From: Vairimorpha necatrix
Lineage: Eukaryota
Direction of reading: 5' to 3'
Length of the DNA stretch: 64,000 nt
NCBI GenBank assembly: GCA_036630325.1
Contig: CP142737.1
Coordinates: forward strand, 868,001-932,000
In this document: positions 1 to 64,000 of the stretch, piece after piece
Layout: the number at the start of each line of letters is the position of its first letter
How positions within the stretch are numbered: the first letter of the stretch is position 1
The notes under the pieces: generated by a model
Seen by the model: the letters and a program-made list of their open reading frames with translations, nothing else
Told to the model about the DNA's origin: nothing
Databases searched by the model: none
Made by a program: the position numbers and the translations under genes

Positions 1-844
1 AAAAAGTATGTAGATAAGAAACAGGGCAAATTGTTGACTATCAGTAAAAGCAAATGTTTTTTTAGAATGTCTCATGTCTAGATCCAAGAACTATGATGGT
101 AGGTTAAAATCGTAATGAATGTACAAAATTGTTGTGAAAAAACTAAAGTTTTAATACGAAATTAAAGTCGCTATTTGGAGTGCAATGTGCAGTTTTGTCG
201 CAAAAACCCCCAAAACTTAGAAGTCAATAAGATTGAATATAATGGGCCATTTAGATATTTCTTGATATTAAAATTAAAAACGAAACAATCTGCATAATTT
301 TTTTTGCACATGTGTTAGAAATTTTGTATAAGTTAAATAATAAATTTAATTATCTTGAAAACATTCATAATTACTGTCTAATAAAGCAATATGTTTTCAA
401 TCATGAAGTTTTTCCTTATAAATCTGTAAGGTTTGAGATAAAGACGTTGTAGTTCTTGGAGGATCAAATTATAAAAATTTGTTATTGTAAAAATATACGT
501 CTAGAAATTATATTAATCGATAAGCCGTTAATTAAACGTTTTATGAGTATTGTCGAAATAATAAGGTAAAAATGATTTATTAATAGATATAATTAAACCG
601 TAGAAAGTATTATTTAGAACTTGTGAATATCTCATCTGTTATGTGATACTTTTGACCTGATTTTGATTATTGATTTATAAAAAATAAATCCTTTTTCGAA
701 CAACAATAAAATTAATAAAAAAATAAAAGTAAAAGCTAGTGTTTTATTCATTTGTATTGGTTGTATATTTTTTTAAGCACTTTATAATATTACTTATTTA
801 GTTTTTTAAAATATATATATATGTCCTTTTTGCATCCCATTATT

Positions 845-1393
845 ATGAAATTATTGTTATTAGTAAAATTGCTAAAAATAGTCAAATCTATTGATGTACC
901 AGGACCTATATTTGTGTCCAAAATAACATATATTATAGGATTGGAAACATACGAACAAAGGAAAATATTGAAAAATATATATTTATGTTTCAATGAAAAA
1001 GTTGACGAGAAAACACTTTTATTTGTCGCTGCAAGTTTACATAATACATCTAATTTTACTGTGTTTTCTTTGCCTCGTATGTGGGATAAGTATAAAAGTA
1101 GAGGATTATTGCAAATATGTTTTAAGCGTAATTATCAAAAACTTACTGATTTATCGAGCACATTTAATTATGTAAAAACACCAAATATGTTAAATAGTAC
1201 TGATAAAATAGTGATTGGCGATTGTATAAGATTTTTTGAATATAAATTATCTAATTGCTATACTTTTGAAAATTACGTAGAATCTATGGGACTAGGTGAG
1301 TATGAAAACATAAAGTGTAGAAGTGATATATTAAACTTTAAAGGAATCTATATAAAACTATGTGAAGCTTTTTTGGTGAAATTGTATAATTAA
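845..1393 (+). CDS. GH19 chitinase/lysozyme-fold-like secreted protein, probably catalytically inactive
   Basis: ORF 821..1393; likely start is ATG 845 after a CCC motif, followed by a hydrophobic N-terminus. Motifs FVAASLHNTSNF and YKSRGLLQI..KRNYQKL resemble GH19 FLAQ..HETG.F and Y.GRG.IQLT...NY. Confidence 0.6.
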   Translation: MKLLLLVKLLKIVKSIDVPGPIFVSKITYIIGLETYEQRKILKNIYLCFNEKVDEKTLLFVAASLHNTSNFTVFSLPRMWDKYKSRGLLQICFKRNYQKLTDLSSTFNYVKTPNMLNSTDKIVIGDCIRFFEYKLSNCYTFENYVESMGLGEYENIKCRSDILNFKGIYIKLCEAFLVKLYN

Positions 1394-1414
1394 ATACTAT
1401 TTATGATGTATATG

Positions 1415-1680
1415 AATATTATTCTTATGTGATGACTTTGGATGTATAGTAACTAATTTAGAGAGCGAGCATACCAAAGAGCTCTAATTAGGACACAGAA
1501 TTGAAGCATATATACAAACAAGAGTCTTTTAAATAATTTTAGAATATTTGACCATATCAGTCAGACATGGGCTTGATACTGATCTGGAAGAAGTATTTGA
1601 GAGTCCATTGTGTGGGTTCCAGAAGGAACTCCGGGAACTGTCTAAGAGACTGTAAGCGTATCTTGTGAAGAGTAATTATC
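1415..1680 (+). mobile_element. 5'-truncated 3' end of an RLE-type non-LTR retrotransposon
   Basis: Clear nucleotide similarity to 62383-62614 (cagacatgggcttgatac, gagactgtaagcgtatcttgtgaa); starts at a degenerate YVMTWDG-like motif. Confidence 0.8.
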
Positions 1681-2856
1681 AAGTAAGATTTTATCTTATA
1701 CCTAAATAAAGTATTTTTGTTTTTCCTTTAAAAGTTTATCTAAAGACAATTTTGTTAGTAAAAATTTTGCCATATTAAATCATAAGAGAGTTTTAATTAA
1801 AGTTCAACTGTATTTTTACATAATGAGAACCTCAATAAACGACAATTTAGCAAATAATTTAGGTCTATTGACAGACAAGTTTTTTAAATTATACGATCAA
1901 ATTAGATCTTAATGATTACATTTTTTGTACTATGTGAATTTCTTTTCTTCTAACATTATAAAGAAGTTTTTATGTTCCTGAATCGTTAAAAACAATGAAG
2001 ATATCGGTATTTTTTATGTATATAGATTCGTCTTCACGTTTTATGGTTCTTATTCTCTCTTTTTTAATTATAGCGTCTTATTTTTTAAAAATAGTTTTTT
2101 TTTACTGTTCCGTTAAGAAATCAATTTAACTCGTTATTTATTATTTTTTAGACTCCATTTTTATTGACATTTTTTATAAATTTTTTTTTGCAAGAAAACT
2201 AATACTATGGGCTAATATAGACGGTTAGATAGGTTGCTTTTTCATCAGCTTCACTTTTGAGCCTTTACATATTTTTCATTGAGATTTGACTACATAATAA
2301 CTTAGTTCCAAAAAAAATAATAAATTTTTTCATTTATTTTTTCAGTTACAGAAAAAAAGAATTAAATTTATGCTAATTATTATTTTAATCCAATTATACA
2401 TTAGCAGTACGTTTTTTATATGAATTTTACAATTACTTAGTTTATGCGAGTTAAACGACATTAAATACCCATATATGAGAAAAAACATCATGTATGTTTG
2501 TGTCTACATCACAAAAGTAGATGTTATTACAATCGCATGCCAAATGTTTCCTATTGATATTTCAGTGCGTTAAGAAACAAACAATAATATACTGTAGAAA
2601 TATGTTTACAAATACAAAAGCAATAACCTTTTGTAAAATCGCGGAACAAATTTTAATCAAACACATTATATGAAAAATTTGTCAAAGAATAGTACGACGA
2701 TATTGTAAAAACCATAAGAAAGATTCGCAATATAGTCCACATTAACAATTATATATATATATAAATATTAAAAAAGTTAATTTTTTATAAAACTATCATA
2801 AAAATAGTAAACTCTTTATGATAGGGACATATCATATAACAAAATTTAAATCATCT

Positions 2857-3397
2857 TTAAATATTTATTGAGTAGGTACTACACAGCTTTTTAAAAATAT
2901 TCTCGAAATTTGATATGGCGATACTATATTTTTTTGACTCGTCTATAACTAGACCCATAGATTCTACATAATTTTTAATAGTAAAACATCCAAATAATTT
3001 ATCATCAAAAAAATTTTATACAATCTTTAATAGTCTTTTTAGAAATACTACAAAGTTGGTTTGGAATTTTAAGATAATTACGTTTTCCAGATAAAATAGT
3101 AAGTTTTTTATAATTCTCCTCAGATCCTATTTTTAACAATCCTCTACATCGATATTCATCAATTTCGCCATTTGAAAACACAGTAAAGTTGGAAGTGTTA
3201 TGTAAACTAGCAGCAAGAAATAGTAAAGTTCTCTGGTCTACTTTACCTTTAAAACACTTATAAATTATCTCTAAGATTTTTTGTTGATTTCTTGTTCTTA
3301 ATCCAACAAGAGATGTTATTACAAAAATAAAATCAGATTTTGACACATGAATAGATTGTATTGATAGAAAAAATTTGAAAATAATTATAAATTTCAT
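2857..3397 (-). CDS. GH19-like paralog split by a +1 homopolymer frameshift (pseudogene or assembly error)
   Basis: ORF 3005..3397 shares LAASLHNTSNFTVFS and RGLL with the first copy. Removing one T from the T7 run near 3007-3013 continues the frame as DDKLFGCFTIKNYVESMGL...KLCSTYSINI* to 2857, colinear with copy 1. Start context CCCTTTATG. Confidence 0.65.
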
Positions 3398-4576
3398 AAA
3401 GGGTGATTTTCGAAAATATCAAAAAGAAAATTATCGATCAAATATGTTATAAAGTTAAAATTTATTCAAAATTTATCGGTATGTTTTTTTATCTATGTAT
3501 TTTTTTTGATGAGTTTTTTGTTTCTAAAAATATTTTTTTTACCGATAAATTAAATTATCAAAAAAAAAATCGTTTTTTATCAGTATTTAAACTAAATTAT
3601 GTTAATAATTCATACTCCATTGAACTTTTCCTCTGTTTTCTATAGATTAGTTCTATACTCAAATTTAATATTTAGGAAGGGTTTATTAATATACAAGCAC
3701 TTTCAAAAATGCATAATTACATATTAGATACCACAGAAAAAATTTTAATTGATCATATTATTAATCCTCTTAGTCGGTATTTTCGTGTGAAGTCAACGTT
3801 CAATCTAAAAATTTTTGCATCTTTCAGCAAAATATCAATGCTTTCTGTTTGACAAAAATTTCTACCCCATAAAAAATATTTGTTAGTTACTAAAAAATGA
3901 CTTATATCGATTTGTTTATATAAATTTGACATGAGATATAATGGATGATAAATGATTAAAATCAAATATAATTTTATATTTGATGGGTAAACACGGATGT
4001 TATTTTTTATTTAAAATCTACAATTGAGATTGTATGCTTTCAAATTCTAAATTTTATTGTATAAAACTACAGTTCTATGCCTTTTCACTATTTATAACTC
4101 GTTTCAACCTAAAGAAATTATTATCAGATTTTTAATTGACTTACCGGGCACTGTAAACTTTGTTTTAATTAGTAGAATAAATCTCAATTATGCAAAGAAG
4201 TGTCAAAGTATAGTCACAATATTTTTTTTCAAGATAATACTAGGGAATTTTATTTATTGCAGTTGGTCGTGAAAGATCCCTAAATGTTTAAACAAAAGTT
4301 CTCTATATTGATTTAAAAGCTTAACAAAATATCATATTAATGCACAGTAAATGTATGGAATGTAAACCTTTCCTCTAAAATAATTCTGCTTCTTGTTATT
4401 TGTAATAATTTTTAGTTGAAATCATAAAAAAAACGAGAGTCAAATTGAGAGTATATTTGCAAATGTTACTTTTTTCAGAAGCGTAAGTACCAATTAGAGT
4501 CACAAAATAGTTTCAGTATTTTTTAGACAAATATACCTTAAAATTTAGCAGTCAAATCATTCTACATAAAAATTTG

Positions 4577-4606
4577 GGCTAAAAACAGCTTTAGTGTAAA
4601 AAAACT
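4577..4606 (+). mobile_element. Solo Merlin TIR fragment
   Basis: ggctaaaaacagctttagtgtaaaaaaact matches the first 30 bp of the TIR at 11694 with one mismatch. Confidence 0.7.
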
Positions 4607-4813
4607 ATTATTTTTCTATATTTAAATTCTCTTGGAACATGTTTTGTTTAATCAATATTAAAAAATGATTCAACAATAACAAGCATCTTTATTCATTTTA
4701 TAAATGTCATCCAAACCAATTAAATTACAAATCTAGTTCTCCAAAACACATTATACATGATTAAACAAACATTCATTTTTTTTTATATAAATTTTAGTAG
4801 GTAAACAAAACAA

Positions 4814-5299
4814 ATGCAAATATTTTTATTAATTTCGTTCATTTTCACAAAAACACAGATAAATTTCCCAGTTGAAGACAATAAACACTACGCCATAGTA
4901 TTTTTCGAATCACCTATTTTTATACACGATTACTCAATAATGTATAGCAAACTAGATGGAAAAGAAGAAAATTTCGTGTGTGAAGTTAGAGAAGCAGTTG
5001 GAAAAACTTGTAGTGAGATTAAAGTACCACTATCATTAATACAAAATCCGAGAGTAGAAAGGATGTATGGTATAAAAATTACGTATGAAAAAGAAGGTAA
5101 ACAAGATACAATGTATGCTGAATCTTTTAGGTATAATGAAAAAACAAGAACATGGTCTGTTAGTAGAGCATTTGAAGATGACCCTTGGTATATAAAAAAT
5201 TTATATTATATAGTAGGTGGGTCTGCATTTTTAGCTGTTGCTCTTGGTGGATATCTTTTAATAAGAAAGAAGAGACAAGATAATATTGAAACAATGTAA
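4814..5299 (+). CDS. Type I membrane protein of unknown function
   Basis: 161 aa; hydrophobic N-terminus, C-terminal TM segment LYYIVGGSAFLAVALGGYLLI, then a basic RKKR tail. Confidence 0.8.
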   Translation: MQIFLLISFIFTKTQINFPVEDNKHYAIVFFESPIFIHDYSIMYSKLDGKEENFVCEVREAVGKTCSEIKVPLSLIQNPRVERMYGIKITYEKEGKQDTMYAESFRYNEKTRTWSVSRAFEDDPWYIKNLYYIVGGSAFLAVALGGYLLIRKKRQDNIETM

Positions 5300-5906
5300 A
5301 TAAAGCAAAAAATTTTACACATCAAAAATATATTTTTTTATTTAAAAATGTTAAATTTAGTTTCTCTATTGAATTTTTACACATCAAAAATATATAATTT
5401 AGTTTCTACATTAATTTTTTCAAATAATATTAAACTTTCTGTATACGCTAAATGAGACATGATAAACTTATTATAAAAATTACCAATATGTTTCTAGCCA
5501 TAATTTTTTTTATTATTATAACAATTATATTCATTATTTAGTTGTAATTAAAAAATATAAAAAGATATAATTGGCACTTTAAATACCAAATGTTTCTTTT
5601 TTTCATCATATTTTCGTAGGATATCTAATATTTATTTGTTTTAAACTTTTTTCAAAACACATATAATATATTTGAATCAGCAAATTCAGGCTTACATAAA
5701 TTTACATGAACGCATAGAATTTTTCCATTCAAATCGCAGTAATGTCATTTTAAATTTAAATATCGAAAATATTAGAGTTGATTTAATGCAAAGAGTATTT
5801 GCAACAAAACTTATAATAAAATTCTTTTATATATGAGATAGTATAAGTAATTTAATATTCGAACATTATAAAATTACAAAATTTTTATTAATATCAAATT
5901 ATTTTA

Positions 5907-7103
5907 TTATAAATTCATTACAAATTCTTCTAGACATTCTTTATCTTTAAAATCCTTATTTATATTATGTAAAATATTATACGCTTCTTCTGAGTCATAA
6001 CAATGCAGAAGATAAAAACTTCTAAATATTTCAAATATTTTATCTTGACTCTTAAGCACAAATGTGTTAAGGCCGAATCTCTTGAAATCCACTAGGAATT
6101 TCTTAAAGAAGTCATCTTCTTGGATTTCTTTATTTAGTATTACACATAGTGTGTACAATATTATCTTAATATTATGACTCTCTTCTTGTTTATATAAGAA
6201 TATATAACATTGATATGACTCATAGTATTTCTTATTATTAAATAAATAGTCCGCATATTTATTTATATTATTTCTAAATATCTCATCATGACTTCCAGAC
6301 AAGTTTAGAGATTTAAAAATCTCTAAACTGTCTTCAAGCCTGTTATTTTTTATTAAAAATATTATATTGAAATCTGGCTGGTCTGTCTCTATGAATTTAT
6401 TATTAATAAAGTCTATCTCGAGACATCTTCTTTTATAAATATCTGGATTTATAATTTTGATCTTCTCTAGAATATTTTTATAATCTTCTCCTCTAAATAA
6501 ATCCAAGTAGAAGTTCAGATTATTGTCAAGAAGATTCTTGACTTTCTGATTTTTATGAAAATCCAGGATTTTTATGAAAATATCATAAATCTTTTCTGTG
6601 TCCTTATCTTTCGTATACACAGAAAGAATATGAATTAGTAAATTAATCTTAATTTCTTTACTCTTTATTTCTTCAAGTGACTCGGTCATCTTTTTTATTC
6701 TTTCTTGTTTGTCTTTGATTTTTAACATATTTTCATAAATCGTATCTTCGTCTATTTCATTTATTACTGTATTGATTATTTGTATTTCTTCTTCTTGGTC
6801 ATTTGTCTCAATATTCTTCTTTAAGAAATTGTCTATTAGATTTTTATTATTTTTCTGATATACTTTACTACTCAGTAGGAATTCCTCGATATATTGAGGA
6901 ATATCCAATTTCTCATATTTCTTTAGATCAGAAATAAATTTTTTTATATTTTTTGGATTCTTAATTAATTCATTTACTCTCGTTTCAAATTCCATTTGTA
7001 ATTTGTCTTTTTTTGATAATTTCTCGACTTGTTTTTGTGGAGTGGTGAATTTCTTCTTTATTTCTTTCTTTTCTTCTTCTAGATCATTGAAAAATCGAGA
7101 CAT
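5907..7103 (-). CDS. Probable reduced translation initiation factor eIF3 subunit c (Nip1-like)
   Basis: 398 aa; begins MSRFF, the characteristic eIF3c N-terminus; helical charged body; CCCTCATG start context. Confidence 0.55.
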   Translation of the reverse strand: MSRFFNDLEEEKKEIKKKFTTPQKQVEKLSKKDKLQMEFETRVNELIKNPKNIKKFISDLKKYEKLDIPQYIEEFLLSSKVYQKNNKNLIDNFLKKNIETNDQEEEIQIINTVINEIDEDTIYENMLKIKDKQERIKKMTESLEEIKSKEIKINLLIHILSVYTKDKDTEKIYDIFIKILDFHKNQKVKNLLDNNLNFYLDLFRGEDYKNILEKIKIINPDIYKRRCLEIDFINNKFIETDQPDFNIIFLIKNNRLEDSLEIFKSLNLSGSHDEIFRNNINKYADYLFNNKKYYESYQCYIFLYKQEESHNIKIILYTLCVILNKEIQEDDFFKKFLVDFKRFGLNTFVLKSQDKIFEIFRSFYLLHCYDSEEAYNILHNINKDFKDKECLEEFVMNL

Positions 7104-7362
7104 GAGGGTAAGAAAATATTTTCTTTTTTGTCAAATATAAAACAAATTGAACTTGTTTCAAGGAAAATATCTTTAACTATAATTTTTTACAATACTATAT
7201 ACATTTTTTAATATTGTCATTACTATATAAAATATCTTTTACTATAATTTTTTACAATACTATATGATTTTATAATATCTGTAATGTTTTCTTCGTAGTA
7301 TACATTACTATTAGATACTATTTATAGTTGATATTTTTATGTTTTCTTCATTATACCCTTCT

Positions 7363-7566
7363 ATGCTTCCACCTCTAGAATATCTCACATTATTTCTTAA
7401 CACTAAAATCCGTATACTCCTCAAAACTGGAGATATTTACTCTGGTATATTACAGGGAATTGATAGTCATATAAACATTCTACTATCAGAATATGAAGAA
7501 TCAAAGGAAGACACTGTCTTGTTTATAAGAGGGGAAAATATCTGCTTGATTGGCAATGAAGCATAA
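7363..7566 (+). CDS. Sm/LSm family protein
   Basis: Sm1 motif (KIRILLKTGDIYSGILQGIDSHINILL) and Sm2 motif (LFIRGENI); likely ATG 7363 after CCCTTCT. Confidence 0.85.
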   Translation: MLPPLEYLTLFLNTKIRILLKTGDIYSGILQGIDSHINILLSEYEESKEDTVLFIRGENICLIGNEA

Positions 7567-7924
7567 ATAAAAAATAAATGTTTTTTTTTTCATGGAGATT
7601 ATGCAAAAAAAAATTTATTTATATTTTTAGAAATGAGTTTGTTTGTTAAAACAAACAAAGTGTTTTAAAGAAGCATTCACCCAAAATAAACTAAAATAAA
7701 ATTAAACTAAAATTATTTATTACTACCCAAAATAAACTAAAATAAAATAAAATTATTTATTACTATAATATATATATCATATATATAAAATTATTTATTT
7801 CTATAAAATACACTGCAATATTATAATTTTATGCTTACAATACACATGTACAGTAAAATATCATATAATCCAATTTATATGTTAAGATTTAGTTTATATT
7901 TTCTTTCTTTTTTTTACCCCTTAA

Positions 7925-8485
7925 ATGACTAGAATCCTTACAGAAAGAAAGATTTCTATCCCTGGAGAATGTCAAGTCGACTTAACCAAAAAGTGTTTTA
8001 CTTTCACTGGTCCCAAGGGCAAATTAGTCCACGACTGTTCCAAATATCTCATGTATTTCACAGTCGAAGATTCAGAAATAGTCATCAGATTATGGCACGC
8101 CAAGAGGAAACAAATAGCCTTAGCTACTACAGTCACATCTCTATTAAGAAATTCTATTACTGCTGTTACTAAAGGCTTCTCTTATGTCATGAAAGCAGTG
8201 CATAAACATTTCTCTATAAATTTCGAGATAAAAGAAAATGGGAAAGTTTTACTAATTAAGAATTTTATGGGAGAAAAGGCGCCTAGAGAATTTAGAATGA
8301 AAGGACAAGCAGTAGTGAAAATGTTGCCTGAGAGGAAAGGGTGTATTAGTATTGAGGGGCCGTCTTTACCAGATGTGTCACAGACAGCGGGGGATATTAC
8401 TAATGCTTGTAGGGCTAAGAAATTAGACGCGAGATTATTTTTAGATGGAATTTATGTAGTAGAAAAGACTACTATGGTTGAATAA
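7925..8485 (+). CDS. RPL9: 60S ribosomal protein L9 (uL6)
   Basis: [28 protein letters not shown] and D.R.FLDGIYV motifs; CCCCTTAAATG start. Confidence 0.95.
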
Positions 8486-8753
8486 ACTTAATTTATTTAA
8501 TCATCTTAGACATGTAGTTTATGCATTATATATAGTTTATTTATGCAGCTTACATGTAGTGTATTATTTTATGCAGTATAAAATATAGTTTATGTATTAT
8601 AAAATATAGTTTATTTATGCAGTATTTACAAGTATTATAAAATATAGTTTATTTATGCAGCTTACGTATTTGTTTTAAATTTATGCAGTATATATAAGTT
8701 TTATTTGATATTACATTTTTATGCATTATAATATTATGATTAAATTATGTTTA

Positions 8754-9215
8754 TTAGTTTGTCTCGGTTTGTTTTCTTTGTACTTTCTTTTTATTCTCAT
8801 TCTCTTCTTCTTCTATTAATCCTCTATGCTTCTCAATAATCTTCATCTCATTCTCTTTATCTTTTTCTTTATTACTCAATATTCTATTTTTAATAAACAT
8901 ACTCTCTCTTTTACTTCTTATACATGATATCCTTGGTATAGCTTCTAGTGTCTTATTTACTACTTCTCTATCATAAATATTTGGTACTTGTAGTTTATGC
9001 TCAAATTCATATATTTTATCTTGTAGAAGTTCTTTCCCGCGTATTTTTCTGGAGATTTTTGTCCATTTGATTTTTCGTGGATTTTTACGCTTTTTAAATG
9101 CTTTTGAGCATTTTGATCTGCAGAATCTGAAGACAGTGGAGTCATTTCTGACGAAAACAGTGCCATGGCCGGGATAAATGTTACTTGAACAAAAGAAGCA
9201 TTTTTCTATTCTCAT
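8754..9215 (-). CDS. RLP24: Ribosome biogenesis protein RLP24 (eL24 family)
   Basis: MRIEKCFFCSSNIYPGHG..FVRND...FRFCRSKC...KRKNPRKIKWTK. Confidence 0.9.
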   Translation of the reverse strand: MRIEKCFFCSSNIYPGHGTVFVRNDSTVFRFCRSKCSKAFKKRKNPRKIKWTKISRKIRGKELLQDKIYEFEHKLQVPNIYDREVVNKTLEAIPRISCIRSKRESMFIKNRILSNKEKDKENEMKIIEKHRGLIEEEENENKKKVQRKQTETN

Positions 9216-9411
9216 TTTAACGGTAAGAAAAAAAAAATAAAATTTAAGAATTATGGATAATATTTAATAAGCATGAAATAATATTATGCATATTACATAC
9301 AGAGACATAATATTATGCATAATTATATAATACATACAGAGATATGATATTATGCATAAATAAAAAATAAAAGAAGAGACAAATTAGATCAATTATAAGT
9401 CTGTATCTTTT

Positions 9412-10812
9412 TTATTTGTTTATGTCAGTGAACTTACTCTTAAAGAATGTCAATCTGTCAATTATCTTCATTCCTTTCAAAATTATAGTACTGTTCTTGA
9501 CTTCACTAATTATCTTAATATTCCTCCCAAATACTAAGACACTGTTCTCTTCATATTTGTCTATAAGGATAATATAATTATATTCTGGGTATCTTCTCTT
9601 TCTATAAATTTCTATAAAAGACTGGGCGAATTTAATGTAGAAAACTAAATTATTAATCTTCTTACATTTTAATTTGTAAATTAAAATGTCATCTACCTTA
9701 CTCACATTGGCTATACTGTCCTTAATATTATATACAATCTCATAAATACTACTAATAGTACTAGTACTTATATTATCCTTGAAATTATCTAATAATAAAT
9801 AAGATCTAAGGCCCTTAGAAAGGAGACAATAATAACTCATAAGTAGAAAACAGTCTAAAGAAGACATTTTATAAGTGTGCCCTTTCTTTCTTATGAACTG
9901 TGTACTGAGATCTAATTTTCTATATATATATTTTCTGGATGTGTGGTCAAGATTCGAGTATCTCTCATTTGACTTGAGGAGACTCACCCCCTTTTTGGCC
10001 AGGAAACTTTTGATCTTCAGATCTTCTAAATCTTTCCTCTTCTTATAAATCAACTTATTATTAGAAATAAAGAATATGTCATGCTTGAGACTCTGGTATA
10101 AATTAGAATATTTCAAGAGAGGGAGATTTACATCTTTCTCTGTATGAATACCATCCTTGTCATGATATTCTATATTCCTTATCTCTATACATATCGTATT
10201 GTACATATCATTACACTCTGGGCATATTTCATTATTTATCTCATTCTCCTCTTCACTGTCTTCTTCTTTAATAGTCTGGTAAGGATATATCTTATAATAA
10301 TTATAAACCACTATGAGAGCCCAAAGGGAACTCTCATCTAGAGAATTAGTCTGCTTTAATAATCTGAACATATTAAATATTAAATCTAGTCTATTTATAT
10401 TACAAGTACATTTTACACTACTGAAAATAATTCTCTTATTATTTTCATCTTCTTTATTAAGAGTGTCTTTACTTGTTAAATATATGTAATCTCCTTCTAA
10501 ATCATCAAGTATACTATTTGATATATCTGATCTAGATTTATTTATATCTGATCTAGATTTATTAAGATCTGATCTAGATTTATTTAAATCTTGTTTAGAT
10601 TTATTTAAATCTTGTATATTCTTATTAGTGTCTAATCTTATATTTTGATCATCTATAAATACAATTTCATGTTTAATAACTTCTTTCTTAAGAAAACTTG
10701 TCAACATCCGCAAACTACATATAGAAATAACATCACACTCAACATATATCTTAATTGTACTTATCTTCTTGAGATAAGATAATAATTTCCGGGGGTCATT
10801 TGTAGTGAACAT
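9412..10812 (-). CDS. CDC45: Cdc45-like DNA replication initiation factor
   Basis: N-terminal IYVECDVISICSLRML resembles Cdc45 (LFVA.DVDALCACKIL); the block LPLLKYSNLYQSL...IKSFLAKKGVSL..SNERYSNLD resembles the Cdc45 HWSL.DS / FLA.MG..L.....F..MD region. Confidence 0.7.
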   Translation of the reverse strand: MFTTNDPRKLLSYLKKISTIKIYVECDVISICSLRMLTSFLKKEVIKHEIVFIDDQNIRLDTNKNIQDLNKSKQDLNKSRSDLNKSRSDINKSRSDISNSILDDLEGDYIYLTSKDTLNKEDENNKRIIFSSVKCTCNINRLDLIFNMFRLLKQTNSLDESSLWALIVVYNYYKIYPYQTIKEEDSEEENEINNEICPECNDMYNTICIEIRNIEYHDKDGIHTEKDVNLPLLKYSNLYQSLKHDIFFISNNKLIYKKRKDLEDLKIKSFLAKKGVSLLKSNERYSNLDHTSRKYIYRKLDLSTQFIRKKGHTYKMSSLDCFLLMSYYCLLSKGLRSYLLLDNFKDNISTSTISSIYEIVYNIKDSIANVSKVDDILIYKLKCKKINNLVFYIKFAQSFIEIYRKRRYPEYNYIILIDKYEENSVLVFGRNIKIISEVKNSTIILKGMKIIDRLTFFKSKFTDINK

Positions 10813-10845
10813 GGCCCTTGGTTTTAAGTTTTATAATATTTTTGA

Positions 10846-10870
10846 TTTTCCCGCCAAAAAAATTCCCGCA
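10846..10870. promoter_or_regulatory. Putative E2F sites upstream of CDC45
   Basis: TTTTCCCGCCAAAA (10846-10859), 34 bp upstream of the CDC45 ATG, plus a weaker ATTCCCGC at 10862-10869. Confidence 0.55.
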
Positions 10871-10905
10871 TGATTTGTGAGAAAAAATTGTCTATTTATA
10901 GTTTT

Positions 10906-10945
10906 AAAAATGACTTTGTTTGTTTAAACAAACAAAGTCATTTTT
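10906..10945. repeat. Perfect 40-bp palindrome
   Basis: aaaaatgactttgtttgttt|aaacaaacaaagtcattttt. Confidence 0.95.
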
Positions 10946-10965
10946 GCATTAATATTTATGCAAAT

Positions 10966-11240
10966 TTAATCTGTAAAATGTCATAAGATATTAGACAGCG
11001 TGTGTTTGAGTTCAAGAAAGGCGCATGATATTTCATAGATAAGCTTTATCTGTGAAATGTCATACAAAATAGACAGAATGTATTTAAGTTCAAGAAAGAC
11101 GCAAGATATTTCATAGATAAGATTAATCTGTCAAATATATAAGATATTAGCCAAAATTCTTTAAGTTTATAAAGGCGAAAATATTTCATATATAAGATTA
11201 ATCTTTGAAATTTTATAAGATATTAGACAGAATGCATTCT
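10966..11240. repeat. Degenerate ~78-bp tandem repeat, about 3.5 copies
   Basis: Units start near 10966, 11045, 11123 and 11198 (tt(a/t)atct..aaat...ttcaagaaag.cgca.gatatttcatagataag). Confidence 0.8.
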
Positions 11241-11533
11241 AAATAAAACTTTGGCGATTTATATTTGGGCAAATTGAATCTTAGAAAAGATAAAGAAATT
11301 ACACAATATTTTTGCAATTTTGATCAAGAATCTGTTAAGACACTTAAAGAGATATAATGTTTTATAGATCTCAAAATATATTTTAATCATAAAATTGTTC
11401 TTATGTAGATTTCTTTCATATATGAAGTTTATAAATTTGAAATCATAATTTTTAGTCGAATTTAATGACTTACAATGTGTCATCTGAGTGTACTAATTTA
11501 TAATCATAAAATAAAGTAAACTCTAAAAATAAT

Positions 11534-11606
11534 AAATGCATAAATTTAAAATGCATGAATTTAAAATGCATGAATTTAAAATGCATAAATTTGAAATGCA
11601 TAAATT
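11534..11606. repeat. 15-bp tandem repeat, about 5 copies
   Basis: aaatgcat(a/g)aattt(a/g) repeated. Confidence 0.9.
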
Positions 11607-11693
11607 CCCATGGCCAAAGTTGTAAATAAAAAGAAGTCAAAAAGTAAAAAATATAAAATGGCTATGAAAATGTTAATTGATGATAGAGATAAA

Positions 11694-12763
11694 GGCTAAA
11701 ATCAGCTTTAGTGTAAAAAAACTGGGGGGGTCAAAATTTTTAAAAAATTGCCCCTTTTTTTAAAAAACGAAGGGAATGCTGAGTAAAGAAGAAATTGAAG
11801 ATTTTTATGAACATCTGCTAAGAAAGAAATATAAACAGAAATGTTCAATTTGTGGCTGGGATACATCTAGAGTATCTAACGAAACATTTTATTTGAGATG
11901 TAAATTTCCCAAATGCGGCCAAAGATTTTCAATTTGGAATAATACTCTATTTTCAAATAGTAAGATAGATCATATTCTTATGCTGAAAATTGTAAATCTA
12001 TGGACAATGGGACTTAAAATAGCGCATATTTCTAAAATTTTGGACTGTAATATGCAAAATGTAAGTGCTACACTTGAGAAATTATATAAATTAAAAATTT
12101 ATGAAAAATATATAAATAAAACAAAACAAATAGGAGGCGAAAATATCATAGTGGAGATCGACGAAAGTAAAATAGGTAAGAATAAATACCACAGGGGAAA
12201 ATTAGTTAAAGGATTTTGGTGTTTTGGGATGGTAGAAAGAACAACAGAAAAGAAGATAATATTTGTCATAATAAATAAAAGAAACAAGGATACATTGCTG
12301 CCGATCTTATTTAAGCATGTAAATTTGAAATCTATCATTCATTCCGATATGTGGAAGGCCTATATAACGTTAAAAAGCCATTACGCGGACCATAGAACTG
12401 TAAATCACAGTCAAACATTTAGAGACAGAGAGACAGGTGTGCATACAAACACCATCGAAGGAAATTGGAGGTCTTTAAAAGCCTCTATACCCAATAGGTG
12501 TAGAACATATGAATTTGCTGAAATATATTTAGTTCTATATATGATTAAAAGAAATGAGAGCGAAGACATCTTCAAAGCATTATTAAAATTATGTTTTTGA
12601 TATATTTTATTTATTTTAAAGTTAATTTTCATGCATTTTTATATCTTAATTATATTTTATTTTTTTTCTGAAGTTTTCTCTTCCCTTCGTTTTTTAAAAA
12701 AAGGGGCAATTTTTTAAAAATTTTGACCCCCCCAGTTTTTTTACACTAAAGCTGATTTTAGCC
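11694..12763 (+). mobile_element. Intact Merlin (IS1595/ISXO2-like) DNA transposon
   Basis: 83-bp TIRs (11694-11776 and 12681-12763) with GG...CC termini; 8-bp TSD GAGATAAA at 11686-11693 and 12764-12771. Confidence 0.95.
11776..12600 (+). CDS. Merlin/IS1595-family DDE transposase
   Basis: Zn ribbon CSIC...CKFPKC; VEIDES, IHSDMWKAY and VHTNTIEGNW motifs; open frame of 274 aa. Confidence 0.95.
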   Translation: MLSKEEIEDFYEHLLRKKYKQKCSICGWDTSRVSNETFYLRCKFPKCGQRFSIWNNTLFSNSKIDHILMLKIVNLWTMGLKIAHISKILDCNMQNVSATLEKLYKLKIYEKYINKTKQIGGENIIVEIDESKIGKNKYHRGKLVKGFWCFGMVERTTEKKIIFVIINKRNKDTLLPILFKHVNLKSIIHSDMWKAYITLKSHYADHRTVNHSQTFRDRETGVHTNTIEGNWRSLKASIPNRCRTYEFAEIYLVLYMIKRNESEDIFKALLKLCF

Positions 12764-12964
12764 GAGATAAATTATTAAAGAGAATTGAAGAGATGGAAAT
12801 TTATTATCTCGATAAGATTAAGTTTTATAAAGACCAGGAGATTTCTAAGATTCAAGGGATCCAAGAAGACAATGAAGAAATAAATCTAAGATATTTGGAA
12901 CTTCTCAAAAAGACCCAAGAAAAACAGCCCAAATAAATTTACAAATATGCATTTTTTATATACT

Positions 12965-13024
12965 TATTATCATATATGTATTTATTATCATATATGTATT
13001 TATTATCATATATGTATTTATTAT
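12965..13024. repeat. 18-bp tandem repeat, about 3 copies
   Basis: ttattatcatatatgtat repeated. Confidence 0.8.
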
Positions 13025-13211
13025 ACATATTAAATACAATACATAAATATTTAATAATATACATATTAAATATATTAAATTAGTTTTTTTCTGTTTAGAA
13101 AAATATGTCACTTTTTTTTGATATTATCATTTACAATAAACTCCTTTAAAAAAAGGAAAAAAAATAAATTCATTTTGAATATTTAAATTTCTAAAAAAGA
13201 GGGGTTAGAAA

Positions 13212-14345
13212 ATGGTAAGTGTAACTAACAGCGATTATAATTTACAGTTTAAAGAAGACAGTGAAGATGAATTTTTAGAAAAAGGGAATAATGAGAACGA
13301 AGTCAATTCTCTGAAGCTTAGTAAGTTCGTCGAGGAGGATTTTTACTCTCCCCACTTGAATCATAAAAATGACGATGATGGGAAATATCGTATAATAAAT
13401 AAAAAGAAGAAAGATAAAAAAAGAAAAAAGAGAAATGATGAGAACAGAAGGCTGAGTACCAGGAAAATTGTAAATTTGCCTGCTTCTCAGCCTTACACAA
13501 GATTTATTGACGGGGAACATAGACTGTGTTTTAAATATAATACAAAGATAAGTGACGCAGTACTGAGTTCCATGCCTAAGACGGATCTGGAAGATAATGA
13601 ATTCTGTATCAGATTTGATATTGAGAATGTGGATATTTGTAAGTTAAATGAGAAATTTAAAGCTGACAATTGTGTCTACCCAAGGGCGAATTTGCCCTAT
13701 GAAATGTATGTAGGAAATAGGTGGGAATACGAGACTGAGTGTAACAGGCTGGCCTGGGCATTCGTCTCTTTAAATCCTGTACTTTTATATGGGAAAAAGG
13801 GACTAATACAAAGGGCTGTAGATTCTTATAGAAATATTAATAAACAAAATAGGAACAGGATCTTGACTAGTAATGATAAATTCCCTTCTGATTTCGACAA
13901 GAGGCGACATGCTTCTTTACCTCCTTCTTCTGTCACTATAAATTGGGTCACTAAAGGAATAAAAAAGAAGTGTAAAATCTTAGTGAACATTGACTGTGTG
14001 AACTATGAGAAGATTGACGAAGAGTTCAAGTCTAAATATTCCGTCTTTATGGATGATTTTGATGATCGATCTTTTGGTCTCAGTAAATACGAGAGTAAAA
14101 ATAAAGACAACGAGTTGGCAGTCAAGATCGCCTTTCTTAATGTGGAAAATATGTCATTCTGGAATGCCATCAAGACACTGGACAAGACTACTGTACTAAA
14201 GCGGGCTATTGAAGCTTATAAAGCGAAGAAGGAAGAGTGTGTGTCATCTGAAGATGACACAGATGCATCTGATCTGGTAAGTAAAGCATTGGAAGAAAAT
14301 AGTGATGATGTGGAGAACTTCCTTCTGATGGGTGATGAATTATAA
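13212..14345 (+). CDS. Conserved fungal-type hypothetical protein with a duplicated domain (recalled as DUF8032-like)
   Basis: 377 aa; NCVYPRA...GNRWEYETECN..AW....LNP.L.GKKGLIQRAVDSYRN motif, a degenerate second copy in the C-terminal half, and a basic NLS-like stretch. Confidence 0.7.
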   Translation: MVSVTNSDYNLQFKEDSEDEFLEKGNNENEVNSLKLSKFVEEDFYSPHLNHKNDDDGKYRIINKKKKDKKRKKRNDENRRLSTRKIVNLPASQPYTRFIDGEHRLCFKYNTKISDAVLSSMPKTDLEDNEFCIRFDIENVDICKLNEKFKADNCVYPRANLPYEMYVGNRWEYETECNRLAWAFVSLNPVLLYGKKGLIQRAVDSYRNINKQNRNRILTSNDKFPSDFDKRRHASLPPSSVTINWVTKGIKKKCKILVNIDCVNYEKIDEEFKSKYSVFMDDFDDRSFGLSKYESKNKDNELAVKIAFLNVENMSFWNAIKTLDKTTVLKRAIEAYKAKKEECVSSEDDTDASDLVSKALEENSDDVENFLLMGDEL

Positions 14346-14771
14346 AATATTGTATTATGCAATAATAAAAATTCTTAATTATTTATATTTAAATAAGATT
14401 ACCCTTAATTTATTTACAGGCATTTTTAAATTATTATTGTCAAGAAAATTTACAATATATTAGATATTATAAATATGAGTATATACTATAAAAAAATTGC
14501 ATCTTAATTTATTTAATTTTATTTTTTTTTATTAGATTTATAGTTATTCTGCTTTGGATATTTTATAAAAAAAAGGGGGCTTGTTTTAAAAAGAAATTTT
14601 ATTTTGGGGGCAAATGAGTAGAAAATATGTTGAAGCCGATCCCCGATCCTGTAAAAATATAAATTTGGTTGTGCTTGAAACATTTAAAATTTACTATCAT
14701 TTTCCATATTTACTTTTTTTCCATATTTGCTTTTTTTCCTTTTTTTTCCTTTTATTTTTTTTCACCCTCAA

Positions 14772-15971
14772 ATGAAAATGAGTGACGACGAATTGATCGA
14801 ATATCGTGAAGATCTACAAAATTTTAAGAAAACTCAACCTAAAATCAAGTCATCAGCCCAATTCAAAGATTTTTTACTACGTGACGAACTCATGGAATCT
14901 ATAAAAGATGCCGCCTTTGAACACCCCAGTGAAGTCCAACAAATGGCCATACCAAAAGCAATTCTAGGCCAGGACATTTTATGTCAAGCAAAAAGTGGTA
15001 CTGGTAAAACAGCCGTCTTTGTTTTGTCAACTTTACAACAACTAAAAGTTGTAGACAAAGAAACTGTCATTTTAGTAATTGTCCATACTAAAGAAATGGC
15101 AGAACAAGTCAAGATGGAATATTTAAGATTTGGTAAGAAAATGGAAAATGTCACTGTAGGAGCAGTTTATGGCGGGAATGATATCGAAGAAGATATCAAA
15201 TTATTAAGCTCGTCTTCTCCTTCTGTACTAGTTGGTACTCCAGGGAGACTGGCAGAAATTGTAAGACGCCGTGCTTTGAATTTAAAACATGTCAAATATT
15301 TCGTAATGGACGAATGTGACAAAGTAATAGGAGATCTTGAAATGAGAAATGATACACAAGAAATATTTGTCAATACTCCGAGGAATAAACAGACACTAAT
15401 GTTTACTGCCACTTTGAACGAATATACTACTGTAGAATGTAAAAGATTCCTTGATAATCCATTTATCGTCAAAGTCGACGACGAGTCAAAATTAACTCTT
15501 TACGGGTTAAAACAGTCTTATTTGGAAGTAGACCAGAAGGAAAAACTTAACAGACTCGCCGACTTACTAAATTCCACTACATACAATCAGGCAATCATTT
15601 TTACTGCTAGTAAAATTATGCCTGTTAAAATATGCGATTTTTTGAAAAATAAAGGACTAGTCGTCATGGACTTGCACGCAGGACTAAAATCTACAGAAAG
15701 AAAAGAGAGACTTGTTAAATTTAAGAAATATGAATATAGAATTATGGTCACTACTGACTTAATGTCTAGGGGGATTGATGTACAAGATGTGAATTTTGTG
15801 ATAAATTATGATATGCCAGATTCGCCTGAAACTTATCTACATAGAGTCGGACGAGCTGGGAGATTTGAGACTGAAGGGCAAGCTGTGTCATTTATTTGTA
15901 GTGAGGAAGATAGTATAAAACTTAATGAGATACAAAGCAGATTTGAAATATCAATAAGTAAAATTGAATAA
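14772..15971 (+). CDS. SUB2: DECD-box RNA helicase UAP56/Sub2
   Basis: FEHPSEVQ, QAKSGTGKTAVFVL, DECD, LTLYGLKQ and HRVGRAGRF motifs; likely ATG 14772 after CCCTCA. Confidence 0.92.
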   Translation: MKMSDDELIEYREDLQNFKKTQPKIKSSAQFKDFLLRDELMESIKDAAFEHPSEVQQMAIPKAILGQDILCQAKSGTGKTAVFVLSTLQQLKVVDKETVILVIVHTKEMAEQVKMEYLRFGKKMENVTVGAVYGGNDIEEDIKLLSSSSPSVLVGTPGRLAEIVRRRALNLKHVKYFVMDECDKVIGDLEMRNDTQEIFVNTPRNKQTLMFTATLNEYTTVECKRFLDNPFIVKVDDESKLTLYGLKQSYLEVDQKEKLNRLADLLNSTTYNQAIIFTASKIMPVKICDFLKNKGLVVMDLHAGLKSTERKERLVKFKKYEYRIMVTTDLMSRGIDVQDVNFVINYDMPDSPETYLHRVGRAGRFETEGQAVSFICSEEDSIKLNEIQSRFEISISKIE

Positions 15972-15991
15972 AAAATATTGAATTTTGACAT

Positions 15992-15992
<1 letters not shown>

Positions 15993-16022
<30 letters not shown>
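15993..16022 (+). repeat. (TCA)10 microsatellite at the 5' boundary of the Helitron array
   Basis: Ten TCA units; the last one is the Helitron 5' TCA. Confidence 0.95.
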
Positions 16023-16023
<1 letters not shown>

Positions 16024-19000
16024 ATATATAAAAGAATTTTATTTAATTTTTTACCCCTAAAACTCAAAAAAAGAGAAAATTTAAAATGATAAAATTTTTG
16101 TTTTAAAACAAAATTAAATGCTTTCACTGTATTTTATAGACAATTTTAGATCAGATACGTTATTTACATTTTATTTATAAATCATTTTCGAAATGCTTAG
16201 AAATATGATTTTCTCCTTTTTAATTTCTTCCTTTTAGAGAATGAAAACAAAAATAATATGAAACAAAATGTAGAAAAAATTTGTTACTAATGTGTGAAAT
16301 TAACTCAATTGGATTAAAATTTGTTACTGAATTAACTTTACCACTGCTATGTTGATTCAATAATAATACTTAACTTCTAAAAATCACATTTGCTCCTTTT
16401 TAATTCTTCCTACCAGAAATGGAAAATCAAAAATCAAAACAAGAAACAAACATTAAAAAGATGATTTACAAACATTAGAAATTTATCAACTGAATAACAA
16501 ACTCAATTAATTTTTATTTAGACTAATATCAATTCTATTTATTAAAAAATCATAGTCTCATTTTTGTTTTCTTCTTTCCCAAAATGGAATTTCAAAAACT
16601 ATAAATACTTTTTTTTTCTTTACCCCCATTATGTTTACGAAAAATCAAACAAATTGCGATTTTAGTGAACAACCAAAAGCAACTATCACTATCTCTCAGG
16701 AGATAAGTTATAATACAGAAAATGACAATGTTATTTTCTATGGGGCCAATGCCTCTGTACATAACACAAAAAATAAAAAAACAAATGTCGGAGAAACAAA
16801 AAAAAGGAATTTTATATTCAGTTTCTCTGGCGAAAACAAAATACCATCCAACCCAACAAACAACACAGAAAAAACAGCTAGATTAACTGATAACACAAAT
16901 ATGGAAACTTTGACGGAGATTCTAGATATAGCTTGCAGAAAAAGAAAGAGAAACCATGCCGAACATTATTGTGGAGATCTCAAAGAAGAATGTGGCTTTT
17001 GTGGTGCATTACATTTTGCAGGAGAAGCAAGCAGTAATGGATTATACAAAAGCTGCTGTCATTTTGGGAAAGTTAAATTACAAAGAACAAGAGACTTTCC
17101 AGATGACATAAGGAATTTATTCATTGGAAAAGATAAAGATGCAAAAAACTTCAGAGAAAATATTAGATCTTACAATGCTGCTCTTTCTTTTGCTTCTCTT
17201 GGTGCTCAAATTGAGTCCATAAGTAATGGACCATATGTTTTTAAAATACATGGTCAAGTGTATCATAACACTTATAATGTAAATAATATGGACTCTAATG
17301 CACCAAAGAAGTATGCTCAATTATATGTAGTAGATAGTGATATGGCCAATGCTCAAAGAATGATGAATCTATCTAACAGAAATTGTGATATTAATATCAT
17401 GAGCAAATTAGATGGATTCATAAGATCAGCAAACCCATATTCCGATGCATACAAGAATATGTCTGAAGTAATAAAGGAGCAAAAGGAGATGGGAAAAGAA
17501 GTTAAAGACATTTCTATGGTCTTTAATAAGAATTTAGATAGAGATCAGAGAAGGTATAATGCTCCCTCTACAAGTGAAATCGCAATGATTTTTACTGATC
17601 CAAATGGAGAACCACCATTTGAAAGGGACATTAAAGTATATAGCAAGGGTCTTAATTCTGATAATTTACACTTGGATATTTTAAGTCCCCATCTAGATCC
17701 AATGACATATACTCTCTTCTATCCACACGGGGAAGCTGGATGGAATGCAAATTTGAGGGCCGAATCTTATCATGGAGAGGCACAGAAGATATCTTTGTTA
17801 CAATACAAAGTAGCACAGATATCCATAAGAAATGATAGATTCAACCCTTTGCTTTATGGAGGAAAGTTATTTCAACAATGGATTGTAGATTCATATCTAC
17901 AAGTAGAAGCAAATAATTTAAACTTCATAAAATCAAATCAAAAGAAGTTGAGGGTAGATCTTTACAAAGGTTTGGTAGATTATGTAAATAATGGGTCAGA
18001 AAGTTCTGCCAAGCCCGTGATCTTACCATCAAGTTTTCAAGGATCTCCAAGAAATATGAGAGAGAGATACCATGATGCAATGTCAATTGTAAGAAATTTC
18101 GGCAAGCCCGATCTTTTTATAACTATGACTTGCAATCCCAAATGGAAGGAGATTAATGAGAATCTATTTGAGGGACAGACAGCAGTTGATAGACCAGATT
18201 TGGTAGCAAAGGTCTTTAACTTAAAGTTGAAAAGTATGATGGAAGAGATTTTGGCAGGAAGAGTGTTTGGGGAAGTCGTGGCTCATGTCTATTCTATTGA
18301 GTTTCAAAAACGTGGACTTCCTCATGCACATATATTGATAATGTTAAAGGACAAGATTCGGGATGAAAATATGATAGATAAGTTTGTAAGTGCAGAAATA
18401 CCATCGCCCATGGAAAATGAAGTGTTACACGCCTGTGTAACAAAACATATGATTCATGGACCATGTGGACTAAGTAACTTGACAAGTCCATGTATGGAAA
18501 ATGGTCTCTGCACTAAGGAATATCCTAAGGAACATAATACTGAAACAAGGATCAATAAAGACGGATATCCTGAGTACAGACGATCTAGAGGGGCCGAGTA
18601 CAATGTAAGGGGCAACATTGTTACTAATGCTAACGTGGTCCCTTATAATGCTTATCTACTTGAAAAATACAATTGTCATATCAATGTAGAAGTTTGTACT
18701 TCTATCAAGTCAGTAAAGTATATTTTCAAATATATTTACAAGGGATTTGATTGTGCTGAAATGAGAATAACTGACAACAATGAAATTGATCATTTTGTGA
18801 ATTCCAGATATGTCTCAGCACCAGAGGCTACCTGGAGATTAATGGAATACAAGATGCATGGAAGATCTCATAAGATCCATAGACTTCCTGTGCATCTTCC
18901 ACAAGAACAATTGATCACTTTCGAAGAAGGCAGAGAAGAGGAAGCCGTTAGATTGTCCGATCTTAGACAGACTCCTCTTTTAGCCTACTTCAAATTGAAT

Positions 19001-21144
19001 GAAGTTGATGAAGGAGCACATCGATTTTCGTATAGTGAGATACCCTATCACTATACATATAAAAGGGGAGAATGGATTAGTAGAAAGAATAAGTATAGTA
19101 AGATAATTACTAGACTTTATTCTGTATCTCCAATAGAGAAGGAAAGATTTAGCCTCAGAGTTCTATTGATCAATGTAAAGGGGGCTAAGTCATATGAGGA
19201 TTTGAGAACTGTAAATGGTGTAGTTTACAGTTCTTTCGCAGAGGCGGTGGAAGAAAGAGGACTTCTTCAAGATGATAAAGAATGGGAAAGGGCTTTGGAT
19301 GAGGCTGTATCAACCGAGTCCCCATCAATAATAAGAGCATTGTTTGGATATATTTGTGCTTTCAATGAGCCTAAAAATACCAAAGAACTCTTTGAGAAGT
19401 ATCTTGGAGATATGTCTGAAGATCTAGATCAGAATAGTAGAGACGAAATATTAAGTAGATTAAAAGATATAGTTAATGCTCATGGATGGAGCTTAAATGC
19501 TCTGGGTTTAGATGAGCCGATTAACTATATCAAGAATGAAAGAGCCGTCTTTGATAATGAACAAGATCTAGATCAGATGATATCCTCTTTGAATGAAAAC
19601 CAGAGAAATGCCTTTGATATAATTACAGATAATATAGATAAAAGAGGCAATTTATTCTTTTTAGATGGACCAGCTGGATCAGGAAAGACATATTTATATA
19701 ATGTCCTGATCGAGTATCTAAGTAAGAGTAAAAAATCTTCAATACAGATGGCAACCACAGGTATTGCTGCAGATTTATTAAAGGATGGAAGAACAATGCA
19801 TAGTTGTATGAAACTTCCTGTTCCTTTGACAGAGACCAGCGTATCTAGACTAAAGCAAAATACTCCAGAAGCAGAGAGAATAATAAAGGCCTCTTTATTG
19901 CTAATAGATGAAGTTTCGATGATGTCAAAACATGCATTGAACGCAATAGATGAGGTGCTTAAAAGACTCTGTGACAATGATGATATCTTTGGAGGGAAAA
20001 CTCTATTGTTGGGTGGTGACTTTAGACAGACATCAACCATTGTAATGAAGGGTACTCCAAATGATATCATCGAGAACTCATTAATTAGTTCAAGACTTTG
20101 GGTACATGTCTGTGTACTAAAGCTTGAAACGAACATGAGATCTTATAATCAATTGGAGTTTAATAAGTGGTTGTTAGATATAGGTGAGGGGCGTACTAGA
20201 GATAGTAAAGGATGTGTGGAGATACCCAAAGAATATCTTGAAGAAGGGGACATAGTCGATAGCATTTTTGGAACAATCAAAATTGAAGCAGGTGATGATT
20301 CTTTGTTTGATAAGATTATCTTAACGAGCAAAAATGAACATGCAAATGAATTGAATGCCAAAGTGTTAAACCTACTTAATGGATCTTCTAGGGTATATGT
20401 GAGTTCTGATGCTATAGAATCAGAGGATATCGAAGAACAACTGAGATTTCCTCTTGAGTTCTTGAACATGCAACAGCCATCAGGACTACCTCCACATAAG
20501 TTAATATTGAAGACAGGGGCAATAGTGATGTTGTTACGCAATATTGATCCTAAGAATGGATTATTAAATGGGACCAGATTGAAGATAAAAGGTCTTAAAG
20601 ATAATTACATCTTAGGTGAAATAATAACAGGAAGGGGAAGGGGCACCCTTGCTGTTATACCAAAGATAGACATGATGCCAAGTGACACTCTTCTTCCGTT
20701 TGTACTTAAAAGAAGACAGTTTCCTGTGGTATTGTCATATGCGATGACAATACATAAAGCACAGGGACAGTCTTTTGACAAAGTGGGAGTGTATTTGCCT
20801 GAGGATGTATTTTCTCATGGTCAATTATACGTAGCATTGTCAAGAGTGAAGAAGAGTGAAAACTTGAGAGTCAAGTTGGGGGGAAACGGGGGCAATGTCA
20901 AAAATGTAGTTCTACGTGAACTAATTGGCCCATAAGAGCCAAGAGATGGAGAAATGCGCCGTGAGCGTACAAGCACTATGCCATTTTTCTTCCAATAAGG
21001 ATGAGATAAAAGATGATAAAATGCGCCGTGAGCGTACAAAAACTATGCCATTTTTTTAAAGAATAAATATAATGTGAAAAAATTAAAACATGTAACCATG
21101 CAAACACAAACAACCCGTTCTCAGAACGGGTGTGCATACGCTAG
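16020..21144 (+). mobile_element. Autonomous Helitron copy 1
   Basis: 5' TCATATATATAAAAG; 3' hairpin cccgttctcagaacggg (21114-21130) and CTAG terminus (21141-21144); encodes RepHel. Confidence 0.95.
16631..20935 (+). CDS. Helitron RepHel (Zn finger, HUH Rep, PIF1-family helicase)
   Basis: CGFCGALHF..CCHFGKV; LFITMTCNP; EFQKRGLPHAHIL; KYIFKYIYKG; GPAGSGKT; IDEVSM; GDFRQ; TIHKAQGQS; HGQLYVALSRV. Confidence 0.97.
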   Translation: MFTKNQTNCDFSEQPKATITISQEISYNTENDNVIFYGANASVHNTKNKKTNVGETKKRNFIFSFSGENKIPSNPTNNTEKTARLTDNTNMETLTEILDIACRKRKRNHAEHYCGDLKEECGFCGALHFAGEASSNGLYKSCCHFGKVKLQRTRDFPDDIRNLFIGKDKDAKNFRENIRSYNAALSFASLGAQIESISNGPYVFKIHGQVYHNTYNVNNMDSNAPKKYAQLYVVDSDMANAQRMMNLSNRNCDINIMSKLDGFIRSANPYSDAYKNMSEVIKEQKEMGKEVKDISMVFNKNLDRDQRRYNAPSTSEIAMIFTDPNGEPPFERDIKVYSKGLNSDNLHLDILSPHLDPMTYTLFYPHGEAGWNANLRAESYHGEAQKISLLQYKVAQISIRNDRFNPLLYGGKLFQQWIVDSYLQVEANNLNFIKSNQKKLRVDLYKGLVDYVNNGSESSAKPVILPSSFQGSPRNMRERYHDAMSIVRNFGKPDLFITMTCNPKWKEINENLFEGQTAVDRPDLVAKVFNLKLKSMMEEILAGRVFGEVVAHVYSIEFQKRGLPHAHILIMLKDKIRDENMIDKFVSAEIPSPMENEVLHACVTKHMIHGPCGLSNLTSPCMENGLCTKEYPKEHNTETRINKDGYPEYRRSRGAEYNVRGNIVTNANVVPYNAYLLEKYNCHINVEVCTSIKSVKYIFKYIYKGFDCAEMRITDNNEIDHFVNSRYVSAPEATWRLMEYKMHGRSHKIHRLPVHLPQEQLITFEEGREEEAVRLSDLRQTPLLAYFKLNEVDEGAHRFSYSEIPYHYTYKRGEWISRKNKYSKIITRLYSVSPIEKERFSLRVLLINVKGAKSYEDLRTVNGVVYSSFAEAVEERGLLQDDKEWERALDEAVSTESPSIIRALFGYICAFNEPKNTKELFEKYLGDMSEDLDQNSRDEILSRLKDIVNAHGWSLNALGLDEPINYIKNERAVFDNEQDLDQMISSLNENQRNAFDIITDNIDKRGNLFFLDGPAGSGKTYLYNVLIEYLSKSKKSSIQMATTGIAADLLKDGRTMHSCMKLPVPLTETSVSRLKQNTPEAERIIKASLLLIDEVSMMSKHALNAIDEVLKRLCDNDDIFGGKTLLLGGDFRQTSTIVMKGTPNDIIENSLISSRLWVHVCVLKLETNMRSYNQLEFNKWLLDIGEGRTRDSKGCVEIPKEYLEEGDIVDSIFGTIKIEAGDDSLFDKIILTSKNEHANELNAKVLNLLNGSSRVYVSSDAIESEDIEEQLRFPLEFLNMQQPSGLPPHKLILKTGAIVMLLRNIDPKNGLLNGTRLKIKGLKDNYILGEIITGRGRGTLAVIPKIDMMPSDTLLPFVLKRRQFPVVLSYAMTIHKAQGQSFDKVGVYLPEDVFSHGQLYVALSRVKKSENLRVKLGGNGGNVKNVVLRELIGP

Positions 21145-24100
21145 TCATATATATAAAAGAATTTTATTTAATTTTTACCCCTAAAACTCAAAAAAAGAGA
21201 AAATTTAAAATGATATAATTTTTGTTTTAAAACAAAATTAAATGCTTTCACTGTATTTTATAGACAATTTTAGACCAGATACGTTATTTACATTTTATTT
21301 ATAAATCATTTTCGAAATGCTTAGAAATATGATTTTCTCCCTTTTAATTTCTTCCTTTTAGAAAAAGAAAACAAAAACAATATGAAACAAAATGTAGAAA
21401 AAATTGGTTGCTAATGTGTGAAATCAACTTAATTGAATTTATATTTGTTTCTGAATTAACTCTAAAACTGCAATGTCGGTTCAATAATATACTTAACTTC
21501 TAAAAATCACATTTGCTCCTTTTTAATTCTTCCTACCAGAAATGGAAAATCAAAAATCAAAAATCAAAACAAGAAACAAACACTAAAAAGATGATTTACA
21601 AACATTAGAAATTTATCAACTGAATAACAAACTCAATTAATTTTTATTTAGACTAATATCAATGCTATTTATTAAAAAATCATAGTCTCATTTTTGTTTT
21701 CTTCTTTCCCAAAATGGAATTTCAAAAACTATAAATAAATTTTTTTTCTTTACCCCTCATTATGTTTATGAAAAATCAAGCAAACAACGATTTGAATAAA
21801 CAACCCAAAGCAACTGTTACTATCTCTCAGGAGATATGTAGTAATACAGAAAATAACAATGTTATTTTCTATGAGGCCAACACCTCTGTATATAATCAAA
21901 AAAATAAAAAAACAAATGCTGGAGAAACAAAAAAAAGGAATTCTATATTCAGTTTCTCTAGCGACAACAAAACACCAAGCAAACCAATAAACAACAAAAA
22001 AGAATTAGATGACTTAAAAGATAACAGAATAATAGAAGCTCTTACGGAAAGATTAGATTTAGCATGTAGAATCACAAGCAGAAACCATGCTGAACATTAT
22101 TGTGGAGATCTGAAAGAAGAATGTGCCTTTTGTGGTGCATTACATTTTGCTGGAGAAGCAAGCAGCAATGGATTATACAAAAGCTGCTGTCATTTTGGGA
22201 AAGTTAAATTACAAAGAACAAGAGACTTCCCAGATGACATTAAGAATTTATATATAGGAAAAAATAAAGATGCAAAAAACTTCAGAGATAATATTAGATC
22301 CTACAATGCTGCTCTTTCTTTTGCTTCTCTTGGTGCTCAAATAGAAACTGTATCCAATGGACCGTATGTATTTAAAATACATGGTCAAGTGTATCATAAC
22401 ACTTATAATGTAAATAATATGGACTCTAATGCACCAAAGAAGTATGCTCAATTATATGTAGTAGATAGTGATATGGCAAATGTTCAAAGAATGATGAATC
22501 CATCTAATAGAAATTGTGATATATATATCATGAGCAAATTAGATGGATTTATAAGATCTGCCAATCCATATTCCAATGCATACAAGAATATGTCTGAAGT
22601 AATAAAGGAGCAAAAGGAGATGGGAAAAGAAGTTAAAGACATTTCTATGGTCTTTAATAAGAATTTAGAAAGAGATCAGAGAAGATATAATGCTCCCTCT
22701 ACAAGTGAAATCGCAATGATTTTTACTGATCCAAATGGTGAACCACCATTTGAAAGGGACATTAAAGTATATAGCAAGGGTCTTAGTTCTGATAATTTAC
22801 ATTTGGATATTTTAAGTCCACATTTAGATCCAATGACGTATACTTTGTTCTATCCACATGGCGAAGCTGGATGGAACGCAAATTTAAGGATTGAGTCTTA
22901 TCATGGGGAATCACAGAAGATATCTTTACTACAATATAAAGTAGCACAAATATCTATAAGAAAAGATAAGTTCAATCCTTTACTCTATGGAGGAAAGTTA
23001 TTTCAACAATGGATTGTAGATTCATATCTACAAGTCGAAGCAAATAACTTAAACTTCATAAAGTTAAATCAGAAGAAGTTGAGGGTAGATCTTTACAAAG
23101 GCTTAGTAGATTATGTGAACAATGGAATAGAAAGTAATGCTAAGCCTGTAATTTTACCATCAAGCTTCCAGGGATCTCCAAGAAATATGAGGGAAAGATA
23201 CCACGATGCAATGTCTATCGTAAGAAATTTCGGCAAGCCCGATCTTTTCATTACTATGACTTGCAATCCAAATTGGAAGGAGATAAAGGAGAATCTATTT
23301 GAGGGACAAACTGCAGTTGATAGGCCTGATTTGGTAGCAAAGGTCTTCAACTTGAAATTAAAAAGCATGATGGGGGAGATTTTGTCAGGAAGAGTATTTG
23401 GGGAAGTTGTGGCTCATGTCTATTCTATTGAGTTCCAAAAACGTGGACTTCCCCATGCTCACATATTGATAATGTTAAAGGATAAGATTCGGGATGAAGA
23501 AAGAATAGATAAGTTTGTAAGTGCAGAAATACCATCGCCCATGGAAAATGAAGTGTTACACACCTGTGTAACAAAACATATGATTCATGGACCATGTGGA
23601 CTAAATAACTTGACAAGTCCATGTATGGAAAATGGTCTCTGCACCAAGGAATATCCTAAGGAACATAATACTGAAACAAGGATCAATAAAGACGGATATC
23701 CTGAGTACAGACGATCTAGAGGGGCCGAGTACAATGTAAGGGGCAACATTGTTACTAATGCTAACGTGGTCCCTTATAATGCTTATCTACTTGAAAAATA
23801 CAATTGTCATATCAATGTAGAAGTTTGTACTTCTATCAAGTCAGTAAAGTATATTTTCAAGTATATTTACAAGGGATTTGATTGTGTTGAAATGAGAATA
23901 ACTGACAACAATGAAATTGATCATTTTGTGAATTCCAGATATGTCTCAGCACCAGAGGCTACCTGGAGATTAATGGAATACAAGATGCATGGAAGATCTC
24001 ATAAGATCCATAGACTTCCTGTGCATCTTCCACAAGAACAATTGATCACTTTCGAAGAAGGCAGAGAAGAGGAAGCCGTTAGATTGTCCGATCTTAGACA

Positions 24101-26275
24101 GACTCCTCTTTTAGCCTACTTCAAATTGAATGAAGTTGATGAAGGAGCACATCGATTTTCGTATAGTGAGATACCCTATCACTATACATATAAAAGGGGA
24201 GAATGGATTAGGAGAAAGAATAAGTATAGTAAGATAATTACTAGACTTTATTCTGTATCTCCTACAGAGAAGGAAAGATTTGGCCTCAGAGTCCTATTGA
24301 TTAATGTAAAGGGGGCTAAGTCATATGAGGATTTGAGAACTGTAAATGGTGTAGTTTACAGTTCTTTCGCAGAGGCGGTGGAAGAAAGAGGACTTCTTCA
24401 AGATGATAAAGAATGGGAAAGGGCTTTGGATGAGGCCGTATCGACCGAGTCCCCATCAATAATAAGAGCATTGTTTGGATATATTTGTGCTTTCAATAAG
24501 CCTAAAAATACCAAAGAACTCTTTGAGAAGTATCTTGGAGATATGTCTGAAGATCTAGATCAGAATAGTAGAGACGAAATATTAAGTAGATTAAAAGATA
24601 TAGTTAATGCTCATGGATGGAGCTTAAATGCTCTGGGTTTAGATGAGCCGATTAACTATATCAAGAATGAAAGAGCCGTCTCTGGCATTGAACATGATCT
24701 AGATCAGATGATATCCTCTTTGAACGAAAAACAGAGAAATGCATTTAATACAATAACAGATAGTATAGATGAAAAAGGCAATTTATTCTTTTTAGATGGA
24801 CCAGCTGGATCAGGAAAGACATATCTATACAATGTCCTGATTGAATATCTAAATAAGAATAAAAAATCTTCAATACAGATGGCCACTACAGGAATTGCTG
24901 CAGATCTATTAAAAGATGGAAGAACAATGCATAGTTGTATGAAACTTCCTGTTCCTTTGACAGAGACCAGCGTATCTAGACTAAAGCAAAATACTCCAGA
25001 AGCAGAGAGAATAATAAAGGCCTCTTTATTGCTAATAGATGAAGTTTCGATGATGTCAAAACATGCATTGAACGCAATAGATGAGGTGCTTAAAAGACTC
25101 TGTGACAATGATGATATCTTTGGAGGGAAAACTCTATTGTTGGGTGGTGACTTTAGACAGACATCAACCATTGTAATGAAGGGTACTCCAAATGATATCA
25201 TCGAAAACTCATTAATTAGTTCAAGACTTTGGGTACATGTCTGTGTACTAAAGCTTGAAACGAACATGAGATCATATAATCAATTGGAGTTTAATAAGTG
25301 GTTGTTAGATATAGGCGAGGGGCGTACTAGAGATAGTAAAGGATGTGTGGAGATACCCAAAGAATATCTTGAAGAAGGGGACATAGTCGATAGCATTTTT
25401 GGAACAATCAAAATTGAAGCAGGTGATGATTCTTTGTTTGATAAGATTATCTTAACGAGCAAAAATGAACATGCAAATGAATTGAATGCCAAAGTGTTAA
25501 ACCTACTTAATGGATCTTCTAGGGTATATGTGAGTTCTGATGCTATAGAATCAGAGGATATCGAAGAACAACTGAGATTTCCTCTTGAGTTCTTGAACAT
25601 GCAACAGCCATCAGGACTTCCCCCACATAAGTTAGTATTGAAGATAGGGGCAATAGTGATGTTGTTACGCAATATTGATCCTAAGAATGGATTATTAAAT
25701 GGGACCAGATTGAAGATAAAAGGTCTTAAAGATAATTACATCTTAGGTGAAATAATAACAGGAAGGGGAAGGGGCACCCTTGCTGTTATACCAAAGATAG
25801 ACATGATGCCAAGTGACACTCTTCTTCCGTTTGTACTTAAAAGAAGACAGTTTCCTGTGGTATTGTCATATGCGATGACAATACATAAAGCACAGGGACA
25901 GTCTTTTGACAAAGTGGGAGTGTATTTGCCTGAGGATGTATTTTCTCATGGTCAATTATACGTAGCTTTGTCAAGAGTGAAGAAGAGTGAAAACTTGAGA
26001 GTCAAGTTGGGGACAAGAGGAAGCAATACTAAAAATGTAGTTCTACGTGAACTAATTGGCCCATAAGAGCCAAGAGATGAAGAAATGCGCCGTGAGCGTA
26101 CAAGCACTATGCCATTTTTCTTCCAATAAGGATGAGATAAAAGATGATAAAATGCGCCGTGAGCGTACAAAAACTATGCCATTTTTTTAAAGAATAAATA
26201 TAATGTGATAAAATTAAAACATGTACCCATGCAAACACAAACAACCCGTTCTCAGAACGGGTGTGCATACGCTAG
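21145..26275 (+). mobile_element. Autonomous Helitron copy 2
   Basis: Begins TCA immediately after the CTAG of copy 1; same hairpin, CTAG at 26272-26275. Confidence 0.95.
21762..26066 (+). CDS. Helitron RepHel, second copy
   Basis: 1434 aa, all motifs as in copy 1. Confidence 0.97.
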   Translation: MFMKNQANNDLNKQPKATVTISQEICSNTENNNVIFYEANTSVYNQKNKKTNAGETKKRNSIFSFSSDNKTPSKPINNKKELDDLKDNRIIEALTERLDLACRITSRNHAEHYCGDLKEECAFCGALHFAGEASSNGLYKSCCHFGKVKLQRTRDFPDDIKNLYIGKNKDAKNFRDNIRSYNAALSFASLGAQIETVSNGPYVFKIHGQVYHNTYNVNNMDSNAPKKYAQLYVVDSDMANVQRMMNPSNRNCDIYIMSKLDGFIRSANPYSNAYKNMSEVIKEQKEMGKEVKDISMVFNKNLERDQRRYNAPSTSEIAMIFTDPNGEPPFERDIKVYSKGLSSDNLHLDILSPHLDPMTYTLFYPHGEAGWNANLRIESYHGESQKISLLQYKVAQISIRKDKFNPLLYGGKLFQQWIVDSYLQVEANNLNFIKLNQKKLRVDLYKGLVDYVNNGIESNAKPVILPSSFQGSPRNMRERYHDAMSIVRNFGKPDLFITMTCNPNWKEIKENLFEGQTAVDRPDLVAKVFNLKLKSMMGEILSGRVFGEVVAHVYSIEFQKRGLPHAHILIMLKDKIRDEERIDKFVSAEIPSPMENEVLHTCVTKHMIHGPCGLNNLTSPCMENGLCTKEYPKEHNTETRINKDGYPEYRRSRGAEYNVRGNIVTNANVVPYNAYLLEKYNCHINVEVCTSIKSVKYIFKYIYKGFDCVEMRITDNNEIDHFVNSRYVSAPEATWRLMEYKMHGRSHKIHRLPVHLPQEQLITFEEGREEEAVRLSDLRQTPLLAYFKLNEVDEGAHRFSYSEIPYHYTYKRGEWIRRKNKYSKIITRLYSVSPTEKERFGLRVLLINVKGAKSYEDLRTVNGVVYSSFAEAVEERGLLQDDKEWERALDEAVSTESPSIIRALFGYICAFNKPKNTKELFEKYLGDMSEDLDQNSRDEILSRLKDIVNAHGWSLNALGLDEPINYIKNERAVSGIEHDLDQMISSLNEKQRNAFNTITDSIDEKGNLFFLDGPAGSGKTYLYNVLIEYLNKNKKSSIQMATTGIAADLLKDGRTMHSCMKLPVPLTETSVSRLKQNTPEAERIIKASLLLIDEVSMMSKHALNAIDEVLKRLCDNDDIFGGKTLLLGGDFRQTSTIVMKGTPNDIIENSLISSRLWVHVCVLKLETNMRSYNQLEFNKWLLDIGEGRTRDSKGCVEIPKEYLEEGDIVDSIFGTIKIEAGDDSLFDKIILTSKNEHANELNAKVLNLLNGSSRVYVSSDAIESEDIEEQLRFPLEFLNMQQPSGLPPHKLVLKIGAIVMLLRNIDPKNGLLNGTRLKIKGLKDNYILGEIITGRGRGTLAVIPKIDMMPSDTLLPFVLKRRQFPVVLSYAMTIHKAQGQSFDKVGVYLPEDVFSHGQLYVALSRVKKSENLRVKLGTRGSNTKNVVLRELIGP

Positions 26276-26796
26276 TCATCATATATATAAAAGAATTTTA
26301 TTTAATTTTTTACCCCTCTTTTTAGTGATTTTGTAAAATCTAAACTTCTTATTATAGCTTTTTGTGTCATTGTAATATCAAATATAAACTCATTGAAGGA
26401 TTTTGACTATCATAGGCGCGTGTACTGTATGTTAATACATTTTTATTTTAATTCTTTGTTTTGTAAAACTCAGTTCCAAAATATCGTCAGAATCGTTTTT
26501 TAGAATTTATTTAACCCTTCACGAAAAATTGTAAAAACATCTGACAAATAAAGATTTTGAATATAAGTGTCAAAAAGTGAGCTTAGAAGTTCCCAAAATT
26601 ATCTCATTGAGATTATTAAATGTTTTAAAACAACATTACTCCTTATATGTTACTAAAAAGTTTTTTAAAAATCATGCTTTCTCCTTTTCAAATTCATTCA
26701 TTCCAAAATGGAAACGCAACAAAATTTACCGAGGAGGGACATATTATAAAACAAAACGATTTAAGCCCGTTTTCAAAACGGGAAAGCATACGCTAG
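26276..26796 (+). mobile_element. Non-autonomous Helitron NA1 (521 bp)
   Basis: 5' TCATCATATATATAAAAGAATTTTATTTAATTTTTTACCC; 3' cccgttttcaaaacggg-aaagcatacg-CTAG. Confidence 0.93.
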
Positions 26797-27318
26797 TCAT
26801 CATATATATAAAAGAATTTTATTTAATTTTTTACCCCTATTTTTTGTGATTTTTAAATTTCTAAACGGCCCTTTTGATATTTATTATGTTATTGTAATAT
26901 CAAATATAGATTTATTGCCTTAATCTGAATATTCTAAGTGTGTATGTTATTAGTTAATACTTTTTAATTTTGATTATTATTTTTGTAAAACTCAGTTCCA
27001 AAATATCGTCAGAATCGTTTTTTAGAATTTATTTAACCCTTCTAGAAAAAATCCACAAAAACATTAACCAAAAAAGATTTTGAATATAAGTGTCAAAAAT
27101 GAGCTTTAGGTGCTTTAAAATTATCTCATTGAGATTATTAAATGTTTTAAAACAACACTACTTTTTATATGTTACTAAAAAGTATTTTTCAAAATCATGT
27201 AAAAACTCTGTCAAATATAATCAGCCAAAAATGGATACTTTACAAAATTTACCGAGACGGGACATATTATAAAACAAACACATTTATCCCGTTTTCAAAA
27301 CGGGAAAGCATACGCTAG
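26797..27318 (+). mobile_element. Non-autonomous Helitron NA2 (522 bp)
   Basis: Same termini as NA1; followed by T27319, closing an A^T target with A15992. Confidence 0.93.
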
Positions 27319-28903
27319 TTATTATATAATATAATTTTAGTGCGTGTAGTATCATATATGTAAAAGATCAGTTAATTGAAAATATAAACAAGACTTATAC
27401 ATCTATTTCAAATATGTAATGTTTAAAAAAGAACAGTGCTAGTAATTTTCATTCTTTTTGCAGCTTATTCTGCGAAGAAGAATAAACTAAAATGGGGCCT
27501 ATACGCAGTACAGAAACATATGAAAAAACTAAGAGCAGATCTTCGTATTGTACAAGATAGACTCATATACAGAGGAAAATGAAGCAGTAAAGTAAACACT
27601 CTCGAGACTATAAGGTAAGGGAGTATGTAAAGCATACTAGCTACTTTACTTTAAAAAATAAATATTTTGTTAAATAGAATAAACTGATAGTTTATGCAAG
27701 AAATTTTCTGTATTTAAGCTTTTTTATGACGTGTAACAAACAAACAAACTCAAAAATATATTCATAAAAATTATTTTTAACATTTCAATATACATTAGTA
27801 TTTCTTACGCATAGTAAAATTTCAAAGTCTAAATTGTTAGGACAGAATTTTTCTCAGTTAAATCCTGCATAAGATTAAAAATATATAATCTTAAATTGGA
27901 TATTTTGCAATAATCAAGTGTTTGTGGATTATTTAAATATTTGTTTTATTTTGATGACATAGAGCACATGTATTGTGGTCTTTAAAAATTTTATAAAAAA
28001 CATCTAAATTTTTAGTCTATTAGTTAAAGCATCATAGAATGGGCTTATACTGATTTAATTGATCATTAAAATAAGACAAAATCATATATAAGAAAATGAA
28101 TCTACTATATAAAAACAGGAGCGTATGTACTAGAAAACAGAATCTTTATATTAAACCTTTAAAACATCTCACAAATATATAAAACGTTGATATTTGACAG
28201 CTTAATGTTCATCAAACACTCCATTAGTTAAAACATATATAAATTATACTAGTAAAATTTATTTCTATAAAAATTATTTATATTTGTCAGTTTTTTATGT
28301 CTATATTCAAATTTACCTTTTCTCTTTTTCTTTATAGGGGTAAGGAAAATAAAAAAAAGTTTTAAGAAATTAATTATGAGGCTTTAAGTCAACGGAAAAA
28401 GTAAAATTTTTTAAATTATCTGAAAATTTTGAATAAATAATAAATTTATTTTATTTTTGTTTATTAATATAAATCATTTTTTGACAGTTTTTTGAAGATG
28501 TGATTAACTTGATAGTCAAAATGTGACATCAACTCTGATTTTACAATCTTTTCGAAATGAAAAGAACTTTTCATATTATACTCTTTACCAATAATCATAA
28601 AAACAAAATTTTTTAGATAAAATGTCTGCACATGTTTAAATCTCTTAAAAAATTTCTATTTTGTCTTTTAGAAAATATCGTAAAATTTTAATTTTAATTA
28701 ATGTCAAATTTTGCATTTAATTAATTAAATATTTACAAAAAAAATAATTCTTCATATTTTTGTTCATAAAATAGTATTACTTACTTTTCATATTTACAAT
28801 ATTTTTTTTTGTTTTTGTTTATATTATTCACATATATTATAAATTATTATTGTTTACATTAACTTTTTTTTATTTAAATAAAAAAATTAATACCCAAACT
28901 AAT

Positions 28904-29326
28904 ATGAAAAAAATTCAAACAATTACAAAAAAAGAAAAATTATCTAAAAAAAATATTAAAGACAAAACATGTACACTAAAAGACAAAAGTAATCTACTCA
29001 AAAAAGAAAAATTATTTAAAAAAAATAATATACGTACTTATTTTTATGACGAGACTTTTAACAATATGAATAATAATATTCTTGATTATACAGTAAAAAA
29101 CTTTAATGCTGAAACTAGCAGAATACCAAGATGTAGTACGGGATTTGATAATAAAATTCCAGGATATTTTAATAGTTATTATGGAACATTGTTAAAAAAT
29201 ATAGAAGTTTTAGGTGATAAATATGATTATGATTTGTATAATAATTTTAAAGGGGAATGGTGTTATTTAAATGTGGTTAAAAAGAAAGAAAATGAGATGT
29301 ATTTGGACTTTTTTGAAAAAAAATAA
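28904..29326 (+). CDS. Hypothetical lysine-rich protein
   Basis: Within ORF 28850..29326; ATG 28904 follows a CCC motif; AATAAA overlaps the stop. Confidence 0.55.
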   Translation: MKKIQTITKKEKLSKKNIKDKTCTLKDKSNLLKKEKLFKKNNIRTYFYDETFNNMNNNILDYTVKNFNAETSRIPRCSTGFDNKIPGYFNSYYGTLLKNIEVLGDKYDYDLYNNFKGEWCYLNVVKKKENEMYLDFFEKK

Positions 29327-30427
29327 AAAAGTGTTTTGTTTAAGTATAATTTGTTTATTTTCGGTGACACGTTTGAAATGTTTTGTAAACAAACATTAGC
29401 TTTATTAAAGTTTATTATATACTTTTTAGGTTTTTATTTTAAAGTAAAAAGAAAAAATTTCGTTTGTTAAATTTATTATTTAGAACAATTATAAAGTCTT
29501 AATAACAATTAAAGTATATCTTGAGTTGTTAACTAGGATATTAAATTATATAATAAGAAAAATAGATAAAAAATACATAAAAATTTTACAATTACAAACA
29601 TATGTTATTAAAATTTGATAAACAAATGTAGTTATTTTGTTAAATGTAAGAAACAACAAGTTAATTAATATTTAACAAAACGTATCTCCAAAATAATATC
29701 AATAATCTACCTAATTTGTTCTAGGATTTATAAAATATAATTGATAAAATATGGATATATTAAAAACTGTATGTATCTTGTACATTAAAAATTTTATATT
29801 TATTTATCAGGATTTAATGTAAAAATAAAAGTTCTAGTTTAATTTTATAAACGACAATTTTGTTGATTCTCAGTAAAAAAAAAAGAGTTCTTATTTATGA
29901 ATCTGTTTTAAAACTTCATAAATTGAACATAATTGCTTAGGGTCGCTTTAATTAGTTTATTTTCCATTTTATTTCTCATACATTCAATCTGTAGGTTTTT
30001 TTCTTGCGGCCAAGAATTCTCAGCTAATGTGATAGTACTAATAATATAACCATATAACAGTATTAAATAAAATATTTCTTCATACTTTTGAATCATCAAA
30101 TGACAAAAAAATCGAAGCAACTAAAATTATCAAAATAAAAAATTCTAATCTCACAAATAATCTAGAATAAATAAATTTTTTTCTTGATAACTATAGAAAA
30201 ATGTTTTCTTTGAATAAGTAGTTTTTAACGAATGATAATATTGATTAAATAAAAAAATGCAATAAAAATATTGCCCTCGATGCTTTGAAAAAAGGTACAT
30301 TTCGTAGATTAAAAATATGAAAAGTTATTAAAAAAAATTTAATAATTACTATATAAATCATAAAATATCTCTCGTTTAATAGAAATGTGAAATCATTATT
30401 CAGAAGTATAAAAAATTTATGAAAATA

Positions 30428-30947
30428 CTAGCGTATGCTTTCCCGTTTTGAAAACGGGATCTAAATGTTTGTTTTATAATATGTACCTCCTTTATCTTTT
30501 TGTGAATTTTCATTTTTTGATGAATGAATTTGAAAAGGAAAAAACATGATTTTGGAAAATACTTTTTAGTAACATATAAGAAGTAAAGTTTAGCTAAAAA
30601 CATTTAATAACCTCAATGAGATAATTTTGGGAACTTCTAAGCTCATTTTTCGACACTTACATTCAATTTCTTCTTTTGTCAATTATTTTTGTGAATTTTT
30701 TCTAGAAGGGTTAAATAAATTCTAAAAAACGATTCTGACGATATTTTGGAACTGAGTTTTACAAAACAAAGAATTAAAATGGAAATGCATTAATATATAA
30801 TATATGCACTAATAATTATCAAATTAAAACATTAAATCTACATATGATATTATATTAACGTAAAAGGCTCAAAATGTATCGTTTAGAAATTTCAAAATCA
30901 CAAAAAAGAGGGGTAAAAAATTAAATAAAATTCTTTTATATATATGA
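30428..30947 (-). mobile_element. Non-autonomous Helitron NA4 (520 bp)
   Basis: Reverse-complement termini: ctagcgtatgctttcccgttttgaaaacggg ... cttttatatatatga. Confidence 0.93.
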
Positions 30948-31468
30948 CTAGCGTATGCTTTCCCGTTTTGAAAACGGGATCTAATTGTTTAGTTTTTTAA
31001 TATGTCCCTTTTCGGTAAATTTTGTTAAGTTTCCATTTTAGGATTATTAAATTCGACAAAGTGAAGACATGTTTATTAGAAATACTTTTTAGTGACATAG
31101 AAGAGGTAAAGAAGAGTTAAAACACTTATGAGTCTGATTGAAATAATTTTGGGGACTTTTAAGCTCAATTTTCGACACTTACATGTAAGATCTTTATTTG
31201 TCAGATCTTTTTACAATTTTTTCTAGAAGGGTTAAATAAATTCTAAAAAACGATTCTGACGATATTTTGGAACTGAGTTTAACAAAAATAATAATCAAAA
31301 TAAAAATGTATTAACTGATAACTTACACACTTAGAATAGTCAAAGTAAAGCAATAAATCTATATTTGATATTATAATAACTTAATAAGATCAAAATAAAT
31401 AGTTTAGAAATTTCAAAACCACAAAAAAGATGGGTAAAAAATTAAATAAAATTCTTTTATATATATGA
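30948..31468 (-). mobile_element. Non-autonomous Helitron NA3 (521 bp)
   Basis: Head-to-tail with NA4; the pair is flanked by A and T on the element strand. Confidence 0.93.
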
Positions 31469-31875
31469 TAGGACAAGTTGTTGTTTATCTTTGATACAGA
31501 AGATATCAAATGGCATTGCAAAGTTTCTCATTACAAAGTTGTCCAAAGGAGCACACAGATGCAGATAGAGAACCTGTCTTGTCAGCAAAGACTTCCACAG
31601 ACTTGTTTTTTCAATTTTTTTACCCCTTAGAATGAGAAGACAAGAAAATCAAAAAAAACTGTAACAAAGATATTGCATGTTAAACAAGTAGTTTATGTTT
31701 AAAAAGCAAGAATCATCTTGCGACAAGGGTTTATCAGATGTAAAACATGTTTAATATAATAATTAGAAAACTTAAAATAATATTTATACGAATTTTAGTT
31801 TAGATTCTAAAATAATTAAAAAAAACCAAAATATAAACATTACTATGTATATATAAAGGGTACAGACCTTTATTA

Positions 31876-32344
31876 CATGGGTTTGAATCGTTTAAGTGCA
31901 CATGTTTGAATTTCTATAGCGCCATATTTGAATTTCTATATTCCCATGTTTGAATTTCTATATTCCCATGTTTGAATTTCTATAGTGCCATAAAATTTAA
32001 ATTTTTAAAATTTAGAAACAAGTATATTGAATAAAGTCTTCTCACTTTTGCCTTTTCTAATCAGCTAATCATGTTTATTCAAACAAGCAACACTCACAGC
32101 TATAATCTAAACTAAAAACATTATCAAGACTTGGCCAATTAAACTATTTGAAGAATGAAGACGAAAATCTCGCTTTGAGAACTGAGCAGAATTCTTCGAT
32201 GGGATTTACTTGCGAAGAATAAGGAGGCAGAGATATGATATGCTTGTAAGAAAAATCAAGAGCGTAAGAAGACTTTATTTAATAAACTTGTTTATTTATT
32301 CTAAAAATTTAAATTTTATGGCACTATAACGATTAAAACCCCTG
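31876..32344. mobile_element. Tc1/mariner-type non-autonomous element with long TIRs
   Basis: TA-CATGGGTTTGAATCGTT... / ...AACGATTAAAACCCCTG-TA; inverted similarity continues through tatagtgccataaaatttaaattttta...aataaagtcttct; left arm has a 4x22-bp expansion (31901-31988). Confidence 0.75.
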
Positions 32345-33849
32345 TAATATTTATTTTATCTTTTCTTCTCTGTTTAGTAAAAAAATATTAAAAATAAATT
32401 TTTATTTATGCAATCTAGAGTTTATTAAATAACTAAAAATGTCACACAACATCCTTCCTGTACCCTCTACAGTCATGTAGGGCCCTTGGATTTGAACCCT
32501 TGGGCCGTTATATCTCAATTACGGCCGAGCCATAGACGCAACAAATACGTCATCGTCGACAAACAAATGGCGAATATAAAATGTCTTACTGTTTAAAAAT
32601 GTCATAATATTGAAACTGTACAAGTGACTAGCTTTCCATTAACTAATGACAGGTCTGACACTTGAAAAATAAGAGGATGAATTTCTAGCTCTTCACGATG
32701 CCAAAAAAGCATAAGAATTTATAAACATCAAATAAATACAGAGTATATAAACAAGCCGAGCGGCCATGGAGTTTGCTCGCACCACAAGAAATTTATGCAT
32801 CTTTGATCACCATTAAAGGATTTTTTTGGACTGATTATATTGGATCAATCGGGCCAGAATAATTTGCTCACAAAAATTAAATGATTGTTTGAGAGCACTG
32901 CCCAATGTTGTGTTTAGCATCTACGATGTTAGTTACTTAGCAAAATGCTGTATGATATGTTACAAAACATGATCTCTATTGCTTGTTCATCATTTTAAGA
33001 GCAGTTAAAGAATATAATCTAATTTTATCGAACGGCGTGGAATATGCCAATATTGAGATAAATTTAGCTTATAGCACAAGGATTATATCTGAAGAACAAT
33101 TTTGTTACTCTAGCAACAGTTTAACACACAAACATTGCGTTGTTTTGGAAATGAAAAAAAACGTTTAGCCAAAGACTTCCAAAATGTAAGTATTTTTAGC
33201 TGACGGAAGAGATCATATTGTTTATACAATAATAACCATGAAATGGCAGAATTGTCTAAAAAATAAAAAATTGGAGTAATATAGTATTATAAATGTTAAT
33301 TACTTTATTTGAATTTTCCATCCCCTCTTTTGGAAATGATTTTAAATAGTTTAAGTAGCCAATCAAATACGTCTATTTGTCGAAAGATGATTGGCTGGAC
33401 TTGATGGGCTACGACAGACTGATTTTCAGACTGAAAATAGGTAGAATCTGTGTAACTTCTAATATTTAACATTACACTCAGTTGTTTGAGTGATTTTCGG
33501 CAATCTTATTTATTTTAGAAAAAAAGGAAGATAATTTCAGTTTTTTGATTTTTATATTATTATAAAAGTCTATAGCTACAATTACATTGTCACCAATTTT
33601 TTTAATTTATAGGAGATATGGATCAATGAAAGACGGTTGTTTTTTGCGTGGTAATTTGAAACAACTGAACCAGTTTCTGTTTTTTTCTTAAAGAACACTA
33701 ATCGCATTTTCATTTTTGATTTTCTGTAACAAGCATACATTTATTTTCTTCTATGCTTTCCTCTGAAGACTCGTTCTTATCCTGCGTAAGAACATAATTA
33801 AATCCTAATTTGTTTAGAAATAAGTTTGTGGAACCGGCTTGTCGCACTA

Positions 33850-34738
33850 TTATTGACTAAATTATAGTTGTATACGACTTTATTTAGATGTTTTAGCCAT
33901 TCGTTTTCATCTTCATTCTAGAATTGCCAACGACAAGCAACCCTCTTCCAAAAAACACGTTTTTGAAAAGTTTAAGATATTGTTTGGTTCGTCCTTTCTA
34001 TTTGCCCGTTTGATTGTGCGGGACGCGACCTACTATGTTTTTGAACAATAACAAAGTCTGCACAAAGTTTATTTATATGGGAATTGCAGAAATCCTTTCC
34101 ATTATCGCTTTGAAGGATCTTGGGAGGACCAGTCATATTTTTAAATAAAAATTTTAGGTTTTCTGTAACCTCTCTCCAGTTTTACTTTTTGACGTAAAAG
34201 CCCATACAAACTTAGAAAACACATCTTTTTACGTTAAATTCAAATTATACCCATCTTTAAACTAATAAAAACGTCATATTGATTAAATGATCATTATTTA
34301 TTCCATCGGTTTAGAGGGCGTAAAATGGACTTAATGCTTTTTATTTTTTAACGTTTGCGATTGTCCACACACGATGGATTCGGAGACGTCTTTTCAAATA
34401 ATGCCCTTTCGGATTAAAAAAACCTTATTGCATAATACTTTATATCTGTAAACGCCCCTGTGATGAAGCTGGTGGAAAGCTCTACATTCAACTTCCATAG
34501 CTTCAAGCTGTCTACAATGAAAAACCTTAAGATGGTTTCCATCGATCTCATCCCTTTAATATAGTGCCCCATATATAGATGGTAATTGACAGCTTTTTTG
34601 TCTAACAGTTTTTTATTGCTTTTCTAAAACAACTTCATGATCAATGCCTTGTAAGATTAATGTTAAATTATCATGATCAACAATGTAAAAAATATATATG
34701 TATTAAATTTAACCCTTAACTTACAATTATCTTTAACA
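33850..34738 (-). pseudogene. Degenerate DDE integrase (Ginger2/KRBA2-like) with a TGT-starting terminus
   Basis: Minus-strand translation DVFSKFVWAF...GPPKILQSDNGKDFCN...HSRSRPAQSNGQIERTNQTI; terminus TGTTAAAGATAATTGTAAGTTAAGGG at 34738. Left boundary is approximate. Confidence 0.7.
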
Positions 34739-35971
34739 TGGTAAGAATAAAATTATTGAACCCAAACAAAACAAAAGAATAGGTTGTAAGTTCCGTCGAG
34801 ACATTAGACGTAAAAAACACAGTTTAGGTTAGAATGGGGATGGTTAGTTGTCTAACGAAGAAGGTGATGGCATGAATCAGTTGAGGGACCCAGATAGGTG
34901 AAGACGTAAAGTAGCTATGAAGAGCTATAAAGAAACAGTTTTGACTGTGATAAGATCTGGCATAAGAGTTTTCAAGATTGAGTGTAGTGGATATCCCACT
35001 ATTCATGTTTTAAACTATCGTGGTAAGATAGCTGAACCACCAGTGTTCAAATTTCAGAGAGATTATAAAGAGAAGAAATTAAAAAGAAACTGTGTTGTCG
35101 TTGAAAATCGTTATTGGCGGATAAAATACGGTTTCATTTTAGAGAGACATGTGCAAAGAAAACACACATGCCCATAGACTTTGAGTATTTTAACAGAGAA
35201 AGAAGTACCGTTAAGAACAATACAAGAAGGGTTAGTAAGACGGGTAGAGTAAAGCGCAGCCCATGGTCAATTAACTTCAAAGATGCTCTTTTATTTTGAG
35301 AGTCAAGTAGTAGGCGTAGGAAGTTGTAAAGATAATTCCATCGCCCAGTACTAAATTTAGCGCGGGGATGTTGAGAATACATATTTAATAATTTTTGCCC
35401 TTAACTTACACTAATCTTTAACAAACAGCATTTTTGGGAGGAAGAATAATTTCTTCCTGCAAATGGCATTATGCAAGTGTTTTTAGTATTCCATAGTCTA
35501 GTGGCATGCTTGAGAGTTTGCTGCGCATGTTCTGGGGCGAATCCTGTTTGAAGCGTTTATTTATCTAACTGAGGTATGTTTTAGACAGAGCTTTCTTATA
35601 GGAAAACTCGTGGGTCAATGCTTGCAAAGTGTGGAAATCCTGGGGATCCATGCTTGTACGGCGTGGAAATTCTAGACGTCAACGCTCGCGCGTCACAATA
35701 ATTAAACTGAATTTTCTTCTATAGTTTAAAATCAAATTTTGTATAATAATGTGTAGTTATTTGGCATTTTGATTTCTAAAATGAATAGTATTTTTTGTCT
35801 CTTATTTGGCATTCTTTTTTGCACTTCCTTTTTGAGGGTTCGAAAAAATATAATAAACATTCCTGAATGGGGCGTGGGGCATCTCTACTCTTTTTTTCCA
35901 AAAAAAGTATATTTACCTTTTATGGAATATAAACTTTCAAACATATAAGAAAAAAGGTTATTACCCCATAT

Positions 35972-38149
35972 ATGAATGTTTTAAACATGATAATTTCGAT
36001 TGTATTTGTACAAACGAATCAAATTATATTTAATAAACTATTGGGAAAAGTACAAAACAGGGATTATGTTTTTTTTGATGTGACAAAACGAAATACAAAT
36101 ATAACCATATTTGCTCTTTTTAAAATAGAATGTATAACGTTTCTGATGTCAGATAAAAAATATGATAGATTTTATGAGTCTAATTTAGGATCTTTTGATA
36201 TTAAAATAGAAGAAAAATCTAGTAATGATATTATCAAAGAATTAGAAGAACATTTAGAAAAAATTTTAAACATCCCAAATGAGCATATTATTGTATTCTT
36301 GTATATGGCGTATGAATATAATAACTGTATAATAATGAAAAACTTCATAGAACGACTAAAAAAAGTAAACAATCAAAGAAAAAGTAAAAAAAAACTTTTC
36401 GAATTTCAATATGAAAATATTTGTGATATGTGCGATCAATTACAAGGAATAGTTTGGGAAATTAAAGATCTACACAATGAATCAAATCAAGAAATGTCAT
36501 GGTCTTCAATTTATTATTATTTCCATACAACAAATAACCATTATTGTATTGGTTTGCGTATGGATGTCGGCAAATTCTGTTTTATTTTTGAATTTTGTAT
36601 TGGAGACTTTTTTTGTTTGATTGATATAGAGTCATTAATTCAAAATACAGACGAAGCACAACAGTTTAAAAAACTGCTCAATATATACAATCTATGCCTT
36701 GATAAGTTTGAAATAAAGCGTATTAATTTTAATAAAATACCAATAAAATGCACATTAAGCAAAATAGAATATGTTGTTTGCAATAAAAACTTTACAATTA
36801 TGATAGAAAATGAAAAAATAATATTTAACTATAGCTCTAGTAATATAGAATACTACACTGAAATTGATTTGGATAACCAAGTAGATACATTCTACATAAG
36901 CAAGAACTGCTTTAAAGATTTTCAATCTATATTCATGAGGATGTCTAACACAATGCATACTAACGGCATCAATTTCTTTTACAAAATTTTAGAATATAAT
37001 AACAAAAGAGAATTTTTTCTTGAAAGAATTATAAACGCTCGAGGATCAGCTTTAAACATAATTTTTGCTCATCTGTTATTATACAAGGGTACAATAGACG
37101 ATAATCATCTAGATATAATGATAGGAAAAAATAAAGATGCAGAATTCAACCCGAAAAATCTAACTAAAATGGTATCAGCAATTCTGGAAGGTTTTTATCT
37201 TGAACCGGATACATATTTAATAAAATTTTGTCTACTCTTAGAAGCCGAAAAATACATTAATGAAAATAACACATATGATGATTTGTTATTTAATTCAATA
37301 AAAGATTTTGCAAATGTCATTACTAGCAAAAACAAGAAAAATGAAAATAAAACTTGTAATATAGAAGAAGACATTAATTTAGTTAATGTTTTTGATGAGA
37401 TAATAGATATACATATTAAATATCATCATTTATATGAAAATGAAGTTGTAAAAAATATTTGTACTATGGGGGCTCTGTCTACAGGATCGAATTTTATTAG
37501 AATTCATAATTATTTATCATCTAATAACTTTACTATTACTAAAGACGACATCATCAGTAATTACAATTTCAATGCAAGTAATATAGAGAAATCTAATTCA
37601 GTCATTATTGAAAAATTAAAAGAAAATATACATGAAGATGAAAAAGGTGAAGAAAAAATAAATGAAATTTTACAAAGATTGAAAAAATATAAATTGTATG
37701 AAAAGTTAAACAATATTTTGTTTGAAGGCTTAGTTAGTTATTTACAGGATAAATATAATAAGAAAGTTAGAATGAAGTTAAGAAAAAGAGGAATAAATTA
37801 TATAAAAAAAACATATAATTTTAGTGACCCTAAACTACTTGCCATTATAGATATAGATGTAATACAAAAGTTTCAGACAAAACTAATTATAAAATTTATA
37901 TCGGATTTAAAAGAACTTACTGCAAAAAATATAAAGAATATTTGTGTAAAATATTTAAATAAAGTAATAATAGAAAATTTTAAATGTGAATTTAGTGATG
38001 ATTTTAATGAAAAGCAAAAATGGAAAAATATTGCAAAAATTTTAATGCAGAGGTTGGACGAAAAAACAATTTTTAACCACGTAAATAATAATTTACAATT
38101 ATATAATGGCTTATTGGAAGTTTTAAAAAAAATTGAAAGAAATAAATAA
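35972..38149 (+). CDS. Lineage-specific hypothetical protein, probable signal peptide
   Basis: 725-aa open frame in AT-rich DNA; CCCCATATATG start; hydrophobic N-terminus. Confidence 0.85.
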   Translation: MNVLNMIISIVFVQTNQIIFNKLLGKVQNRDYVFFDVTKRNTNITIFALFKIECITFLMSDKKYDRFYESNLGSFDIKIEEKSSNDIIKELEEHLEKILNIPNEHIIVFLYMAYEYNNCIIMKNFIERLKKVNNQRKSKKKLFEFQYENICDMCDQLQGIVWEIKDLHNESNQEMSWSSIYYYFHTTNNHYCIGLRMDVGKFCFIFEFCIGDFFCLIDIESLIQNTDEAQQFKKLLNIYNLCLDKFEIKRINFNKIPIKCTLSKIEYVVCNKNFTIMIENEKIIFNYSSSNIEYYTEIDLDNQVDTFYISKNCFKDFQSIFMRMSNTMHTNGINFFYKILEYNNKREFFLERIINARGSALNIIFAHLLLYKGTIDDNHLDIMIGKNKDAEFNPKNLTKMVSAILEGFYLEPDTYLIKFCLLLEAEKYINENNTYDDLLFNSIKDFANVITSKNKKNENKTCNIEEDINLVNVFDEIIDIHIKYHHLYENEVVKNICTMGALSTGSNFIRIHNYLSSNNFTITKDDIISNYNFNASNIEKSNSVIIEKLKENIHEDEKGEEKINEILQRLKKYKLYEKLNNILFEGLVSYLQDKYNKKVRMKLRKRGINYIKKTYNFSDPKLLAIIDIDVIQKFQTKLIIKFISDLKELTAKNIKNICVKYLNKVIIENFKCEFSDDFNEKQKWKNIAKILMQRLDEKTIFNHVNNNLQLYNGLLEVLKKIERNK

Positions 38150-39818
38150 TTTTTAAAATATAGTTTTTTCTCTCATTAATTATTTATTCAAAAGGAGTTC
38201 TACATATACCTATGCAAAAACAATAAACTTTATCCCTAATATAGAGTGATAATGTTATTAAATAATATTACAACTGAATAGTTAGTTTTATAATCTACTC
38301 TAACAAAAAAAATGAGTTTTTCGTATTTTTTCTAAATAATTTTAAAGAAAAAAAAATTATGTTTTAAGTATTTTTTTTTTCTTTAAACTATGAATAATAT
38401 TTGTATATTGGCGTGTTTACCGGGAAGTTTGCCTGTAGCAAGGAAGCATTCAATGATGCTAAGGTTTGGAGTGCCGTGAAAACCGGAGTTTAGATAGTTG
38501 GAAGAAAAATATTGGCTTATCTGAATTATAGAAGGAAGAGAGTTTGTAAGTGTTCAAGTGATGTATCATGTAGATGATATATTTTCTTTATTTATAGTTA
38601 GAGTAACCAATAGAAGCAAATGTGATATAACTAATCAATATAAGCTGCCCATCATTGATTGTTCCAGTGAAGAGCCTACGTTTTAGTTTTTATTAATAAA
38701 TTATAGAACATGTAGTATAATCCATTATACCACATATATCATAAATAGATATAAATTTAAGATTTTAAAATTCAATAAATAAGTATTAAAATTGTTTCAA
38801 ACTTTTTTACTATTTTTTGCAATTTTGATCAAAAGAAAATAAAATAAAAGGATACATGATCGTTTGGAACCCATATCGAAAATTTTAAATCACGGCCTAT
38901 AAGAAAATGAAAACATCGGTAAGAACAAAATTTGTTATATCTGATAAGTTTTTTTTAATATGAAAATAAATAAAAATTTAATGCAGAACCAGCGTGTGCT
39001 TACCCGTCCTGTAGCCAATATAAATGCGGCTATTCTCCTTGAGATAATACAAGATTATATATTGACTAGTTTTTTTTTGTGATCATTGATCAATGAAGAG
39101 CATATGATGCCGCATTAGACAAATTACAGGAATGGCGCACAGGATTAGAAATTACGCCGTCAATTTCGCAAACTTTAACGATCTCGAGACACAATACCAA
39201 ACAAATTAGGAGGGTTAAAAGGTTTCTCAAGGGAGATGTTTGGTCCAAACGTGAAATAAACCAGGGCGAACTCTATAAATACCTTTACAGTTTCTCTAGT
39301 CTTATCAAATAACAGAACAAAGTATAACTAATCCTTTTTATTATTCAAAACAAATTGCTAAGTCTCTTTTATAGAAATTTTTTTATTTTTCCCGATTTTA
39401 AAACTTCAATGAGGGTTCATTTTCTCAAGATGGGTTCAAGACGGTCATCTACTGACATCTACCGACTCAGAGCTATTATTGGTATCCCCCCCCAAGATAC
39501 CACCTTTGTCACAGTTAATTTTCATACAAATCTTAGCTGCCCATCTGCTGACTTGACACACTTTATGTTTCAAAACATCAAGAGCAGGGGTCGGCAACGA
39601 AGCGTCCGCGGGCGCAGGTGCGCCCGTTTTCATTTTTCACATTGAGAAAGAATTTTAAAAATTTAGTATTTCATTTTTTTAAATAAATTTGGTCAATTAC
39701 ATTTTTAATGCTAAATATTGGGAGTACATTATAAGGAGTTGATGTACTTTTAGTTAAGAAAAAAGACCTTTCAACAAAAATTTTCTTACATATGATGATT
39801 ATAACAATAAAATTATTT

Positions 39819-40488
39819 GGTATATGACCGTTTGAAACCCGCATTGGGAAATTGAACCCGCTTTGGGAAAATAAACCCACTTTGAAATTTTAAAGGACCC
39901 CCCCTTTAAAAAATGGCAAAATTGGCAAAAACAATGTTTGTTGAGGCAGATGAGGTTTTTAGTGATGAAAAGTATTTATGCATGGAATACAAAGAAAAGT
40001 TTATTTTGAAAACATTTGATGCTGAATCGGCGTGCGCCTTGCTAGTTTCTGTAACTAGTAGAAATACTGCTTTTTCCTTGAGGTTATACAAGAAAATGTA
40101 TAACCTGTTTCTATTATGATCTCCAATCAATGGTTGCGTATGATGCCACATTAGCTAAGCAAAGGAAAGGAGCACAGTACTAAGAATCACTCATAAATGC
40201 TGTAACCTCTAGCGACTTTGAGTCACAATACCATATAATTTAGTTGGGTTTAGGCTCATTTCTATAAGAGATATTCGATCTAGATATAAACAAAGAAGAA
40301 CACTATAAGTACCTTTTACAGTTCCACTCGGCTTTCTAAAATCCCCCAAATCCCCGGATAAATAGTCTTTTGTCATTATTTAAAGTAAATCATCAAATCC
40401 TTTTTTTATAATTTTTTTTTATTTCCCTTTTTTGAATTTTTCAAAGCGGGTTCATTTTCCCAAAGCGGGATCCAAACGGTCATGTACC
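39819..40488. mobile_element. Merlin-type non-autonomous element nested in the hAT
   Basis: Imperfect TIRs GGTATATGACCGTTTG... / ...CAAACGGTCATGTACC with subterminal cccgc.ttggg repeats; 8-bp TSD AATTATTT at 39811-39818 and 40489-40496. Confidence 0.8.
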
Positions 40489-40610
40489 AATTATTTATTT
40501 AAATTATAAAGTTCTTTAAAATTTATTTTGACAATAATTACGCCATAAAACATGCTAATGCAACATTCAAAAAATTTTAAAAATTTATAACAAAATTTTT
40601 TTGCCCCTTT

Positions 40611-42450
40611 ATGGAACCTTCAAAAAAAAGAAATTATCAATTTAATAATTCATGGGAAGAAGATTTTTTCTTTATAGAATTTTAAGGTAGGCGTATTTAT
40701 TTTTTGTGCAACAAAAGCTTTGCAATATGCAAAAAAAAGTAACTTAGAACGACACTTTAATGGTTTGCATATAAATATAAATATTGAATACTCACCGAAA
40801 TCAGAACTGCGAAAAAGTAAGTTGATATCGTTAAAATCAGCAATTGTAAAACAGCAGAGATATTTTACAAAGCCAAAAGAGCTTTCGAAGGCAGCCACTG
40901 TAGCTTCAATAAAAGTTGCACATCTGTTGGCTAAGAAAAAAAGCCCCTGACTGATGCAGAAATTATGAAAAGGGCTATGATAACAGCGGCGGATTCTCTT
41001 TTTGAAGATTTTGAAAACAAGACAGAAGTTTTAAATGCTATATATATGTTGCAGTTATCAGATAGAACTGCATCAAGAAGAATAGAATTAATTACTAATA
41101 ATTTAAAATCAGAATTAGATAAAGACTTGAGAAATTGTATGTATTTCTCTTTTTTGCTTGATGAATCTACCGATGTGATTGACACAGCACAGCTAATTTT
41201 TTCTATAAAAATGGTATTTAATGACTTTCCAACTAAAAAGCAATTTTTAAAATTCTACCTTTAACTGCTCGTACAACGGGAAAAGACATTTTTTCTTTAT
41301 TTAAAAAATTTATTGTCGATAAAAATATACCACTTCAAAAACTTTCTTCTATTACTACTAATGGTGCACGAGCAATGGTCGGAAAAGAAAACGGATTTAT
41401 TGGTTTATGTAGAAAAGATTCTTTGTTTCCAAAGTTTATTTCATATCACTGTATAATTCATCAACAAGTTTTATTTTCAAAAAGTTAATTTTAATCATAT
41501 TTTTTTAATTGTTACTAAAATTACAAATTCGATAAGAGCCAAAGCAACTCAACATAGTCTGTTTAAGCTGCTTATGGAGGAGAAAAACGCAGATTTCAAA
41601 GATTTAGTTCTTCATACAGAAGTGAGATGGCTTAGCCGAGGCAAAGTTCTTGAACGCTCTGTTGAGCTGTTACCTCAAATAAAGAAATTTTTTGCAAAAA
41701 GAAATGCAACTTATTTAGAATTAGAAAACAAATTTGGTTATTAGATCTTGGATTTTTAGCGGATATCACAATGAAATTTCACGAACTAAATTTAAAATTA
41801 CAACCAAATAATTCTGATATTGTAGATTGGTTAAGCTTAATTAATTCCTTTGCAAAAAAGCTAGAACTTTTTAAAATACATTTAATAAAGAAATCCTTGT
41901 CTTATTTTCGCAATACTAAGTAAATAATTGAAAAAATAAATTTAAGTATTTATGAATTCGATCCTACATCGTACATTGGCGCAATAGATTTATTACTGAT
42001 TCAGTTTTCTAAAAGATTTTATGATTTTCGATCATTAGAGGAAGTAATTCCATTTTTTGTTAATCCTTTTAATGTTTTTGATTCTGATTTACCAGTAAAA
42101 ATTTCTAATTTTTTTTCATATAGTTAACATAACGACGTAGAAATTGAAATTATTAATTTGAAAAATGATATTTTTCTAAAATCTCATTATTTAGACAAGG
42201 ACTTTTGGAAATTAGTTTTAGATAATAATTTTTCCATTTTATGAAAATGTGCACTCAAAATATTTTCATATTGTGGAACCACATATAATTGTGAAGCTCT
42301 TTTTTCGAATATGACGTATTTAAAATCAAAATATCGAACACAACTTACGGACAAACATTTAGATAACTGTTTAAGAGCTGCCAATTGATCTTATATCTAT
42401 AATTATGACCAAATTGCAAATGACATGCAGAATCAAGTTTCTCATTATAC
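40611..42450 (+). pseudogene. hAT Buster-type (GTF2IRD2/ZBED5-like) transposase pseudogene
   Basis: Fragments SNLERHF, YFSFLLDESTDVIDTAQL, HCIIHQ, HTEVRWLSRGKVLER and TTYNCEALFS; many stops and frameshifts. Confidence 0.88.
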
Positions 42451-43083
42451 TGTATATTTTCTTAGTATTTCTCTACACGTAGTTAATTTTTTTTTATTTC
42501 TTCAGGATTTAATCGAAAACAAAATTTAAACCTCTTTTCAAAGTAATTATGAAGAAATTAGCTTCGCATTCTTGTCAAAACAATGTCTATTAAATCTATA
42601 TAAACCCATTAAATTTATTTTTTTTCGATTCTTTTAATCACTTGAGCAAACTCTTTTAAAAAAATTTAATTATAATTTTCGTTTTTATAGAAAAAATATA
42701 CTTGTTAAGGCATCTTTAAAAAAAATACTGAAAAAAATCATAATCGCATTATTCGCTACGAAATGTTTTTTAAAAAAATTTCTAGAGCATTTTTTTTTTA
42801 TTATCTTCAAGATTTTTTTAAGCTTAAGCCCGTTTTTTTGTTTTAGGATTTTGAAATTGCCCATTTCGAACTTTATTTCAAAAAGGTTGCCGACCCCTGA
42901 AGTAGATAGTAAAATAAAGAAATAAAAAATAAAAAAAATGAAAATATAATTTGTAAATTTTGCGTTATTATGTTGTTTAATTATAACATTTTTTTTTGAG
43001 ATTTTCTCCTTCTCGTTATGTTCGCTTCGAATTTCGAAAATCAGAAATATTTTTTAAAAATTGGTATTTATATATGTAAAAGA

Positions 43084-46000
43084 ATGAGGGTAAGGACAGA
43101 GCAGGAGGAAGAAACCGAAAAAATTACAAAACAAACCTCTATAGCAAACATAGACAAATTAGACACAGAAGAGAAAGAACAGGGGCCAGAACACACTAGT
43201 GTGCCCACTCAATCCACTTCTGAGACTCTTGCAGCAGTACTTGTGAGTACCGAAGCGAGTGAAGAAGAGTGGCCTCAAAGAGTATTTCTATCAATCATAA
43301 ATAGATTTGGTAGAATGCCAAGAGGAGGGTGGAATAAAGCTACCGAGTTCTTCTGTGGAAAATTTGGGTCTAACATGAGTTCACTAGAATTCAAGGGCAA
43401 AGCGAAGAAAGCACTCACAAGTAATAGTGGTAGACAAATGACAGCCCGGGAATTATTAGTGAACCCTACCAAAAGAAGAAAAGCCGAAGCTGGCTCGAAA
43501 GAAGGGAATAGTCTCTTTGAAACCGAGCTCTTCCTGAAAGCACAAAAATTGTTCTTGGAGAAACTCAGTTGTATTCAGAACAAATGTGTGGACCAGGTAG
43601 AAAGAACAAGGAAGATTTCTTCCTTGAAGGTTGATCTGTTGAAACTTGATGCTACAGTCAAGGCGGTAGATAGTCATGTTAGATACCACCCCCTTCTCAT
43701 AACATGACAGAGATGGCAAGAATTTGCAAGCTGCACAGATCTGCTATCAGGAAATGGCCAGTAAGAAGCCTAAACCTTCGTCTTGGAAAGAAAGTATCTT
43801 GAAAAAGATTACTGAGATCAAAGACAAGGTAGTGCTTATCAAAAAGGCCAGGGCTTTTGATAAACTCTCAAATGAGGAAAAGCGTGAAGTCAAGAAGGTA
43901 ATGCGTGAACTCAACATGCTTGCAAGCTTACACCGAGATACTTCTGAAGCTATTGCTATACTCAACGAGAGGAAAGCCATATACTCAAGGAAGCTAGAGG
44001 TCGCAGACCGACGCAGAGAGTATAGGCGTGAAAATCAAAACTTTGAGCTATATAGAAGCAATTTCTATAGAAAACTCAAGTGTGCCAATGAGGTTACTCT
44101 TAAAGTAAGTAAAGAAGACATTAGTTCATTCTGGTCTACCATGTGGAATAAGAAAGAGCAATCCGAAGACTGCAATAGTTTCGAGGAGTATCTTCTAGAA
44201 TACATTCCTGATAGCCAAGATCAGATCACTTTCCCAACCTTGCAAGAATTTGTAGATATTTTAAATATTTACCAAATTGGAAGGCTGCAGGCTGTGATGG
44301 AATCTTCATTTTCTTTATTAAGAAGTGTGAAGCTCTACATCCATTCCTTTACAAGATTGTTAAGGAAGTATGCCTGGATGGGAAAGAACCAGAAGCTTGG
44401 TTCTACAAGGGGATTACTTATTTAATACCCAAAGGTACCCCCACTAGTGGTAATGACTTCAGGCCTATTACCTGTATGTCGAACCTCTACAAGCTTACAA
44501 CGAAATGCACTACGAGAGTAATGCAGCTAATTGTAGAAAGTAGAGGGCTACTAGCAGAGAACCAACTAGGGACAGTTAGACAAGTCCAAGGAGCAAAAGA
44601 GCAAGCTATGGTTAATATAGCAGTCAATAAGGAGCATGGAAACAAGCTGAAGACTATGTGGATAGATGTAAAGAAAGCCTACGACTCCGTAGACCATTCT
44701 TATCTATTAACATGTATTAGCAAGTTGAATCTCCCTCAATGAATAAGTAAATTCTTAGAAGCCACGGTTAAAAGGTGGCACATTGAGATAAAATCAGGAT
44801 CGGAAACGATACTGAATAAGAAGATTGAAAGAGGCATATTACAAGGTGATTCCTTGTCGCCGCTTTTGTTTGTACTATGTATGGACCCGTTGACAACTGA
44901 ATTCAACTTACCCAAAAGTAGGAATACAGACTCACAAAAGTGTTTATGTAACAACCCATCTTCTTTTTATTGATGATCTTAAGTTCTTCGCAGAGAACGA
45001 TGACGTTTTAAAACTGATGAAAGAGGAAACTAAAAAGGTTTTCTCTGCTGTAGGTTTAGAAATGAACAGGAGTAAGTCTGCAACTAACTGTAGTGAAGAT
45101 GCAGTAGTACTAGAAGGGCATCAAGGATACAAATACCTTGGAATAACAGAAGATGCCTCTAGTGCTATCAAAAGAGAGACTTTTGAAAAAGTGAGATCCT
45201 ACAGAGGGTTGAAAAACTGTGCAAGACTCAATTAAATGGTAAGAATATGAATTGAGCTATAAACGAGCATGCAATATAAGTAATAAACTATCATGTAGGA
45301 TTATTAAAATTAGAACCAATAGATTTCAAAAGTCTCGATTTTGATATCCGACAGGTACTTATCAAGTACCAGGTCCATCTACAGCCAGCCTTCAAGGAAA
45401 GACTATACCTTCCTAGATCCGAAATAGGTAGAGGCCTCATAAGTATCGAAGATAGAAGCGAATGTATGCTTCTGAATATTTATAAAACGTTAGATGGGTC
45501 TAGAAATAGCTCACTAAGACGGGCAGCGATACTTAAAGTAGAGGCAGAGAGCAAATCCCACTTGTTTACAATAAACGAGTATCTAAGGATTAGGTATGGC
45601 TTTGTAGGAGAGATAACCCAGAAGATGCTAATAGAATCCCCAAAAAGGCGCCTTACAACAAAATTAACATAAGGACAAACCATGGAAAGTTGTTTAAAGC
45701 TAGGGACAATGATTTAGTAAGCATTAGGGACTCTTCTACCTGGCTGGTTAAAGAAAACAATCAGGCTAGATCCGAAGCAATTTACTGCTTCCTACAGGAT
45801 AGAAATATCTTCTGTGGACAAGAGGGACAATGTCCCCATTGTGGATCTCATAGGAAGACCGTGGATCATTTAGCTACCAAGTGTGATCGAATGTTGGGTT
45901 TTGATTATATGAAAAGACACAACGAGGTAGTTAGATGCATTCATCTCTTACTATGTATTAAATATGGGTTTAAGAAGACAAAGAAAATACGTGGACACTC

Positions 46001-46640
46001 AGTACAAGAGATCATAGAAAATGATTGTGCTGAAATAAGAGTAGATACGAGAATATCCACTAATATAAAGGTAACCCATAATAAGCCTGATATTCTTGTT
46101 TTTGACAAGAAGAAGAAAGAAATTTTAATAGTTGAAGTTGGTATAACCAACCAGGATCGACTTACTATAGTTGAGAATGAAAAACTAAGAAAATATGACC
46201 TTCTTGCAAATGAACTGGGACTAATACATAAATCCCAGACAAGAATAGTTCCTTATGTAATGACATGGGATGGAGTGGTGACCAATATCACAGAAAGTAC
46301 ATCAGAGAGCTAGAAATCCAACCCTACCTGGAAGCATATATCCAGTCTATTGTGATGAAGAAGACTTTAGAGTCCATCTTTTTAAACGACGACGAGGATA
46401 CGATCAGGAGGATGCAGGAGAAGAAGAAGTGGCTAGAGCTGTAAGCGCACTAGCGAATATGGTGACTGTTAAAGAAGTGGTGTCGGAAAAGGGGAATGAA
46501 GCTGCTAAAGTGAAGTTGGAAAACATTAATAATTCCACAGAAACCAAAGTCTGTGAAGAGCTGAATCCCATGAGCGATACCGGGGAAAGCTGTGCTATGA
46601 ACATCTAATCTTAATGATAAATTAACTCAATAAATCTTTT
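43084..46640 (+). mobile_element. Near-full-length RLE-type (R4/Dong-like) non-LTR retrotransposon, pseudogenised
   Basis: RT motifs FRPITCMSNLYK, IDVKKAYDSVDH, GILQGDSLSPLLF and FIDDLK; CCHC knuckle CPHC...VDHLATKC; RHNEV; KPDIL...K.RKY endonuclease; split across several ORFs. Ends are approximate. Confidence 0.9.
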
Positions 46641-48577
46641 ATAATGCTTTCCCGTTTTGAAAAACGACATTGTTATGTTTTGTTTATTTAATATTTTTTT
46701 TGACAGAATAAAAGAACAAAAAACATTGTTCACCAAATTTGGTAACACTCTATACAATGACTTAGTTAGTTTAATGCATTAAGTTATAATCATATAAAAG
46801 AAAATAGTTGGCAAGTTTATTAAATGTTAACTCATTCTTTAGTGATAGAAATTACTTCGATTAGATACTATTCAAAATTTTAATATCATATTTATATTTT
46901 AAAGCAAATTCAAAAAATTATTTACTAAAATAGTTTTTACAATCAAATAATCAGTTAAAAGTTATTGCAAAATGAATTTTCGAGTGTATATTCTACTATC
47001 TTGTAATAATCAAACAAAGCCAATTTTATACCATCGATTTAAAGTCAAAATATCACAATTTTAGATATTATTAAAATATGTCAACAACAAAAATATAAAG
47101 AACTAATAAATTACCAAAAGAATACAAGAACCCAACGTAGGATCAATAAAAATGTAGAAAAATTTTTGTTTTTAAATCTTAATGGTAAAATATCAAATTA
47201 ACATCATATTTACATATACTAGAATAATAAATTAATCAATAGAACAAAAAAAATTACACTGATATCGAAAGCAAAAATGAAATAATATGTAACATATCTG
47301 ATTATAGATTTTAATCGTATGATGTAATAATAAAAATGAAATTAAACGAATTCTATTTCATAATAGACTACTATCACAAGTAGTTAACTATTTGTATCAA
47401 AAAAAAGTCATATAATTTAAATAAAATATTCTATAATTAACTTAAATCAATTGTATCAGATTATGAGAAAAAAACTAAGAATATTATGAGCCCATTTAGG
47501 CATACAATATTTCTAAATAAATTCCCTAAATAGAAAAAGACATTGCAAAGATAAATCTATACTTTTTTAAATAAACAAGAACTATGACTAAGAAAAACTT
47601 AATAAATTTTAGCATATTTGAAAGAAGAAGTGGTTTCGCTCAATGATTAAAACAACATATGATCGAATTACCAGCTCATACAAAAAAATTTTACTCAAAA
47701 GTATAAAAAATCAAGTGGGGGCTTTTTGACTCAATTAGATTCTTTTTTGTAAATTATAAGATTTAGACGTAGAAAATATATAAAATATAATTATATAACA
47801 AAAAATATAATTAATAGATTGGGTCTTCTATAAATTTAAATTGCGAACTTAAAGATGTTGGAATTTGTCAACTCTACTTACATTTTTAAAGTTTCGATTG
47901 CTTATCCACAGTATTAATTTAAATTGTCTATAAAATTTCATAAAAATCTTTATACAAAGAAATTGATTTTTAGCTGAAAACAAGGTAAATATTATTAAAA
48001 TCCATTAATAAAAAAAAATTTTAGAATTAAGGGGAATTATCCGTATTTTATATTTAAGATGAAAACATTTTTAAGAAAAATATAATAATGTTAATAAACA
48101 AAAAAATTTTTAATTCGTGATATTAAAGTATATCTATATCTAAAAAATGTGAAGTTTATGTTAAAGTGATAATAACTCTAATTAGTTTTTGAGTTCCAGA
48201 CACAAAAAAAGAAAATTATGTAAAATCATTACATAAGTTCTTTAAATTCAATTATATAAACTATACTCATCTCTTTAACTGTTTTCAAATATTTTTTCTA
48301 AGGAAGCCCAATAAAGAATGGAAAGAAACTAATAGTAAGTAAAATCATAAAGTAAAATATACTATAAGCATTTCTATAAATATAAATTTTTCTATCTACT
48401 CATTTACGCAATTTTTTTAACATGGAAAGTTATTTGATTACCTTAAGAAAAAAGAAAAGAAAAATTACTAAACTATTTTACTTAACAAATGGCAAGGAAA
48501 AGATTTGTTATGTTCTTCTAAATATAGAATTATATATCCACTACAAAAAGACAAATAATTTGGAGCTGGGATACTTA

Positions 48578-49152
48578 CAGCCCCCGCATTTGAGGCGCTA
48601 CGATTTTTTTTTCGAACCCCAAAAATGAAGTGTAAAAAAAGGAGGAGCAAAGAAGAGACAAAAATTACTAAGCACTTATTACATTAAAAATAGCAAATAA
48701 ATATATGATTTTAACAAAAATTAATTTTAAATTTAGTTATAATAATCATTTGAAGTATTGTGTCTTTTTCGCCTTTCTTATTTTTTCAATTTTTTTTAAT
48801 TGTTGGTTTATTATGAAAGTAGATTTTTGAAGAAAATCTACTTTAATAATAAAACAACAATTAAAATTATAAATATTAGTTATATAAGAAAATTTAAATA
48901 AATGTTCAACGATCTATACAGATCGTTAAATCAAAAAATTTAATTAAAATATGTTAAGTTATTTAGAATTTTATAGTTTTATGGCTATATTCTTTTTTTA
49001 AATTAAATTTCGTATAAGAATATATATTTATTTGGTATTTTTACTGTTTGAAGATGCAAGTAATTTGAGTACTAATGATTGCTTCTCCTTTATTTTGCAC
49101 TTCGTTTTTGGGGTTCAAAAAAAAAATCGTAGCGCCTCAAATGCGGGGGCTG
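48578..49152. mobile_element. MITE with TA TSD (Tc1/mariner-type)
   Basis: TIR CAGCCCCCGCATTTGAGGCGCTACGATTTTTTTTT.GAACCCC and its reverse complement; TA on both sides. Related subterminal fragments near 35785-35850 and 57560-57620. Confidence 0.85.
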
Positions 49153-51398
49153 TAAGTTCTCTTTAGCCAATAATTTTATAAAAAGTATTTAGAAAATCAA
49201 AAAAAAATAAACGTAGAAAATTTATGAAAATTATGTATAACTTTAGTATTCAAACCTTTATGTTATACAAATTATTCTTCAAAGTCTTTTAATAATTAAA
49301 GTACAATAAAAATAATAGTAAATAATATTATAACATTTCACTATAATAAAAAAAAAAGGTTAGTTAATTTATGGTTAAGTATTTTATAAGAGAAATTTGG
49401 GTTTCCACATAGGGAGTGATTTAAATATTATGATAAAAATTTGTATAAAACAACACTTTGAGTCAAGCTAAACTATTTAAAACTAAAAATTTTTATAATA
49501 ATATAGTGGAATATCAATAAATATGTATTATGTAATTGAATAAATGAGAAAATAAAGAACCTATTTATATAAAAGTTCAGTAACACTAATTTAATTTTCC
49601 TTATTTTACAAATGTCCCATCACACTATCATAAATAAACTAAAATATTAATAAAATAAATAAAATATTTGCTCAATAATTAGATGGTTTTACTGAAAAGA
49701 TAATTGAAACGATTTACAAATATTATATAAGTTTTTAATAAACGATTAACTTTTTTTAAAACAAGACACAGAATAGTTCTAATTAAAATAAAAAAGTATA
49801 AATTTTAAAAAGTAATATTAATAAAGAAATATTTTAAAATTTCAAATTTTGTTATGTATAAAACGTTAGAACTAAAAGATAAAATAAATATTTAATGATG
49901 AGATATTTTATATCAATAACTAAAATAGAATTAATTCAACAAATAAAGCTGCTTTTGTACAATGTATTAAATTGATTTTCTACACTAAATGAAAGGTTTC
50001 ATATAAAATTCTTAGATTTTATAAAATTCCATGCTTAATAGATATGAATATTAAGATACATCGACAATAATGCGAACTAATTGTATATTTATAACTCACA
50101 TGCTTCAATACCATAATTTTTCTAGTTTAGTTCATTGACAGATCGATAAATTCAATTATATTTCAGTTATACACTAAACAAGATAAATAAATTTTTTTTA
50201 TTAGAATGAGATGTCTCGCAGATTAATATTTGCAATTCTTGCTTTAAATTCATTCGTTTATCGAATCGGACGAGAATAATAAATAGAAGACTAAATATAT
50301 TCTAATCATAACCCTTAAATAGTGTATTTATGATTACAAATAATTTTCAGAAATATCACATAAACACACAACTTTTCGGTATTATTACTAATTGTCTATA
50401 AATTATAACCTTCTTATGCATTATATTGCTCTAAAAAATATATTTCAAACATAAATTAAAATCACAAAAATGTTATTATAGATTATTGTTAAAGACAATT
50501 GTAAGTTAAGGGTTAAATTTATTAAATCTATATTCCCAACAATATTAAATTTTTTTGAATTTTGTTGTATTATTTAAAAATTTATATTTTCACCCCTTAA
50601 TTTTATCATGAATAAAGATCTTAAAAATAAAAAATTTAATTAGCGAAATTATAAAAAATCAAAATATATTTGTTATATTTGTATAATTTCTATCCCCATT
50701 ATGATATATAAAGACATTAATTATAAATTAATCTTACTAAACCAGAGGAGCTACCTCTTGTCAAATAGAGTTCTATAAAATTAATAGCTTTATTATTATA
50801 TTTTCTATTGTAGCGTTGGCCATCTCATATAGGAGCCTGATCCCTGGCTTTATCGCCCTTCCTTGGTCGTTGGTGCCAAGGGCATTGATCGTTCTTTTGT
50901 TTCATGATCCGGTGAAGGTCAGGACAAAAAGAAATAAATATTTGATTTTTGGGATAAACCGGTCGAATGGTCTTTTTCCAAAAAATTGAAATTAATTAAA
51001 TTATAAATAATTAATTTGTGGTATTTGTAATACCAAAAAACTCAATAAATTAATTTTTTTTGATCGATTATATCCATAGAAAGAACACAAAAAAGAATCT
51101 TCTACAAATAATATTATATACTAAAACTTGAGTAAAATTTGACAGTAAATAACATTAAATAGTTCAAAACATTTAAATTTGATCTTTACTTACTTTTTTC
51201 GAAAAGAAATGAAAAATATCGCCTTTTTATTTTTTTTTTCAAAAAAGTAATTTATGATTTTTTAAAAACACTTTATTCAACTCGATTTTAAACAAAAAAG
51301 GTTTAAATATCTTCTTAATTGTTAAATTTAAACTTTTTGAAAATTTTTATTAGCAGACTAAAGTTCTTGGAGCAAAATAATGATATTTTGTGTTACTT

Positions 51399-52247
51399 CT
51401 AAAAATTCATGTCTTTTTTGAATACGTATGTCAGATTTATTGACATATCATATAATAATTGATTTATAATACAATGATTAGACGAAAAAATGATGTATCG
51501 CTTAATAATCAATTCATACAAATTGATAAATCTTTTACACAAATTGAAATAATCAAATAGATAAGGAAACCTTTCTAAAGATAGCCTATGATATAAAATC
51601 ATTGTATCAGTATTATAATTATATTTTAAATATGTAGGCTTGAGTTTTGCAAAGTAAGAAATCGTACTAGAAATTATATCTATATTTTCTATTATCAGGG
51701 ATTTGGAAATTGTATCTATAGAAGAACTTTCCACTTCGCTTTTAATAGTGGGCAAAAACACATCATTTAATCTTTTTATATTATGACTGAACTTATTAAT
51801 TATCATACAACACTTTCTATATTTTTTCCAAATATCTTTTGGAAATACTTTAACCTCATTTATTGAAACCTGATGATGTTCATTTATCCATATTCGAAAT
51901 AAATTATCAAAAGTTACAAATCTGAGATAACAAGTCAATAATTTTTCATTTGTTTTAATCGTTTTTGTATTGAGATAATTTGTTTCCATAAGATAGACAA
52001 AACCAAGAAGTTCTTGTAAATAATTAAGTTCGTGCTTTTTGATTTTAGCCTCTGACTGAGTCGGTTTCTCTCTTTGTGAAGGTAATGCTTGTTCTTTTAA
52101 ACTTTTCGCTGTGATTGATATATCAATTATATTTACACAACTGATTTTTACATTAGAATTACAATTGGGTTTTTGTTCGTATAATGGTTCAAAATTTTTA
52201 CCTTGGTCGTGTTTTGAGCAAAATATTAATAAAATATATTGAAACAT
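51399..52247 (-). CDS. Lineage-specific hypothetical protein, probable signal peptide
   Basis: Within ORF 51399..52289; ATG 52247 in CCCATATATG context; N-terminus MFQYILLIFCS. Confidence 0.75.
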   Translation of the reverse strand: MFQYILLIFCSKHDQGKNFEPLYEQKPNCNSNVKISCVNIIDISITAKSLKEQALPSQREKPTQSEAKIKKHELNYLQELLGFVYLMETNYLNTKTIKTNEKLLTCYLRFVTFDNLFRIWINEHHQVSINEVKVFPKDIWKKYRKCCMIINKFSHNIKRLNDVFLPTIKSEVESSSIDTISKSLIIENIDIISSTISYFAKLKPTYLKYNYNTDTMILYHRLSLERFPYLFDYFNLCKRFINLYELIIKRYIIFSSNHCIINQLLYDMSINLTYVFKKDMNF

Positions 52248-55217
52248 ATATGGGTCAAAAAAAAAATTTATATAAGAAAAAAAAAACACAAAGTTCTACG
52301 AAATAGTGAAAAGAGATAAAATGCTATCTCCTTGTCAAAAGTCCATAAATCTTTTTTAACAAAACCTTAATTTTTATAACGAGATGAAAACAACATACAA
52401 TCAAAATCATTCTCACACAAATACACAACGTCATTTAATAACAAAACCTATCTATCATATTACAATTGTCATAGCCTGATGCTATGTCAAGAATTTTTGA
52501 TATTTAATTTTTATCAAAAATTTCATTAACCATATTTTACAAAAAATATTTAAATAAAAATTTCAAAAGAAGGGTAAGACGAAATGAGGAGAAATGAAAT
52601 TAATCAAGAGAGGCCTAGACTAGGACAAGGGTCAAGATATAATGAGTTTAACAATTTAAAAAATAAAAGTTTTTTTTAGTATATTAGAGAACTATTTTAA
52701 AGACGGGTGTTATCCCCGTGGGCATGACAACAATTATTTGTAATCTCAGCTTACAGCTTTCTATTTTATACCTACTATTATTTTATCAAAAAATTTATCA
52801 TAGCTTTTAGAAAATCCAAAATTCAGAACTGATTAAAAAAATCCTTCTCAAATATCAAAGTTTTAATACAACATCTATTTTTTCATATTTATATTTTATA
52901 TATAAATTTATTTTTCTTTATTTCATTAATACACTTATTTGATCAAATCTTTTTTTATTGTAAATTTTATGTATAAATAAGAGAATCTTTTTATAGGTAA
53001 ACAAAAAATTATTTTATTACTAAGCTAACATGTTGTATTAACAATACGTAAGAACTATATTTTTTTTAATGCATAAATTGAAAAAAAACTGAAACGGATT
53101 ATTTTTTTTAGTGTTCACAAAATTGTCGCCGTTTAAATGGTATATATGTTATAACAATACAAAAAAGAGATTTTACTTCTTCATTATCTATGAAAAACAA
53201 TTTTAAAAAAATGTTGCAGTTTAGAAATTCAATTTTTTTTCACAAATTATGGGCGATACAAAAGGTTGAGTTTCATAGTGATGAATATGGCCAATTTCGC
53301 AAAAAGCATTAGAAGGAATAAAAAATTCAATTTTTGCATTGAATTTAGATATGACTTTAAAAAAACTGCAAAAAAGAATTTACTGTGAGATTTAGCAGGG
53401 CTTGGAAAAAATTTAAGGCCTAGGACATAAAAAAGAAAAAATAGTTGAAGCATAAAAAACTCATATTTTAAAAGTCAAAGAGACGAAAAAAAATGTAAAA
53501 AAGCTAAGAACCTATAAGGTTGTCTAAAAACAAATACTAAAGTCAAGGGGGGGGGGGCAAATTCTAGATAATTTAAAAAAAGAGTGTCAATAAAGAGGTG
53601 TTTTCACAAAGATATGAACTCGTGGCTAAAACTTGTTATTTTTGAAGGACTAAGATAGGATAAAATGAAAGCGAATCCAAGAATTCTTTTTATAAAATTA
53701 AGGAAGCAATATAAACCATCATTACAAGAGAATAAAGGAATACAGGCAATGTTAATTTAAAAGTAGCTGCGACAAAACAACCATGAAAATATAAGGGGTG
53801 GTAAAAGCATGAATCGTTACTTAGATGCTTATATTGAAATTTTAGAGAGGATTTTGTTGTAGATAATAAAAAAATAATCTGTTTTAAGCAAGAGAAATGT
53901 AAAAATTGCACTATGATGAACCTAAGAAGGAACTTTGGAGGAACTATGGTATTATTAAAAGCAGATTAAATTACGAATTTAATTAAGGATTGTGTGATAC
54001 ATATAGAAAATCTAAGGAAAAGATATTTATGAAAGAACCATCATAAGGAGACGATGGTTGTGTCACCTAGAACGCCTAAGAAAGTATGAAATTGTAAGTA
54101 ACATATTTGCCCATATTAAATAACAAAATCAAACATACGAGATCTAGTTCGTGCAACCAAGGCGAACGCATTATATCGACATTAAACATAATTTTTTTTT
54201 TACTGTTGGTATTATTTAAGTGCAATATAAGTATAAGCCCGAGTTTGAGTTAAATTGACAAGAGTACGATGGAATTTGGGGGACGTAAGTTGTAAAAACT
54301 CGCCACATATATTGCAGAAAATAATGGAGTTATATTTAAAGAGAATAAAAAACATTGAAAATTTAGCCTGAAGGCTTTTTTTGTATAGAAGTAATATTAA
54401 CCGCCACATTGTTATTTTAGAAAAGTTCTACAAAATTTATTAAGATCAATATAAAAATTTTCCTCAAATAAATACAGTTTTGAAGAAAACGGTACAATAA
54501 ATAGATTTAATTTTTTAAAAGAATTAATATTACGCTATCTATGATTTATAATTGGGGCTTTATAATATTTACACCGGGATTGGTTCTAATGAATGAAGTT
54601 TTTAAGACCAACTTGATATTCCAAAGACATAGACTTAATAAAAGAGTACGCAGCGAAGTGTATGACTGATATTCCATTGAAGACGAAAAGTTTTACATGG
54701 AAAAAAGAAATGAACATAGATTTTCTATTTATGACGAAATATAAGTGATTTCGAATAATTTCGATCGTGTAGTATGATAAAGAATTATTACCAAGAGCCG
54801 ATGTTTGCAACATATTAAAAATATGGTTATTACAAAAGAATGAAAAAGGTTAAGAAAATACAATCAATGCTCTAAAAAGTTTCCACCAAAAGATGCGAAA
54901 AGGTATTTCTTAACAGAATAACGCAGTATTTGTCATTATGATATTTGAATATATGAACCTATAAAAGATTTGGTACAGCAATAATTCAGAATCCACAGTA
55001 GAGATTAGCAATAAGACGGATTTTTACAATGCGCGAGAAAAAAGACAATGAGGATAATATCCAAAATTTGAATTCATGTTTAAATGTAGGCAACATGAGC
55101 AGATTTTTTCGTGTAATTGTCTATGTGCAATTTATACGGCGGAGGTAGCAGTATAAAAGATGATGATAACGCCGAAAAGAAAAACAAATCAGTAAATAAT
55201 AGTTGGGCATCATACAA

Positions 55218-55916
55218 TGTCACCGTTCGGAGCGGACGCCAGGGAAAATGCTTATTTGAGAAGGGTAAAAAATTAAAAAAAAAATTACCCGTTCGGAGCG
55301 GACGCCAGGGAAAATGCTTAGTTAAAAAGGGTAAAAATTTAAAAAAAATTACCCGTTCGGAGCGGACGCCAGGGAAAATGCTTACTTGAGAAGGGTAAAA
55401 AATTAAAAAAAAATACCCGTTCGGAGCGGACGCAAGGGAAAATGCTTACTTGAGAAGGGTAAAAAATTTAAAAAAAATTGTTGTTTATTTGTAATTTGTA
55501 TTTAAAATTTCTTTAATTTTAAGGGCATGAAAATAAAATTGAATAACAATGAAAGACAAGAAGTTTTTGTCTTTTTACAGACTGGTATTGTAATAGACAT
55601 AATACAATTTAATAAAGTAAAATTATGCAAAGAAGTGATAATGATATTATAATAGAAGAAATAAGTACTAGAGATCTAAGGTTGCTTGGTAATGAATAAA
55701 GTACTAAAAATTTTGTTTATTTTATTTTTCTCCTTTTTTCATTATTCCCTCCCATCATTATAAAAAAATAGCAAAAATTTACCCCTCAAAAAATCGAGAT
55801 AAAACTTTGGTTATCATTTAAGACGAACATTTATTTGTTCTTATTTTTTGGTTCGATCCTCACTGAAGAGATTTTTTTTAATTTTTTACTCCTGGCGTCC
55901 GCTCCGAACTGTGACG
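55218..55916. mobile_element. Non-autonomous TIR element (Ginger2-like termini) with a tandemly amplified left end
   Basis: TGTCACCGTTCGGAGCGGACGCCAGG ... CCTGGCGTCCGCTCCGAACTGTGACG; 5-bp TSD TACAA at 55213-55217 and 55917-55921. Confidence 0.75.
55223..55478 (+). repeat. 4 x ~65-bp tandem repeat
   Basis: Units start at 55223, 55289, 55353 and 55417: ccgttcggagcggacgccagggaaaatgctta.ttgagaagggtaaaaaatt(a)n. Confidence 0.95.
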
Positions 55917-58900
55917 TACAATGAAAAAGATTCGAGATGTCATTTGATTAAGATTCCAAAAAATTTTGGTTGAGCTGTATGAATTTATGTCCTAGATGTA
56001 GAACATGGTTTATTACGAGGATATTGAAAGATACTAATGGCCGAAAAAGACGGACCAAAAATTTGAGACATTTTCAAAATGTGAGATTTGCTAAAAGTAC
56101 ATAAAAAAGACGAGTATATAAGTGCATTTATAAGTACCACAAGATATTTAGAAAAGATTGGTAGAAATAGAATTTAGTGTAGAGAGAGAGAGAAAGAAAG
56201 TAATAAATATTGTCGTCTATTATTTTTAAGAGTGTTGAAGGTGCATTAGATCAAAAGCAAGCTGTCAAGATTGTTAGATTTCTATAAGAATTGCGTATGC
56301 AGGAAACAAACCAGTGGGGATTGTAACTGATAATGAATTAAATTTCTATAATGTTGATGTGATGGAACAACTCGGGCACTTAAAAATTGATAAAAAATTG
56401 TTGTAGAGCCTCGGTAGAGAATCAAAGGATTATAAGAATCATAAGAACGATGAGAGATGATATTTTGAAAGTTTGAAGAAATGTTAGTGGGCAGGGTTTA
56501 TGAAGCCATTGGGAAATGTGGCTATAATCACCATGTAGAAATATAATGTACTCCAAAAAGCATTGTGTGCGATAAAATGAGCATTAAAATGGTCGAGAAT
56601 ACCTTAGAAGAAAGTTATGCAAGGCGATTGCAAAAAAAATTAATAGAATTTTGTTAATAATTGATACAAGACTGCGGACGAAAAAATCATGAAGGATTTG
56701 TAAATATGATCGAGGGAAGGTTAAGACGCAGGAATTATAGTAAAGTGTGTCAAAAAGATATTCATATAATTGAGTTAGATAATGAAAGATACGTGAATAA
56801 AAGACACTTTGATCTGAAGGGGGTTGAGTATAGAAGTGTAGTTAAGAATTTAATAACAATACTTTAAAACTATGATGTTAAATTTTATTTTTTGTCAACC
56901 CCCAATTATGTAAACAAAAATATTTAAATTTAATAATTTGATCTCCTAAATTATATATTTTGAATTTTATGACTTAATCTTTATACAACATTTTTATTAA
57001 TAAAATCAAGTTTAAATTTTTAATATAAATCCAATTGAATATATACGGCAGGTATTTTTTAACGGTTTATTATAAAAAAAGATCTTTTTTCATTTATCCC
57101 TTCATAAAAAACATACGGCTTAAAAATTAACCCGCAGAAAATGCATAATAATTTAAATGTAATAGCAACATAAATAATGAATTTCGCTAGATAAATATAC
57201 ATATAAGTAATTTAACCTTTGTAAGTTTGAGTGAGTTGCCTCCCTGGGCGCGCGGCTCGTATAGATAATTTATATTCTTATGATTTTTTTGCTCTTGTAT
57301 TTTTCAGGCCTCGGGGAAAAGCTAGAGTTCATCCTTTTTAGTTTTATTTTTAATAAATGTCAAACCTATAATTTATTGAAAAGAACCCCAGTTGACTGTA
57401 CAGCTTTCCACATTATGACTTTTTTACTAGAATAGACATTTTATTATTCGCCATTTGTTTGTTTACGTCGATTGCCGGACGTAAGTAAGACGTGACGCCC
57501 AAGGGGTAAACTCTTAGAGTCCTACTGGATCGAACTATGTACAGAAGAATGTCGTGTGACAATAAATACTTAGTAATTTTTGTCTCCTGCTTTTTGCACT
57601 TCATTTTGGGTAAAAAATAAAGCGAAAATTAACTGAAGGGGGATGGGTTGTTTCCGATTTTCTCCAAAAAATTTACCGTTTAGGTATTCTATTTTACATT
57701 CGGTTAATGACATGTATCCGTGGAAGTGGACATTTTTGTACCGCTCTTCTAAATGCTTATTTATATTAATATTTTTATTGATGGTCTCTCTTTTTCTCTT
57801 AAGCCAAACCCCTTCAAAAACAAACTTTGTTTATATTATGTTTTAATTTATTATTTGTTGTCAACACTAAACTACAAACATTGACATATTTACAAAAAAA
57901 AATACAATTATACAACTTCCATATGTTTAGTTGGGTGGCCCATCTTGATAGGCGCTGAGATGCTTAACATGTCTCTGGGCATTTGTGGCAGATGATGTTT
58001 ATGTTATCTGCACATGTTATGTAGTAATGTACATCACAGTTGGTTTTTTAGTTACCATATAGTTATTTTTTTTTCTGCTCATATTCCGTTTTTGATAAAG
58101 AAAAATAAGATTCTAGCTATTTTATGGCTTTAGAAATTTTAAATTAGATTAAATATTTGAATAAAAAATAATCCTATTAAATTTTTAGGATCATAGTATT
58201 TTTCGTATAGTATTCATTTTATTAAATTTGTGCAAAAAATTAAATTTTAAAATTTTGTTTAAAACTAAAAAATTATATTTTTTTTCTTTTCAATTTGAAA
58301 ATATCGACGTAAATTTTGTATTTTTTAAATAAAAATTTTAATAATAATGATTATATGAAACATTATTTTTCAATTAAATGTGATCTTTAGAGAATTAGAG
58401 TCATAATGTAAACATAGAACAATTCTGAATTTACGGCTAATGTAAGAAGTCTTTAAAATAAAGATACTGGCGCATCCCGACAGTATTAAGTTCTTTTTCC
58501 AACAATTACTCAGTTTTGGTTGAGACAATAAAGAAACTTTAATTATGAAGCAAAAAAAAATTGGAGGCAGGCTTTGTATAAAAAAGTAAAAAAATCAAGG
58601 TAAATAGGAGTTGAAGTTGTTCTTTCATTAAAGTGTACGAACAGCCAAAACGTTCATAATGTGCATTAAATATTTGTTTATTTCAACTGAAAACTTAAAT
58701 TGTGCCTACTTTCAGAACGGTATATAAATATTCTAAATTAAAATTGCTTTATGTAATTACTCAAAATGAGAATTCAAAAACAATATATTTCGACTTATTA
58801 CGATCACATTATTAAGATGAAACTAGTTTTATGAAAACATTATGTTTAACATAACATATTTAATATTGAAGAAACAGTATTTTTGTCATGGTTTAAATTG

Positions 58901-61410
58901 TTATAAAATTTATTTGGTAGCTAAATTTAAATTGTAATCAAGCTTTCATTTCAAGAAATACAGTGAAAGCTCAAAACGGCGAGATCCAGAAAACTAAGCT
59001 TTTATAAAATAAAGGCATAATTATATGGTGCCTAACAAATTCGCACGGCAAAGAAATGTTTAATTATAGCACAATGTAGATTTTCTTTTTCAAAATGTTT
59101 GTAAAATTAATTTTCTTTAATTCGCTTACGCAACTTATGATTTTTAGTATCAGTAAAAATCAATGATTGAATTACGAACAATTAAAAATTTTTATGACAA
59201 AAAATTACTTATATTGTTTCTATTAATCCCTATTTTGTACAATATAATTCTTTGGATAATATTAATACATCTACAATGATCTATTTTTCAAAAATTTGAT
59301 TTACGAAATAAAGGCGGCGCTACAGTCCGATATGGACTTTCCAATTTATTAACGAGTTATACAAGTGCAGATTTCTATTTGAAGAAATGTTTTTTTGCAA
59401 ACCATTTATCATGAAGTTGAAGTTTTACCGCTTTGTTTTAGTTTCATTCGGAATAAAGATTCTTGTGCAATAAACATTTTTGCTTTTTACATGATTTTTA
59501 TAAAAAAATTTTACCCTTATGCTAATCCTGGGGACTCTTGACAAAAGGTCTAGAAGATTTCAAGGCACACATTAGCTGATATTTTAAAAATTAGACGGAA
59601 TATACTAAAACAAAAAAGTTATTACGAATTTTTTGTGATAGTGGCATTTACACCGGACTTTTCGCACATTGACTGCTACGGGTTTAAATGTACTGGAAAC
59701 AAAGAAGATTCTAATTCAAATGAATTTAGGTGAACTTGTTTTCTACTCCTATATACCTATAAATATCTGTTTGTTATTTTAAAAAAATTTTCTGCAAAAA
59801 CAGTCTACTAAAAAAATAATAATATCCATTTGTCAGCTTCCAGTGTTTTAAGGGGCTAAAAATATTTTAAACCTTATTTAGCAATGAAAATTTCAATTAT
59901 CAAAAAAAGGAGGGATAGAAAAAGTGACATAGACCGATGAAACGGCAATGTAAAGTAAAAATTTTTAATTATCATTGGAAGTATATGAAACAATTGTTTA
60001 TTGTACTTGGTTAGTTAAAAAAAAATGTGCGAATATTGGAACTAAGTATCGAAATAGGACCAACTAGACATAACTTACGATGATACATTACTTTAATTTA
60101 AAACATAAATATCGCTATAATTTTCATATTGATAATCATAAATCTTATCTAAAGTTGTAGAATTAATGACGTTAACATTATGTTGTTATTTGTGATAAAG
60201 GCTTTAGAAAAAAAGCAGTAGAGGTTAGCAATCTAGTAGAATAAGTCTGGTAACATCTTAGTGTGATTTTATATTTTAAATGGATATTAAAAAGTGTGCA
60301 AACATGGATTTTTTGCAAGAATATAAATGACGAAGAAGATGTGCAATTTCCAGAAATATTATTTGTATCAGAAAAATCTACGCCTAAACAATTTAATCAT
60401 TGTAAATTAAACTGATTTTTCGTTTTTGTTTTTTTATTTTTCTCTTATAAGGGACCCCTGAAGAAAAAAAAAGTCTGACATCGGACTTTTACACCCTTAA
60501 ATTTCCAGCAACCAATCAGACCATATCCTACTAGCAATTTTGATATATTATTTATATTTTATAATTCACAGCAATAAAATAACAATGTATTATGAAGACA
60601 ATAACTACGAGAGGAAATAAATAAATGATCAAAGTTTTATACTTTTTGCAATACAAGTGGCTTTTTAAACAATGTTCACATATTAGTAATACATTTTTAT
60701 AAGAATATTACTATATATTATGTATAATATAAACTTAAGGAAAACGTAACAACTAAAAATATTAATAGAGGTTCAAACCGAATCTCTTTTTAGCGAAATA
60801 AAAATTAAAACAAACCATTTAAAGCATTTAGACCAAGAGACGATCCACTTATTTATAAAACAGACTGCCACGTGGCTCACAAAAGGAAATATAAGCTCGA
60901 GAGAGGAAGGCAATTTATGTGCACTACAGGACCGAAATATTTTCTTAGAGAAACAGACAAAATGCCCACACTGCCATGAATATGCAAAGACAGTAGATCA
61001 TATGGCCACCCAATGTGATCGTATGCTTTCACATGATTACATGAGACGGCACAATGAGGCACTGCGATGCATCCACCTGCAGTTGTGTAAGACGTATGGT
61101 CTATCCCATGCCAAAAGAATTAGAAATAATTTAGTCCAGGAATGTGTAGCTAATGAGTATGTTGAGGTACGAGTCGACAGTAGGATACATTCAAGTATTA
61201 AAATAAAGTATAACAAGCCTGATATACTAATTGTAGACAAGTTGAGGAAAGAAGTGATCGTTGTAAGTTGGAATCACAAGTTTTAACAACCTATATGCAG
61301 TAGAAACAGAAAAGAAACTTAAATACGACTTGCTCGCAAATCATGTGGCTTCTCTCTACAAATACAAGCCGAAAATTATTCCTTATGTGATGACGTGGGA
61401 TGGAATAGTA

Positions 61411-62380
61411 GGTCAAAGGGCAGTCTGGTGGCCAAAAATCCCTTAAAAGACATTTTAAAAAAATCACCCCAAAAATGAAAAGTCCAAGGGAAAAATTTAA
61501 AAATCATTTTAATAATTTTATCAAAAAATCCCCTTCAAAATTTCTTCTAAGCATAAATCTTACCAAAGAACTCTTTATTAATCGTTTTGTTCTATGCCTT
61601 ATGGAAGTTTCACTTTTAACAGCGCTCCAATTACCTTCGATAGTATTAGTATGGCATGAATTATTATTATTATTAACAAATTTTTTTGCATGATTAACCG
61701 TCTTATTTTGTTGAAAAATTGAACACAACCTAAAATATGAAGAGAAGCAATCACTATGTATGATAGATTCTGGGTGAACATATTTAATTAAAAGTTCTTC
61801 TAGTGTAGTTGTTCTTCTATTATCAACAGAGGCATACACAATTTTCCTTTGAGGTGTTCTTTCTACCATTCCGAAAATCCAAACTCCTTCTACTCTATGG
61901 CCTCTATGGTCTTTTACTTTACCAAACTTACTTTCATTTATTTCCACAACAATTCCAGGTCCTTCAATTATACCTGTTTCAACGTAAAAGAATTTTCGGT
62001 GGAATTTACTGTTAAAGAAATGATTTTTCTTACACTTTTAATTCTAATTCCAAGAAATTCCGCAATAGCTTTATACTTTACATTAACAGACCATGATTTA
62101 ATAATTAATAACATAGTATTAATTCCAAGCTTGTTATTGTAGAATGGAGTGTTTTTTAATAAAGACCATTTACTTCTACATTTAGACCAAGTACATCGAA
62201 AAATAAAATTTTCATTATATTTTTTACTTATAGAACCACATTTTATACATGATTTGCTTGTTTTTTCAATATATTTTAAAAAAATTTCAAAAAGTTTTTC
62301 CTCTTGACTTTTCATTTTTGGGGTGATTTTTTTAAAAATTCCTTTTAAGGGATTTTTGGCCCCCAGACTGCCATAGCCCC
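61411..62380 (-). mobile_element. Second Merlin family element, defective
   Basis: Imperfect TIRs of ~75-85 bp with GG...CC termini; 9-bp TSD GGAATAGTA at 61402-61410 and 62381-62389. Confidence 0.92.
61504..62315 (-). pseudogene. Merlin transposase, frameshifted and with a catalytic D to N change
   Basis: ORFs 61968..62315 (Zn ribbon CIKC...CTWSKC) and 61504..61947 (VEINES, IHSDCF, HTNTIEGNW) in different frames. Confidence 0.9.
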
Positions 62381-63084
62381 GGAATAGTAACTAATTTTCA
62401 CCGTACGCATATCAAAGTGCTCAGATTAGAACCCAGAACGCAAGAATATATACAGTCAAGAGTCCTTAAAATGACTTTAGAAAGCCTAACTATGTCAGCC
62501 AGACATGGGCTTGATACAGATCAGGAAGGGGTCTCCGAGAGCCCAATGAGTGAATCTAAGAAGGAAGTTCTGGAACTGCCAGATGAGACTGTAAGCGTAT
62601 CTTGTGAAAAGTAATTAATAAGCCGAATATTATATCCAATTAAATTATATAGTATATTATGTATAGTACCGATTTAGTAGGTTACATATTCAAATGTAGA
62701 AATCTATATATTAGTTAAAACATCCATTCGTATATTTTTTTATAAGGGACCAAAACAAACGAAAGGTTGTAATTTACTTTTTCATGCTGAATTTATGAAA
62801 GCATTAGATTACCTATTGATACAATTGACTGGCTTGAATATTTTTATTGTTTATGTATCAATATTTAAGCATAAAAATAACGAAACTAGAACGTAGAAGA
62901 ATATATACGCTAATACATATGGGTAACAAATGGGAGATTCTTTTACTATTGTTTTAAAATTTATTTCAATTTTCTTATATCATCTACTTTATTATGTTGA
63001 TTTACCATATATTACGTATCCTAGTAGAATTTAGCATATGTAAAATAAATGAATTTATTTAGTTATGCTATTTGTAAATTATAA

Positions 63085-63365
63085 TACAAATAGAATAGAT
63101 TCCGCGTTAGCGTCTCCTGCTTGTACGTGGCTTCTCTTCTCTATAGTCCTTTCCACACGGCTTCGTCTTCTCTCCTTCTGTAGTCTAAAGAAATGCATTC
63201 TAGCGTCTTCTTTAGCGCGTTCTTTTAATGTACACTTCTACCTTCTTGGGGATTTCAAGTCTTGTGGTACAAGATTTGTTAAAGTTAGTCACTATACGAT
63301 CCCAAGTGATTACGTAGAGGATGTTTCTGTTTTAAACCTTATATTAGGCCCAGTTAGCATATGTA
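63085..63365 (-). mobile_element. Short 3' fragment of an RLE-type non-LTR element
   Basis: Minus strand reads ILYVITWDRIVTNFNK...LEIPKKVEVYI / LKKTLECISLD, homologous to the C-terminus near 46250-46380. Confidence 0.75.
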
Positions 63366-64000
63366 AATATTAATATTAATATATTGGGTTTTATTAATTT
63401 ATTATAATTTGTTTTACATGTGATCTTAACAATAGAATATGTATTATTTCATAATTATTTACGATTTCTGAGTGTAAAAGATATTTTTACGCTAATAAGT
63501 GTTTAGTCTACAATATATATTGTTAGCATACTTTACTAAAATTAATTATTTCATTAGTTTATTAGTTATGGCGTAGCGGTGGTGCTAAAAATCTAATACG
63601 TAAATAAAAAGCGGCATTTGCCCCTCTTCGTTTGTATATATTACAATACAATATGTAGAAGAAATCAAATGATACGAATTGACGATAAGCACAATTTTTT
63701 AAAATAAATCCTAAAACTTATTTTTAGGTAAGTAATAGACTTTTTAGGAAACCTCACTAGACAATAAGCCTTAAAACTTACCTCACCACTATTTATCTGT
63801 GTAATTTTTGTATTTCAACTTTTTTTTGTAAAACAATTTAAAGTTCTACGAAAATATACAACTTTTACGGCTAAAAAAGAAAACAAAAAAAAATTAAAGT
63901 ATAAAAAGACTGTCTTTTTTAACAATTAAATGAGAGGAAAAACACACATAGAAACATTAGTTGACATTGTAAAGCTTAACTTTGCTAAGATGTTATAGAA

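Follow-up and report, generated by a model that had tools for sequence, protein, structure and literature searches.

How several unlike Helitrons come to stand end to end, with no intervening base, is the question raised by the locus at 15993-27318 of the 64-kb stretch of DNA analyzed here (hereinafter the window). Both the target choice of Helitrons and the origin of their tandem arrays are still debated, and the arrays are usually ascribed to rolling-circle concatemers.

Two head-to-tail trains of Helitrons

Direct reading of the window identifies four canonical Helitrons at 15993-27318, joined CTAG|TCA with a spacer of 0 nt. Every unit of this train lies on the plus strand and ends with CTAG, which is immediately followed by the TCA of the next unit, and the outer flanking bases are A15992 and T27319. 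The first unit, A1 (15993-21144, 5152 nt), is an autonomous Helitron with TC at the 5' end, CTAG at the 3' end and a 3' hairpin at 21114-21130; it encodes an intact RepHel protein of 1434 amino acids (16631-20935, plus strand), recognized by both Pfam profiles and motifs. The second autonomous unit, A2 (21145-26275, 5131 nt), also encodes an intact RepHel protein of 1434 amino acids (21762-26066, plus strand). Two non-autonomous units follow, N3 (26276-26796, 521 nt) and N4 (26797-27318, 522 nt), the latter with a 3' hairpin at 27288-27304 and with T27319 as the base that follows the unit. The number of TCA units at the 5' end is 10, 1, 2 and 2 in A1, A2, N3 and N4, respectively. An earlier note on this DNA had reported the spacerless fusion, these TCA counts and the two flanking bases, all of which are borne out by direct reading; its description of the train as two diverged autonomous and two diverged non-autonomous elements also holds, with A1 and A2 94.6% identical (4862 matches, 257 mismatches and 45 gap columns) and N3 and N4 82% identical.

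The train starts 21 nt downstream of the stop codon of a host gene (14772-15971, plus strand) that encodes a SUB2/UAP56-type DEAD-box helicase of 399 amino acids (Pfam DEAD and Helicase_C). This protein is 87% identical to a protein of Vairimorpha ceranae, and the host belongs to the microsporidia of the Nosema/Vairimorpha group.

A second train, located outside the region that the earlier note described, occupies 30428-31468 on the minus strand and consists of two non-autonomous units joined CTAG|TCA. The outer 5' unit, N5 (30948-31468, 521 nt), is preceded by A31469, and the downstream one, N6 (30428-30947, 520 nt), is followed by T30427; the TCA counts are 1 and 1. Thus, all six Helitron copies of the window sit in trains, both of which fall within 16 kb, all four internal junctions (three in the first train and one in the second) are exact, and four of the six copies have the CTAG of another unit directly 5' of their own TCA.

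Termini and family assignment

TC(A) opens and CTAG closes each of the six units. In the 64-kb window, the 28-nt 5' terminus is matched 6 times without a mismatch (0.01 expected). The 20-nt 3' pattern has 6 exact matches and one additional match with three mismatches, at 38989. By itself, the CTAGTCA heptamer lacks significance (8 matches where 4.26 are expected, with 8 reached in 7 of 100 shuffles). A hairpin with a stem of 7-8 bp, 14 nt from the 3' end, is present in both the long and the short units, with one compensatory pair, C-G to T-A, between the two classes. Terminal inverted repeats, the mark of Helitron2 (Helentron) elements, are absent: the 5' 40 nt, aligned locally with the reverse-complemented 3' 40 nt, match over 4-5 nt at best. 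The outer flanks of both trains are A and T, and no target-site duplication is visible.

The RepHel protein of A1 shows similarity to the Pfam profiles Helitron_like_N (3e-62) and PIF1 (6.4e-55), and the Helitron_like_N, PIF1 and Pif1_2B matches of the RepHel proteins all exceed the Pfam cut-offs. The HUH motif (residue 562 of the A1 protein), the paired tyrosines (697), Walker A (1013) and Walker B (1092) are kept in both A1 and A2. By its termini, hairpin, lack of inverted repeats, A/T flanks and RepHel motifs, the family is of the canonical Helitron1 type. It resembles Helibat and Helraiser in the TC and CTAG ends, the sub-terminal 3' hairpin, the A|T flanks and the lack of inverted terminal repeats, and its RepHel protein likewise combines HUH and paired tyrosines with a Pif1-type helicase; it differs from them in the variable 5' (TCA)n, the microsporidian host and the sequence of the protein, for which the nearest relative among the best 120 of 513 matches is only 55% identical. 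The family consists of at least two autonomous RepHel lineages and diverse non-autonomous partners of ~520 nt that share only the termini. The family itself is new; its behavior is already known and is here extended to microsporidia. The 28-nt 5' terminus has 0 matches in each of the sets of metagenome, prokaryote-genome and viral contigs, and a scan of the metagenome contigs for RepHel proteins yields 280 pattern matches and 0 relatives.

Short traces of the termini occur elsewhere in the window. A solitary copy of 22 nt of the 5' terminus with one TA fewer (5815-5836, minus strand, 22/22 matches) is not followed by a Helitron body, and a relic of the 3' hairpin region of the short units (46644-46663, minus strand, 20/20 nt) lacks the final bases including CTAG. 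Around 46644, 5815 and 38989, local alignment scores are 129-255, compared with a maximum of 229 and a mean of 181 for shuffled sequences, and resemblance beyond the short exact matches is not credible. The site at 38989/40027 is no Helitron joint, and the match at 38989 is no Helitron end.

Divergence of the units

The RepHel proteins of A1 and A2 have 88 amino acid differences. At the nucleotide level, the differences are distributed 46/51/143 over the three codon positions, i.e., 143 of 240 are in third positions, and dN/dS is 0.20 with dS of 0.165; divergence of A1 and A2 under purifying selection is supported. The divergence is uneven along the gene: codons 151-600 show pS of 0.21-0.41 and pN of 0.025-0.033, and codons 601-900 and 1051-1434 show pS of 0.02-0.05. 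This mosaic indicates that recombination or gene conversion acts on the copies and could blur their history.

Among the four short units, all six pairwise identities fall between 81.7% and 83.4%, and there is no pairing between the trains, neither of the upstream units with each other nor of the downstream ones. The differences are confined to part of the alignment, with invariant runs of 37, 55 and 31 nt, whereas outside these runs only 57% of columns are invariant; in 2000 column shuffles of the short units, no invariant run exceeded 29. The runs of 37 and 31 nt are the common 5' and 3' ends of the short units. Long and short units are homologous over no more than ~40 nt from the 5' end and ~20 nt from the 3' end.

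The variable (TCA)n run

A1 begins with (TCA)10 (15993-16022, plus strand), the only run of three or more TCA units in the 64-kb window: each of the 8 places where three TCA follow one another is inside it, with 1.05 expected for the window. The first train carries 15 TCA over its four units, and the five units of the window other than A1 have 1 or 2 each. The earlier note had explained this pattern by serial insertion pushing leftover TCA units to the outermost end. That explanation fails: insertion within a TCA run only moves units around and cannot make ten of them, and no accumulation is seen in the second train, where the counts are 1 and 1. Ten units therefore call for slippage, a donor whose own run was already long, or a repeat that the host had before insertion. 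The elements open with a short microsatellite, (TCA)n with 1, 2 or 10 units, which most likely changes in length by slippage. That the host already had (TCA)9 at the target is improbable a priori, since the 64 kb contain no other run of three or more TCA.

Contigs from related runs

Contigs from two related runs, X1 (the kind of which, 'DNA?', is a guess) and X2, were compared with the window over the short units and their surroundings, the 5-kb A1/A2 repeat being set aside together with the flank on its left, its (TCA)10 and the joint of A1 with A2. The contigs of both runs are short and end within the shared termini, and uncovered parts of the flanks (e.g., 27468-27915 in X1) are uninformative. 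One X1 contig bridges the flanks of the second train and skips the entire train; it lacks 1043 nt where the train measures 1041 nt, a disagreement of 2 nt, the flank itself being ~95% alike. This skip fits the arrival of a composite as well as it fits serial insertion. A partly filled site, with one unit present and the other absent, was not seen at this one site in the two contig runs.

Another X1 contig reaches 26808 and yet another starts at 30939; each must run across a CTAG|TCA junction, as no more than 12 and 9 nt, respectively, of the next unit fit before the contigs diverge from the window, which hints at further junctions with other variants. Two X1 contigs and one joint, among 12 of 193 loose ends, contain 3' ends of short units with unrelated sequence after 27321, so that 3' ends without a following Helitron exist elsewhere. 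The summed depth over the short units is in the tens of thousands in X1 and in the hundreds in X2, with ~30 and ~2, respectively, for the flank pieces; these values do not translate into a copy number. Apparent joints on opposite strands, connecting 264xx-266xx with 308xx-313xx, were set aside as they look like cross-matches among copies of the short units.

Origin of the trains

Exact junctions between independent units, beyond the chance expectation, make insertion at the terminal cut site the simplest account of the trains. Our preferred reading, about as likely as not, is that the trains were built by serial integration of separate family members at the terminal cleavage site of a resident copy. 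The earlier note had proposed serial insertion into the 5' end of a resident element, and this core of its proposal is retained here, without the leftover TCA units discussed above. The window contains 7600 AT sites, so that each exact adjacency would arise by chance at an estimated rate of about 1 in several thousand within the window. Furthermore, every junction lies at the TCA boundary and none in the adjoining (TA)4, although the latter offers more A|T sites, which points to a site defined by the enzyme rather than to local AT richness.

How the insertions followed one another, on which side of the resident they fell (A|T at the 5' end or, also compatible, G|T at the 3' end) and what enzymatic basis they have is inferred as follows. 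In the canonical version, a new unit would enter between the host A and the 5' T of the resident, and the product would read host A, new unit ending in CTAG, then TCA of the resident, with the A|T rule preserved. The RepHel nuclease would cut the target with the same specificity that it uses to nick the 5' end of the donor; the 5' end of a resident would then be the best target in the genome, and the nicked resident end could take the incoming strand. A stronger version, which we put forward only tentatively and consider somewhat doubtful, is that the 5' cleavage site of the family is also the site to which it homes: a resident A|TC would be preferred, any member, autonomous or not, could stack upstream, a large family would be confined to a few gene-side trains in a compact microsporidian genome, and the outer 5' end, being nicked repeatedly, would expand its TCA units. 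Should this be the case, the family would be a site-specific eukaryotic rolling-circle transposon whose target is set by its own end.

Several other routes lead to a head-to-tail arrangement. A rather unlikely one is composite mobilization, whereby a first junction formed rarely, RepHel then read through internal 3' ends, and the trains arrived ready-made at a locus that is no landing pad. Bypass of the 3' end is accepted Helitron behavior (PMC5148889), and the X1 contig that omits the second train entirely, as well as the lack of a partly filled site there, is compatible with this route; however, the pairs of short units are not copies of one dimer, given their near-equal identities and the absence of positional pairing, the first train mixes long and short units, and the first junction would still need an explanation. 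Recombination of a circular intermediate containing a CTAG|TCA joint with a resident copy, via the shared termini, would yield the same product and appears still less likely. Helitron circles with precise joints have been shown for Helraiser (PMC5876387); the short units have 37 nt of 5' and 31 nt of 3' terminal sequence in common, and the mosaic pS of A1 and A2 shows that recombination does act in the family. Nevertheless, the ~40 and ~20 nt common to long and short units are short for crossing-over, and an end product indistinguishable from that of cut-site integration supplies no positive evidence.

A rolling-circle concatemer or a local tandem duplication that diverged in place is, in contrast, highly improbable for these trains, in line with the earlier note, which had judged a single concatemer unlikely. 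Tandem arrays in bats, plant centromeres, Xenopus and Hydractinia are ascribed to this process, the customary explanation for bats and plants (PMC5876387; PMC12001565; bioRxiv 10.1101/2024.11.21.624632). Those arrays are head-to-tail like the trains described here but consist of like units that are often truncated or minisatellite-like, whereas here separate lineages and two size classes (5.1 kb and 0.52 kb) are joined, like-sized units are only 95% and 82% identical, with signs of selection, and the A2|N3 joint connects a unit of 5131 nt to one of 521 nt with nothing but the ends in common. Decay in place would produce neither a dN/dS of 0.2 nor invariant termini next to interiors diverged by 17%. 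Equally remote is an assembly artefact, in which haplotypes or repeat copies were mis-stitched in tandem. The 95% similarity of A1 and A2 might invite such an error, and microsporidia of this group can be polyploid (PMC12558613); but the joints fall exactly at element ends between very unlike units, in two trains on opposite strands, the SUB2 gene of the window lies on a contig of 992,507 nt, and X1 contigs span junction-type sequence.

Comparison with other Helitron arrays

Integration at the end of a resident copy has been invoked before. In maize, two unlike adjacent Helitrons were found head-to-tail, with CTAG followed by TC, and the authors suggested consecutive insertion, with the host A and the resident T on either side or, as an alternative, at the 3'-terminal G|T (Du et al. 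2008; PMC2267711). The maize case is one pair in a large plant genome, whereas here trains of four and two units include two intact autonomous copies and account for every copy of the window. In Metarhizium acridum, three tandem copies are known, with insertion at a resident end offered as one option (PMC5148889), and Fusarium FoHeli elements insert into themselves, in or at the 5' ends of residents (PMC5148889, PMC13342296); multiple 5' termini are read as a sign of activity (same sources). The likeness to the present family is that new copies land in or at a resident 5' end. The fungal elements are of the Helitron2 type with asymmetric inverted ends, unlike the present family, and insert inside the 5' region or a few bases from it, with duplicated 5' pieces, whereas here the joints are exact, end to start. 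As a natural case for integration at the end of a resident copy, trains of separate lineages with two intact transposase genes and base-perfect joints are a clean one. An excess of joints, if confirmed genome-wide, would turn the family into a simple system in which to assay how a eukaryotic HUH transposase chooses its target and would explain the tolerance of a compact parasite genome to a large Helitron load.

A conserved internal block of the short units

The 55-nt invariant run of the short units belongs to an internal block of 62 positions (26459-26520 and 26981-27042 on the plus strand; 30705-30766 and 31226-31287 on the minus strand). An Rfam search of 15000-33000 returns a single weak chance match, and the block itself has no Rfam match. 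It is absent from A1 and A2, and 55 consecutive positions of the 62 are invariant in all four short units. The block is possibly a cis element.

Organization of the Helitron trains

The window contains six Helitron copies, and all six belong to two trains. Train 1 (plus strand) starts 21 nt past the stop codon of a host gene for a SUB2/UAP56-type helicase (14772-15971; 87% identity to a Vairimorpha ceranae protein and 81% to a V. bombi protein). The helicase places the host among the microsporidians of the Nosema/Vairimorpha group. It consists of two long, autonomous units, A1 (15993-21144) and A2 (21145-26275), and two short, non-autonomous ones, N3 (26276-26796) and N4 (26797-27318). At each joint, CTAG of one unit abuts TCA of the next with no spacer; the train is bounded by A15992 and T27319, and the 5' ends carry 10, 1, 2 and 2 TCA, respectively (15 in total). 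The earlier note described this array correctly in every detail but overlooked train 2 (30428-31468, minus strand), in which N5 (30948-31468), the outer 5' unit, preceded by A31469, is joined CTAG|TCA to N6 (30428-30947), followed by T30427; both are non-autonomous and carry one TCA each. A search of the window with the 28-nt 5' terminus yields six matches without mismatch (0.01 expected), and the 3' pattern gives six exact matches. The window is AT-rich (G+C 19-38% in 2-kb steps).

Train 2 lies 3.1 kb from train 1 and converges on it. On its flank (31469-32600), which includes a 22-nt tandem repeat (31901-31991), contigs of X1, one of two public sequencing runs compared with the window, reach a depth of 155-1067, compared with 30 for the piece at 28055-28431 (5 to 35 times), and train 2 may be nested in another repeat.

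The units are canonical Helitrons, given the domains and motifs of the transposase, the 5' TC and 3' CTAG ends, a 7-8 bp hairpin located 14 nt short of the 3' end (one base pair shows compensatory change between the long and the short units) and the absence of terminal inverted repeats. Both A1 and A2 encode an intact 1434-aa protein (16631-20935 and 21762-26066) that matches the Pfam families Helitron_like_N (3e-62) and PIF1 (6.4e-55) and the Pif1 2B domain, and both retain the HUH motif, the paired tyrosines and Walker A and B. A 67-nt unit is present in two copies just 3' of the stop codon in A1 (20952-21088) and A2 (26083-26219). Among the best 120 of 513 protein matches there is no close relative (top identity 55%), and the named ones are mostly from arthropods, nematodes and reptiles. 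Helitron-type ORFs are on record for Nosema and other microsporidia (PMC4202319); among the papers listed by literature searches on Helitrons in microsporidia, none deals with Helitron trains in this group.

Independence of the units

The alignment of A1 with A2 shows 257 mismatched bases. Within the ORF, 143 of the 240 differences fall in third codon positions, with dS of 0.165 and dN/dS of 0.20 (in codons 151-600, pN is 0.025-0.033 and pS 0.21-0.41). The protein was under selection as this divergence arose; in a transposon, that implies rounds of transposition, not change in place. Synonymous divergence is mosaic (pS 0.20-0.41 in codons 1-600 and 0.02-0.05 in codons 601-900 and 1051-1434), which suggests that lineages have recombined or that the neighbouring copies have undergone gene conversion.

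The short units are 81.7-83.4% identical in all six pairs, and those in equal positions in the two trains show no closer mutual match. Three runs are nevertheless invariant in all four: 37 nt at the 5' end, 55 nt internally and 31 nt at the 3' end. Of the remaining columns only 57% are invariant, and the longest such run in 2000 column shuffles was 29. The internal block (26459-26520 and 26981-27042; 30705-30766 and 31226-31287 on the minus strand) is missing from A1 and A2, has no Rfam match and no strong predicted fold, and is possibly a cis element specific to these non-autonomous units. Judging from these comparisons, the units are separate lineages.

Origin of the trains

Given 7600 AT sites in the window, a single exact adjacency would arise by chance about once in thousands. 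There are four exact joints, all at the TCA boundary and none in the adjoining (TA)4 with its further A|T sites. Serial, terminus-directed insertion, proposed in the earlier note, is the best reading of exact joints between independent units, and we give it an even chance. An incoming unit would integrate at the cut site of the resident copy, in the canonical form between the host A and the 5' T of the resident, and the nuclease would cut targets with the specificity used on its own 5' end.

The accompanying argument, that insertion drives leftover TCA to the outermost end, fails: insertion adds no TCA, and train 2 has no pile-up. Derivation of the ten TCA from three insertions was likewise rejected, given that insertion inside a TCA run relocates units and creates none. 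Apart from the run at 15993-16022, the window has no (TCA)n with n of at least 3 (the five units other than A1 carry 1 or 2). The run therefore belongs to the end of the element; a host repeat already at the target is not a likely source. Its length is most economically explained by slippage of the 5' TCA that the element itself carries; one could speculate that repeated nicking of the exposed outer end favours such slippage.

Arrays of like units are usually explained as rolling-circle concatemers. The claim that non-identical units make a single concatemer unlikely is borne out by the dN/dS of 0.20, by the invariant ends beside diverged interiors and by the A2|N3 joint, which couples a 5131-nt unit to one of 521 nt. 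A concatemer decayed in place, for which neither selection, invariant runs nor this joint would be expected, is accordingly highly improbable. Mis-assembly is just as hard to credit, since the joints are exact and occur on both strands, in a source contig of 992,507 nt. Recombination of circles with resident copies via shared ends is an unlikely route, and mobilisation of a composite after rare formation of a joint is slightly less so. Contigs of the public runs were compared with 25900-32600, a stretch chosen to exclude the A1/A2 repeat and lying beyond the (TCA)10 run and the left flank, about half of whose words the two runs contain. In X1, a 323-nt contig with about 95% similarity to the flank passes directly from 30424 to 31468, omitting 1043 nt, so that a homologous site without train 2 (1041 nt, a 2-nt discrepancy) exists. 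Arrival as one composite and serial build-up fit this equally well. Among the 12 of 193 loose ends listed, two contigs of X1 have to pass through a CTAG|TCA joint before departing from the window at 26808 and 30939, a hint of joints with other variants; two other X1 contigs and one joint run from a short-unit 3' end into unrelated sequence after 27321.

Insertion at a resident end has been reported in other organisms; the family in the window is new. Two unlike maize Helitrons are joined CTAG|TC, as at the CTAG|TCA joints here, and Du et al. proposed consecutive insertion, leaving undecided 5' A|T or 3' G|T (PMC2267711). For the three tandem copies of Metarhizium acridum, Chellapan et al. named 5'-end insertion among the explanations, and they described self-insertion near the 5' ends of Fusarium Helitrons (PMC5148889; see also PMC13342296). 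The trains are a clean natural case against a concatemer-only view of Helitron arrays.

Other repeats in the window

About 70 nt downstream of a same-strand ORF is a lone 22-nt copy of the 5' terminus (5815-5836, minus strand); it has one TA fewer and is not followed by a Helitron body. An exact 20-nt copy of the short-unit 3' hairpin region (46644-46663, minus strand) is without the final bases, CTAG among them, and is probably the remnant of a decayed 3' end. At 55223-55479, a 64-nt unit in four tandem copies (92% alike) contains, on the minus strand, a stretch resembling the sub-terminal 5' sequence and a motif resembling the 3' hairpin arm, and may be a Helitron-derived minisatellite. A Merlin/IS1595-type DDE transposon (11694-12763) encodes a 274-aa ORF (Pfam DDE_Tnp_IS1595, 2.2e-16) flanked on both sides by perfect 83-nt inverted repeats.

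Follow-up and report, generated by a model that had tools for sequence, protein, structure and literature searches.

A 55-nt internal core kept like the termini in non-autonomous Helitrons of Vairimorpha necatrix, a candidate cis element

Experiments on Helitrons, as described in PMC4778049 and PMC5876387, have to date placed cis signals at the two ends of the element only. A conserved internal core is already known from a non-coding Helitron-related family, and promoter-bearing non-autonomous Helitrons are known from bats. The former is DINE-1/mini-me of Drosophila (PMC2374699), which is high-copy, has a 3' stem-loop, and contains an internal block that is conserved where the rest of the element is variable. 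The DINE-1 block was described as 33 bp, extended to about 90 bp, and its authors inferred a role in transposition for the conserved core. By the same account, that core lies in the 5' block A, is common to the proposed autonomous copies, and is conserved across 12 species; the DINE-1 elements have subterminal inverted repeats and lack TC/CTRR ends. In the bat case, the non-autonomous Helitron HelibatN3 spread a promoter (NUBPL) through the genome, and this promoter came with a captured host gene fragment containing an exon and a splice donor (PMC4778049).

For microsporidia, the main text of the N. (V.) ceranae genome paper (PMC2685015) described a dispersed repeat of about 700 bp that is non-coding, often tandem, present in at least two subtypes, and found on 250 contigs. 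The repeat contains a well-conserved candidate pol II promoter that is tied to no gene; its borders were described as unclear, and it was not recognized as a Helitron there. Genes of N. ceranae carry a purine-CCC-pyrimidine motif within about 15 nt of the start codon and after a T-rich lead, usually a T homopolymer, and a minority of them have a TATA-type box about 17–24 nt upstream (PMC2685015). In N. apis the hexamer ACCCTT is over-represented upstream of genes and is found there in 37% of them (PMC3726280). The texts of a paper on forty microsporidian genomes (PMC12558613) and of the YNPr genome paper (PMC5012567) give Helitron loads only. The Lep1 Helitrons of N. bombycis (PMC4038834) were considered and set aside, because they belong to a different, lepidopteran-type family with no bearing on the elements described here. 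In the article texts covered, no conserved central block is described for microsporidian Helitrons. The non-autonomous Helitrons of V. necatrix analyzed here contain such a block, and it differs from the known examples in its central position, its sharp borders, a conservation equal to that of the ends, and its absence from the helper element.

Helitrons of the window and their termini

The window, by which we mean the whole 64-kb stretch of V. necatrix DNA that was analyzed, has a G+C content of 28%. The UAP56/SUB2 helicase encoded in it shares 87% identity with its V. ceranae counterpart, 81% with that of V. bombi, and 75% with that of V. apis; by the first of these values, N. ceranae is a close relative of the host. 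Two autonomous and four non-autonomous (NA) Helitrons are present. Their positions, together with those of the core and of the terminal blocks of NA1, are as follows:

16020..21144, + strand: autonomous Helitron copy 1, with the RepHel ORF at 16631-20935 (1434 aa); core absent
21145..26275, + strand: autonomous Helitron copy 2, with the RepHel ORF at 21762-26066 (1434 aa); core absent
26279..26796, + strand: NA1, NA Helitron from 5' TC to CTAG 3', without a long ORF
26279..26316, + strand: 38-nt 5' terminal block of NA1, common to NA and autonomous copies
26466..26520, + strand: core in NA1, exact match; the invariant run at columns 201-255 of the four-copy alignment
26766..26796, + strand: 3' hairpin and CTAG terminus of NA1, identified by pattern match and fold
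26800..27318, + strand: NA2, NA Helitron with the 5' 38-mer and the 3' hairpin/CTAG
26988..27042, + strand: core in NA2, exact match
30428..30947, − strand: NA3, NA Helitron with the 5' 38-mer and the 3' hairpin/CTAG
30705..30759, − strand: core in NA3, exact match
30948..31468, − strand: NA4, NA Helitron with the 5' 38-mer (1 mismatch) and the 3' hairpin/CTAG
31226..31280, − strand: core in NA4, exact match

On the + strand, the interval 16020-27318 is occupied by four Helitrons placed head to tail (autonomous copies 1 and 2, NA1, and NA2); about 3.1 kb further on, NA4 and then NA3 lie head to tail on the − strand. The 38-nt 5' end gave six matches at up to three mismatches in the 64-kb window (0 expected), and the pattern of a 3' hairpin followed by CTAG gave six exact matches; in both searches there was one match per Helitron. 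All four NA units have 5' TC and 3' CTAG (CTRR-type) ends, and the 3' ends of NA and autonomous copies are near-identical. The NA 3' hairpin has a 7-bp stem located 11 nt before CTAG. When positions 26745-26800 were folded as DNA, the energy was −8.1 kcal/mol (z −2.89), and 2 of 200 shuffles were as good. The A/T insertion context was found at the three array ends bordering on host DNA: the base before the 5' TC of NA4 is A, and the base after CTAG is T in both NA2 and NA3; the inner junctions are element-to-element. Relatives of the RepHel protein, the best of them 55% identical, carry Helitron helicase-like and PIF1 domains (PF14214 and PF05970). All six elements are canonical Helitrons. The longest open frames of the NA units are 104 and 65 codons from stop to stop and none is common to the copies; the NA units are non-coding.

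The joints between elements are of two types. Autonomous copy 1 is joined to copy 2 directly, CTAG onto TC without a spacer, and the CTAG of NA4 directly adjoins the 5' TC of NA3; such direct CTAG-TC joints resemble the circle junctions described for Helraiser (PMC5876387). The second type, CTAG-TCA-TC, has a 3-nt TCA spacer and is found between autonomous copy 2 and NA1 (26276-26278) and between NA1 and NA2 (26797-26799).

Several other features were observed in the window. Just after the RepHel stop codon of each autonomous copy there are two 53-nt direct repeats spaced 67 nt apart (20936-21055 and 26067-26186), with a relatively G+C-rich center. Fragments resembling the NA 3' or 5' ends occur near 5806-5839, 42594-42716, and 46644-46694, and the 3' hairpin-CTAG pattern is matched on the − strand at 38988-39008 with three mismatches, which is possibly the 3' end of another Helitron family. 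At 55211-55476 there are four tandem units of 64–66 bp, each with a hairpin-like, G+C-rich segment whose start resembles the 3' hairpin of the Helitrons; read on the minus strand, each also has a T run and ACCCTTCT. The tandem may be a mini Helitron-derived satellite. A 274-aa ORF with an ISXO2-like (IS1595/Merlin-type) transposase domain at 11776-12600 is framed by perfect 83-nt inverted repeats (11694-11776 and 12681-12763), and the interval 11694-12763 appears to be an intact Merlin-type transposon.

Conservation of the core among NA copies

An initial annotation of this DNA had found by eye that 55 bp in the center of NA1 to NA4 appear identical while the flanks are diverged, and had not seen this core in the autonomous copies. 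Both observations were reproduced. The 55-nt string matched four times in the window at 0 mismatches, once in each NA unit of about 520 bp, and had no match in either RepHel copy. Mean pairwise identity among the NA units was 100% for the core, but 74.3% for the flank to its left and 76.2% for the one to its right. No further match was found in the window at up to three mismatches (0.00 expected, 100 shuffles), and none of the thirds of the core recurs in the rest of the 64 kb. In metagenome, prokaryote-genome, and viral contig collections, 24 nt taken from the core gave 0 matches, and the 31-nt NA 3' end gave 0 matches in metagenome contigs.

In the four-copy alignment, the longest invariant runs were 55 columns (the core), 37 columns (the 5' end), and 32 columns (the 3' hairpin plus CTAG); the next-longest was 10 columns. 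Shuffling of the 523 columns, 68% of which are invariant, gave a run of at least 55 in 0 of 20,000 trials, the longest being 46. The core begins at about position 189 of about 520, with its start 188–189 nt from the 5' TC and its end 276–278 nt before CTAG in all four copies. Because the core has an ordinary base composition (16 of its 55 nt are G or C), it is not a mutational cold spot by composition. An internal block far above the rest of the element in conservation, as in DINE-1, is thus found in the NA family; however, the core is central here and absent from both co-resident autonomous copies in the window, and the NA elements have canonical ends.

NA positions 1-446 gave a weak alignment with the autonomous 5' leader (61% identity), and the NA body therefore appears to consist of diverged leader sequence and a 3' end. 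Opposite the core, the leader is 53% identical to it, much the same as opposite its flanks (40% and 48%). The core is private to the NA family, whereas the termini are common to all six Helitrons. Because the autonomous copies have the same termini but lack the core, RepHel does not need it to move an element as such, which counts against the reading of the core that is preferred below.

Contigs of public sequencing runs (Logan) were placed at 80% likeness on positions 26217-26857, which comprise NA1 and a short flank on either side. The element was present in two runs, each from a different study: X1 with 424 contigs and X2 with 549. Runs X3 and X4 gave 0 contigs at 80% likeness to NA1, which does not by itself prove absence. 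When word depth was summed over contigs, a measure that under-counts the variable parts (short or diverged contigs are missed) and is therefore not a copy number, the bins at 26459-26524 had values of 5129/7167/2210 in X1, with 811 and 543 in the adjoining bins, and 142355/229884/136020 in X2, with 31648 and 16265 in the adjoining bins, and the core formed a peak of 8–25 times the adjacent bins. Both runs had three depth peaks, namely the 5' end, the core, and the 3' end running into the next 5' end. The bins of the 3' end and junction reached about 3700 in X1 and 373058/190924/108970 in X2, and the variable bins, subject to the same under-counting, had 146–900 in X1 and 7800–31600 in X2. Core words are common to far more copies than flank words, at a level with the termini. 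The first condition under which the initial annotation would have been refuted, a core no more conserved than its flanks in a larger set of copies, therefore does not hold: over the hundreds of contigs of X1 and X2, the core is still the best-kept internal part. A second, weaker conserved block at 26595-26627, seen also in NA2 and NA3, includes, in three of the four NA units, a perfect palindrome of 6 bp (ATCTCA T TGAGAT), and the depth of X2 is moderately raised there.

Among the 40 variants listed out of 117, none lay between 26459 and 26531; a minor insertion behind 26519 was present at 61/2132 in X1 and 5218/101010 in X2. Loose contig ends at both borders of the core read as more diverged NA flanks, not as foreign contexts. 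Three of the four listed contig joints, which represent deletion or rearranged forms, had one side at the edge of the core (26517, 26517, and 26479), and deletion forms tend to keep the core. The depths of variant-specific contigs in X1 were 5.7–8.6, from which we roughly estimate that the NA family probably has hundreds of copies. Depth was level across the 3'-to-5' junction in both runs, and both junction types, with the TCA spacer and direct, occurred in the runs; the 3-nt omission at 26797 that marks the direct junction was found at 811/3299 in X1. Given the level depth and the two junction types, members of the family seem normally to exist in head-to-tail arrays.

The four copies of the window also showed signs of exchange. 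At eight two-by-two sites just left of the core, NA1 groups with NA3, and at four such sites just right of the core it groups with NA4. The site patterns were clustered along the element, with 12 changes over 31 sites; as few changes were found in 1179 of 100,000 permutations. The NA copies are mosaics, with one pattern switch across the core. This switching means that the copies recombine, and its position fits crossovers in the longest identical tract. Recent gene conversion, which the initial annotation had named as an explanation that would refute it, thus keeps some probability, since the mosaic patterns show recombination at the core; however, recombination alone would not give the same sharp block in most copies.

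Structure, coding capacity, and promoter likeness of the core

The z values for folding of the core were +1.42 and +1.17 on the + strand and +0.64 and −0.04 on the − strand. On the + strand, 191 of 200 shuffles (75 nt) and 181 of 200 shuffles (55 nt) folded at least as well, and the − strand was average; the core was unfolded in comparison with the 3' hairpin used as a control (z −2.89). Strong secondary structure, as expected for a single-strand origin, was not found in the core on either strand. The RNA fold of a whole NA element was not notable (z −0.99). A search of 26000-31700 with Rfam 15 at E up to 10 produced seven matches, 0 of them on a core; the best was snoR09 at the junction 26772-26850, with 29 bits compared to a gathering score of 50. 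The core lies in no ORF common to the NA copies, and a 41-codon frame across it yielded no candidate for a homologous protein. The 65-codon frame had one match in 1.84 billion representatives (E 8.7e-07), which was rejected because it is an unrelated repetitive protein. The lack of a fold, of an Rfam match, and of a common ORF speaks against the core being a coding remnant or a structured origin or RNA. Of the functions proposed in the initial annotation, a second-strand origin and a small RNA are disfavored in their structured forms, since neither strand of the core folded better than shuffles and no Rfam family matched it.

The initial annotation had also noted that the core ends in a promoter-like motif. 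The 3' end of the core is AACCCTTC, which follows an AT-rich stretch and includes ACCCTT. The lead AGAATTTATTTA is followed by ACCCTTC, in agreement with the purine-CCC-pyrimidine form. Eleven of the 12 lead bases are A or T, but only six are T, fewer than in the gene-proximal sites listed. The motif precedes genes of the window too; however, whereas the microsporidian gene motif is followed by a start codon, the one in the core is not. Within 22 nt of it no ATG opens an ORF, no ORF lies downstream, and the first downstream ATG opens two codons. By eye, the 55 nt contain no TATA[AT]A[AT], and the NA 5' end has one. The promoter-like part is the last 20 nt or so of the core, and the motif leaves the other 35 nt or so unexplained.

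The hexamer ACCCTT occurs 33 times in the window, compared to 22 expected, and 2 of 100 shuffles reached 33. Of 162 RCCCY sites, 12 are followed within 22 nt by the ATG of an ORF of at least 100 aa, and the other 150 precede no long ORF. Inspection by eye of the 17 listed ORFs of at least 150 aa found CCC (in one case GGG) within about 25 nt upstream of the ATG in nine; two of these nine are the RepHel copies, and two of the other eight are antisense within RepHel. The part of the promoter claim that stands is therefore the presence of ACCCTT; the core has no TATA box and no start codon, and the hexamer is near its chance frequency. Judged by its motifs, the core has a promoter likeness that is real but weak.

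The 38-nt 5' end has TATA-type heptamers and, about 27 nt on, a T run and ACCCC, with an RCCCY site at 26312; on these motifs, the 5' end of the Helitrons is a better promoter look-alike than the core. The RepHel start codon is located about 610 nt downstream of the 5' end and has its own T run and ACCCC just before the ATG. A pol III-type internal promoter with the T6 run in the core was also considered and rejected, because the likeness to the box motifs was poor and the upstream flank was variable by eye.

Possible functions of the core

The core is probably kept by selection of some kind. The claim that it is an internal cis element under selection is favored by its being invariant, NA-specific, and the best-kept internal part, and recent gene conversion is a less likely alternative to it. 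Because the NA copies encode nothing, selection can act only through their own propagation, and a block kept like the termini in non-coding copies most likely serves that propagation. A core that is linear and unstructured is most naturally read as a putative protein-binding site. We therefore infer selection for propagation, protein binding, promoter activity, and a link to RepHel access, and tentatively regard the core as a candidate compact promoter-type or factor-landing cis element for NA propagation. In this proposal the core would be an internal cis element of the NA family, and copies that lost it would multiply less well. It would be read as linear sequence by a protein, not as folded DNA or RNA, and would be a host-type transcription-initiation or factor-landing site that leads from the AT-rich stretch into ACCCTT and is oriented like the element itself. 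By holding the element open or transcribed, a site of this kind would expose single strands to RepHel. We prefer an initiation or landing site because of the motif, its orientation, the precedent in N. ceranae, and the cleavage of only single-stranded DNA by Helraiser; the Helraiser transposase, a relative of RepHel, was reported to cleave ssDNA but not dsDNA (PMC4778049). The core would resemble HelibatN3 in spreading a promoter within an NA Helitron, except that the NA body here appears to come from the Helitron leader and its promoter activity is putative.

A site for transposase or a host factor that acts without transcription is nearly as likely as the promoter-type mechanism. The core would then be a transposition enhancer, an extra putative landing site for RepHel or a host protein, with which NA copies would compete for the transposase that the autonomous copies supply; taken by itself we hold this to be somewhat doubtful. 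The conservation evidence is the same for both readings, the enhancer also agrees with a linear, unstructured core, and no other reading accounts better for the full 55 nt. A core that is NA-specific, with termini shared with the autonomous copies, is what would be expected of a parasite-of-parasite trait, and internal sequences tune some MITEs for hyperactive transposition. By eye, the 3' part of the core (AGAATTT-ATTTAA-CCCT) resembles the 5' subterminal stretch (AGAATTTTATTTAA...ACCCCT), although this likeness is short and AT-rich. We know of no Helitron that requires an internal site, which counts against an enhancer. So does the finding that the determinants of Helraiser cleavage in vitro lie within the terminal 40 nt (PMC4778049). 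A bolder form of the argument, in which Helitron mobilization would have in the core a first internal cis requirement, private to NA copies, that would either let these copies outcompete the helper for RepHel or prime duplex conversion, is in our judgment rather unlikely.

Three further explanations, homogenization, a complementary-strand origin, and a captured piece, are less likely than the promoter-type or enhancer readings. The core might have no function and have been homogenized by recombination or gene conversion, or be unchanged from recent recombinant master copies, its sharp look resulting from crossovers concentrated in the longest identical stretch. The mosaic copies, with a grouping that switches across the core, are in keeping with this. 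It is nevertheless unlikely, because flanks of only 74–76% identity up to the block need a long divergence, yet the 55 nt are exact in 4/4 copies; the block is the depth peak in both runs, which come from different studies, and there matches the termini, which are certainly functional; unconstrained conversion tracts should not have both borders in common across most copies; and the ordinary composition gives no compositional cold spot. That the core is the complementary-strand origin, or priming site, of the excised single-stranded circle, the function that the initial annotation put first, is improbable. Known single-strand origins of rolling-circle replicons are strongly folded and the core is not, and the autonomous copies would need such an origin too, yet lack the core. 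On the other side, the transferred (+) strand is less folded than 191 of 200 shuffles, a possible open entry site, and Helitron circles become double-stranded in cells by a route described as unknown (PMC5876387). Very improbable, finally, is an origin of the core by capture from a host gene or non-coding RNA, or a role as source or target of small RNA, even though Helitrons capture host promoters and gene pieces, e.g., the NUBPL promoter in HelibatN3 (PMC4778049). The core has no Rfam match at E up to 10, no sub-block elsewhere in the 64 kb, no stable fold, and no ORF, and the weak alignment of the NA body with the autonomous leader (61%; 53% in the core) gives it the look of diverged leader.

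The 55 internal bases, kept like the ends in a non-coding family, are a sharply bounded candidate for an extra signal. The core may also account for the promoter-like repeat that was noted in 2009, without an explanation, in N. ceranae, a parasite of bees, and that may be the same kind of element; the two were compared by description only, and the likeness is a lead, not a result. The NA repeat family is likely missed by standard tools, and the combination of 5' end, core, and 3' hairpin/CTAG provides a practical annotation signature for Vairimorpha genomes. If an NA-private cis requirement is true, the ends of Helitrons would not be the whole cis signal, and non-autonomous families would evolve propagation devices of their own.
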